Translations under genes and position numbers: made by a program
Shown: positions 1 to 64,000 of the stretch, in pieces
How positions within the stretch are numbered: position 1 is the stretch's first letter
How the letters are laid out: each line of letters begins with the position of its first letter
The notes under the pieces: generated by a model
What the model saw: only the letters and a program-made list of their open reading frames with translations
Databases searched by the model: none
Told to the model about the DNA's origin: nothing
Assembly: GCA_013239625.1 (NCBI GenBank)
Contig: MU053652.1
Location: 248,001 to 312,000, forward strand
Source of the DNA: Lama guanicoe
Lineage: Eukaryota
Length of the DNA stretch: 64,000 bases
Direction of reading: 5' to 3'

Positions 1-1110
1 TTGAGAGTCAGGTCACGACTTTAACAGTTCTAGTTTATCCATGATGGTATCTCACTGTGGTGATAATTTGCATTTTTCCTGAGTACGAGGTTGAATGTCT
101 CTTCGCGTGATTATTGGTCATCTAGACATTATCTTTTGGGACTTTTCTATGGATTAGCTATATTTTCCTTAAAAATTTATAGGGGTTCTTTATATATTCT
201 GGACACAGTACTTTGTCAGTTATACTTAATGCAAATATCTTCTCCCTCTGTGTGGTTTTTTCTCTTTAATGCTGCTTTTTGATTAATAGAAGTTCTTAAT
301 TTGAATGTTCCTCAATGTTTGAAATTTTTCCTTTGTAGTTTAATACCTTTTAACTACATTTAAGAAATCTAGCCCCACCCCGAAGTCATCAAAACCTCAT
401 ACATTGTCTTCTAAAAGTATTATTGCTGTGTCTTTCACATTTATACAATCTACCATAAGGTAACTTTTGTGTATGGTGTGAGATCAGGGTTAAGTTTAAA
501 TTTTTCCATATTTCTATGGAATTGATGCAAAATATCATCATTTTCATACTGCTCAGCAGTGACACTCTTTTCATAAGTTAATTTTCCATACGTACATGGG
601 CACGTTTCTGGCCTCTTATTCAGTCTATTAGCCTATTTTTGTGCCAATTTCAGCATTTCCATATAAATATTAAAACCTACTTATAAATCCCCACAAAAAA
701 TTTTATGAGAGTTTGACTGGATTGCACTGAATCTATACATCTATTTGGGAAGAGCTGATATTTGTACAATACTGAGTCTTGGAACTATGAATGCGGTCTC
801 TACCCCTTTACTTATTTAGATCTTTATTTTTTCTAAATAATATGTTTAGCACTTTTCCATGTAGAGATACTATACATCTTTCATTAGATTTATTCTTAAT
901 ATTTGATAGTTTGGAATACTACTCAAAATATAAAGTTTTAAAAATATATTTCAGATTATTGCTATTGAAATGTAATTTATTTTTGTATATTGACATTGTA
1001 TCTAACAGCCTTGACAAATGTACTTATTACCTGCTACCAAATTTATACCAGTCATTTCTTTTTTATTGGTAATACAGTTGACATATAATGTTGTCTACGT
1101 TTAAGGCGTA
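1..1110 (-). mobile_element. Old, decayed LINE-1 fragment(s)
   Basis: Antisense L1 motifs: ggtatctcactgtgg...tttgcatttttcct, tatattctggacac, tttgtgtatggtgtgag, ggattgcactgaatctata. Confidence 0.75.
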
Positions 1111-3719
1111 CAATAGCTGAGAGCCTGAACTCTTTCTGCCCTCATTGTCAAACATTATCTCAAAAATAATAAAACATTCATTTTGTGGTCCATGATATAT
1201 AAAGAAATTCCATATGCATCTGATCCAATACCATCGTAAGGTACTGTTACTAGCGCTACTTTACAGAAGAGAAAATGACATCTCATAGCAGATAAGTGGC
1301 TTTTGTAAGATCACCCAGTAGGCGGCAAGACTGTCACATGAACTCAGAGTTGCTGCATCTCCTCTTGGGTCAAGGAGTCAATTGTTAAATGTGGATAGAA
1401 GCAAGCCTAGACTGAAAATACACACAAACGCACACATAAATACACACTCACCCACCTAGTGAAGACACGTGCATATGTGACTACCCGGGAATAGGACCAG
1501 TTTCCATAAGACACAAAACCAACCCTATTATTTTATAATCATACCCTGACATGCACGTAGTTAGAAAGCACGCACAAGGAAAGAATGGGATCTTAGAACA
1601 GAGGGGTTAGGCTGAAAGGTCGCACATCCGCAGTGAGAGCGAGCTAGTTCTGAGCAGACGGGAGGACGCCGTCCTCAACAGAAGCAGAAAGGGTGCTTCA
1701 GAGAAACAGAACCAAAAAAGCACCGACGATGGGAATTTCTGCTTAGTCCATCATCTCAAATGGCTCTCCTGACAGTTTATAAAGGTAAATAGGAATACAT
1801 CAAATCTACAGTTAAGACGCTAAGAAAGCACAGACGTTCCTGCTTTTCTTCTTTGACAATTCACGATACAGGTTTTCTACAGAGGAAGTTGCAATTCCCT
1901 TTTTTTACCCACCAAAGAGTTCCAAAAACACATGGGAATTTATGCTGGGAAAGTAAAATGAGGAAAAACCACATCTCCTAAGGGCTGCAATGACGGGTAC
2001 ACGAGACAACTTACATGAAGCCCTTTCCAAGTTATAAATGCTGTATAAAGGCTACTTCTGGTCTCCAACGGCACCATAACATCTCATTAAAGCTTCTGTT
2101 GATGATCTCAAAAGAGCTGTTGCTCATTTGCAGCATTATAACAGCTGTTAAGAGGTTAACAACTTATGAAATACCCTAAAATTTGATAAATACTTACAAT
2201 TTCAAAATAGCATTGCATTCATAATCTTTATAAGAAAATGAGGCACTAAAAATAATCTTAGGCAAATTCACTCCATATATATGACAGCAGCAATTTAGCA
2301 TTATCTTTGCACTGATTTTTGATGAGTGTATCTGTTGGTTCTTATGGGATTTGATTTGCTTTTCTGTGAAACCACTCTGTTGCATTATATCTCCACCAGG
2401 ACTGGCAGGTGAAGGTACCAGAACCTCAGGTCGCAAGAGATTTGAGCATTGCTGCCATCACAAATCGGTAACTGCCAACCCTCTAACACAGGACACAGTA
2501 GATTTCCAGACTAGGCTCTAGATGCCCTGGATTATGGGGGCTGAATGCTTTCTCAGGGAGGACTGCAGGTAAGGAGTGACACTGGGCATGTCAAAGTTCG
2601 TGAGACTGTTTGACAGCAGTTGGTCTGTCCACTTGCTCTCCACCCACCACCAAGGTGGCTGCTTGTACTCTCACATTGCCTTTTCATCATACCTTCCCCT
2701 CCAGGTCCTCCATACTGCTCGTTTATTTTATACTGAGATGTTGGAGATGAATTATAGCTGAGAACACGTGTGTGTGTGTGTTGGGGTGTGTGTGTTGGGG
2801 TGTGTGTGTTATCTCTGTTCCTCTGTTCTTGTTCCTGGGTACCTGAGTGCCCTGGACCAGAGAAAAGCTGTCTTTAATTAGACCTGAAAGTTTCCTAACA
2901 GGTACTATTCAGGTTGGTCATGTTTAAACATATCATGAAAACCCACTAACTGGCAGAAGTTACAAATCAAAAGTGTGGATTTCTCATTGGTGTGTCTGAG
3001 GTTGTGTGGCAGGACAGCCTAACAGGGACATGAGCCAGTTCTGGTCATCAGGACACAGACTTATCATTAAAGAAAACAGTTGGCCAAGGATGAGTTCTGG
3101 AGTTAATAACCCGGATAATTCATGTCCTGGAAGATGGAAAAAGAACTGGTATTTGAAAGTCTAAGCTCTAAGAAGCATATAGCCACATCATCCGAGGAGG
3201 ACGGGATATCAAGTACACAGAGAAAGTGGTGGGCTGAGCTGAAGGGGGCTGGGTTTCCCAGGACTGGGAGGACAGAGGCTGATGGGTTCCTCAGGGAGAC
3301 GGAGCACCTAGGGTATGGCAAGATCTCAGGGGTCAGCTCTAGGCAAAGGTACTAGTAGGAGAGGATATGGAGGAAAAAGAGCCACTGGCTCAGAATGAAA
3401 CTCAGGGTTTCAGACAAGGAGCATCTCCACGGTAACCATGATGGTCTGAAACCAGGGGCCCTTCCCTAACTTTCCAGGATGGTGAAAACCTCAGGATTCT
3501 TGAACTTAATCCAAAGAATGGGAGTGACCCCCACTCCTCATGACTGACATTTGATTTCCCACAGGTCCTGGCAGATGGAAACAAGTGCAGATTTGATTTA
3601 TTTTGGACAAATAAACAGGACATTTTCTGCTCTCCAGTCTCATTTTGCAAATTTATATTATTTATCGATGTTTATTTAGAGGGCACCACCCTCTGCTGCT
3701 TCTAAGAAGCCACAGTCTG

Positions 3720-4220
3720 TACCACGTGGCCCTGCCTTTCGACCTGCCACGGGTGACCACAAGAGCAGTCTAATTTGATCCATGTGGGATGGCCTGAAAA
3801 GTCCTGCTGGGCCAACTAGATTGCTTTGCCTCCCGCAATATGAATTAGAGAGAGAGAAGTGGCCAGGAATTGTGGGCACAGAGCCCAAGGGTCATGGAGG
3901 GTCAAGGCTGGCACGCACGCGAATGGGTTCAAATTATGCGGGAGGGAAGCGGAGTGAGTGGAGAAGGCTGGCTGGGAGAGAGAGAGAGAGAGAGGACAAC
4001 AACAGAACATATGGAAAGCAGAGGCAGAGGCAAGAGGAACTTGGGAGGCAGAGAAGCCTCAGCACCGCGCTCTCCGACCCTATGTCCGGTTGCTGTGAGA
4101 GCTGTACGTCCTCCCTGCTCACAATGTACTGTGAAGCCACGCACTGTATTTTTTAATAATGAAACTACCTCTTACTTAAGCTGGCTTTCATGTCTTCTTG
4201 CACCTCAAACACCCCATCCT
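3720..4220 (+). mobile_element. Probable old LTR relic with (GA)n tract
   Basis: Purine-rich core and an LTR-like 3' end (taataatgaaactacctcttacttaagctggctttcatgtcttcttgca). Family not determined. Confidence 0.4.
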
Positions 4221-5000
4221 TAGGACTTACTCAGAGCAGAATGAACAGCTATGCCTGCACACACCACGGCCCTACACTTTTCATCCGAAGTCACCAGTCT
4301 GATTCTTGTGACCACTGCCTACGGTTGTGACTATAGAAGATAACGTGCTTGTTTGCTTAGAACAGGTGAGGCTTAAAGGAAACTACGACCAAGGAGGTGA
4401 GAACCAAATCGCAAGTTCTGTGCCTTCTGTGGCAGCTGCGATGATTTAGGTCCCTTTGTGTCCCAGACCATCACAGGAAAACCATCACGGAGGGGAAAGG
4501 AGCGCGACCTAGTTTGAACTCAGTGCCATCCTGACATCTCTGAGCTAAAGAACAGGATCAGAAATAAGTCATAGGACTAGTTTAAGTGCTGCAAGGTTAT
4601 GAAACATGGGCTCTTTGAGTGGACTCGCTTTGAAGGCTCAGCACAAGAATACTCAAAATTATATCCCAAGAGCAAAGCAAGTTTTCCCTTGATGGACATA
4701 TTTACAGCATTAATTCTGTTGTAGTGCTTTCGACTCTGCTAAGTAGAAGAAATGAGTGTCAGAGTTTTGACTAGGAGCCTGGGGAAAAGGTACTCACAAA
4801 ATCTACACTGAATATTCTATTTTTAGAACCTGAGTCTATTCATAGAGGTGTAGAAGGAGGCAGGGGGAAAACTTGTCTTCGGACAATACCAGTCAGAGAA
4901 CAGTTTTGGCAAAACTTACTAGTCTGAAAATATCAAACCCTCTTTTTGTCTGAACTGTGTAATGCTCAGGTGCCACTTCCCCCCATCTGTCCCTTCTTAC

Positions 5001-5140
5001 CACTGACGTTTTTTTGCCTGAAAGTTTGGCCCATAATTTCACAAAGTAGTTTCTGTCTGTAGAATTCAGGCACTCCCAGTCACTCGAACCTCTAAACTTC
5101 CTAGGAGACTTTTCAGATTTCAGCTGAGGTTGTTTAATAT
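5001..5140 (-). CDS. LRGUK: LRGUK internal coding exon (probably exon 16, canonical C-terminal isoform): (D)IKQPQLKSEKSPRKFRGSSDWECLNSTDRNYFVKLWAKLSGKKTSV
   Basis: 140 bp, phase 1 to 0. Acceptor ttttttttccccctagcAG at 5141-5142, donor GTAAGA at 4995-5000. Matches recalled human STDRNYLIKFWAKLSAKKT. Not present in the ORF track; found by manual translation. Confidence 0.92.
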
Positions 5141-5522
5141 CTGCTAGGGGGAAAAAAAATCAAGTTTAAAATAAAAGGCATAAAACAGGACAAAGCAACG
5201 TTCTGAAGTGAGAGAAATGTTTTATATCTGGATTTGCCCAAACACAACAAAGTATATAGTTAAAGTCTGTGAATTTCAATTTGAAAATAAGATAGCTAAA
5301 AATATGTCTTAGGCTATGATAATAATTATGACTGTAAATTATAAAGTGACCCTGTAGCACCTAGTAGATACGTCCTGAGAGTATACTTAGTGTTTAATCA
5401 ATGTAAGCTTATGAATGGAATTAAAGGAAGTAAAACCTGGCAAAAACAATGGTTTTCAGATACTTAACTGAAAAGTTCCCTTTATAATTACTTTCCATTT
5501 GACAAAATTATCCTAAAAGGCT

Positions 5523-5603
5523 ATAATAATAATAATAATAATAATAACCACAGCAGCAGCAGCAACATAATAATAGCAGCAACAATATAATAATAATAAT
5601 AAA
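5523..5603. repeat. Compound (AAT)n/(CAG)n microsatellite
   Basis: ataataat...cagcagcagcagcaac...aataataat. Confidence 0.9.
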
Positions 5604-7585
5604 ACATGCAATGCTAAGAAACTAAAAAAGAGTGGAATGGATGATGAGGTCACTATTTAACAGTATTCATAAATAATGTCTAATGTTTCCTTTAAAACAT
5701 TAGAACATCCAGACACTTACAATATAAAGAGTCCAAGTTTCTATTACTGCACACGTATAGGGGGCCCAGGTGTAAATACCTTTGGATATATAGGAACATC
5801 AACACTTTCAGTATCACTCTAAAAATGCCAAAATAAATAAATTCCACATGGACTACTAGCCAATATGGCCGACTGAGCAGACTGGGGGAAGCTATCTCCA
5901 GCCAAGACAAAATAAACACTGGATAATATATTACAGAAGTTTGTTTTTGATACACAGCAAAATTGAAACCAAGAAAGAAAAATTTCCAGGTGCTAGAAGT
6001 GAAGTGAAGATTCCACGTAGGAGGAGTTGGGAATTGAAGCCAAGAGGCAGAGTGTTTTGGGGGCTAAGGTTTCTGGGCTAAGAGGGGAGACCAGTCCCTG
6101 TGTGCTTCATGTACAAGACCCGAGAAGTTGGAAAGGAAGTGTCCAGAAATCTCAGCCCATGGACCTCAGGACTTAGCCTGGGCACAGTCTCACCTGGACT
6201 GAGGGTAGGAACACCTGTGGGAAATCAGACTTCTAATCCTGTGCCGTGTTGCTGGTATGGAATCTGAAATTGAACTCCCACCAAATTGTGTGGCAATCCC
6301 GAGCCAATAAAAACAAGGTAAAAAGTGTTTCAGACAAATACAACTATTTAACCATGGCACGGAAGTCAGAAGCTCCACAACCCAGCATCTGTCTTGAGAG
6401 AGGGGAAGAAACTCAGAAGACGCAACAAATGGGCAAATCCACAGCCAAGGTCCCAAGGTGATAGAGCATTCTGGAAAGGAACACTGTAGTAACTATATTT
6501 ATAACAATCACAGACATGATAGGAGACAACTGTTATCATTATGGAAACATTCTCTGTTAAATCCCTGTGATGGAAAAGCCATTCAACTCATATTCGTTGA
6601 GCATATGCTATGTGCCTGCCAGACAGTGCTCTGGACGTTGGGGATATGGCAGTCAATAAAAAGTCCTTGACCCATGGGACTTGACATTCTACTGTTGGAG
6701 ACAGACAGATAACACGTCAGATAATGTCAGGTAGGAATAAGTGCATTGAAGGACCAGGAAGCCAGATAAGGAGACAGACTGAGATGGTCAAAGAAAAACC
6801 TCTCTAACGTGGTGACATCTGGACAGTGATCTCAAGTCATAAAGAAGGAAGGCATCAAACATCTGGGGTGAAAGCATTTCAGGCAAAGAGAGTGGCTTTA
6901 CATAAGGACCCAGAAGCGTGCTTAACACAACTGAGTTACAGTAAAGAATTCAGCACGTCTGAAGCACAGGAGAAAAAAGGAGATGGTGGGGCTGGATTCT
7001 GTGCTCATTAAAAAACAAACAAGCAAACAAATGGAAAACCGGAACTCTTGTCCTCTTGATGGGACTCTAAGAACAGAGCATTGTGAAAAAGGCCAGTTGA
7101 ATTTGGAAGAAGTTAGGATAAAATGTAAAGAAATAGAAAGCATATTTATATAATTTCCATAGAAAGGATGCTTTATATATAAAAGCTTTTTTAAAATACA
7201 GTATCTGTGTCAGGGTTCCTTCTTCTAGCTCTCTCAGACATATGCTATTTGTACTACAATAGAGACAAATCAAGTTCTATCTGATGATACAATGCAGCTA
7301 TAATTCAACATGTAATGTCCTAATGGCTTCTCAGCAACAAAACATTTTGGGTAAAGATAATGTGTTTAGATTACTATTAAATTACATTATAATGCCACCA
7401 CTTCAGTGACTTGGACTCCTATAATAAAGAGTTACATATAGTTCTTAATATAATTTCTAATGTCTTAATACATTAATGGATAAGAGATTCTATTTCTCAA
7501 TTAAAAAAAAGAAAATATAATTACCAACATCATAATGCAACAAAGTTTCTTAAAGTGATCTTATTCAAAGTATCTCAATTAAAGT

Positions 7586-7697
7586 CAACCTTGAGGCAAC
7601 GTTAAAAAGAAAAAATATATATATATATAAGTTACTGTCCAACCTTGAGGCAATGTTAAAAAATATATATATATATATACATATATAAGTTACTGTC
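7586..7697. repeat. Two-copy tandem repeat (about 54 + 58 bp) containing A and (TA)n tracts
   Basis: caaccttgaggcaaYgttaaaaa...(ta)n...taagttactgtc occurs at 7586-7639 and 7640-7697. Confidence 0.88.
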
Positions 7698-8096
7698 CAG
7701 TCCATAAAAATTACCAAGTTCCTCAGTGTATAGGCTAGTTAAATTAAACACCTACAATGAGGCATACATGAATCTAACGAGGTATGACAGACTTTTAAGT
7801 TATTTTATGGGTTGGTATCATTATCAAAGGCAGGAAAATATAAATGAAATATGTGGAACAACTGGAACTACATCTCAAATTAATTCAAAATAACTTAGAC
7901 CTTTTATTTAGACTTATATCTCTTGGCAGTCAAGTGAATTAAAATAATAAAATAACATTTTAAAACATTTTAAAAGAATAGGCATACAACCCAACCGAAA
8001 TAACAAATGTAGTAGAAGCCACAAATCTAAGATAAAACATTTGTATGTGTATTTCCTAACGTATCATCGCACAGACTAAATAGGTTCTTTTACTGC

Positions 8097-8103
8097 AAAA
8101 AAC

Positions 8104-8135
<32 letters not shown>

Positions 8136-8150
8136 AAAAAAAAAAAAAAA
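8097..8150. repeat. About 54-nt poly(A) tract with two interruptions
   Basis: Read directly from the sequence. Confidence 0.95.
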
Positions 8151-10903
8151 GGAGGAAAGAAAAGATGTTGATCTGATATTACAGGCACAAAGCCATTTCA
8201 ATAACTGGTAATAAAATTAGAATTTGAATCAGATTGTGAATATTTTCAAAGGCAAAAGATCCCTACTTTCATAACCAATTTTTCTATAGCAGTAAGATTA
8301 CTTGCATAGCAAAGCAACGAAGGCATTCTCCTGTCCAAAAACACAAGACTGAACACTTTAAAGTATACATTTTTGACATTTAAATAAAACCTTGCCAAAA
8401 AAAAAAAATAAATCAACACTAGTCTGTCTCTCTTTGAAAACACTTAGAAATGTATGACTTGGAAACAGGCTTTAATTTTCAGACAATAGTTCTCAGCCAG
8501 AATCATTCATTTTTCCTTCCCACTCAAATGGGACTTTAAAAAAAACACATGTTTATTTAGGTAATAGTGAGTTTTTTGAAACTAACAAGAGTAATTTATA
8601 CCTACCATGATTAAATACATATATATACATAAAATATAAATAGCTATAAAAATCCCTGTAAAAGTGTTTCAATACCAAAATATGTAACCATAAAAAGGGC
8701 TGAAAACAATAATCGGCACAATTTAAAATATTTATTTACTTTTAATAGGATAGTTACATAATTCATAGCGGAAAATTAAGGGAAATATTCAGTTCATTAA
8801 GGAAGTTACTATCACAAAACTGAAGGTGCTGAAAGAAGCCATTTTCCCAGGACAGAATTAAATCTTAAAAGTCTTGTCTCTCTGTGCTTCTGAGAAAGGA
8901 ATAATAGCAACTAGAAAAATAATCATTTCACATAATGTCCATAATCATTTTCCACAGCAAAATAGCTTTTGTAGTAGAAAGCTACCATATGAGTCCAAAA
9001 AAATACAGTAATAATGTTCATGTTATATACATGGTAAAATGAACACACGAAACCATTCTAACAGTAAAGCGCTATATTCTTGAGTGTCCAATCAAAGGAA
9101 TAATCAGGCATTTAAGCAGAGAACAGATGCAGGACAAAGGAAAGCACGTGAGTGCGTCTTTCCACTCACAGAGAATGAGGTACAAAATAAATGCTTCTCT
9201 CTGTTGAACTTCATACTTTGAAATGTCTTCAGTAGAGCCAAACTAATGGGTTCAATACTGGAATACCCTATCCAGGGTGTCCCAGAAAAAACATAATAAC
9301 AATAGTACCCTGAATCTCAAGAGTGTTCTTTTAATGGATGACTTTATCATGAAGAAGTGAACTGACACTTTGAAGGAGACAGGACATAAGACAGGTAGAT
9401 TTCAAGAGTGGAAACTTGATGCATAAGATCTGGATGTGTACAGAATCAGGGAAAGGCAGAGGAGAAAAGGGAAGCTAAGACTGGCAGGAAATCAGACAGA
9501 CACCTGCAGGGAGCTTGAACACACACTAAAGGTTTCCTCTCCTTTGAGCAATATAGGTTTGATACTAAATTTCTGATGTGATTTTGACCCAACCCTATAC
9601 CCCCACCTCCGGGAAGTGTGGTCTTTGCTCAAGGGCTCATCCTTCAAGAACAACATTTTCAAAGATGTTGTTTCATTGGTCACTTCTCAAGCAAAGACAT
9701 CTTTTGTCTTTCTTTTGCTATCTTTGCCCTTGGAAACCAAGGGTCTTTAGATCTGGTAGCTTGTAGAAGCCAATGTTTGTTTCAAACCACCGTAAAAGAA
9801 AACAAAATCCCCACTTATCTGGTATTTTATTCCTGAATCAGGTAGCTTGTTGGCATTTACCACTTAATCAATCTGAAACACAGATTGATTTTATGTCTTT
9901 GATATTATCAATGACAAAAAATAGCAAAAATTATAAATAACATTTATTGAGTAGGTACTATGTTCCAGGTGTTATTACAGTCTTTTCTGTGTGTATCATG
10001 AGTCAGTTTCATAAAAACCTCAGAGCTGATGTCTCCCCACTTCGTTCTCCAAGATACAAGCCTACCTGTGAATGTGCATGAAAAACACTCAGTCTCAGAA
10101 ATGTTTTGCTGAACTACAATTTCTTTCCAATATTATTCTAATTCTGTTTAAGCCCCTTAATTCAATTAAGGTTGTCAAAGTTTTTAAAAAGGATTTTCAG
10201 AGAAGACCATGCCATTTGCCAAATATTTTACCTACTCTGAACAGTGTTGTTCTATTCCAATTAAGGATAAAATGTTATTTAAAAAAATTTTTTTTCTGCT
10301 TACAGGTTAAAGCTAACAGACACTCATATAAGCACTTACAGTGTGTCAGACTTTGTTCTGGGTGTTTTTCAATAAATTGAACTCATTTAATCCTAACAAT
10401 AATCTTGAGATAGATACTATCAATTATCTCAATTTTATACATGGGAATTTTGTAACTTGCCCAAGGTCACACAGCTAGAGCCAGAATTTCCAATGATAAT
10501 TTTGACTTTTAGTGTTATCTGAAATCATAAATTTCTAAGGTTACAAACTTTTAAAAAAGATCTCCAGCTTTTGCTAATCATGACTGTTTTCTCATGATCA
10601 CCTTTGAGAACAAAGATCTGGTGGTCTAACTTTATCATCAACACAAAGAAACAGTCTCTTCTTATGGTCTTCTCTGAATGCCTGGTCAATAAAGAAAAGT
10701 GATTTCTAGAACGATGTTTTTCAAACTGAACTAAGCAATTAATCAAATTCACTTATGCACATACTGTGCTAGACACTTTAGAAATGGTACAATTATCTGA
10801 AGTGGAATTTGGAGGAACTTTTATAGTAAAAAGGTGATTTTCAGTGCTGTTATGGAGCAAGAGGAAATGCAACCAGCTAAGTGGTTAAAATACTATAGAT
10901 CAG

Positions 10904-11310
10904 GATTATTTTGAGACTGATTTTTTTTTTTTTGCTTTACATAAGAACTTACTACTATGCATAAACATTTCCGATACATCTTTTCTGGAGCCCTAACACT
11001 AACAAAGAACATAACTGCCAATACCCTGGGTCCTTCTACTGTCCCGGAAAACAATTCAGCATCAATCATGCCAACGTATTCCACCTCACTTGAAGGCAAG
11101 CAGAGCAGATTATTTTGAGACTGATTTTTTTTTTTTGCTTTACATAAGAACTTACTACTATGCATAAACATTTCCGATACATCTTTTCTGGAGCCCTAAC
11201 ACTAACAAAGAACATAACTGCCAATACCCTGGGTCCTTCTACTGTCCCGGAAAACAATTCAGCATCAATCATGCCAACGTATTCCACCTCACTTGAAGGC
11301 AAGCAGAGCA
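10904..11310. repeat. Head-to-tail tandem duplication, 204 bp + 203 bp
   Basis: 10904-11107 and 11108-11310 read identical except T13 versus T12 in one homopolymer. ORF-track peptides 10893..11171 and 11066..11350 repeat the same sequence. Confidence 0.95.
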
Positions 11311-13299
11311 GGGAAGCATCTGGACAGTTGGCCTCTAAGAACAGCACCACAACAAAGCTCCAGAGCGCTCAGGACTGGGTTTTTCAAACTGCAGACTAAA
11401 CTGCAAAATCACTTTAGTAGGTCATGAGCAGCTTGGAAAAGTAAGATTGAATAAAATAGAAAGTATCAGGGTTTACCACCACAGTAAAGGTATTTCATTG
11501 TACTTTTGTTTCCTATGTGTCTGTGTGTAGGTGGGTCATGATATTGTGAGATGTATTTTTAGTTATGGGTTTTGGACTAGAAAGTTCGAAAGCCACTGAT
11601 CTAACAAGGACTAGCTGTGTGCAATTTTCTAGCACTAAGCTCTGTATTTAATAAAATAGCCTGCTGGGTTCTTCAGAGCCAGCAAGTAGAGCCAGTTGTA
11701 GTGAACAGATCATAGATTATAAGAGGAACCTTGTATTTCAGCCGGTCCAACTAGTCACCCAACGTAAGGAGACTTTCTGGAAGATTCCTGTCATAGAGCG
11801 TCGAAGTTCTGGAGAAAGCCTGCTGGTTCCCCTGTACATGATTCTGACTCTTAGAAAGTCCTCATTATGCCAAAAAAGAAACAGAACATGAGGTTGCTGC
11901 TTTCATAGGACAGCTTTTTATGTGTGGGACTTTAGTTCTATATAACTTTTTCCGAATAAACACAGGTTCATTGTAGAAAATTTACAAAACACTAAAAGGC
12001 ATAAATGAGAAAATTAAAATTATCCATAATCTAACCACTCAGAGCTCACAACTGGAACCACACTAGCCACACCTCCTTAACCTGCTTTCTTAATAAGTAA
12101 CAAACATTTTCTTTCTCTATGCATTCTTCTACAACATGATTACAATGGCAACATAGAGCTGTATCAAAACTTCCTTCCCATAACTCATTTTTAAAATCCC
12201 ATTTGATGGCTAGATTATTTTCAGATTTTATTATAAGACAGTAATACGAACATCCTTGTACTTAAATTACTTCCTCATGCTAATTCTTAGATTAGAATTG
12301 CTAGGTTAAAAATATGCAACATTGTAAGGCTTTGACAGATACTGTGAAACTGTCCCCAGAAAAGTTGTGCTGTCTCCACGATACAGAAAGTTCATTTACT
12401 CTTTACCTCACCAAGAACAGCCATTAATTTGTTTTCCATCTTTGCCATTTTGGTACCCAAAAAAGTCTATTCTGTTTTGACTTACAGTGATAGTGAAGGT
12501 TTAATACTTTTCAACATATTTTCTGGCCATTTTAATTTCTTCTTTTGTAAATTACCCAATCATATACCCTTTGTCCAATTATCTTTTGAGGTTTGAAAAT
12601 AATTGATTTAGCTCTTTAAATATCTGAAGAGGGCTCTTGTGCACAGGGGAACAATTATCTCTGTTGATTTGAATACTATGTGCCAGATTTCTTTTAAAAA
12701 GCTGAAGATTATATTAGCTAACAGAATGACTGAAGTCCACAAAGTTCTTTTTCTCCCCCATTGAGAGCATTTTGCTGAGGAACACAGCAAATGAAAGTGG
12801 TATCAACTTTGCTTGTAAAGATAGATGGAAAATGGCAATTTAAAAATATTTATGTTCTACAATTAAAAGGCAGGAGTTTCCCTTCTACCAAAAAAATCAG
12901 TAATAGTAAAAACCTCTTACCAGCGAGGAGTTGGTAGTCTTTTCTACTCCTTTCCTTGAAACACAAAGGGTTGTCTAGCTGCACTGAACTGGAGACATCT
13001 GCACAACCAAAACACAGACACAAACGCAGAGCTGGCACCATCACGGGCCCCCGGGAAGGGCGCTAAGGCTTCTTCCAAGTCAAATGAAGGGAAATCTGGC
13101 ATCTCACTTTGCATTAGGACCCTGATGAAAATGCAACCCCAGATGCCCTAAGACACCTCAGAAACAGCTGCCCAAGGAGGAGACCAAGTACATTTCTAAA
13201 GTTCTTCACCTCAGTGAGGTATTGGTGCCTCTGAAATGCCCCGTGCACGGGTCATAAAGACTGGGTGGTTATCCAGATCATACTCCTCTCTTGCACAAT

Positions 13300-14040
13300 C
13301 TGCTCTGTCCCCACATCCAGTCCAAATACCTTGCATCTGCCCATTCCTGCTACGACGCCTTATTCAGGCCCTTACCTTTCTGTCAGGACTACTGCCATGG
13401 TTCTCAGCCATTCTTCCTGCCATCTGTATTGCTCTCCTTAAATTAAAGTGATCCTCCATGCCAACTCTGAGACGGGTGCCTCTTAGATAAAAAAACTAAC
13501 CATTCCATGGCTCCCCGTGGTTAGACGGTCAAGTTTCCAAGCTCCTTAACATAGCACAAAGTGCCCTTTGGCTCTACATGCACCTACTCCTGACAGCTGA
13601 GTGCTCAGAAGATGCTACGCCTGCTCTTGCCTCCATGCTTAGGCACACGCTGTGCCCTCTCCTAAGGGACCTTGCCCTCTCTCCCATCTGTCTGCTGACT
13701 ACTTCGCAACCTTGATGGCTTAGCTGAAGGATGAGCTCCTCTTGGAAGTGGTTTCTGACCCAATTCTCACATCCCAGGCTGAACTCAGTGTCCTTCCTTA
13801 GTTTTCTTATGACATTTTGGAAAAGTTAAGAATTGGGTTTTCTTGTCTATTTGATGCTAAACCTATCCTAGCTCACTGTGGGGCCTCCAGTTGCCCTAAT
13901 CACATGGTATTATAATGAACCCTCTTATCTCCTTGATGAGAGAGAGAGCTTCTTTAAGTGTCCTCATCAGCTCACTATATGTAGCCACCATCATGGTGTC
14001 TGGTGTATAAGAAGTGCCCGATCAATCCTGTTGGAGGACT
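13300..14040 (+). mobile_element. L2 LINE relic
   Basis: Pyrimidine-rich L2-like 3' region. Similar relics at about 6580-6960 (reverse), 31960-32520, 34560-35010 and 57820-58400. Boundaries are approximate. Confidence 0.5.
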
Positions 14041-14469
14041 GGAACTAACCTTATAAAAAATAAGCTATGATATATTAAAAAAAATTCACTGTATTAATTT
14101 CATCTTGGGCAAACCAGATAAATCAGAGGGTAATTACTAGTATAACGTAGGCTCTTCATTATACAGGAGGAGTCCTGCATCCTGGATTGTAAAAATATCA
14201 ATTTCCTCTACTGCCCTTGAAGTAACACTTTGCATACAATTTTTGTGGACACATGCCTTTTGTGTAAGATAAAACACACTTATACAGGCATGCAGTCATC
14301 AGTTCCACTTTTAAACACGGGATGCCCAACACAGCTTAGCATGCTGCTGTGCACACAGTAAGTACTCAATAAATCTCTTGTAAATTCTTAAATCTTAGAT
14401 CGGTTGCTCTGCTTATGGTTATTTTCTTTTATGTGAATGCTAGGATTCACAAGAGTGAACCCACTGAAT

Positions 14470-15000
14470 ATATTTAAATGTGACCCTGTCCCCAGTCAGA
14501 GGAGATTGGTTGAAGGATGAGCATCTGACCCAAGCAGAGCCAGTCTTTCCCTGGAAAAAAAAAAAAAAATAAAAATATATATATATATATAAAATCTTAG
14601 GGCCAAGGAGCACGTGAATTAATCCCTTTCTAATAGTGGGAGCTGCCAGATGTAAAACCAGATGTAAAATTTAAGAGCTCTTGATGGTCATGTTCTCTGC
14701 CATGTACAGAAAATAACAGAGTCATTTAAAGTATAGGGGATGAAGCCAGCATGGAGAAAATACAGAGATGAGAAATGATGAGAGTCCTGGAGGTGACAAG
14801 AGTCCAGGAGACGACGAAAACACTGGGGATGACAGGAGGCCAGGTTATGTTCAGAGATGGTCCTCAGTCTCCCTGAGGTTCTGCTGCACCTCTGCCCTCC
14901 CCATAGTTTGGTTGTGTAAGATACTCCACTCCCTCCTAATAGATTCACATACAGTGGCTCAGGTTGGATTCCTGTCACTCTCCAGCAAAAGAATCCTGAT
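14470..15000 (+). mobile_element. Old MaLR LTR relic (MLT1J/K-like) interrupted by an A/(TA)n tract
   Basis: gattggtt..ggatgagcatctgacccaagcagagcca and terminal ggttggattcctgtcact...aaagaatcctga motifs. Confidence 0.55.
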
Positions 15001-15315
15001 GGTATGAATAGATAAATAAAAAACAGATTCGCCTGAATTTTCTCCCCACTAATTCCTTTAAGTGATTCAACCAGATGGTTCGGCATAATGAAGGTATGGG
15101 CTAATTTATCTGTGGTTCCTATTCAGAGAGAGAGGGAAGGTATTCATTTCAAGCAAAATTTACTTTCAGGCAATGTGTCAACGTGAATCTGAAGCTCTCG
15201 ATCACAGTGTCATGGGTGTAAAGGACTTGTCTTCTTCCCACAAATTAACTGTGGGTTTGGAATCCTTGTGGAAGAGATCAAGACTGAGGAACTGCAAAGT
15301 CTTCCTTTCTCAGAG

Positions 15316-15321
15316 TTTATT
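15316..15321 (-). terminator. Candidate polyadenylation signal (AATAAA) for the large alternative terminal exon
   Basis: Plus-strand TTTATT at 15316-15321, about 510 nt after the TAG. It is the first canonical hexamer I see downstream of the stop. Confidence 0.45.
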
Positions 15322-15833
15322 TTGCTTCTGGACCTCTCAATAAAGCAAGAAGCCTGAGAAATTTTTCTAATCTAGAAGTGAATTTCCCTAATGAAGAAAA
15401 CGAAACTTACTGCCAGTATGGCACTGCTTCAGCTGGAGCTGGAACTCATGTTAGAATTCGCACAAGTCTGGACCAAAGGCTCCTTGCTGACACCAACTAT
15501 TAAGACCAGCTCTATCAGCTGGCAGCAGGGGTACCACTTGCTGGGTATCCCTCCAGAGGGCGCTCTTCCAGGCTGCGATGGCAGGCCACAAAAGAGACGC
15601 AAATGTGCAAAGACTGGCAGCCTTCTAAGACTCTATCCACGGGCCCCACCCTCACTGACTTGGGGTTGCGGAGGGAAGCTGGTGTACAGACCACAGTGCC
15701 CTGGGATGGCTTATACCTCGCTGCTCTGACTGCCCCGAGCCCGCAGCCTTCCCTTCCAGCTGCCCTGTTCCTCGGCAGACACCTGCTCCTGGGCTGCGGC
15801 TGGGCTGCTATTCCGCGGTGCTCCCCCATGTTT

Positions 15834-17875
15834 CTAGGGATGTCTCTTTCTGGCTTGCTGCCTGGAAGCACTGTCCCTTTGGACCGAGCTCTCTCTGGTC
15901 TGGCTGGTCCCCTGATGGGTGTGCGTCTCTTTAACAGGCTGCTGGGCGGGGGCCACGCCATCCTGCTCTGAGGGTTCCGGAGCAGTCTCTCCCTTCTGAG
16001 AACTTCCTCTTCTATGACTCTCTCTCTTTCTTCTTGGATGTCCTCCAGGAGCAGAAGTGCTTGGTGGTGACTCTGCAGAGGCATCCTCAGTAGGTTTATT
16101 TTCCTGAGATAATCCTCCAGGATTATTTCTTTTTGAAGGTGGTCCCTTTTTAGACATGGCTACCTTCTGAACCTGGGCATTTAGGGGGAGGTTGGTATGG
16201 GCCTTTTTCCTGGAATAATGTACTTTTCCCCTTTTCTCTTCCTGTAACTGGGCCTCTGTAAGTAACGGTGCTGTATGGGGTGGGTCAGCAATGCCTGGTG
16301 TATGGCCTTTTTCTCTCTGGTCCCCCTGACGGCTCCCAAGAGGGCTGGGGTTAGGGGGGCTGGGCGCCTCTGGGGGAGTGGGCTCTCTCTGGGATTCTGG
16401 CTGCCAGGCTGCCTGCTGGCCTCCAGGTGGCGCCCGTCTCTGATGTGCAGGCCCCTTAGGAGTCTCTTCGTGGGTGGGGAGTTTTTTTTTTCTAGCTCCG
16501 GTCTGCTGCACTGGCTTTTGGTTTTGGGGCGAGGCCTGTATGTCTGGAATCTTCTTGCTAGAGGAAAGGCCTGCTTTGGGAGCCTGCCTTTCCTCTGCAG
16601 GCCTCGAGTCACGCTGGGCTGCCCTGGTGTTCTGCGGCAGCTGCCGTTCGGAGAAAGAAGTGGGGATCTGCGGGAGCTGAACTGCCTGAGCCCCCTCTTC
16701 CTGGGGCGGATCAGGGGCAGGCTGTGGAGCCCGGTCCTGGGCGGGGGGACTGACAAGAGGGAGTTTCACCTCCCTGACTTTCTCCTCCTGGACTTGCCGA
16801 GGACTGTGGCCCTGATGGGGGCTCCGAGTCTGTGGCTGCTTGGGACGAGGGGAACTGATGGGAGGCAGTTTACTGGGGTCTCCTTCCTGAGCTGGCGGGG
16901 GCCTGGGAGAGGGAGTCAGGGTCTGATCTGAGGCGGTCCCTGAGGCCCCCGCCCGGCTGGGTGAGAGGAGTTTGGGTGTGGGTCTCCGACTCTGGAGGGG
17001 AGCAAGGACCCGGGGCTGGGGCAACCTGGTGGGAGCCAGCCGGCTTGTGGGAGGCAAAGCCACTAGGTCTTCCCTGTCCTGGGTCTGTCTGGTGTTTGTT
17101 GAGCCCTGAGGGTGTGACAATTCTGGGTAAGGAGTGCTGACCCGGACAACTTCAGCTTTGGGGACTCCCTCCTCTAGAGGTTGTTGAGAATCTCCCAGAG
17201 GTGGTCCAGGTGTCTTGGCCTTGTCAGGACCAGAAGGATCTCTTGGAGCATGATGGGAACTGTTGGGTGGCAGGCTGGCTGACCCAATTTCCTCATCCTG
17301 CGTTCCCTGGGGGCTGAGGGATGTTGGGCCAGACCTCTGTGCAATTTCAGACGGGGGAGGGCCGGTGGGGAGCACTGTGGCCTCCCCGGATTCCTCATCC
17401 TGGTTCAGCTGAGGGCTGCGCGCTGGCAGTGGGTCAGGGTGCCGAGGAGGCCCTTGGGAAGGAGTTGGGGAAGGCTGCCCTCCTTCACTGGCTTTCACCC
17501 CGGATGTCTGGGCCTCATTTTCAGGGAGATTTGTGGTTGCCGTTTTGGAAGAAAGATCTGATTGTTGAACACCCTCATCCTTCTGGTTTGGAGCCTCCTG
17601 GGGAATACCAGGCGCTGATGTGCTGGGCTGTGGAGGAGGCTCGGCGCTGCCGTGGCCACGGGGAGAAAGCTCTTCTTGATGGGTTGCTCCCTCCTGAGTC
17701 AGCTCTTGGTTCTGGGAGGGAGCTAGGCTCTGATTTTCAGGGACCTTGGCAGGAACCTGCATTCCAGAGAGATGCTCTGTCATCCGGCCATCGGCCTGCA
17801 GTTTCGCCAAGCGCCTTGGGGATGGAACCAGGTGTGCTGGCACCCCAGAGGCAGTCTTCTTGCTAGAGGGAGCTC
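15834..17875 (-). CDS. LRGUK: LRGUK large alternative terminal coding exon, ~680-aa Pro/Gln/Ser/Arg-rich low-complexity tail (GAPSSKKTASGVPAHLVPSPRRLAKLQADG...RQQARKRHP*)
   Basis: By far the longest ORF in the window (669 aa, 15834..17843). It extends upstream in frame to the acceptor ctaacttctttttatattgaagcAG (AG at 17876-17877; branch-like CTAAC). Phase 1 matches the donor at 23857. TAG stop at 15834-15836. Confidence 0.85.
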
Positions 17876-19194
17876 CTGCTTCAATATAAAAAGAAGTTAG
17901 CTAAAAACATCTCAACAGGTACGACGATGTAACTTTAGAAATTAATAACAAAAAATCTTTCCCTTGGTTGATGCACACAGGCCCTTGAAAAGAATAAAAT
18001 TACACATACAGAAGAATTTAACTGCCCCTTCTCCTTGGCTACAATTTTTCTTATTTAGTGGAATTAGAGCAATTTTTAGTCAATGGAAGACATACACTTT
18101 AATGAATAAACATAAAAAGGCTTATTCACAGAACCAAAATCTACACTCAAGTCTGAGAGTGATAAGAAAATTTTCTAAGTGAATGAGATTTTAAAATTTT
18201 CACCACCTTAGAGGTCAGTGCTGTTTTTGATGGTAGAAACTAGACGATGGCCATCTAACCCAGATAAAGTCGCATTTGTTTCCTTGTTTAATGGCCTTTC
18301 TCCTTGTCCTGTAAAGAAACTGTGAGCTCTCTGAGGAGTCGTGCCAGTTTACCAGTGACCAGCAAGGCGCAGAAGCTCAGCGAGCACTCAAAAAATAAAC
18401 GATGAGTGGAAGGAGGGAAAGAACAGATCCCATGGACTCACAAGGCTCCAGGGCTCAGAGGAGCTGCTCCTGAGGACCCACCTTCCAAGCTGCTGCCCCA
18501 CCCCCACCCCCACCCAAGGGCTACCTCTTCCCTCCAAGTCTCTACCGGCTTTAAAATTGGCTCTCAGAGGCCACTAGCAATACTGATGCTGCAGAGGGGT
18601 GTCCCTGCTTTCAGTCGCCACCACGGGAAAACATTCTGGTCTCACGGACAGTCTCACGGACACAGTCACCCCACAGACACCTGCTTACGACAGAAGCCCT
18701 GATATATTCTGCCCACGTACCACTTTAACCCAGTCTGGCTCTGAAATGCCACTGGTCAGAGGTGGCACCCCAGTCTGCAACAGCCTTGAAGAAACTAGTC
18801 TCCTCTTATTTGGGGGCACACCAGACACTCAGACACTCCACACCAAATCAGACCTCGGAGGTGAACCCACGGTGGTCCAGCCCCAGAAGAAAACCAGGCT
18901 CCTGGCCGCCTTCCTCTCTCTCCCCACAAAGCAGGATGAGCTTGGACTACTCTGGCTTCTCACGGAACTTCCTAGTCTGGGCGTGTACCCCGTGCATCCA
19001 GTCAAGCCAGGTGTCCTGGGGGGGGTGGAGGCGGTGAGAAAGAGAGGGGGGACAAGGAAACTCTTGCCTCTGGTGGGGTTTCTGAGGGGCTGCCCTGTTC
19101 TCTATTCTTATCACCCTAGCTTATAACAGTTATAAGTTAAAATACAAATTTAGTTAAACAAGGTTAAAATAAAACATAAGAAGAGTGAAAATAT

Positions 19195-19435
19195 TTAGAA
19201 AAGGCAAATTCATAGAGGCAGAAAGTAGAGTAGAGGTTACCACGGGCTGGGAGGGGCGGGTGGCTGGTTACTGCCTGATGGGTATGGAGTTTCTGTTTGA
19301 GCTGATGAAAAAGATTTTAAACCGGTAGCGGTGATGGTTACACAACATTGTGAATATAATTAATACCTTTAAGTTGTACACTTAAAATAGTTAAAATGGC
19401 AAAATTTTTGTTATTTTTTAACCACAATAAAAAAG
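19195..19435 (+). mobile_element. L1MB-like 3' end
   Basis: aggcaaattcatagaggcagaaagtaga...ggtgatggttacacaacattgtgaat...cacttaaaatagttaaaatgg...accacaataaaaa. Confidence 0.8.
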
Positions 19436-22400
19436 TCACTAAGAAAAAGAAAAATATAAGAACGGTGAAATCCAATGCTGAAGTTTCTTTCCATCTTTAA
19501 GCCCTTCTGGCTTCCTGTAATCAGACACACAAGGATTTTTTCCCCCTACTTTCACCATTTAACAATTCACATAATTTGGCAAATGATACCGTGCCATTTA
19601 TTAGAGATAAAGGCACCACTTTATGGACTAGTAAATTGCTCAATTTCCCCGTTTGACTCATCATCACCATCATCATTTTTCTCTACCATTAGTCAGAATT
19701 CTGAATAATGATTTTCAAATATAATTTTATTTTATGATCTCTATCATGAGAACCCAGGGTGGTACTTGAATCAGCTTTTTAAAAGCTTTACTGGAAGTAC
19801 TGACTAATCCAGAAATCAGCTGTACAGAAACAAATGGAGGATAAAGACATCCCTGAAACTGAGTTGTGAATATAGTGAGTTTTTCCTTATTTTGTAGAAA
19901 CAATATTATTTACTCAGGATTTTTTTAGTCTTCCTGCTTTAGAAATGAATATTACTTACAGGAGAAAAAATAAAATAATTCTGTACTTTAATTGATATAC
20001 CCATTTTTAATTAATGGTATGTCTAAAGATCTTGAGGGCTTATAATCACTCTGTACCCGAAGTTACTATTTTACACATGCATTAAATGAACATGTAATTA
20101 ATCTCTCCTCCAGTTAAGGTTCACATTTCTAGGTCCAGGCTGAGGGGCTGCTGTACTCAGAACTGACAGACCTTGGGCTTACTTCCATTACTTTATTCCA
20201 CTCTCATCGTTAAGAGGAAGAATTTAGAATTGCATTCTCAGTTACAAATTAGCAACATTGAAATTACTAAAGATAAAGCTATGTATTATTACTTCAAATG
20301 TTTGGCAGTCATTTTCAGTTTGCACTGACACAGGATTACTGCTTCTATGAAAACAATGCCATTGGCCATCAGATTTCTATTTGAACTGAAGCTGAACATG
20401 GAGATGGTCTAACCCAACTGAAGAGAACAGCTTGGCTCTGGAAGAGCATAAAATGTCCTAGAACATTATATATAGTTCATCAGGGGTTTGTTTTTTAGAA
20501 ACGGGAGTTCATGTGATTTCCTCTAATCAAATGAATGACTACTGGTGAAATTTAGAATACAAAACTAAGGCTTCCTATTTCCGGCCCAGTTTTCTAATGG
20601 CACAGACAAAACTAACGCTCATAGAATCTTACTTATCTTTTATTTCAGTTTCTTACCTTTGATAGCTCAATTATATATAAAAATTATTCCAGTATACTAA
20701 AATTAGGGATTTTTGTTTCTAGGAATGCCATGAACATTTATGTAAGTGATGTAAGTCTCTATGCAGATATACCTAAACCACAGAGCTTAACATCAGAGTG
20801 ACCCAGCTCAGAGCAGAGACCAAGAGTGGAGAGGCAGCCGGGCCTGTGGCAGTGACCCTGCTGGGGCTCTAGGCCCTTCTCTGGGAGTCACAGCCTTCAT
20901 TTTGCGATGATTATGACTGGGCGCTGCTCTCCTGCAGGGAACCCGTTAACACCTGCCCGCACAGCCCTGAGACCCAGAGGGCCACTAGCTTTGCTCCTGG
21001 GCCGTTAGAGACACTGTAAGAGCTTATTAATAAGGACTAGGTTAATTAGAATTTTTAAATACTTGAATAATATCTGGGCTCCACAAAGTCACTTTATGTG
21101 CAAGTGTATCCTTAAGCCATCAACTGAAAAAAGTAACTTCCTCCCCAGATTAACTGTATAAATAAAATAAAGAGTTTGACTTCTTAAGAAAACACATTAT
21201 TTTCCAAAATAGTAAACCTGCCAGAAAAGCAGAGATCTGTTGGGGCCGGAGATTTGGTATATTAATTACAAACCCTCTCATGTACTTTTTAAAGCTGGGA
21301 TTCTATTAGTCAATAACTGGATGGCCCAGTTTCAGTTATTAAATGTATCTGTGAGTGATAACACTACTACAAATTCCATAATTCATACTTTTCATTAAAT
21401 CAGACAGGCCTAACCTAATTAGTCCAAATAAATGAAGTTTCAAGATACCCTTTAAAACAGAAGTCTATCTTCCTCTGCACACATTATCTGGTCTATTAAT
21501 TTGCCAAATGGCAGCTGCATCCAACAGTTTGTGTTCCTGGTGGTGGCAGAATAAGAGAAGCCAGAGGGCCGGTCAAGCTCCAGAGCCACGATTCAGAGGC
21601 GCCTCGGGCATTGCTGATTGAGAACCACGTTCGCCTCAGGTACTCAGAGCTACTCAGGCTCGGGGGATCAACTCAAGTTTCCCCAAACCCCTGAGGGGCT
21701 GATTTAAAAGCCAGAACACCCACTTATTAATTTACAGTGGGAGACAGGCTGGCTCAGGGATGGGGCAGGGTGCTCTTACAGAGGGGAGCCCCCTAGAGAC
21801 AAGCCCACCCCGGGGGACTAAATTAAACACCAGAGGTTGCTGGGCTAGCAAAGAATGAAAGCAGCGGGAGCCAGATTTCCTCAAGAGAAACTTCCATGGA
21901 GCTACAGAGGCCTCAGGCACGCACAGCTTTCTAAAGAGTGCAGCCTGGCGCAGAGGAGGAGAGCAGTGCTGGGTGGCCACGCCCGCTCCTCCCTGAACGT
22001 CCCCTCTGTGGATGGAGCGTGGTCCCCGCTCCTCCAGGTGTGCCTACTTTCACTGTGCCCACTTTCTTCAGGTTCCTTCAGGGCACCTGTCTCCTAGGAG
22101 ACATACCTAGAAGCAAAACCTCAGACATTACCCACCAGTGGTTACACTAACCTCATTCAGAATTCCAGGGGCACCTGCCCTGGGAGAAGTGTGTAGAGTT
22201 GCACAACAGCACAGTTAGTGTGGACTCAGGTGAAACAATAACCTGGCCTCCTCCTGCCTGGCCAGGATGCGACCTGGCCAGCAAGATCCTGCTTGGGCAA
22301 AAGTATCGCAAAGGCTAAACCACCAGTACACACACAGCCGTGGAACATCCACACTTCCGCATGGCAGCAAGTCTCACATTAACATTCTACAACATGCCAT

Positions 22401-22436
22401 GCGTTACTGCAGTTCAGCCCACTGTGGAAGCGTTCT

Positions 22437-22447
22437 TCTATTATTAT

Positions 22448-22479
<32 letters not shown>

Positions 22480-22485
22480 TTATTA
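22437..22485. repeat. (TAT)n/(TAC)n trinucleotide microsatellite
   Basis: Read directly from the sequence. It gives the poly-Leu in ORF 22267..22500. Confidence 0.95.
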
Positions 22486-23170
22486 CAGTATGTAACATAA
22501 AATTTGCCATCTTAACCATTTTCAAGTGTACCCTTCAGTAGTGTTAAGCACATTCGCACTGTGTGCAACCAATCCCCAAAACTCTTCATCTTGCAATCCT
22601 GAAACTCCATCACCATTAAACAACACCCCCATTTCTCTCTCCCCAGTCCGTGGCGAGCATCCTTCTACTTTCTGTCTCTTTGAATCTGACTACTCTGGGT
22701 ACCTCATGTAAGTGGAATCATACAGTCTATGTGTTTTTGTGGCTGGCTTACTTCACTTGGCAGAATGTTTTCAAGGTTTATCCATATTGTAGCAGGTGTC
22801 AGAATTTCCTTCTTTTCAAAGGCCGAATAATATTCTTTTATATATATAAACCATATTTTGTTTATCCATTCATCTGTCGATGAACACTTTCAGCTATTGT
22901 GAATAATGCTGCTGTGAATGTGGGTGTACAAATACCCAAATATCTTTGCAAGACCCTGCTTTCAGTTCTTTCAGGCATACACCCAGAAGTGGAATCACCA
23001 GATCAGATGGTAATTCTATTTCTAATTTTTCTGAGGAACCACCATACTACTTTCCACAGCAGCTACACCATTTTACGTTTTTTCTTTCTCCACAACCTTG
23101 CCAACACTTATTTTCTATTTTTTTGTTTTGTTTTGCTTATTCATAGCAGCCACCTTAATGGGTGGTGAGG
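22485..23170 (-). mobile_element. L1MB-like 3' fragment, tail decayed into (TAC)n/(TAT)n
   Basis: acataaaatttgccatcttaaccatt...gtacctcatgtaagtggaatcatacagt...cccagaagtggaat...ctgaggaaccaccatact. Confidence 0.8.
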
Positions 23171-23857
23171 TGAATTTGGGTAGAAACTGCTAAATACATC
23201 TCAAAATACTCATGTACTAAAAATAAAACTCTAAGTTAGGGCTTTAGAATTCCTAGATTCCAAGGAGCTGCACTCAGATACCCCACGACATTTGCTGTGC
23301 ATGATTTGTGGGGCAGCTGGGGAGCATTAAGTCCATCTGACAAGACGGCAAACTGAAGGTCAGAACAGCAAAGCAGCTTGTCTCCCAGGGGCTGCCGGAC
23401 TGGGATCAGGCTAACATCCTCTGACCAGTGCTCTTCCGTTACACTCTGCAGTGCAACAGTTTGAGGACTATGGCAACATGAAGAAAGGGGAAAAGAATCT
23501 CTTGGATTAAAACAGTGCTGCTGAGCAGAAAACCACCTCAGCTCCCTAAGGGAGCCAAACTTCCCGAAGTCTGAGTTCTGAGCCATGGGGCTGACCCTTC
23601 TCTAAGCCTCCAAGGCACTGCCCAGCACGTCCTGGAAGGACAGTCCTCTGAGGCTCATTATGGTCACCGAGACAAGCAGAGGTACAGGTGCAGAGGGCTG
23701 ACGGGTGTAGCTTGTTTGTGGGGACAATGGCACCAGAGGCAGCACAGGGATTAAAGAGTTAGAAGCAGCTTCAGCCTAGCTGATGAATCCCCACAGATTT
23801 GTTTTTCTTCCCATAGGAGGGAAAAATAGTTCTGGCACAAAAGGAATAGGATGGTAC

Positions 23858-23953
23858 CTGCAGTTGGAGCCAAAGTCTTGGCAGTTTCCTCCGACAACCC
23901 TAGGTACTCTCGAATGAGCTCACTCAGCCTTTGGTAGGCAACATCCAGGTCAT
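23858..23953 (-). CDS. LRGUK: LRGUK internal coding exon (probably exon 15), end of GK-like domain: (D)DLDVAYQRLSELIREYLGLSEETAKTLAPTA(G/D)
   Basis: 96 bp, phase 1/1. Acceptor cgtAG at 23954-23955, donor GTACCA at 23852-23857. DDL..A...L..LI terminal helix of guanylate kinases. Lies inside ORF 23751..24011. Confidence 0.95.
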
Positions 23954-24054
23954 CTACGGTAAAGGAGACAATGTGCTTTAAAGCAACAGAATTACATTCA
24001 AATAGAGTCAACCCATCGTAATGGTTTTTTAGCTAGATCTAATTTTATGAATAT

Positions 24055-24515
24055 TGTGGTAGGCAGAATTCTAAGACCCAATGGTACTTCACCCTTATAT
24101 AATCATCCCAGCTTGAGTGTGGGCAGAACCTGTGAACATGATGGGCTATCACTCCTCTCCTGCAATTTTATTAGATTCAATGGCAAAGAGATATTTGTGA
24201 ATGTAATTAAGATTACTTATCAGCTGCGTTTGGGCTGATCAAAAAGGAGATTATCTGGGTGGGCCTACTCTAATCACATGATCGCCATAAAAGGAGGTTT
24301 TTTGGTTGCAGAAGGCAGACCCTTGAAACATGAGGAGGACTTGATGGCCTGAAGACAAAGAGGGCTGTGTGGATAGGACCTGGGAATAGCCTCTGAAAAC
24401 TAAGGGTGACCCTTGGCCGACTGCCAGCAAGTAATCAGACACCTCAGTCCTACAACCACAAAAAACTGCATTCAGTCAACAATGAAGATGTACTTTAGAG
24501 CAGATTTTCCCCCCA
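24055..24515 (+). mobile_element. MaLR LTR relic (MLT1-type)
   Basis: Begins tgtggtaggcagaattctaaga and contains gagattatctgggtgggcc and gccagcaag...acctcagtcctacaaccacaa, recalled MLT1 hallmarks. The 3' end is truncated. Confidence 0.75.
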
Positions 24516-24545
24516 GTAACCTTACCCTTGCTGAAAGTTACTGAC

Positions 24546-24747
24546 CTGCATTGATTACTGCATCAAAATATCCTGGGAAGTCCTGACTAATTTTAACATA
24601 AAGGTCCACTCTGGAGACAGCAAATTCAATCTCTACACGACTGAATAATCCTTTTCTCCTCAAGTAGCCCTCATATTTTTTCTTGTTCATGGGTACCACC
24701 AGGATATATCGAGGCTCAAAATAGGAATGTTTTAAACTTCTTACACC
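24546..24747 (-). CDS. LRGUK: LRGUK internal coding exon (probably exon 14): GVRSLKHSYFEPRYILVVPMNKKKYEGYLRRKGLFSRVEIEFAVSRVDLYVKISQDFPGYFDAVINA(D)
   Basis: 202 bp, phase 0 to 1, open frame. Acceptor cgtAG at 24748-24749, donor GTCAGT at 24540-24545. GK core/LID region ending in FD.VIN.D. Confidence 0.96.
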
Positions 24748-26286
24748 CTACGCATTTAAAGAAAACGTAATAAATTAGAACCAGGGACACAATTTAGAAG
24801 TCATTTAGGAGACATGAGACAATACAGGTATAATAAACAGTACTGTATTTTATTTGTATAAGTAGCTATTACTTTCCTACTAATATCTCAGGATTGCATT
24901 GCTTCTCTCTGTTCATCAAATATTACATTATCATTGGAAATACACCAATTCATTCTGCCCAGTTATCCTCTAATGAATCACTCTAATGAATCTGACTGTT
25001 ACAAGAGAAAACCGCTAGATACAAATAGGTACACTCACAGCAGTATTGCATCTTTATTACTGGAAAGTAATTTCAATTCCACATTTCAAAAGGCACCCTT
25101 GCAGTCCCAGGAGACAGAGATCTTAGCAGAGAGAAAGGCTCTTCTGTTACATCTTTGTCATCAACTTGGGCCCTTCCTATTTTGAAACCAGCAACCTGGT
25201 CGGCTACTTCCTATGACATCTCACAGCTTGTCCTCAGAGCACGGGAAGGCCAACCTTGTGGTACCCTGGTAACTGGGAGCCACATAACCAGGGAAGCGGT
25301 TATCAGGTAGTGCTCTGTGGATCTGGAGGGTGGGGTCATGACTGCAGCTCTCCAGCTACTGTGACTCCACGTAAATCCCTCAAACTCCCTGAGCATCAGT
25401 GTCCTCACCTGTAAAATGAAACTTATTCCAAATGGACTCTAAACATCTCATTCCTACCATCAATAATTTAATTTAGTGCTCAAAATCATTTTAAAAAAAT
25501 CAAGGGGAAGAAATACAGACTCTTTAAAAATAGTTTCTAAAAGATTCAATGATAAAAACAGTTTGGTAAATGGTTTATTTGGGAGAATCACGAATAAAGC
25601 CTGGTTTATAGACTCAACCTCTTGGAAAGGAGTAGGAGAAAGCTCTCAGGGAGGAAAAAAGGTAAACAGGGGCCAGCACGCAGAACCACTGAACTGGGAA
25701 AAGGTAGACACAAGTTGCTGGAGAGCTTCTGCACTGAAGGATGCATTAATTCCTGTTTCTGCCTTGTCCAAGGAAGACATTTTGGGAAAAAGGTCTTTTT
25801 TTGGCTAATTAGCATAGAAACAAAGTAAACCCTCTTAAAGATGTAAAACCAATCAATTGCAGAAAGATAAGAACAGCAGGATTTTGAAGTTAGGAAATTT
25901 AATGAGCCGGAAGAAACGTGACCAGTTTCACTGAAGTGAGGCAACACTTAGACCAACACAAGGAGCCAAAAAGGAATCACAGTCTCCTGCTTTTCAAAGT
26001 TACGGAGGAAAAAAGTTTTAAGGAAGATTCAGCTGACACTAAGGAATATGAGACCTGCCTAGATTTTGTTTCCTGTAAGCGTGGTCTAATGGCATCCTTT
26101 TTATCACTCTTCTTTCTGACTACAAAATGTAACAGTGCTCAGAGAAGGTAACTTGCAAAAAAAAAAAAAAATCAGCTATCTTTGAAGATCTCAAATATTT
26201 AATAAAGCCATGTATTTTCAAAACAAATGAGTGAGATATTGTTGGTTTTACTCTGGATTTGATTTTAGAGAAACTTCTCTAGATTC

Positions 26287-26502
26287 TTTTTTTTTAAATT
26301 GAAGTTTAGTTGTTTTACAATGTTGTGTTTAGTTTCTGGTGTACAGCATAGTGATTCAGTCATATGTGTGTGTATGTGTATACATATATATATACACATA
26401 CACATACTCACTCTTCTTCATATTGTTTTTCATTATAGGTTATTATAAGCTATTGAATTTACCTCCATGTGTAGGGAGGTAGGACCTCGTCGTTTTATGT
26501 AT
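26287..26502 (-). mobile_element. LINE-1 3' end fragment (same family as the 50833-52275 element)
   Basis: Poly(T) followed by aaattgaagtttagttg...tttctggtgtacagcatagtgattcag, the reverse complement of the L1 tail seen at about 52200-52270. Confidence 0.8.
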
Positions 26503-27513
26503 TTCTTATATTCTAATTACAGAGGATCACTGGGGGAAGACGGGATACCAGGGAAGAGAGAAAACCTCCTGAAACCTGCAAGTCTGAGTTGCTGGAACTA
26601 TTGCCACCAGTGAGCAGCTGAAATGGAATGCAGTGGAGCCCACATGTCTCCCCTAGGGGAGGAAGGGGCAAGGTCAGCTGTGTGAACCTGCCACTGTCCT
26701 GTGGGGACAGGGAACTGGTTCTGCACCCTGTAGGAAACAGATTTTCCTTTATGTCACTTATATAAACAGAGGCTGTGCTCTAAAAAGAAAAAAGGGATAA
26801 TTTAGTGAGGAAATAACTTAGAAAATAAATCCTGAGTGGCAGTTTTACTCCACAGTGTTTGGGCAATTTCCTGTTTTGTAATATAACTCCTGTCATTTGA
26901 ATTATTTATATCTTGCCTCCCTTAAGTTAATTACAAACTTAAAATCTCACACTTCTGTTTGCATTCCTCTTGGGCCTAGCAGCGTGCTGCCGGCCCCCTG
27001 TACCCCCTCCCCAATCCCAAATGTACATACGCAAACTCACAAACACACATTAAAAATATACTGATTGATCCGGAATAAAATAAACTGAATAAATAAAATA
27101 AAGTGAAGTGGGTCGGAAAGAGAAAGAAGAATGCCACATGACATCATTTATATGAGGAATCTAAAAAATAATAATAATAATGAGGACACAAAGGGACTAA
27201 TTACCATTCTGATTTCTTGAATATGTGTAAGCACATTTGACTGTCCTTTATGATTGGATTACTGCATTCTGTTGATTCTTATTTTGTAGTTGGCTTTATT
27301 CCTTTGATAACTATGTAAGTTTAAAAGGTTAACGATCTAATATGTTCTTAGAAATAATAATTAGTACATATATGTAAACTAAAGGACAATGTGCAGTATA
27401 CTGTATATATGTATTTACATGCAATATAATGTGTATGTGCAGTCGAACTGTAATAATTCTACATAATAAAACTGCAAAAGGAGAAAAAAATTGATTGAAT
27501 GAAAAGTACTCAC

Positions 27514-27627
27514 TTCTATTTCCATATGAACACAGCTTGCTAAACCATCTCTTGCGATACCTTCTATGGTGTCGCGACTTAATCCATACTTGTGATTACC
27601 GTAATTAAAGGTTAGAATGAATTTCCC
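27514..27627 (-). CDS. LRGUK: LRGUK internal coding exon (probably exon 13): GKFILTFNYGNHKYGLSRDTIEGIARDGLASCVHMEIE
   Basis: 114 bp, phase 0/0. Acceptor tttcAG at 27628-27629, donor GTGAGT at 27508-27513. Lies inside ORF 27415..27657. GK-like 'F...Y.N.YG' segment. Confidence 0.96.
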
Positions 27628-30600
27628 CTGAAATTTAAGAAGTACAAAGATTTTCATATAACAGCTGCCATCATGGAATTTAATATAAATAAAAAAATTT
27701 GATGTTTTATTTTATATGATTTCATAAAAGTTATAAATATTAGCAATTATATAAGGATGCCAATGCATTTATGAAACATAATAACAAATTGTGATGGAGA
27801 AATTCATTCAGGAGTCTCAGCTGGCAAAACAAATTAGGTTTTTGGAAATAATCTGCTGACCAAATGTTTGAGCAGAGGGAAGGCACTGAAGCTCATGGTA
27901 AACAGATCATTTGCTGGCTTCCCCATCCCCTGCCAAACCTACACTATAAACCTCCATTACTGAGAAGGCAAAACTAATACGTCACCCTTTGCCTCAGCCA
28001 TTTCGGCTCTGCCAGCACACCAGGTCTCTCCCCCAAAAGCTTCCATTCTCAAAAGCCTCGCACTCGCAGATAAGCCTGCAGGCCATGGATTACAGGGATG
28101 TCCTAAAACCTTTGCAGCCTGAGATAAGCCATGAAAAACAGATCCGTCCTGCTTTTCCTTATAAACATCGCTTTTTATTGAAACTGCCCCAGATGTATTC
28201 AGCAGCATTGTGTGCCCTCCAGTCATTTTAAGTATAAATACTGCCTTTGCTCCTTATTCTGGAAGCCCAGTTCTTCCCAAAGCTGTATTACCGTGCCAAA
28301 AAAAAAAAAAGGCAAGTAGAAACACACATCTCAAAATTGTCTGACTTTTTCTCTGAACATATTTACTGAACAACAAGGTTTAATCTAAACTGGAAGGCTG
28401 ATGACAACAGAAGGAATAAAAATGTGGACATTCTTGGCAACCGTGACTCCTTACACACGTTGATTTTGAAATAAATAATGATGTGAAAACTCCCAAGGCT
28501 GAATCCCATCGATTGAAGCCCATCAAACGGCAGCACCGCCATTAGAAACAGTAAGAGTTAAGAGTCTTTTATGCTACCCTGTGCCTCCTGGCCCCAGGTT
28601 TTCTGGAGATCTGTGGGGATGGGGGGCAGGCTGTCTGTTGGAGGGGGTGTTGGAAGGCCAGGAGACATAGGGTGTCCCTCACAGGGGTGAGTCTTTGGGG
28701 GATGTGTCTGCTGTGAGTGATGAGGAAAAGCCACACACAACATAATCGAAAGAAATTTATGTCATGGATTCTGAAAGTTAAAATCTCAACAGTAAATATC
28801 CTTACTGTTTGACTTCCTCAATGTCGTGTACTCTTTGTTCTTTCAAACACACACTGTGACTCCTTTCCTTTTAAAATCTGTAGTCTTATCTATTTGGTAA
28901 CTAGGCATCTGATGCCCCCATAAGGTATGTATTCGATTTTGTTCACTGTGAGTCTGTTTTTGTAATGTCTGTTTGAATCCCCTTTTCAGATACATACTAC
29001 GAGTTTGTTTACTTGTGTGTACGAGGGTCTCCCTCTGTGGATCCCAAAAACATTTTCTGGAAGGATGTTTGGTTGGGAGGAATCTTGCATTGTTACTTGT
29101 GTGTCTAAAACAGGGCTTATTCAACGGATTTGTTAAGAATTGAGATGAAGTGGTCCCCCAGCTCCTGGATAGTCCTTGCATTGTTCCCTATGGATTTTTT
29201 AATAAATAGCAGTAATCATACTTCAGAAACCTCCAGATCTGTGGTCTTATTTCCACAAAAGAAGAAGAGACTCTGTAGGTAAGTGACTGTGTTTATGTCC
29301 TTAAACGGGGCTCCTGTGTCTACGGGCACACGGGGTGGGGGATGATCTGTGTTTGGGGGTGGGGGTGGAATGTATATGGAGGGGTGTGGGAGTTAGGTGT
29401 ACCTGTCACAGAGCGTAGGTGGGACTGTCCACAGCAGGTGAGCAGGGCTGTCTGTCAAGGTGGGGACTGTGATTTGGGAGGGGGACAGGCTGTCCGGGTG
29501 AGCGTTCCATGGAGGGGGTTTCTGTGTACAGAAGGCTGAGTGTGTGGGCGTAACTGGTAAGGCTGACCATGTGTCTTGAGTTTCTCATCTCTAGGTTTGT
29601 CTCTCTTCATGAAACAGCCTCAAGCTTACCTTCAAGAAAAGAAGATCTGAAGCAAAATCCAAGTTGAAGATAAAGAACTTACAGTGAAGTAATATATGCT
29701 AGCAGAAGCAGTAAAAATGAGTACTTCTCAAACACGCAAGAACTTCTGTGGAGGGAGTGAAAGTAGAAGACTAGATCTGGTACAGAAGCACAATGATTTC
29801 CTTCTTAGGCTAGAAACGGAACCAGGCTTACTTGACTACAGATACGATAAGGAGTGAAACATCAGAGGAGCATGTGAGGCACTGAGGACAGATGAATTAA
29901 CCAAGAGAAAAATGTCTCAGACTCTAACGAGAGAAATTAACATCAATTTTGGGAACTACTTGTCTTTCAGCCCAGAGTCCTAGGAGAATGCTTCTTACTA
30001 ATGTCAAGATAACTCCTCAAATTTCTATTACGGCTTTTAGAAATATGAAGTCCCAGAGTACTCCTGATACTTTAGACTGAACTTCTAAAACACAGCCCTA
30101 GGAGAGAAAATCATAAAGAATTTCCAAGAGGTTCTCTTGACAAGATTAGAGCGAAAATATCCTGGTGATTATAGGACTTTCTCGCTTGGGTTTCTCTGTG
30201 AAAGCTAGAGAAAACGCGCACCCCGTGTAACGCTGGCCGTTCCAAATTAAACTCGTCGCAACTAAGAGCCTCTTGCTTTAAGTGCTCCAGAAGATCTAAG
30301 CTCGTGCACTGAGGTATAAGCCAGCTCCATTTTGGGGGGAAGAGGCAGAGAAAGGATGGAAGGAGAAAGAAGAGAGGGGAGAGGGGGATGTAGCTATAAA
30401 AGCATCACTGGTTGGATGGTAATCTTTCAAAAGCAGAAATATAAACTTATCCTTAATCCAGTCTTTCAGTAGGCTTCAGGAAAAAACAAGAGTGGTGTAG
30501 GATTCATTTGGTGATAGAAAAGATGATAATATAAACACAATTAAGGCCCATGGTGAAGAGAAAATAAAAGGCTTACAGATTCATCAGTAGTGATGAATAT

Positions 30601-31527
30601 GAGATACTCTCGCTGTTTAACTGAAGTCATGGGTGGATATGTATTGACATTAGCATATACTTTTGGCAGATAAAATACACCAGGGTTGTGAGAATTCCCT
30701 TTGCATGTAAAGACCAAGAAAGAATGAATTTTTTTTTTAGGAAATGAACTCAGAGACAAGGATGTCATGAATTATTACCAATAACTAGATTTGTCAGGGT
30801 TCAGGGAAAAAAATCTTCAAATTGAGTAAGATTTCCCATAGCTAGTATGAAATGGACTAGGGCAGGGTAGTTAGCCTCACCTAGTAAAGACACAGACCTC
30901 AAAGAAATGAGGAGTCCTCTCTGGTCTAATGGCAAGGGCTTCCACCTGCATTAGTGAACTGCCTGCCCTCCAGAACTCAGGACTTCACACACAGGGATGT
31001 CATGGTGGGAGATTAAGGCTGTGGACATGTCCAGGGCAGACCAACTAAATGGGATATACCAGGGTGAAATGGAGCTTAGGGTTGCAACGATCAGAAAGCA
31101 CCAGTGATGGCAAACAGAGGGAGTGGTCTCTGGACAGAACAATCCAACCCCCTGAAGTGCTCAGTTCACAAGCTTGGTGCATCCCAGCAGGTCTGTGAGA
31201 ATTGTTTGTCTTGAGTAAATCCAATCAAGAAGAGAAGCACCTGATCAATACAGATCTAAAGAACTTTTCGTGGTGTCCTTCCTCCCAGCTTCTTAATATG
31301 TCTGTTTATTTAGTTTCACTGGAAATTTATAATATTTTCTCCAAGATCATAAAATCAAGCAGCATGTGAACAATGATGTATTAAATGCTTAAGGAAAAAG
31401 TAACTCAGTAAGAACACATCTCTCATGAAAAAACAAATATAATTGTTCTCTTTCTTATTACTATTTCCTAATATTTCTACTGGAGAACTTGTCTTTCTTG
31501 TGCGATAAAAATTGAGAACATTCTTAC

Positions 31528-31624
31528 CATGTTGAACATTTCATCAAAAACTTCTTGAGAGATGAAATGATAATCAACTCGATCTCCTTCTCCAAAGTAA
31601 GGTGGTCTTGTGGTGTGAAAGGGC
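31528..31624 (-). CDS. LRGUK: LRGUK internal coding exon (probably exon 12), GK GMP-binding region: (G)PFHTTRPPYFGEGDRVDYHFISQEVFDEMFNM
   Basis: 97 bp, phase 2 to 0. Acceptor ttttcAG at 31625-31626, donor GTAAGA at 31522-31527. Guanylate kinase signature HTTRxP..GE...DYHF. Confidence 0.96.
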
Positions 31625-32874
31625 CTGAAAACATAAAGCAGGTAACCTCCTCATCTAGTTCCATTAACTTGAAATTCAAAATGGAAAAAGTTTTGGTCTA
31701 GACTATGTTTAAAAAAATACTAAAATTGATCCACAAATCATAAATCATAAGTAACATAACTGTGAAAACCCTGAGGTTTTACAGTGCTCGGCTACATTCA
31801 CTTGCTGTATTCTACAGGGATTAGACAAATTCCGGATTATAGACACCAAACTTTCACTCTTTGTTCTTTATCACCTCCTGAACCACCTCCTCTGATACCA
31901 CATCATAACACTTTGAGATATAACAATATTTATTATCCACAGGCTTTTCACCCCACTGTTTTCATGCTGTCTCTGATATACGGGCGCTTTCTGCATGCTT
32001 CCCTCCCCATTCCTCTGCCTGGCTGACTCACTTGTCTTTCAGGACTCAGTTTAAGCATCACTTCCCTAAAAGGCCTTTCCTGACTCCCTGTCGCTGAATT
32101 TCACACCTCCTCTTCATCTTTCCAGAGCCTCAGTGCCTACCGCCATCTGCCTCCCAGCCCCTGTTCAGGATCCCATCTCCTCCGCAGCCTGAGGGCAGGG
32201 ATGAGCTCATTCCACTGTCCCCGCACAGTATCGATACTGTGCATGAACCTCCCATGGGAATCCAGGACGCCAGTGCCGAATGGAATTCTCAGCCCAGCCA
32301 GAGAGGCCTTTCTGCTCGCCCTCTGATACAGCATCCCCACTCCATCCTGCCACACCCCCAAGTACTCTCCATCACCAAAACTACCTTCTTCTCTCTGTTT
32401 TCTTCCTATCTTCCCCAGCAGGACGTGCGAATCATGAGGGGAGGACTTCATCTTGCTCATCTCATCTGCCACTGCATCCCCAATGCCTCGCATTTATTAA
32501 ATATTTGCAGCATGAATGAATTAATGAAACATGAAATGGATGTGATGAACTCCATTTTAAGATGACTACAAACATGACTTGTCTGAGACCAGGCCAGGAT
32601 CAGTCCCAGACCCAGAAGTGCAGGCATCCCAGCTAGGCCAGGACTCTTGATTTTGTACCATTCTGACCTCCCAATGTTAAGTTCTGGGAATGCAAACTGA
32701 TCTTTAGATTATCCTACGGTTTTAAAATAAGAGATGCAAGCTATTAGACACATGATACACTATTTCATTTACTCCTCACAGAAAACCATGAGGTAGGTGT
32801 TACTGTTTTTATTTTATAGAGGATAAAATTGAGGCAGAGCAGTTATAAGTAATGTGAGTAAGAAACAACAGGAT

Positions 32875-32929
32875 CCTGCAACTCTCTGAAGCCAGAGCTA
32901 CATAGCTAGCATGAAAAAAAAAAAAAAGA
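32875..32929 (+). mobile_element. Tiny retroposed insertion: 39-nt body plus poly(A), flanked by a perfect 15-bp TSD
   Basis: aagaaacaacaggat occurs at 32860-32874 and again at 32930-32944, enclosing cctgcaactctctgaagccagagctacatagctagcatg plus A14gA. Confidence 0.8.
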
Positions 32930-35900
32930 AAGAAACAACAGGATGACACCAAAGTCAAGTTCTTTCAGCATCACACTAAAAGGGTAAAGTCGCAACCTCA
33001 AAATCCTCTCCATTACAAAGTCAAAGACAAATGGATTTTCATAGCTCATACCACGTTCCTCTTCCATTATAATCAAGAATTAACTATCCTATAAATTCGA
33101 AGGTCTTAACATTACATTTAAATTGTATATTCAGGAAAGAGAGCATATTCTAAGAGAAGAATGTCAAAACACACAACATTTGTTGTGCTGTTTGGGTACA
33201 CTGGCATTCCTCCACACCCCTTGGCAGGGACTTGAGACCCTCTGTCTACAGGACAGATAACTCAGTAACTTGACATCCTGTACTGCACACCCTTAGCATA
33301 TCCTTTATGCACTGCACTGAATTTGCATTTTCCAGCAAAGGAATTGAGTGGCAGGGATTTTTGTCCAGAATTTCTAAGAAGAAAACAAAGCAAAGAAGCA
33401 ACTCAAACTTCTAGGCAGGTAAATAAAGAGATGGCTTCACTGACACGGAAAATGCTGATGACAAAACCGGCAGCCACTGCAGAACTTTCTGTTAAGAAAG
33501 ACCTAAGATGACCTGTGGTTTTTTGAATCTGTCATCCAAGTCTCACATATGGAAATGTTCGCTGTGTAGTATGCCACCCAAATACGAACATTTTAAAAAG
33601 GAAATACTTCATAGAAAAGCAATATTTGACTAAACTTAGAAAAAACATGATACCAGACTTTAGGGAAGAAATTTGCCTGGGCCATCACCTTGAATATTGC
33701 TCCTCTCCCGTATCTAAATATAATTTCACTTGTAATTTACATTTCCATAAGTTTATTATTACTAATTAATTTACTAGTTAGATGACTGTAAATTAGTCAA
33801 ATCATGGTTTGTAATGGGAGCCATAGTCCCTTGTTACTTTCACTTAACAGACAAAAGAGTTGACTTAGCAATTAGCCCCAGGATATAACACTGGTGCTAA
33901 ACTAAGGGTGAGTGGGTTAGCACTCTAAAGGCCAATTCATTGGCCATCTGTCATTGATGACCCTAACAAACCATCTCCACAGACAGGAGAACATGATCAG
34001 GAGGGAAAGGAATCTGGAAAGGCCAGGCCAAATAATGAAACGTTAATATACCCAAGAAAACGTAATAGGAAGAAGAAAAGATATCTAAGAAAGCTAGCAG
34101 ACGGACGAGGACACAGACATTTCTTCAGTGTGATTCAGAAGCATGCAGATTTAGAATCTCAATTCCGGACCAGATTGCCTCAAGAAATAACGAACTTCTT
34201 GTCACTGTAAATATTTAGGCAGCGGCTTGGCTGTGAGCTCATCCAAATTCAAGTACGTTATAGCATGCCATATTGTTAGTTAGGGAGCTCTTTCTCTGGG
34301 GAGCCACAACAGCCCAGGTATTCCTAGGGCATTTGGTAGGCAAATGAAATTAATCCCAATGCTCAGTGCAAATAAATGTCGGTATTGCTGGACACAATTA
34401 AGAGATCATGAGCACAGCAGATGCCAGCACGTACTGTGTCTGAGCATCAGATTCCAGGAAGCCACTACTCTATTCACTTTCCGGTAACTACATACCACTC
34501 TCTAATTCATGCCATCTACATCCGTCACTATATCCTAAGCAGTGATCTTGTCTGCAGCCTTCCCTCCCCAAGCCCTCCCCGAAACTGCCCACAGGATGTA
34601 CTTTCTAAAACGCAGCTGTGATCACGACACGCCCCTGCTTAGAGACTCTTGATGCTCAGACCCCGGTCTACTTTTCTGGTCTTATCTTCTGCCATCTTCC
34701 TCCACACCTCAAGTCCAGCCACACTACAGTGTACTTTCAGTGACCCAAATGTGCCCGGTGTTCTGCCTGCCTGGAATGCAATCTCCACTCCCCAGTCACA
34801 TCCCACTATCTTTCACTTCAGTCACAGAGGCTCTTTCCTTCCCACACACAGTACCCAACAAACTGTCCAGTTAGACAGCATTTATTCATCATCTAAATCT
34901 CACACTAGGTGCAAGCTACCAGGAGGACAAGGGCCATGTCTGCTTGGTTTCTAGTTTTCTCACTGGAACCGGGCACATGGATGGTGCTCAGTAAACACTG
35001 ACTGAGGGAATGGATGCACCATCCTACCAGTCCGCCACATCTGCATAAACGGACAAGAGAATAGATGGTGCTTGGGCAGCCATAGCTCAGACCATCTCAT
35101 TTAGCTAAATAGCTGTGGTCTTTTACTTCACTGTAGTCCAGTCCTAAAAGGAAAATCTAGTAGTCAATGTCATGGAAAAGGTCATAAAAATAGAGATTGC
35201 TATAAAACAGAGATCTAATGAAGAAGCATAAAGTTATGCTTCTATGACTTTTCAGATCACTTTCAAGGCCTCACGTCTGGAAGATGAACACGCACGCTGC
35301 TATTGTTGTACGTTTCTCTCATTACCCAGCATGCTTCCAGGAAGCCACAGGTCTGCATGGTAATATTAAGATTGGAAATAAATGGAGAGACTCGGAAGGT
35401 GGTAAATGCCTATTTCCATGCCACTTACAGCTAACACAGGTAAAGAAAGAACATCCAGCCTATTTTTAAAACCAAGAACAAATAATAAAATCAGAACCTT
35501 GGACAAGGGCACAATCTCTCGGCCACACCAATAATTTGTTATACTACCGAGCTATGGTTTTAATATGGATACCTCTGGATATGCAACTTAGCATGTGAAA
35601 ATTTCATTGAATGTCTTGGTTCTGGGTCAATGCAATTTAAAAAGGAAGAGAAAAGTGCCAGGAGAAAATGAAATAGATAGGAGGGAAAAAAAAGATTCAG
35701 ACAAATGGCAGAGAAAGCACCTTTGTAAATGCTTATGTGTTTCACAATAAGACTGTACATATGGCCTTTTTTCTTTTCAGTTAATAAAAATCAATAAAAT
35801 GTATGCTGGATAAAGAATAAAAGAAAAGAAAACCTAAACAAGAACAATGACTTGCTCCTGAGGATGTGCTTCAGTTTTATCATTTGTTTTAATCAGAAAG

Positions 35901-36780
35901 TTGCTGCATTAAATTAGTAGTACTACCTGACTTTCTCATTGCATGAAATGACTAGTTCGCTAACACCTTTTTTATTCAATGATATGCTCTTTGATCCACG
36001 CCTTGATGGAATTCTTAGAATGATTTGCCACTGAACAACCCTGACCTCTGCCTCCCGGAGGATGCCAGTGCCTGGTTGGATGCTGCGTCTGAGCCTGTGA
36101 GGGAAGTGGGTGAGTGAGCAGGGGGCACTTGTGAGTGTCTTCCCACTCACCACGAGAAACAGCAGTGGCAGCGGTAACAGTGAAGGAGCAGGAAGCTAAT
36201 TTTGGGATTTTGTTTTGCCACCTTGTACCTCCACACAAATTGCACATGACACTAACTATTTAAGGTCTCAGTTCCCCACCAGATTACAAAGTTCATTAAG
36301 GCAAAGACCTCACCAGTCTTGTTCCCACCGTATCTTCAGGGTCAAGCACATGGGAAGAAACCGATAAACGTTTATCAAAAGAATGGATGGACAAATCCCT
36401 CCGTCCCTTCTTATCCCCATCGGTGGAAGTTGGGGAAACCACCTATGCTTCTTATTACAGTAATTCCCTGCTAAACATTTCATACAATAGCATTCATTCA
36501 TTCCTCCACCAATTCACTCAAGCACTTAGTCATTCATTTACCAAATATTTCTCATGCATTTATTAAGTGCCTGGCTACCTGCTGAACATTGAGAACTCAG
36601 TGGTAAGCAAAGCTGACGTTGGTGGTCAGCTTACAGTCGAGCAGGCAAAACAAGCGTTAAATACATCATCACAAACATGATGGATAAATATTCTAATAGG
36701 TGAAAGGAGGATTTAATAAGAATGAACACTGGCGGTGCCTATCCAGGAGAGAATGTAGAGGCAGACTGGACCAGAAACTT

Positions 36781-36868
36781 TCTTTGGTGTGTGCAGGTAC
36801 TGGGGATTAAGCCCAGGACCTTGCACATGCTAAGCATGTGCCCTATCACTGAGCTATTATTATCTCCC
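36781..36868 (-). mobile_element. tRNA-derived SINE, Vic-1-like (camelid)
   Basis: Reverse complement reads ...tagctcagtgatagggcacatgcttagcatgtgcaaggtcctgggcttaatccccagtacc: A-box, degenerate B-box and tRNA-Ala-like body. Imperfect flanking repeat cagaaacttt / cagaatcttt. Family name from recall. Confidence 0.75.
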
Positions 36869-38227
36869 TTCACCCCCAGATCAGAATCTTTATGATCAGT
36901 TAATAAACACCTCCAGAAACACATCTGACCCAGAGTGCCTCAGCGGTGCCCATCACAAGTAAACATGAAGGACGGGCTACCAGCCATCTGCAACCTAATT
37001 GGTGTCAGAAATGTGAAAAGAATTTTAACTGGAGAAAGCCTTGGCTCCCATAACTCACTGCGGTTTGCTGAAAGGTTCCAGATTTACGTATTAGCACTGT
37101 GGTCGGGACACACCTTTTTGCTCTAATTGGATCATCCATTCATTGTGTCTTACTTATTTTTCAAAACAGGTTCCGTACCACCATATAAGCATGATGACAC
37201 TCTGTACTTTTTTATTCTAATATCAAGTTTTAACTTATTGTTGTTGCTTCAAGGTGTTTAGAATATACTAATGGATAAATTGTTCTATGTATTTGTATCC
37301 TAGAACTGTCCAAATGGGGGATGTAATGTTAGATCTCTAAATAAATGGACCTGTTTAAAATAGTGTTTACATTGTTTGAACATGTGTAGCTTCAGGGAAG
37401 GAACTTTTCTGTAATAGCATTAGAAAATAATTTGCATTTCTCTTTCTTTCTGTCCTATATATCTTGGCAGACACATTCTCGGCTCACTGGCAAACATCAC
37501 TAATCTAAAAGTAATGTTTTTGCCATAGATGAAAAATAAGAGAAAACCAGTTTTAAAGACCACAGCAGTAATTCTAAATCTGACTCCCTGAAAACTTTTA
37601 AAAAGTCTGTAAATCCAGCTGAAGATTTTCTTGGATGGTTCTAATTTTTTGGATATAACCTTCTATTTTAACTGGGTCATTAGGGAATCACGCAGCAAAA
37701 TATTTGCTCTGGAAAACCAAAAGTATATTGAAGGCTAACCTGAGGAAAAGGAAAAGAAACACTTTTGCTGCCCCTTTTCCTTCCTCTTCCTCTTCCTCCT
37801 TCAGGAAATATGCCTCCAAAGAGGAGGACCCGTGTGCAAATGAAGCAGCTGATGGCTGGCAGCATGAGCTCCAGCAGAGACCAGGAGAGGCTGTCACCGG
37901 TGCACAAACCTACCCACCACCCATCACAACACTGTGATTTGTGTTGTCACACCACACACAGGAGGAGACCGCGTTTCAACACCACTGGGCTTAATTAAAG
38001 CCACGTGTACCTTCCAACACGTGGAGAGTGATTTCGGTTGTTGAATTAAGTAAAACATTTGGAGAATTAAAGTTAAAAAAAAAATTACAGTGTATATCAC
38101 AGTGTAACACCTAGTAAAGATGCTCATAAGCCTTCTATGTACATTTTTAAAAACTTGCTTAAAATTAATAACCAACATTTGCAATATTAGACATGTGACA
38201 GCCTTATCAGCCAACAAAGAAACTTAC

Positions 38228-38347
38228 CCGTATCTGAAGTAAGTGCTAAACTGCCTGCAGAGGCGATGAGCGAGCTCTCGTTTACCACACGCTTGAGGAC
38301 CAGCCAACACCAGAATGGGATACGGGGCATCCAAACTCGGAAGGGTG
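38228..38347 (-). CDS. LRGUK: LRGUK internal coding exon (probably exon 11), start of GK-like domain with P-loop: (S)TLPSLDAPYPILVLAGPQACGKRELAHRLCRQFSTYFRY(G)
   Basis: 120 bp, phase 2/2. Acceptor gcAG at 38348-38349, donor GTAAGT at 38222-38227. Hydrophobic strand followed by Walker A-like GPxxxGK. Confidence 0.96.
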
Positions 38348-39309
38348 CTGCAACACGGGGCAGAGGCAGACACGCGTGTTAACTGCATCCAGGGTGGCAA
38401 GTGTCCAGGTCACAACCACCGTAAGTTCAGCAATCCAGCACCTGCTCTATGTAGACACTGTATAGAAGGATGGTCCTACTTTCCAGATGCAAGTTGGTTA
38501 TACTATGCCCCCAAATTTACTTTAACAACAATTTTAAGAGGAAAAATACAGTAAGAGGTATTAATTTTTGGTTGATAAAGTATTGCCAAGAAATTCAAAA
38601 TAAATGAAGTAAGACTACCCTCTCAGAGGGAAACTTTAACATCCATACCTGTTGAATCAGAACACAGATACACAAAGAAAACAGTAATTACTAAAATTTA
38701 CCTGAGCAATTACTATGTTCCAGGCACTACTCTAGGAGTCTTGTGTGCATTTCCTCATTTAATTATCACAGGAGGCTAATGAAGATGTTTCTGTCATGAT
38801 CCGCATTTAACACAGGAAGAAACTGAAGTACAGAGAGGTTAATAAACTTGCTCAAAGTAATGGCTACTAAATAAGAAATGTCATGTGAATCTACGCATGG
38901 CTTCTGGGTCTAAAAGACTGAAGGATGAATTATTAATAAAATCTCTTGCCACGTGCTGAAGTGTTTGGGTTCCACTCATGACACAACTTATAGAAATTCA
39001 GAAGAAAATATTATTTTGAAAATACACGTCTGAGGTGTAGATTCTCGGAAGAGTGGGGGCAGTGCAGCATCATTTTTCAATCTCGCTGAATACTCAGAGG
39101 AAAACTTGAGAACCAAAACCCATGGAAAATATGTATAACAAAACCAGATGAAAAGCCGCAAACCCACCAGACTGTTATGGCACTGGAATCTGTGCAGGAG
39201 GAAGAACAAGGGAGCAGTGGGCAGAGTCTGAGAACAAGGGAACCCCAGAAACCCCAGAACAGTGGGTATCCTGTGGAAAGCAGGCAGGCTGAAACTGGGA
39301 CATGTCCAA

Positions 39310-41520
39310 AAGCCTGCATGTGAATGTTCCTCATAGATGTATTTGTAGCAGCCAAAAACTGGAATCAGCCCAGATGTCCTTCGAGACATGACTGGTTAAA
39401 CTAATTGGGTTCATTCATACCAAGGAATACTATTCAGCAATCCAAAGGAGTGACCCACTGATACATTCCACAGCTTGGATGAATCTCCAGGGAATGAGGC
39501 TAAGTGAAAAAACCAGTCAATCCCCAAAGACTATATATATATATACAATATGATCCCATTTATACAGCCTTCTTGAAATGACAACATTACAGAGATGGGG
39601 AACAGATTATTGGTTGTCAGGGGTTAATAAGATGAGAAAGAAGGAGGTGGCTGTAGCTATAAAAGGGAAGGAAAGAGTTCTTTGTGACAAAACTCCTGTA
39701 TCTTGACTGGAGTGGTACTCACATCAATCTGCACATGTGATAAATTGCATAGAACTAAGTGTACACGTGAGTACATGCAAAACTGGTCAAATCTGATAAG
39801 GTTGGTGGATTGTACCAATGTCAGTTTCCTGGTTTTGACATTCTACTAGAGCTAAGCAAGGTAATACCATTGGGGGAAACTGTGAAAGATACACAGAATT
39901 TCTCTGCATTATTTCTTACAACTGTATGTGAATCTAAAATTACCTCTAAATATTTTAAGTGATTAAAGAGAAAAAGTTTTGAAAGTGACAGATATGGAGG
40001 ATAGGCCAGAGATCTTCTTCCAGAAGAAGAAAAACAAAGCAAAGCAACAGAGCAAATATTAAAGTGTCATTCAAGAAAATTTTCCTGAAATTAAAAAAAA
40101 CAAACTATATAATGTATCCGAGAATATTAGTCCAGGGAACAACTGGGCTACAAATGTTGTAACAGTAATACCAAGACAGAGTCTAGTAAAATCATCAGAC
40201 TTTAAAAAAAAAAGGGAAAAAAACTGTTCAGCTAGAACAACACGTGATTCATAAGGGAAAGAAGACGAAATTGTCATCAGATTTTTGACAGCAATGTTTA
40301 CACTGAAAGTAAACAAGAGAAACATTTTTAATATATTCAAGGAAAAAAATGCGAACCATGGACTTTATATATAGCAAGAATGACTTTCAAGTGTAAAGGG
40401 CAGAGAATATTATCAACACACAAGAGTTCAAGAGATACTGATTCCACAGCCCTTCCTGAGGAATCTACTAGAGAACAGGCTTCACACAACTAGAATGACT
40501 CGAGACATCAGCACGAGGGCTGGCGGCGAGAGATCAATATGCAGTTACCCATAGAACTAGGATTAAATGACAGCAAAGGAGAAAGTACAGTACGTGATGG
40601 ATATGTGTTCTGACAATATAAATATAGTGCACTATTTTTAAAATGGAGTGATTGACGCTTATATGAAATATATACAGTAAGCAAATTCATTAAGACAGAA
40701 AGTACATTAGAAGTTACCAGGGTCTGGGAGTAGCAGGAAATGGGAGTTCTGTCTTAATGGTTACAGACTTTCTGTTTGGGGTGATGAAAAAGTTTGGGAT
40801 GCAGATGATGGTGATGGTTGTACAACACTGTGAATGTAATTAAAGCCACTGAACCACACACTTTAAAACGGTTAAAATGGCAAATTTTATGTTACAGATA
40901 TTTTCTGCAATAAAAACTCGAGGTAGGTAGTCAGTGGGAAGAGCACAGGCAAAATATGTTTTTAATGTTTTCAGTAATCATAGTGGTGATAGTATTAGCA
41001 CTGGTAATCTGATACTGTGGGGGTGTAATATGGGGTTTTAAAATTGAGTAATTGTGGGATATTCAAATTCCATCTTCCTGTGTCTTCAGTGAGAGAGAAA
41101 AGGAGATATAGATGTGACAGGAGGTTAAGGAAAAGCTCAACTGTAGTCTTGAAATTGAACTGTAAGTACCAATATGAATTCAGAAGGTATTTTATCATCT
41201 ATCTATAGATATAATGATCTAGATACAGATTAGATATAACAGATTGAATAGATACAGATAGATAGGTACAAATAGGCAAAGGGATGGATGGATGGATGGA
41301 TGGATGGATAGATAGAAAAAAATGGATGGGTGGAAGGAAGGAAGGAAGGAAGGAAGGAAGGAAGGAAGGAAGGAAATACATTCCTAGCTCTGTCCACTAA
41401 AAAGCCTAGAAACAATGGCCAACCCAGGAGCCATGATTATCTCTAGCATCCAGATTGTGATTGGGAAATACCACTTCTCACTAAAACAAACCAGGGCTTC
41501 TTGGAGAAATGGTTGATTTC
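39310..41520 (+). mobile_element. Cluster of old L1 fragments (L1M 3' ends, ORF1-like remnant at about 40050-40450, L1MB-like end at about 40660-40915)
   Basis: gaatactattcagcaat...ggatgaatctccaggg; attcaagaaaattttcctgaaatt (IQENFPE, an ORF1 motif); and a second L1MB tail resembling 19195-19435. Confidence 0.65.
41255..41376. repeat. Compound microsatellite (GATA)n-(GGAT)n-(GGAA)n
   Basis: Read directly from the sequence. It explains the LPSF/HPSI-repeat ORFs. Confidence 0.95.
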
Positions 41521-42988
41521 AGAGTTCAGACAGGGCTTGTACAAGAGGACCCTGGAGAATGCTGTCATAGGAGACAGCAAGAAATCTACCGCTGAATCTC
41601 AGGCCAGAGTCAAGGTTCTGCCAGGTCATTTTAATACTAGATCCTCGCCCCAATCCCACCAGGAGAGGGGACAGTGATTCGCCAATATCACAGCCAAAAA
41701 GTCCCAAGATCAGGAGTCAGGTCCCTCTCCTGGAGCCTGACTCCTGGGGCTGCCAGGAAGCTGTGTCCTGGCCCAGATAGGGAAGGGCATGGCCAGCCTG
41801 CTCCTGCCTCCAAGAGTTTTTCATAATGAACACCGCTCCATCCCGGAGCAGCTGGGGCTGCTTGGCCATTTGCTATTGTCTGCCTGACAGCCAGAAATGA
41901 TCAAGAAAGATGTGTTCATCAGATACCGCTGTAAATATCTTTGATACATATTTTTATATAAATGTACCCAAAAGCATGGAACAACTAGCAATCTCATAAA
42001 CTAGAAAAGAAATACAATGAAGACATAAATGCCCTTCTTTGAAATCAAATGTGCTTTTCCAGATGTATGCAAATAAATGATAAATCATTTCACCTAGAGG
42101 GCTACCATAAATACATAAAACTGTCAACATCTATATTATTAAATTACATGTAAAAAAAATCACGTCCTGGATGCAAAACAAAACATTTTCTCTCTGTGGG
42201 AAACCAACCATGTGAAGCACAGGAGCAAACCACATGAAGAAGAGAAGCCATTTATAACCAAGAGATTTTACAAGTATTTTAAAAATGCCTTTGGGTATTG
42301 ATGGAATTTCTGTATTATACTTATAGCATAAGTGGCCATCTGCTTCAACAGATTGTTTAAAAAGAAATGGAGAAATCGTGGTGAATCTGCCTTCGAACTT
42401 AGAGGTGAGAGACTCTATTCCTGTGTTCAGCCCAGCTGGGCGACTCCTCCCTGCTGGGCTGACTGCAGCTCAGTGTAGCCTCTGTGAAGACTGTGCCTGG
42501 TTTCCCCGAGGCGAGCAGGGCCTCCTTCTGGGGACTCTCCAGTCTATAACCTGTGGACATGGGTGCTCTTTGGCAGGGGTACCTCGCATTCATTCACAGC
42601 TACAGAAAAACTGACCATGGATAGAAATCATCACAGGCCTCCATTAATGAGGCTAAGGTCTGTGGTTCTGTTTGTTGTCACACTTTTTTTTTTTGCCTTT
42701 CACCATCCTATGTCACAGGCTAGCCCCCATTCAAGGGTCCAGACGAGACAGGGAAGTTGAATCTACCCATCGCCATACCTGGGAAAACATAAGTGAGTGA
42801 GTCCCTACTGAAGCACGTGATAACACGCTGTACCTGAGACAGCACAGCCTATCAAAGTAAAAAAAGACCTGATCCCTTCCCTCAGAGAGGTCAGAACGGA
42901 ACAGTCACAAACCAGAGGGCTAGGGGAATGGCGAGGTCGTCCTGCGCTGGCCGTCCCAAGTTCCACCCCGCGGACCCCTAAGGAGTAC

Positions 42989-43095
42989 CTGTCAAAGATC
43001 CTCTGTGGCTGCATCAAGCTGTTGACAACGTGGGTCATGTGATCTTGGGCTGCGACCACCTCGGGGGGCGGCTTGTATTTATTCACGGCCATAAC
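42989..43095 (-). CDS. LRGUK: LRGUK internal coding exon (probably exon 10), linker: VMAVNKYKPPPEVVAAQDHMTHVVNSLMQPQRIFD(S)
   Basis: 107 bp, phase 0 to 2. Acceptor aaAG at 43096-43097, donor GTACTC at 42983-42988. Lies inside ORF 42805..43272 and matches recalled LRGUK VSAVNKYDPPPEVVAVQDHLTHVVNSVMQPQRIFDS. Confidence 0.94.
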
Positions 43096-44319
43096 CTTTT
43101 CCAGAATTAGAAACGCGAAGGGAAAACACATTTCATTGTAAAAACAAAGATGAGGCTTAGGTTTTCTTTCATGAAATGTTCTAGGAAACGTGCAACCAGG
43201 AACCTTTGTGTTCAGTCTTGGCCACCTACTTCTATATATTCCCTGGTTCGGGAGGGAAAAAAGCAAAAACAAAACCTCTAAGGTCTAAGATGATCTTTAA
43301 TATAGTAAACACTTCAACTTCTAGTACAAGAAGGAGGAATGAAATTCATAGTTCTAGATTCCAGGCTGGTAACTACTGCAGAATTTTTCCTCATGCCATC
43401 TCACCAAGAACTATTCCTGAGATCTCAAATTCTACCCCAAACTCTTCCTCTTTTAGAATAACGTTCTCTGCTCAGAGATATGGGCCTTTTCCTCATACTG
43501 TCCGGTTCTCTATTCCCTTGTCCTTGTCATCCCTCTAAATAAACTGTCATCATCCACACCTTTAACTAATGCGTGGTTTTAAGTTGCATTCCCTTCGCAA
43601 AACGTTAAGGGGAAAGAGAAATCTAGTAAGTGCCTTTGAGTGTGTGAGTAATAACAAACTAGCTTCTGTACCTATTTTTAACCAAGGTTTCAGAAAGGCA
43701 TTTATGCACTGGGGTATCTCCCTCTCTGCATCCTTATACCTGCTTTTTCATTCCCATCTCAAGTCTGCATCAGGGGTGAGAAACTTCTCATGAGTGGAGA
43801 TTTCAGCTGACACTAGTCACGAAAACATGACACAGCAGCTACCACGGGTACGGTGGTGGGGGGGCAGTGCCAGGGTCTGGTTACTCCGGAGCTGTGTGTC
43901 CAGAGAAATCATTATCTTACAGAGCAGAATAAAGGATTTAAAATATCAGAATAGTGATTTATTTGAGTCTTTTTGAATTCTGTGGTAGAATGACATCATA
44001 ATTCATTTCATTATGAAATGAATTTTTAGAGTAACACAGATAGACTCACACACCCTCCAAATATGACACTTATCCAAACTAGCAGTCGGCCGTTCTGCTG
44101 CCAGCCTTGCACACACAGCAGGGCTCTCCCTGCATCTGCGGGGATGCTCCGCTTTGCAGAGGGTTAAACACAGCCTCAGACAAGGAAACACTCCCCCAAT
44201 AAATAATGAGTGTACGTGCTGCTCTGTGTGTCATTATGGACCACACCAGTCCTGCAGCAGGCAGAGTGAGCTTTTGAGCCTGTTAACTCATAAACACATG
44301 AAATGATATGACTACTTAC

Positions 44320-44406
44320 CTTTTCTTCCACTTTAATCTTCTTCTGATCTAATTCTGTTAATCGAAGGAGCATAAAAATTACGAAGGGCCAATAGTCAGA
44401 TTCTTC
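44320..44406 (-). CDS. LRGUK: LRGUK internal coding exon (probably exon 9), LRR cap: EESDYWPFVIFMLLRLTELDQKKIKVEEK
   Basis: 87 bp, phase 0/0. Acceptor aacAG at 44407-44408, donor GTAAGT at 44314-44319. Y...VI..L..L..LD cap motif. Overlaps ORF 44176..44373. Confidence 0.95.
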
Positions 44407-45360
44407 CTGTTTAAAACATCAAGGGGATTATTCAGTTGCCTTCCTTTTCCCAAACTGACAAGCACTAGCAGTCTACTTTCATGAGCACAGGATTTTCACC
44501 TACTAACTCTGTCACTCACTCACACACACACACACACACACACACGTCTTCACATTTTCAGTTACCAGTCTCCTTATATTAACAACACAAATGCAGACTG
44601 TGCCTTGTAACTTATAAAGCTTTTCAAACGTGTGATATTGTTAATCTCCCTGTGAGATAAACAGGACAGCTCTGATTATCTTCATTTCTAAAGAGAAAAA
44701 CAAGTAAGACTCAGAGATGTGAAGTATTTCTTCTAAGGTTCCATGGCCAGTGATCAAAACCCTATCCTCTAATGCCAAAGAGTTTCATTATTACAAATAA
44801 GGAAAAATTATTTGTTATTGGTTTCTCATTATTTATGACTTTGCACTGTTTTAGATATTGATTTGTATAATTAATTTATGCATTTGTTTTATAATAAAAT
44901 AATATTCATTCATAGAACAATTCCCTTATCACTCCCCATCATCTGCTGTGTTAGGACTACCTGCCTTTTAGAAATATCATTACAGTTTTTTGGTAATAAG
45001 AAGCTACATCTCTTTGAAGGGAAAGGTATTATGTGGATGATGCATTTTATAGATAAGAATACGCATGAAATGAATATACAAAGGTATCTTTTGTGTACTT
45101 AGGTGTGCAAGACTGGGCGGAGTTAATATATAAATGAGTCAGCATGTGTGACAGGTTTGTGCTGTTTGTTTATGCAAACACCCAGATGCTCTTCATGGGT
45201 CTGGAACTGGGAGGGATGGCTACTTTAAGTCCTTTCTTTCCCAGAGATGCTTCTAAATTACTTGCCACTATTCTCATCCCAAGGATGGTTTTAATTTTAA
45301 AATCTTATTTTTCATTTTGATTTTTTGCCTGTCCAGACATGTTTATCAAGACACACACAA

Positions 45361-45470
45361 AAGTTCAATCCTCAGCACCTCCTCTAAAGAAAATAAGTAA
45401 ACCTAATTACCTCCCCACACACAAAAAAATTTTTAATTAAGAAATTAAAAAATAATAAATAATTTTTAAA
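45361..45470 (+). mobile_element. 5'-truncated tRNA-derived SINE (Vic-1-like 3' end) with A-rich tail
   Basis: gttcaatcctcagcacctcctctaaa...aaacctaattacctcccc...aaaaaaa (B-box remnant plus tail). Imperfect TSD aagacacacacaa / aagacataaacaa. Confidence 0.65.
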
Positions 45471-46116
45471 AAGACATAAACAAAAGGAAAGGTACTCAGA
45501 GATACATACAAACTCAAGAGTTTATGGAAAGATGAGTGAACGATACAAGTAGAAAAACAGAATGAATGATGTATGCACAAAGAGGGAAGGACAGAGTCCA
45601 GGAGAAAGAATCTATCGCTTGGTGGGGGGGGATCCTTAAAAAGTCACAGATCTTTGATTTCCAGAGGTGAAGAATCAGCAGCAAATACATTGTTTTTTCT
45701 ATAATCACTTTACAATGTCAATATCACAGCTATTCCCAGGCAAATTTCCTGAGGTGTCTAATCTTAGACTTTTTCCTGACCTGTTTTAAAGTAGGAACCA
45801 CATTTCATTTACACCTCAGGCATTGTGCATTCTCTAATGTAAAGGGACACTGCTCTACAATCTCAGTAGCTCCCGCCTGTAATCTTTATTACCTCCCGGG
45901 TGAGTCACAAATGACCACACAGAGTAGGCAACCAGTATTCAATTTCAGGCTTACTCACACCGATGGTGTGCACAGGTGCTACTTTGCTTACCCTTGTAAT
46001 AGAGAATGAAGAGAAACACACCTTATTCACATTCCTGATGTTCTATCAAAAGTACTTCATGAAAAAGAAGAATTTCAGAAAAATCTTCCCTCCTCCCTCT
46101 ACTAAGGATCTCTCAC

Positions 46117-46197
46117 CTGAATTGGATTTCTTAGAAGATTGAGCACCCGAAGGAGAGGTAGGTTTTCAATGTATTCAATTTCACTCAGCTCAGCAAT
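46117..46197 (-). CDS. LRGUK: LRGUK internal coding exon (probably exon 8), last LRR and start of LRR cap: IAELSEIEYIENLPLLRVLNLLRNPIQ
   Basis: 81 bp, phase 0/0. T-rich tract plus cAG acceptor at 46198-46199, donor GTGAGA at 46111-46116. LxxLxLxxNP motif typical of the start of an LRR cap. Confidence 0.95.
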
Positions 46198-47858
46198 CTG
46201 TTTAATCAAAAAAAAAAAAAAACACCACACAAAATATTATCAACAGACTAAATGCACAGACAACAGGAAACATAAAAACAGCTACTTTGGGTCCTCTAAA
46301 CTCAACTTATTTTAAAAATTGTTCTGTTGGAGATACAGAAAATTCCACAAAGCTACGCAGAACAAGGGAATTGTTGCATGTGCCTTAAATAGATGCAAAC
46401 ACACAGCCACATTTTCTTTTTTCTTCTCTGGGTGGAGAACAGTGAGGAAGATGTTCCTCATCTCACCCATGTTTATTTTAAGGCAGAAGTAAAATAGTAC
46501 GTAGAATCAGAGAAACTACAAAAAAACGCATGCAAGGGCTCCGTGGTTTTCTCCATCACTAATCCTTCCAAGCCTCCAGTTCCCTAATTTCTTTTTCCAA
46601 CACTGCTTCTGCTAGTCTGGTGACTTGTAACTGGTGAAGCCTTCTCACTGCATGGACATGTGTGGCTTTATTATTTTTTCAATGAGATAGTTGTTTCAAG
46701 AAAAGATAAAAAATGGGAAATTGTATGACATATTTCTTGATGTGAGTGTTAATGCCTGTTCACCTTAAAATTCTTTCCTAAACTGTATACTTATGTGTTA
46801 TACTTTTTTGTCTAGGTTATTTCACAACTTTAAAAAGTATGGAAAAAAAAGTTGTTTGACAGCTCCTTAGTTTGGGGAGAGAGCTTGGGTTGCAGTCCTG
46901 AATTCTCCACTAAACTAAAGAGAGTTTTCCTTAAATGTTCTGAAATTAGCATAATTATAATCTTATTTCAGATGTAGCTGCTGAACTTTGGCAAAAAATT
47001 AATAATCACTTTCTCATTTGTATTTCTCCCCAAGACATTTCTGCATGCATGGTGAAAGCACTCCAAGAGCAGTCACTGATCATCCCTGAGTTACCCAACC
47101 ACAAAATGCAGCTGAAATGTTAACTATTCCCAAAGCTTAACCAGGGAAAGGACGCATGCAACGTGTTCAAAGGATGCCAGTTTCAAAGATATAATATGAA
47201 AGGTGAATTCTGAGTTACAGTAGACAACCTGCACATGTGAATCTGGTTATAGCTACGTTATGCTTTTTCCATAAGATGACTAGACTCTCCATTAGACTGC
47301 CATTTGGATCATCTATGAGATAAAAGGATCAATTTTTAAATATTGTGTTATTCAGGAAGGTGGAAGAGTCAACTTGGTTCACATCACTCAGTCAGAACTT
47401 TCAAACGATAGATTGATTCCCCACAGCATACAGCTAGCTCTTGAGTTTGGACCTAGCACGATCAGGAGGAGATGTTTTGCCTCAGTCAACATGTCCACGT
47501 GCGCTTGCAGACATTGCTGGTGGGAGCAGAAATTGGCAATCTGGTATGTTACATATGCATAAGCTATAAACCAGCTACACCACTTCGAGAAGAGATCATC
47601 AGATAGGCAAAAATTAGACACATGAACATTCAGTCTAACATTTTCACTGAAAGTTTAACATTTTCTAAGTTCCTGAAAACCCCACCATCATGTGATTAAA
47701 TGAGTCATGGCACAGTCCCATAAAAGGAACACTAAGTACCATTTTAGAAGATGGTGACATCCATGGTGCTTGACATGGAAAGATCTCCCTGAAAACACTG
47801 CAAACACGGTGAATAAAATGGTCACAGACTATGTAAAATACTCTCACTAAGATGTCAG

Positions 47859-48370
47859 CTGGATCATATGGTAAGCCTAGTTTTAGTTTTTAAGGAACTT
47901 CCATGCTGTCCTCTAAAGTGGATGCATCCATTTGCACTCCCACCAACACTGCTGGAGTGTTCCTTTTCCTCCACACCCTCTCCAGCATTTATTATTTGTA
48001 GACTTTTTAATGATGGCCATTCTGACTGTTGTAAGATGATACCTCATTGCAGTTTTGGTTTGCATTTCTCTAACAAAATCAGCGAAATTGAACTGTGGTT
48101 ACCAGAGGGGAAAGGGAGGGGGAGGTATAGTTAGGAGTTTGGGATTAACAGATACACATTATTATATATAAAACAGATAAACAACAAAGACCTACTGTAT
48201 AGCACAGGGAACTGTATTCAGTTTCTTGTAATGAGCTGTAATGGAGAAGAAACTGAAAAAATATATAGGTATGTATGCATGCGTATAACTGAATTGCTTG
48301 GCTGTGCACCCGAAAAAAGCATTGTAAATCAAATAACTTCAATAAAAATAAGAGTTAAAAGAAAAAAAAA
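47859..48370 (+). mobile_element. Short LINE-1 with 5' inversion (antisense segment about 47859-48072, sense 3' end about 48073-48370)
   Basis: The first part reads as antisense L1 (gctggatcatatggta...cattctgactg...catttctctaa). The second part is a sense L1 3' UTR with A-tail. TSD aagatgtcag at 47849-47858 and 48369-48378. Confidence 0.88.
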
Positions 48371-48934
48371 GATGTCAGTTGGGATCAGCTGGTCTTTTGA
48401 GAGACGAATGAGGAATCTAGCTGCCCTCCCAGTCCTTTTGAAGGAAGGATGAAGCAGGTCAGGACAAAGAGGGCACATGTGGAGTAGCCCGGCTTCCAGT
48501 TTCCACATCTGCTGCACACTGGTGATGGGCACCAGGTCCTGGCCATCCTTCTTGTGCTCTCCCTCTCCTGTAGACCTCTCCCCGCAGCAGACCCACCTCT
48601 CTTCAAATCCCAAGACCCAAGGCTGTGTGTGTCACAGGCAATTACAAAGCGTGCAGAGACACAGCACCCCAAACCACCTAAAGTGAAACATTGCCAGAAA
48701 GGTTATATTCTGAAAGAACTTCAGCCATCTGCTGCCAAGAATGTCATACCGGCAGGGCTAATCTCCAGATTCCAGTCAACCCCTCTTCCCCAACTCCTTT
48801 GTCCCTGCTGGCTTCTCCCCACCCTCAAGAAGCTTATCAACTTCCATTAAGCAGGGAGAAGCTGACTCTTTTTCAGTCATTTCCTTCTAGGCCATCCAGA
48901 CCTGAAGGGGCCTGTTAAGGCTTTTTCTTAAAAT

Positions 48935-48988
48935 AGATGATAGATAGGTAGATAGATAGACAGACAGACAGACAGATGGACAGACAGA
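48935..48988. repeat. (GATA)n-(GACA)n microsatellite
   Basis: Read directly from the sequence. Other dinucleotide repeats: (TG)n 2768-2809, (CA)n 44521-44545 and 53184-53206. Confidence 0.9.
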
Positions 48989-49702
48989 GGGATGGAATAA
49001 TGACACTAAGACTCAGAGAAGCAAAACAGCGTTCTCTAAGTAACTCCCAGATCTTGCTTCTAGAAGACTGAGGTTATAACAGAGTTAACATTTGGGGGGT
49101 AAGTTTCAAATGCTAGAAATGACATAAAATCTAAAGAGGGCTACAGAATGACACAGGCCCCCAAATCATCAGTTGATGGTGAACATTTTTCAAGGGACTT
49201 AAAAGAGATGTTCGAATGATCACATGAAAGTCCGGCAATGTTTCAACAGTTAAAACCAAGTAAATAATGCTGATGAAAGTGGTAACAGTAAAAGAGTACT
49301 CCTAACAGCAAGTTAATCATACAAGAACCAACAGCTATGTTACGTTTCTTGTAAATGATAAATTTCCCATCCTTGATACACAGTAATCTCAGTAGTGCTA
49401 GAGAAACCTCTGAGGAAATCTTTGGATGGCTCACAGAGTATTTCAAAGTATTGCTGGTTGCTCCCCAACCTGCCCAGCAGGGAGCAAGGGAACTGTGTTA
49501 TTGTTACGGACCCAATTGTTACCAAAGGGTCCTTCCTTTGGGATACGTGGCTACTTTTTTTTTTTAATGGAGTCTCTTTAACATTTGAAAATTATAAACT
49601 CTTTCCTTCACTTAATAATCCTCCCTTTTTACCCCCTTCAACTTTTCAAAAAGTCTCCTGAAATGAAAGAGAACACTATACTACTCACGAGGTCTTTCTA
49701 GA

Positions 49703-50020
49703 TCTGCGCTCTCCAGTACGGTAGTTACTAGCTGTCTGTGGCCACTCACCACTGGGAATATGGCTGGAATGGTTTCAAATGTACTGTAAGTCCAAAGGAC
49801 ACAACAGATGTCCAAAACGTAGTATGAAACATTAGAATATAGAATATCTCAACAATAATTTTCATGTAGATTATAGGTCAAAATGATAATATTTTAGACA
49901 TACTGGGCTAAATGAAACAAATAATTAATTTCATCTGTTTCTTTTTTACTTTTTTATTGAGGCTACTAAGAAATATAAAATTACATATGTGGCTCACGTT
50001 CATGGTTTACATTATACTTA
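49703..50020. mobile_element. MER3/MER33-like hAT-Charlie element
   Basis: ctgcgctctccagtacggtagttactagc... and aataattaatttcatctgtttctttttactttttt...aaattacatatgtggctcac. Confidence 0.7.
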
Positions 50021-50109
50021 AACCAGAAACCACTCTTCTAGATCATGACAACATACATGCTTCTGAAGGGAAGGTCATTAGCATTTCATTTATGATATGA
50101 TCCTGCAGG

Positions 50110-50360
50110 ATTATGGACAATGACTCTGGGGGCAAATCATTCTATATTTGAATCTTGGCTCTGCTATTCACTAGATGTGTATAACTTTGGGCAAGTTGCT
50201 TAACCTGTCTTTGCTCTAGTTTCTTCATCTGTAAAATATCGATAATAATAGGTTTATAAGGACCATTAAATGAGATGATATATGCAAAGTGCTTAAAACA
50301 GTGCCTTGTGCATAAACATGCAGTGAAACTCTCTAGATTATTTTATGACTGTAATTATTA
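50110..50360 (+). mobile_element. MIR SINE
   Basis: ttgaatcttggctctgctattcactagatgtgtataactttgggcaagttgcttaacct...tttcttcatctgtaaaat core. Antisense MIR relics also appear at about 1240-1350, 10330-10490, 32760-32860 and 38700-38880. Confidence 0.75.
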
Positions 50361-50832
50361 TTACCATTACCCGGTTGAAATTTAATCAGTGCATTCTGCC
50401 TTTTCAACACCCCCTGCATACATGTGCAAACCATTTTAATGACCATCTCATGAAAAAGACACTAAAACCATATGAAACAGAGACTGCATTGACTTCATGA
50501 GACACATGGGACAGTGAACAAAAAAGAGGATTAAAAATCCACTTCTTCCCAGACCTAAAGACTGCCTTTTCTTGATTTTTAGAAATCTAACAGCTAATGG
50601 AAGTTCATTGCAGAAAGTCATCAGGGGCAGCTGATAAGCATAATCATGGCTGAACACAGAAGCACATCTCACCCCAGGTAGGATCTATGTCTCTTTCAGG
50701 GTCAGCCAAACTTTTTATTTTCAAGAAGAAATAAACATTCAACTTTCTTATGATATCTTTCCCCAAAATATGACAAAATATTCAAGATGAATAAAATCAC
50801 AGTGCAGATCTTATTGCATAAGAAGTGAGCTA

Positions 50833-52275
50833 CAACCCGTACACTCACAGTCAATTAATCTTCGACAAAGGAGGCAAGATTATACAATGGAGAAAAGACA
50901 GTCTCTTTGGCAAGTAGTGCTGGGAAAGCTGGACAGTCGCATATAAATCAATGAAGTTGGAACATTCCCTCATATCATACACAAAAATAAACTCAAAATG
51001 GCTTAAAGACTTAAACATAAGACAGGACACTATAAATCTCCTAGAAGAGAATATAGGCAAAACACTGTTTGACATAAATCATAGAAATGTTTTCCTAGGT
51101 CAGTCTACCAAGGCAATAGAAATGAAAGCAAAAATAAACAAAAGGAACCAGATTAAACTTGTAAGCTTTTGCACAGCAAAGGAAACCATAAATAAAATGA
51201 AAAGAACCTACAGAATGGGAGAAAATATTTGCAAACGATGCGACTGACAAGGGCTTAATTTCCGGAATATACAAACAGCTCACACAACTCAATAACAAAA
51301 AAAACAAAAAACCCAACTGAAAAATGGGCAGAAGACCTAAACAGACATTTCTCCAGTGAAGACATACAGATGGCCAACAGGCACATGAAACGATGCTCAA
51401 TACTGCTTGTTATCAGAGAAATGCAAATCAAAACTGCAATGAGGTATCACCTCACATCAGTCAGAAAGGCCATCATTAAAAAGTCCACAAACGATAAATG
51501 CTGGAGAGGGTGTAGAGAAAAGAGAACCCTCCTACACTGTTGGTAGCAATGTAGTTTGGTGCAGCAATTATGGAAAAACAGTATGGAGATTCCTCAAAAA
51601 GCTGAAAACAGAGTTACTATGTGATCCAGCAATCCCACTCCTGGGCATAAATCTGGAGAAAACTCTAATTTGACAAGATACATGCTCATCATAGCACTAT
51701 TTACAACAGCCAAGACATGGAAGCAACCTGAATGTCCATTGGCAGATGACTGGACAAAAATTTGGGGTGTGTGTGTGTGTGTGTGTGTGTACACATACAT
51801 ACACATACACAATGGAATACTACTCAGCCATAAAAAAGAATGAAATAATGTCATTTGCAGCAACATGGATGGACCTAGAGATTATCACACTAAGTGAAGT
51901 AAGTCAGACAAAGAAAGCCAAATATTATATGATATCATTTATATGTGGAATCCAAAAAAATGACACAAATAAACTTATTTACAAAACAGAAACAGACTCA
52001 TAGACATAGAAAACAAATTTATGGTTACCAAAGGGGAAAGGGGCGAAGAGGGATAAATTAGGAGTTTGGATTAGCAGATATAAACTAATACATATAAAAT
52101 AAACAACAGGGTACTACATGTATAGCACAGAGAACTATATTGAATATCTTATAATAACCTATACTGGAAAAGAATATGAAAAAGAATATATATACATTTA
52201 TAACTGAATCGCTATAGTGTACACCAGAAACTAATACAATAGTATGAATCAACTATACTTCAATTAAAGAAAAAA
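50833..52275 (+). mobile_element. 5'-truncated LINE-1 (3' part of ORF2, 3' UTR and A-tail), artiodactyl/camelid type, disrupted
   Basis: ORF fragments YTKINSKWLKDLNIRQDTINLLEENIG and MEYYSAIKKNEIMSFAATWMDLEIITLSEVSQ are L1 ORF2 C-terminal motifs. The tail ends ...aatcaactatacttcaattaaagaaaaa. Degenerate TSD aagtgagcta / aagttagcta. Internal (TG)n at about 51767-51790. Confidence 0.93.
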
Positions 52276-52889
52276 TAAGTTAGCTATAGGTACCATCTTG
52301 ATATACCATGATTAGGAGAACAAACATTTTATTAAAAATAAAATTTAATTAAGAGTGAAAGCTACTTTATATAATTTGTGAAGTAATACGTGAATTAAGC
52401 CAGATATGGAAAACTTGAGTTAGTCCAATGCCCACCTTAGACAGGTTGGGAACACACACTATTATTACAACGAGGATATAAGAGTTCACGTGCTGTGTCT
52501 CCTTGCTTTGAATGGCGGCACTGACAACACCAGCCTGAAGCTATTCTCTTGTCTCTAGTTTCTGGGCTCTGACACATCAGACATTCCTAATGCCATCTTT
52601 CTACCCCAAATTTCATGTGAACACACCTACTTCAGAAAAGTCTTGCACACTTATTTGCAGTTTAAACCTTCAAAACAATGTAATAAGGAATCTTCAAATT
52701 TTTGAAAATTAAGAATTATTAAGTATGTATTTTTTTTAAAAAGTCCTTCAACTGTTGCTTCAGAAGGTTTTCTAGAACAACATTTCTAAGCTGGCACTGA
52801 ATGCCACTGCACTTGAGAAACCAATAATGGGCCCTAATATGGTCTGTTATGTAGACACTGAAACCAAGCCATATAAAGTATGACATTAC

Positions 52890-53033
52890 CTTATTATCCT
52901 CCAGGTTGATCACCTCCAAGAAGTCATGATTCTCTAACCCTTGGAGGCTACTGATCCGATTGTGGGACAGATCCAGGATCTGCAGGGCTCTTAGGTCATC
53001 CAAACCTGTGATCTTCTCAATCTGGTTATTGCT
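52890..53033 (-). CDS. LRGUK: LRGUK internal coding exon (probably exon 7), LRRs: SNNQIEKITGLDDLRALQILDLSHNRISSLQGLENHDFLEVINLEDNK
   Basis: 144 bp, phase 0/0. Acceptor tttttAG at 53034-53035, donor GTAATG at 52884-52889. Overlaps ORF 52719..53003. 22-aa SDS22-like LRR spacing. Confidence 0.96.
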
Positions 53034-53499
53034 CTAAAAATTGATAAAATACACTTAATGTCCTGAAGTCCTCTCATAGAGAGAAGTGTAATGGCAAGTT
53101 TTCATTTGGATAGTGCCCCAAACCTCTTAGAATCAGTAAGACATTCTTGTCTCTCCTCTCGTTCCCATCATTCACCTCCTTAAACACACACACACACACA
53201 CACACATCCCAGAAAGAAATCCCACTTCTTCAGCTGGGAGACTCAGAGCATAATAGTTTCGCTAGAGGTAAAGCAGATGGACGTCTGAATCAATAGGAAA
53301 GACAAAGGCTATGTAGTATAAGCTTCTGTCACTGCTAACCTCAAGCCTAATGGCAGCCTAGCTCTATGCTAACCTTCAGAGATGTAAATTTAATGCAATT
53401 CTTTCATCGCCATCACAAAAAACCACTTGAATATTATAACTGCTACATATATTTGGTTTTCAGAAATATTCTGAATATAATCACTTCCTATCATGGAGG

Positions 53500-53960
53500 C
53501 TGTGGTGGTGTGATACAGGCCTCCACCTATTCATGCTCTTGTACAGTTCCTCCTCTTGAATCCAAGCTGGACCTAAGATTCGCCTTAACCAAAAGAATAT
53601 GGTGAAAGTGTTGCAGTTCCAAATCTAAGACTTAAGAAGGCCTAACAGTGTCCCCTCTTGTTCTTGGAGGCCTGAGCTGTTGTGTAAGAACTCTAGCTCT
53701 TTTGTGGGAGAGAATTTGTGGACAGGTCACATGAAGAGGAGCCCTGAGACCAAATAGAGAGGAGAAACCCAGCTGTTCCAGCGTCCCAGCTGAGCCCAGC
53801 TCCCAGACAATCTGCAAGCTGAACATAGCAAGACCAGTGGAACCACCCAACTGACCCCAGCTCAGATTACAGAACTGCTGGCTAATAAATGGTTAAGTAA
53901 TGAAATTTCTCCACACCACTACACTTGGGGTGGCATGTTATGCAACAATAGGTAACTAAA
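53500..53960 (+). mobile_element. MaLR LTR relic (MLT1-type)
   Basis: tgtggtgg start, cccagctgagcccagc core, and ctaataaatggtt...ttggggtggcatgttatgcaacaataggtaact end, typical of MLT1. Confidence 0.75.
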
Positions 53961-56900
53961 TTCTTCAATAATTTGCATATAAGCATCTTCTCAGACAATA
54001 ACCATAAAACAAAGAAATAAGACTTAAATGTTGTTCTCTTTCCTAGCTCCCATGTACACATAACAGCAAATTATAGTGATAATAATAATTTGCATTTTCT
54101 TGTACTTTTCCAACAGATTCAAAATTCCTTGGCTTCATTAGCCTTTGAGCTATAAGAATATGCCATAGTAAAAGTAAACTTTGAGTTAAGAATCACAGTA
54201 ATTTTGGTTTCAATTAACACCACGTTATACCCATCCTTAAACTTTTAAAACTTTTACTGAGCACTTTAGAACTAAAAGATGAAATTATAGTATTCTCTAC
54301 CATCTATCATTTTTTTCCTGGTACATGTTTTTCAATATATTTAATAGTAAGAGCTCATTTTCACGCAATTTTCATAAGATTTCACTTCAATAATGAGCAA
54401 GATTTATGTTCATCAGTATAATTCTATGGCTGTTGAAAATATATTAATAGAATGTTGATAATCTATAAAGCTGAATGATAGTACATGGGGGCTCATTAAA
54501 CTACTCCCTTTATCTTTAAATATGTCTGAAAAATTCCATAATAAGAAGGAAAAATACTCATAACCCAACTGGCCTAAGTCAAATTTTCTACTGTTCAAAG
54601 AAGTTCTAGAAAATGGAATAGAAACGGGAAAGAAAAAACGACACTAACCTGAACATAATATCCATATTAATTCAACTTAGTGAAATAAGACCTCAATATT
54701 CTATTTAAAATATGCACACATATCAAATTTATATATAATACACTTCTCCCAAAGAAATCTGAAGTGCTGTAGATGTGGAAGATAACCTGTAATTCTTCTT
54801 TAGAGGGTCTCTGATGGCTTTCAAAATGGCAAGCAGAGTGAGGCATAGAAAAGTTTAATTACATAGCCTATGGTCATAAAAGAAAGCAGAATTGAGAGAC
54901 CTTCAGAATCAGAATTTCTGAGTTGAAAGTCATCTCGTCAAACCCTAAAGTGATACATCGCTCGTCAAAGTGCACATCTAGTTTCTGCACGAACAGTTCT
55001 TCTAGCTTGTTTTAGCATGATTAGCAGGGGAAAGGGGGCCTTCAGAGAGAAACTATTTTATTAAATAAACGAAATGAGAAATATCCTTATTTTCCCATGG
55101 AGGGGGCACAAATGGCTTTTACTAAGACAAAATGATTTTTAAAGTTTGGAACGTATTGTCCTTACTTGCAAAAGGTTGACACAACAGGCCACAAGTGATG
55201 AACATATTTCCCCCTAACATTTATCATGAAAGCTGATGGGAGAGCATTAACAATCGGTTTGTATAGTTATTGTATTTGCATTGTTATTTTTTCTCTAAAT
55301 TTCAAAATGAATTATTTTCAACAGCAAACCAATTGGTTTACCGAGTCTACAAATTTAAAAAATAAAATAATTAAAAACTGTTGAAACAATTGTCATTTTA
55401 TATTTTATGTATTGTATTTAATATATGGAAAAGAAAGCCTTCCCATGCTCAAAAATTTTTAAGGAAAATGAATGAGGTATTTTCTAGTTCACCTTGGGTG
55501 ATGTGGGTGGGGAATGGGAACAATCCACCTAATCTACTTGTAGGAAAAATAAGTCTTTGATGCTTTTTCTAAAAGCTTCTTGAGACGGAACTGTCAGGAC
55601 AGATTACGTATTTAGTTATTGAAGCAAAGTCTTAGGATGAAGGTGCTATGTGTTGTTATTCTTAATAATGAGCTCAGCTCTCGTTCCCTCAGGCACACCC
55701 CCACATCTCTTTCCAGATATCATGCTCCACTTAAAAGTTAACAGGAACGCCAATACAAAGAGATACAAAAGGAAAAGGATAAGGTTCTAACAAGCTACTG
55801 AATGTACTGCCAATAATCCTCCAAGTTATTATAATTTTAAAATGTGACTTTCTTTTATAATTTTTTAATTTGCAATCCAACTTACCGAATTCATTTTCAT
55901 TTACGCTTTGCTAACATGCCTTAATGGGCAGAAAGTATGAAACCTCAGGGGAATTATTAAACCTTTCCATACTTGTTTCCAACCTTGGTACTGGGAACCA
56001 GTCCTTCACCGTCACCTAACTCACTGTAAAGAGTGAAGGGTCTTGAAAAGGCACTTTAGGCTCCAAGCTCAGGGAGAGAAAAATTAACACATAGCAGCCA
56101 ACTTTCAGCTGTCTGGTTAAGTAAGACAGAATAGTACACTGAATACATCAAAAATCAGCAGATAACCCAAGACGTCAGTTCAAACAACAGTTTAACACTC
56201 TGCTGTGGGGTAGTTCACACAAGAAATTAATGAGCTACTAGACTCATGGCTTAAAATTCCCCTTGTGATAGAAATAATAAAGCCATCCAAGGGTAGGTAA
56301 TAAGTGAGAGGAGGGAGGTGAGGAGGAAGAAAGAAACCTAGATAATCTACACACTATGTTATCAGCCCCCAAATTAGTGAGCTAGACTGTTACTTCAAAA
56401 ATACTGTATCTCTGGAACTATGATGATCCTGCCGATTTTTAAATAAATTGTATTTTCATTCAGTCACAGTCATATAGAGTGTCACAGTTTAAGAAGAGTG
56501 CTTTCTATGGGAAAAATTAAAATTTTTAACATTCTGATTGGACTCATTCACTTATTCTCAGCACTAACTCTCGTTTTCTAGAATGGGAGATGAGCATATA
56601 GTGATGTTAAAGGACTGCCAAAATTTCAGTGCCCAGTGATTCATTTGAGAGCAATGAAGTGTTAACTGCAATAGATATTACGCTCAAATATGTCTAAGTG
56701 CTATTTCATCAATAAGACATTATAAATATACTTTAAACAGTGATTAAAAGTATGCCTTTCTTACTCAGTGTTAAAGTTGATCTTTTAAAAAATGGAATTT
56801 GTATGCCAAATTAGAAAATCATTTTACTTTAGCATCAAATATTCATCACATGCACGCACACAGCACACAAGTTACAGAAAGGAGCAAACAACATGGAAGA

Positions 56901-57021
56901 CAATGACGTTTCATGAAGGAGTTAGCTCTTCATAAAATTTAAAAATCCTAATTATCATTCATATATTTACTAAGACATTAACACGTACTCCTATAAAGAA
57001 TACCATTTTTGTGAGACTCAC

Positions 57022-57146
57022 CAGGGAAAGTATTTTGATCGGCAGCATGCCTAAACCACCGATGGCTGTGAGCTTGTTCCTGGCCAGGCTGAGGTGGGTG
57101 AGGCTGCTGCACTGATCTAGCCCACTGATGTGGGTTATCTCGTTGC
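57022..57146 (-). CDS. LRGUK: LRGUK internal coding exon (probably exon 6), LRR region: (G)NEITHISGLDQCSSLTHLSLARNKLTAIGGLGMLPIKILSL
   Basis: 125 bp, phase 1 to 0. Acceptor ..tccAG at 57147-57148, donor GTGAGT at 57016-57021. Manual translation gives LxxLxLxxN LRRs matching recalled LRGUK (GNEIEEISGLEMCNNLIHLSLANNKI...LPIKILCL). Joins in frame to the next exon. Confidence 0.93.
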
Positions 57147-60100
57147 CTGGACACCACAGCGATGTTTAAGGAAAATGTTATCAGCAACATTTTGAAGAAT
57201 AAAAGAATCAGTATCCAATCATCATTAGAAAAACCAGACAACGGCATACATTTAAAAAGTACTTACTACCCAGTATAGGATGAACGCTAAATCTTAAAAT
57301 TTATTTTATCATATAGAAGTTAATACTAGCACATTTAAAATTCATTTTTTAAAAAGGCATAGCTTTGGAGTGTGCTCGGATGCATTTGTATTCATATGTG
57401 ACTCATTTAATTGGTGAGGAAAAATATTTCAGAGTGATTCAAAGCTGCCTCCTTGGCAGTGTTCCTTCCTTGGTTCCTTAATGGTCTCCATGAGACGGTC
57501 CTGTGCTTTCCCACAGGCAGAACTTCTGAAGACAGGGTCGCCCTGGAAAGGCACAGGCACCCAGCTTTCTCATCCCCCTAAGCAGGGAAAGAGGCTGGGA
57601 GACGGCAGGTGCAGAAAATGGGTGAGGCCGAGAGGAACAGCCTTTTCTTCTATCTATACTGGCTTCTCTCTTTAAAATATTTGAGGCTTAAACTCAGCCT
57701 TCATTTCCTCACCTGTTGATTAAGTTTCTAGTCATTTTTAAATTGAACTTCTAACCTTTTGTGTTCCATTCTTACAGTCACCTAAAACTGCAAACTCAAA
57801 GTCGCCAAGTCTACTTACCTCTCTCTGTCCTCAATCTCTTTGGCCAATTTCCCCACAAAAGCTCAGTTTTCCCTCCCAAGTAGGATTAGACATCACCATT
57901 CTCTCAGCCACTTGTAATCCTCAGGGCATCCAATCAATCACCAAGACCGGACATCTTTTGCTTTAAAACAGCTCTTCAATGACACCCTTCCTTTTCATTC
58001 ACTCCTCTGCCAACTTAATTCAGCTTGGGTACCAATGGGCACCTCTAACATCCATTTCTTCCTGCCCTCGAGCCCACCTGACCCACTGTAGTCAGCTTAA
58101 TTTTTTTTCCCAAAATATTCAATGGATATCATGCTTTGGTTAAAAACATTCTCACAGGACAACTTTCAAATTCTTCACTCTGGCATTTAAGGCCCATCAG
58201 TTTAAGCAAAAGCAAAACTGACTTACGCAATATCACCCCCATTACAATCCAGGGAGAATTCTCCAATTCTGTCAGGTCAGTCTTCTCAATAGTTCCGGAA
58301 TATCCCAACGACTTTCAGACTTGGCACTGTGTCTTTTTTTCATACTGCTTTTCTATTTCTTTCTAAACCCTGCCCATTCTTCAGGACTTAACTCAAATTC
58401 CACATGTTAAAGCTTGCTTTCTTTCTTTTTTTTAACGTTCACATTAAAGCAACACCTTAAGTATTTCTTTTTGACAAATCAACTCACTTCCTTATTTCTA
58501 TTACATTTTAATTACATATGTACAAATGACAGACTAGCAGAATATATCTGCAACATAGACAGTACACAAGGAATTACTATCTAGAAAACAAAGAATGACA
58601 ATAACCCAACAGAAAATGGAGAAAGAACACATCCAAGAAATTCCCAGAAGAGCAAATCCAAGTGGCCAACATGATAAACACATGAAAAGACATTCTGCCT
58701 CAGCTGTAGTCAGGAGAAAGCAAAGCGAGATGCCATTCTTCCACCTGTCAGTTTGGCAAACATTTCAGAGCTTTTGAAGAACAGACTCTCTCCTACTACT
58801 GGGTGAGAGGGTTCACTATGATACAGTCACTTCAGAGGCAATTTGGCAGTGTCTGTTATAACTGTGAATATCACAGCAATTCCGATTCTTGGCATCCACT
58901 CTAGACAAGCTATTTCTTCCTCAAACTTTTTCTGGTCAACTTGTGACACCCCATCTATCTCCTTCCATTAATCACAGAATCAACAATTTTTTTTTAAGAA
59001 AAAGGAAGGGATCACAAGTATCACAAAGTCATACATTTTGTCTCATAATTATTTGTAGTTATCCTAATTTTACTACTTGCTACTTACGTGACATAATCTC
59101 TTTCTGCTCAGATTTTTCATCTGTAAAGTGGGGATGATATCAGTTGCCATGAAGGCCAAAAGTTAGATCATGAGAAAAAATTTTTTAAATGATTGTGAAT
59201 GAGTTGCACAAAACATAAAGTACCTCATAATTACAGAGGCATTGTTATCATTACTAAGTTACAAGCACATGAGGCTAACCACATCCTCCACTTCTTGGCC
59301 AATAACATAAAATGGAAGATGCAAGGCCAGGATTGATTTTGAGAAGACCCAGGCCAGAGAAAGAGGTTATTAGGAAACTAGCAGCAATGATGAGAAAACA
59401 CTGCCAAATGAACCAGAAATTCCTAGAAATTTCTAGATTTTCCTCACTGGTTCCAGATTCAATCCTTGGGCTGAAGCTCAGTTCCGCTTGTCATCAATAT
59501 GCATTTCAAAACCACTTTCATTAAGCTTCCTGCCAGAACAGCACTACAAATAGAGCGGTACCACTTACCCCCACAAACATGGTCCTTCTTTCTGCTTCCA
59601 TTTTCACTGGGCTATTTCTAAACCATCATTCTGGAACTAGAACAAAGACTAGATCTTTGTAGACACAGATTGTAAGGAAGGATGTGAAATATAGGAAACA
59701 GGAGCTTAAACTCTCACACAGATATAGATGGAATAAAACATTCTTGGAGTGGCAACCTCAGGTTAAAAAAAAAATAAGCATGGAAAACTTCAAATGCCCA
59801 TCTGTCTCAGTCTAGCAGAGGAAGTAACAGTCTTTTAAGTCCTCTTTCAGGGCCACTAGTGTCTTGGCAGCTCCACTTCAACCAAAATCAAGACACACTG
59901 AATTACGAAGGAGAGTAAAACAAATTACGGGTGGCTGAGTCAGGAAGCATTCCCACGGGACACAAGAGGGGCTAGAAAACAGGAATCCTGAACCCGCCAA
60001 GAGATAATGGGACCTGAAATGGGAAAGGCTGTTGACTGCGTATACAGCAATTTTCCAAGACACCAGAGGCAGTTCCCTTGGTGCATCCGGCCCACTCTCT

Positions 60101-60354
60101 AGCTTTGACTAGCAGGACAAGACACGGCTTATGACATTAGTGCTGCAAGGGCCAACAGTTGGAGGGATACAGATGCCTCACTGCAGCCGGGGCCATGGCT
60201 TCTGCAGCTGCCACTGCGGTCGCTCACAGCACTGGGCAAAGGGTGAGGGTTGATGGAACATCTCTGTTGAGAAATCTGTTCATTTCACAAAAATTGTCTC
60301 CTGTTTCCCAACTCTTCACTTTGAATTTCAAGGAATTTCAGACACAGTAAGTTA

Positions 60355-60563
60355 CAACTGGCCCTTGAAAAACATGGGTGTGAACTGGATGGGTTCATGT
60401 ATGCTTGGATTTTTTTCACTCAATACACAGTACGGTAGTACATCATCTGAGGTTGCTTCCGCTGATGCAGAGCTGTGGATGCAAAAGACTCAAAGTAATG
60501 CGTAGATATTCGACTGCTCTGGGGTCGGTCCCCTAACCCTTGCTATTATTCAAGGGTCAATTG
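60355..60563. mobile_element. Tigger-family MITE (MER8-like)
   Basis: Terminal inverted repeats caactggcccttgaa...ttcaagggtcaattg, preceded by TA. About 210 bp. Confidence 0.75.
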
Positions 60564-62127
60564 CAATCAGGCGCTTAAGTAAAGAATACTTTTAACAATG
60601 ATGTAGCACCTCCCCTTCTCCAATTCCTCCCACAGTCACATCAAATGTGACTACCAGCAATGACAATGGTCAATATGCAGGGCTGGCCCATCCAGAGCCC
60701 TAAATTCAGGAACATCTTTATCTTCTTCATCTCCCATTTTCTTATCTTAAGAACCTTGCCCTTCCTTTTAACATTATTCTTTCATGTTCTTTCATAGGTC
60801 TTGGGACTTTCTGATAAGAAGAAATATAATCAGATAAGTCACTAAACTATTACAATGAATTAGCTTACTGGGCTAATCCTCTTGGGTATATTTTAATTTT
60901 AAAAGGCCACTATCAAGAGAAAGAGACTCAGAGAACTCAAAATCATCATACTGCATTCCAACTCTAAAGTTTTTACGATTCTGCGAATAAATCTTTTACA
61001 GTGGAACTGAATGAAGGGACCCAAAGGCACATAAGCATAACTTTACAGCTAGAGAAAAGCGCAACAATATATTTTTACATTTTGGCGATGCTGTCAGCAG
61101 TTCACAGTGCCTGACATGAATTATTCACTAGTTCGGTATTTGCTCTTATTCATTTGTCTACAATCATAAAATATGGGCCGGGTGTATAGAAAACAGTTAC
61201 TAAGAAAAAAGTAGGAAATCCATCATAATTCTCTGAGTGGAAAGAACCACAATGATGGCTTTAATCAAAACCAGTCCTGAAAGATCTATATCACCTCACC
61301 AGTGAAAAATGTTCTTCAGTTTAGGGGTGAGTCTCTCTAAGAAATGAAACACGCATACTCTATAAATGGCTATGATAAAAGTAGTAATTATTCAATGAAT
61401 TGCAACATGGGGAAATCAATGGAATTCAAAAGACATAGTCTCAGTTCAACCATTTATCAAATAATCTCATGTCATGTCACATGTCATAGAACCTCCCTGG
61501 GTCTTGGGCTCTGATTCCATAAAATAACAGCAATACATGATCCTTAATTCCTGTCTGGATTTAAACATTCTATGAATCACTTTTTTTAAAAATTTCATGA
61601 TTCTATAATCATAGAATAAATTTTAATGAACAATTAGTCAATATTTTTTAGGTAAAGAATAAACTGCATCCTTTCTTAAGACCACACAACTACTTAACCT
61701 TGGCAAAGTTTACCATCTGTTGATTTGGGATGATTATCAATTGGTCATCAGTTGCCCACATACAGTAGGAAAAAATAGCATAAGATAAACTAAAAAGCGG
61801 ATATCTTATAGTCAACAATCTACTCTGAGGTTTTAACATAATCTACTACAATCACACTGTCAGCACTACAAGCTTAACTGATTTGTTCTTATTTTAAATA
61901 ATTATTTTTAATGATAATCACACTTTAATTTTATTTTACACAAAAGTGCACTTTTCCGTCCCTCAAATAGAGAAAACCCATATGCCCTGTAAGGAAAGCT
62001 TCAACAACTATAAAGTTTAAAAAGGATAATAGCCAAATTTCTAAAGCATTCTGAAAAGGACAAATGGACAGCATCAGATTAGAAAAGCATGACTCTCAGG
62101 TTATAACAGGGAGGACTGAGCAGCTTA

Positions 62128-62312
62128 GAGCTGTGGATCTCAAAGTGTGGTCTGCAGACCAGCAGTATCAGCACCACCTAGGAACCTGTTAGACATGCAA
62201 ATTTTCAGGTTCCACCCCAGACCTACTTAACCAGGAGCTCTGGAGGGTGGAGAGCAGCAACAGGTGTTCCAACAAGGCCTCCAGGGAATTCTGAGAGAGC
62301 TGAAATTTGAAG
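62128..62312. mobile_element. MER5A-like hAT-Charlie MITE
   Basis: tctcaaagtgtggtc...cagcagtatcagcaccacctaggaacctgttagacatgcaaatt...ccaccccagacctact matches the recalled MER5A consensus. Confidence 0.8.
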
Positions 62313-62624
62313 TTTGGTAAATAATTGCTTTCAAGCAAATGAATTTATCACTTCCAAATTAAAAAAAAATTTAATGGTCACAGGCACATCATTGGCCATA
62401 CGCAGCCTGCTTTTACTTCCCTGTAAAAATTTAATGAACACTCTTGAAAGCAGCACCACTCCCAGCCTAAGAAGGACATTAGCAATAACTTCTACCTACC
62501 TCTGCTCATCTCTCCTGTCACATCCTGATGTAGCCCTCTCACAGGTACCCCTATGCTGAACTGCCTGTTTCCTCCCCTCTCTTCCCTTTGGTTTTATACC
62601 TAAATTACATTTAGTTTTATTAAC

Positions 62625-63240
62625 AGTCAGCTTGACTGATGCATGGAGATATTTCATTCATTTTCACTGCTGGGTGGTAATGCTATTGTAGCAGTATACC
62701 ATGATCTAGTTATGCTTTCTCTCATCAAGGAACACTTGAGCTATTTCAATTTTTTGCTATTATGCTATTTTTTTGCTAAATATGTTGCTATGAGCATTCT
62801 CATACAAGCCTTCGGGTACACATACGCTAAACTTCCTGTAAATAAGAATCAAAGTGCTACATAACAGAAAATGTCTTATTGTTCCTTGTCTGGTTTGGAT
62901 ATCAAAGTAACTTCATTAGAATGAATTGTGAATATGCCTTCTATTTTTAATCTTTGAAAGAATGTGTTCATTATTGAAAGGTTTGTTCTTAAAAGTTTGG
63001 CTCCGGTGGGGTTTTTTGCATAAAGATTTTTAATTTAATTAATTTTAATTTGTAATGAATTACTTTTATGGGTACAGGACTACTCAGGGTTTCTATTTCC
63101 CAATCACCATTTTGGTGCATTACATTTTTCAAGGGATTTATCTATTTCACCTAACTTTTCAAATGTACTGGCATAAAAAGGCTGTTTAGAAATTCTTTTT
63201 TATCTTAAAGCTTTTTAGTCTTTTCAAAAATCTAATCTAA
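62625..63240 (-). mobile_element. Old LINE-1 fragments
   Basis: gctatgagcattctcatacaag, ctatttcacctaacttttcaaatgtactggcataaa and similar antisense L1M motifs. Confidence 0.55.
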
Positions 63241-63864
63241 TTACGTAATTACACACAATATGATACACTTGAAAAGAACAAAAGAAAGAGGCATAGTGAG
63301 AACCGGTTAAAAACCAGCCTACTATCTTTTCAAAATCGTAAGCTATCTAAGAAGTAGTTTATGAAGGGTAGCTTGTTCTGGATATTCATCTTTGCATTTT
63401 TTAAAAACACAGGTGAGGAAAGGTGCCAGGTTACATTCTAACTACATGGCCATGAATTTCAGTTGGTTCTGATGTAATGATTACAGCTTTTTATACTTTG
63501 GAGATAAGATGCAATTGCTCCAGCTCAAGTTAAAGAAGAAAACCACTCCGATTCCTTCCTCCATTGACATCTGCAAAATCATAACAGTTTAGCTTTTTAC
63601 ATGGAAAGAAAAATACATATAGAAATCAAGACTTTCATAATAGAAACGTTTTAAAGTACGTCTTCTGTTTTGAGTCCAAAATACTGTGGAGTTGTTTTCT
63701 CTGGCAATTCCACGCTGGACACAGAAGAATGTTTTTTCTGGGAGACAAAGCTTCAGGCTGTCATGTCACCATCCTCATACAGGGTTCCCTGAAGATTAGA
63801 AGGGGCTCTGGACACTCAAGCGCCTCTGGCTGGTTGGACTTCAGGGGGCCAGCTGACTTCTAGA

Positions 63865-64000
63865 CCTGTGCTTTTCAAGTTTTAATATGCACTCTCATCA
63901 CATGTGAGTCTGGTTAAAAATGCAGATTCTGGTTTCAGAGGTTGAGCGTAGAGTCCAAGAGTCTGCATTTCTAAGAAGTTCAAGGCAATGCTAACACTGC
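63865..64000. mobile_element. MER5A/B-like MITE, running off the window end
   Basis: ttaaaaatgcagattctggtttcag...gagtctgcatttctaagaagttc. Confidence 0.65.

What the first reader, a model, noticed from the sequence alone, without database searches (positions are those of the whole stretch)
15316..17900. 2-kb alternative last exon gives LRGUK a ~680-aa disordered tail in place of the canonical C-terminus
Seen: the phase-1 donor at 23857 can join two in-frame acceptors. One, at 17875, opens 2042 nt of unbroken frame to a TAG, with an AATAAA about 510 nt later. The other, at 5140, continues the familiar LRGUK C-terminus. Established: LRGUK acts in sperm tail/manchette assembly, and the isoform I recall uses the 140-bp exon. 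Inference: two mutually exclusive C-termini exist on the same LRR-GK core, one a long P/Q/S/R-rich intrinsically disordered region. A 2-kb stop-free, GC-rich frame in AT-rich intron is unlikely by chance. It may already appear in predicted gene models, but I know of no functional description.
Basis: partly seen in the sequence, partly recalled or inferred. Interest (0 to 1): 0.7.

Follow-up and report, generated by a model that had tools for sequence, protein, structure and literature searches.

The report
Mammalian long-tail exon of LRGUK
The sperm-tail gene LRGUK has a large alternative last exon, already listed in human, mouse and rat gene catalogues but apparently unstudied, that adds a floppy tail whose best-conserved piece looks like a docking motif for growing microtubule ends.

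Summary
The exon is real and already annotated. Donor, both acceptors, the 679-codon frame and the AATAAA check out. Curated RefSeq isoforms in human (NP_001352629.1), mouse (NP_001388450.1) and rat (NP_001388453.1) carry this tail, and models exist from placentals to platypus.

Three corrections. (1) The TAG is premature: orthologs run 40 codons further to a conserved GRLRARGSQSTKV end, still readable here. (2) The ends are not strictly exclusive: dog RefSeq models splice from inside the exon to the 140-bp exon. (3) The short C-terminus is the ancient one; the tail was found only in mammals.

New here: the tail's most invariant stretch, [TS]RLPQP, fits the EB-binding SxIP consensus (101 of 104 hits), followed by three [KR]LPxI motifs that echo the ancestral PxLPPI end. 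Known null alleles (mouse R528*, human R355*) remove both isoforms. I obtained no junction reads or peptides.

The parts
24547..57165 (-). Upstream LRGUK coding exons (late LRR region and guanylate-kinase-like domain) shared by all isoforms; the 5' exons were not found in the window
   Evidence: tblastn of horse, cow, rat, platypus and camelid proteins
23858..23954 (-). Last shared exon; phase-1 donor GT at 23857
17876..17900 (-). Branch-point-like CTAAC, pyrimidine tract and tandem (NAGNAG) acceptor; alternative AG at 17878 adds one Ala, matching the TAG/TAAG pairs of annotated isoforms
   Evidence: one-residue isoform pairs
15834..17875 (-). Coding part of the alternative last exon in this genome: 679-aa P/S/Q-rich tail ending at TAG
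   Evidence: 104 homologs
17487..17488 (-). GT at the position where canid and fallow-deer models leave the exon for the 140-bp exon; context here (CCA|GTGAAG) is a poor donor
   Evidence: the ortholog donor sequence is inferred from protein, not seen as DNA
17013..17030 (-). TRLPQP (tail aa 282-287): SxIP-type motif, the most invariant stretch of the tail
16848..16871 (-). First [KR]LPxI motif, KLPPISSP (aa 335)
   Evidence: 46 of 49 tails; coordinates
16743..16766 (-). Second motif, KLPLVSPP here (KLPLISPP in most orthologs; aa 370)
   Evidence: 46 of 49 tails
16656..16679 (-). Third motif, QLPQIPTS here (RLPxIPTP in most orthologs; aa 399)
   Evidence: 44 of 49 tails
15834..15836 (-). Premature TAG; aligns with Trp in Bos, Cervus and P0108, so probably TGG to TAG (inferred)
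15711..15833 (-). 40 in-frame codons after the TAG, 62-70% identical to placental orthologs, ending GRLRARGSQSSEV then TAA: the ancestral placental end, now presumably 3' UTR
15316..15321 (-). AATAAA candidate poly(A) signal
   Evidence: use not shown
13438..13481 (-). Third in-frame acceptor giving a 14-residue end (EAPVSELAWRITLI), matching Bactrian camel model X9
5001..5140 (-). 140-bp internal exon starting the canonical C-terminus; also a tandem acceptor; later canonical exons were not found in the window

Best explanation
The interval is a conserved coding alternative terminal exon of LRGUK that arose in the mammalian lineage inside the intron before the ancient C-terminal exons. Splicing 23858 to 17875/17878 with cleavage after the intronic AATAAA gives a long isoform (about 1309 aa here, about 1350 in most placentals) that keeps the LRR and GK domains and swaps the roughly 210-aa ancestral end for a disordered tail (about 0.95 likely). 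The working part of the tail is a cluster of short linear motifs at aa 270-410; the distal third is dispensable and has been truncated repeatedly, here by a recent nonsense change. Most likely mechanism (inferred, about 0.45): the invariant [TS]RLPQP is an SxIP motif that binds EB proteins, so the long isoform couples the LRR-GK core and its HOOK/RIMBP3/KLC3 partners to growing microtubule plus ends in spermatids (manchette perinuclear ring or nascent axoneme), while three [KR]LPxI motifs replace, in triplicate, the single PxLPPI motif of the ancestral end. Shown: frame, splice signals, conservation, annotation, motif pattern. Inferred: splicing in this species, protein expression, EB binding, location.
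For: Frame far beyond chance. 104 homologs from placentals, wallaby and platypus, plus bilby; curated NP_ records in three species. No Pfam family in the tail; the AlphaFold2 model of the camel isoform has pLDDT under 50 and no secondary structure over 657-1182. [ST]RLPQP is in 101 of 104 hits, the three without it being composite forms that leave the exon earlier. In 49 hand-picked tails the only invariant 4-mers are RLPQ and LPQP, the first position varies only between T and S, and 42 of 49 meet my version of the acid-free, basic context rule quoted in PMC4834103 against 0.21 such sites per shuffled tail. [KR]LPx[IL] averages 2.82 per tail against 0.07 in shuffles. Apart from those three composites, all 31 hits with another end stop or diverge after aa 387. 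LRGUK lies on manchette microtubules (PMC4363142) and the plus-end tracker CLIP170 is needed there (review PMC12123824).
Against: No junction reads, 3'-end data or peptides were obtained (one search gave no lay; searches found no tail evidence). SxIP is a short, degenerate pattern picked after looking at the alignment; about 19% of shuffled tails hold a strict site somewhere, and the conserved block around it (aa 273-308) is much longer than EB binding needs, so another partner may explain it. Seven of 49 tails fail the context rule. The species are related, so counts are not independent. The mouse paper reports a 93-kDa band with an antibody whose epitope the 148-kDa long form shares, and its text mentions no larger band (figure not seen). 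The sperm central-apparatus structure lists the 820-aa form. The fold model also scored the GK domain under 50, so it is a weak test of disorder. In this genome two of the three LPxI motifs have drifted and the end is cut. The alpaca RefSeq models I saw (X1 = 839 aa) are canonical only.
Confidence: 0.45

Rival explanations
1. The tail is a multivalent scaffold for some other proline-motif reader (an SH3 protein such as RIMBP3, an ankyrin-repeat protein, or whatever binds the ancestral PxLPPI end); RLPQP is a fourth LP-type site, not an EB ligand.
For: The ancestral end carries PxLPx[IL] in 50 of 75 placental canonical isoforms and a like LPP[IL] motif in 14 of 30 non-mammal-type representatives; the tail has three conserved [KR]LPxI copies. 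PxLPxI/L is the ANKRA2/RFXANK consensus (PMC12066720). The conserved block is 35 residues long.
Against: The tail copies mostly lack the first Pro of the ANKRA2 consensus. RIMBP3 is reported to bind through the GK domain (review PMC12123824). Two paper searches gave no cilia-related LPPI motif.
Confidence: 0.3
2. The tail acts mainly as a phosphorylation-tuned disordered spacer or condensate former, the conserved islands being proline-directed kinase sites or direct lattice contacts.
For: 23 S/T-P sites in the window tail and basic patches; conserved SPRR, TPYP, SPSR and TPSPR islands.
Against: The invariant residues are R, L, P, Q rather than the phospho-acceptors; length varies from about 400 to 870 aa.
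Confidence: 0.12
3. The exon is functional in other mammals but decaying or little used in camelids, so the 679-aa tail of this genome is a relic.
For: Two different premature stops: camels at tail aa 552, this genome at 680; drift in the LPxI copies; no long model among the alpaca records seen.
Confidence: 0.1
4. On the stop alone: the TAG is an assembly error, a private allele, or is read through, and the species makes the full 720-aa tail.
For: The 40 codons after it are as conserved (62-70%) as the coding part before and end at the orthologous TAA.
Against: It is one transition from the Trp codon implied in other artiodactyls; the context TAG-AAA is not the CUAG read-through context I recall; camels and catarrhine primates have lost the same end independently.
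Confidence: 0.25

Closest known systems
LRGUK RefSeq isoform 1: human NP_001352629.1 and NP_001352630.1, mouse NP_001388450.1 and NP_001388452.1, rat NP_001388453.1; camel XP_031311250.1
   Same: Same exon, same junction position and tandem acceptor, same motifs; camel is 95% identical over 554 residues.
   Different: Tail end: mouse and rat keep the full GRLRARGSQSIKV end, human stops near tail aa 511, camel at 552, this genome at 679.
Canonical LRGUK-1 (mouse 820 aa, PDB 9IJJ; human NM_144648.3)
   Same: Shared LRR and GK core to the 23858 donor; the 140-bp exon is in the window.
   Different: Ends in about 210 aa with one terminal PxLPPI; only 1 of 75 such ends has a strict SxIP-like site. 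It is the form used in the mouse, human and structure papers I read.
EB-dependent SxIP plus-end tracking proteins (as reviewed in PMC4834103)
   Same: [ST]x[IL]P in an unstructured, proline/serine/basic, acid-free context.
   Different: One strong site rather than several; EB binding and tip tracking untested; the motif sits on an alternative exon of a central-apparatus protein.
ANKRA2/RFXANK ligands with PxLPxI/L
   Same: The canonical LRGUK end matches the consensus.
   Different: The tail copies are [KR]LPxI without the first Pro; no binding data.

Membership tests
LRGUK long isoform (RefSeq isoform 1) | LRR plus guanylate-kinase-like core upstream in the same gene and frame | tested here: met
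LRGUK long isoform (RefSeq isoform 1) | Tail exon homologous from the junction onward | tested here: met
   42-68% identity over most of the tail in placentals, 95% camel
LRGUK long isoform (RefSeq isoform 1) | Placental-type GRLRARGSQSxKV end translated | tested here: not met
   in-frame TAG 40 codons earlier; human and camel isoforms also lack this end
Alternative last exon | Consensus acceptor, in-frame stop and downstream poly(A) signal inside an intron of the longer transcript | tested here: met
Alternative last exon | Junction and 3' end seen in RNA of this species | tested here: inconclusive
   RNA runs hold part of the words; no lay was obtained
Alternative last exon | Strict exclusion of the downstream exons | tested here: not met
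   composite canid and deer models; probably met in camelids, whose internal donor is poor
SxIP plus-end tracking proteins | [ST]x[IL]P core | tested here: met
   49 of 49 tails; 101 of 104 hits
SxIP plus-end tracking proteins | No acidic residue nearby and a basic residue in the four before | tested here: met
   met in the window and 42 of 49 tails, with my own choice of 4 residues before and 5 after
SxIP plus-end tracking proteins | Motif lies in a disordered region | tested here: inconclusive
   composition and low pLDDT agree, but the folded GK domain also scored low in that model
SxIP plus-end tracking proteins | Binds the EB homology domain and tracks growing ends | not testable with these tools
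ANKRA2/RFXANK PxLPxI/L ligands | Pro two residues before the Leu | tested here: not met
   tail copies read SKLPPI, VKLPLI, VRLPxI

The most novel reading that the evidence does not exclude
Mammals converted an ancient central-pair structural protein into a second, plus-end-tracking adaptor by gaining one 2-kb exon: the long LRGUK isoform, not the 820-aa form studied so far, carries out the manchette and sperm-head-shaping role through an SxIP-EB link, while the short form builds the C1b projection. The published null alleles cannot tell the two apart because both lie in the shared core.
Probability: 0.2. Interest if true: 0.68.

Novelty: already known. Interest (0 to 1): 0.38.

Why it matters
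The exon itself is catalogued, so finding it is not new. It matters because the LRGUK papers I read work with the short form: the mouse study calls the 93-kDa form the longest transcript and the 2026 human report uses NM_144648.3 without the word isoform. Mouse R528* and human R355* fall in the shared core, so the dual phenotype (head shaping plus axoneme) may come from two proteins. The invariant SxIP-type motif makes this directly testable, and variants or peptides in the tail would be missed by analyses that use only the canonical sequence.

Tried and rejected
Read-level test of junctions and of the TAG: runs were found (24 listed, 20 holding part of the stretch, 7 of those on record as RNA) but no lay was obtained, so the shares are leads only. 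The whole genome was not available as a file. Ortholog DNA for dN/dS: the metagenome scan gave 192 pattern matches and 0 relatives, so no dN/dS was computed. Idea that the tail is the ancestral end, prompted finding the canonical end only in placentals (78 hits of 731 candidates): rejected, because frog, catfish, catshark, clam and crinoid LRGUK carry the canonical type of end and no tail block. Transposon, tandem-repeat or RNA-gene origin of the frame: no tandem array in the exon, no internal repeat match, no Pfam, Rfam or tRNA hit; no repeat library was available, so an old transposon origin is not excluded. ESM Atlas on aa 235-420: no usable hit. Literature on an LPPI motif in cilia: nothing relevant in the listings. 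Proteomic support: Lrguk appeared only as a microarray row in PMC7067585 supplements, not at all in PMC9440445 supplements or in the 12 of 42 supplementary files of PMC12297659 searched; PMC12153847 lists only Q96M69. No complex was predicted. Earlier scan notes: none on LRGUK.
Full report
Observation. The gene is LRGUK on the minus strand. Ten or more coding exons between 57165 and 23858 match the late LRR region and the guanylate-kinase-like domain of mammalian LRGUK. The exons match Vicugna RefSeq proteins best (GKKTSV, where camels have GKKTPV), so the genome is a South American camelid. The stop-free run is 688 codons; 1000 dinucleotide shuffles of 15316-17900 gave at most 371. Both acceptors are tandem (NAGNAG) sites, which explains annotated isoform pairs differing by one alanine.

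It is already annotated. The 679-aa translation (P0001) found 57 proteins among 7998 scored candidates of 1190-3395 aa and 47 among 8000 of 373-1189 aa, most named LRGUK, from all four placental groups, a wallaby and platypus. Cluster look-ups show NP_ records: mouse isoforms 1 and 2 (1340, 1280 aa), rat isoform 1 (1270 aa), human isoforms 1 and 2 (1131, 1130 aa). That NP_ means curated, usually transcript-backed, is my background knowledge. Camel models X1 are the long form. The alpaca records I saw are canonical only, X1 being 839 aa.

The TAG is premature. Horse, cow and rat proteins align through it to 15714. The 40 codons beyond it are open, 62-70% identical to seven placental orthologs compared, and end GRLRARGSQSSEV-TAA. 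70 of the 104 hits end in [RS]ARGSQ. The stop aligns with Trp in Bos, Cervus and P0108, so a TGG to TAG change is the simplest reading. Whether it is fixed in the species is open. Loss of the distal part is common: camels stop at tail aa 552, catarrhine primates near 511, and several bats, carnivores and rodents elsewhere, though some of those are partial or low-quality models. Most full ends read STKV or SIKV, which resemble PDZ-binding ends (recalled pattern, untested).

Not strictly exclusive. Canid RefSeq models X1/X2 (957/958 aa, several assemblies) and a fallow-deer model join the first 128 tail residues to the 140-bp exon and the canonical end. Porcupine and aardvark models join later points to the canonical end, and a fur-seal model leaves at aa 165; these may be prediction artefacts. 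In this window the equivalent internal GT at 17488 has a poor context. A third in-frame acceptor at 13481 matches Bactrian camel model X9.

Which end is old. A search with the canonical end found 78 proteins among 731 candidates, all named ones placental, which first suggested the tail was older. The wider search overturned this. Of the best 150 of 38071 representatives, I picked 30 LRGUK-like proteins of non-mammal type by eye: 14 end in an LPP[IL] motif like the canonical end and none holds a tail block. Five of them are named: frog, catfish, catshark, clam, crinoid. Among the 142 new representatives, tail blocks occurred only in a bilby protein and two unnamed fragments. So the canonical end is ancient and the tail is, on this evidence, a mammalian gain. 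No bird or reptile was identified by name, so the date is loose.

Anatomy of the tail. I aligned the window's tail with 48 orthologs chosen by hand, about one per genus. Conservation is in islands: aa 5-28 (predicted short helix), QDEESGEA, VSTPYPEL, a 35-residue block at 273-308, three [KR]LPxI sites and the end. Only 18 positions are invariant and the only invariant 4-mers are RLPQ and LPQP. With the preceding T (S in one species) this is [ST]x[IL]P, the EB-binding SxIP consensus described in PMC4834103. It is in 49 of 49 tails, meets my version of the context rule in 42 of 49, and such sites average 0.21 per shuffled tail. Across all hits 101 of 104 have [ST]RLPQP, and apart from the three early composites every different end falls after aa 387. 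The [KR]LPx[IL] sites occur in 46, 46 and 44 of 49 tails, 2.82 per tail against 0.07 in shuffles, and resemble the PxLPx[IL] at the end of 50 of 75 canonical isoforms. These species are related and the patterns were chosen after seeing the alignment, so the counts show constraint, not the identity of the partner. An AlphaFold2 model of the camel isoform left 657-1182 without structure, but also scored the GK domain under 50, so it supports disorder only weakly.

How it most likely works. The core binds KLC3 through the LRR and HOOK2-RIMBP3 through the GK domain (review PMC12123824), sits on manchette microtubules (PMC4363142) and in the C1b projection with SPEF2 (PMC12297659; the deposited chain is the 820-aa form). 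Choosing the intronic exon keeps all of this and adds a flexible arm with an SxIP-type site and three LPxI sites. I infer that the arm links the complex to EB-decorated plus ends during spermiogenesis (0.45), with a different proline-motif partner as the main rival (0.3). Against abundance of the long form, the mouse paper reports a 93-kDa band with an antibody to aa 336-427, which the 148-kDa form shares, and its text names no larger band (figure not held).

Literature. What I saw: PMC4363142 passages and section 8; passages of PMC13631085, PMC12297659 with 12 of 42 supplements (55), bioRxiv 2024.08.06.606614 (71), PMC12123824, PMC4834103, PMC12066720, PMC12153847; supplements only of PMC7067585 and PMC9440445. 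Okuda 2017 is known to me only through the review. None of these passages describes the long isoform. Searches for LRGUK with isoform (58 papers, 30 listed), central apparatus, SxIP/EB1/manchette, polyadenylation and last-exon terms, partner names, EB/plus-end terms and six long-isoform accessions (0 papers) gave nothing on it; most subscription journals are not in this library. Mouse R528 and human R355 are present in the long isoforms' shared core, so both published null alleles remove both forms.

Verdict. A real, annotated alternative last exon; ordinary as a gene structure, but with an unstudied product and a sharp, testable motif hypothesis. No RNA junction, peptide, dN/dS or binding evidence was obtained here.

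Noticed in passing
window 15834-15836 and 15711-15833: Premature TAG before a still-intact conserved C-terminal 40 codons; camels have a different, earlier stop near 16217, suggesting two separate truncations within camelids.
   Followed up: partly
window 13438-13481 (minus): Small third in-frame terminal exon matching Bactrian camel model X9; no AATAAA until 12232, ATTAAA at 12536 and 12505.
   Followed up: partly
window 13549-13810 (minus): Intron sequence similar (58-69% in two pieces, frames differ) to the alternative end of fur-seal and sea-lion LRGUK models of 871 aa.
   Followed up: no
window 16095-16100 (minus): AATAAA inside the coding part of the exon; if used it would give a transcript without a stop here, but lies after the camel stop.
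   Followed up: no
P0259, P0260, P0262, P0269 and other canonical LRGUK ends: A terminal [KR]P[VIT]LPPI motif is conserved from molluscs and echinoderms to mammals; I found no described partner.
   Followed up: partly
window 10904-11311: Near-perfect tandem duplication of 203 bp (99% match) in the intron; recent duplication or assembly artefact.
   Followed up: no
window 22400-23200, 19189-19413 and 47858-52300: Interspersed repeat fragments matching each other at 67-80%; they look like old LINE-1 ends (recalled, no library used).
   Followed up: no
P0152, P0155, P0160 (camel models): Camel models end a few residues after the 140-bp exon via other small exons not found in this window.
   Followed up: partly
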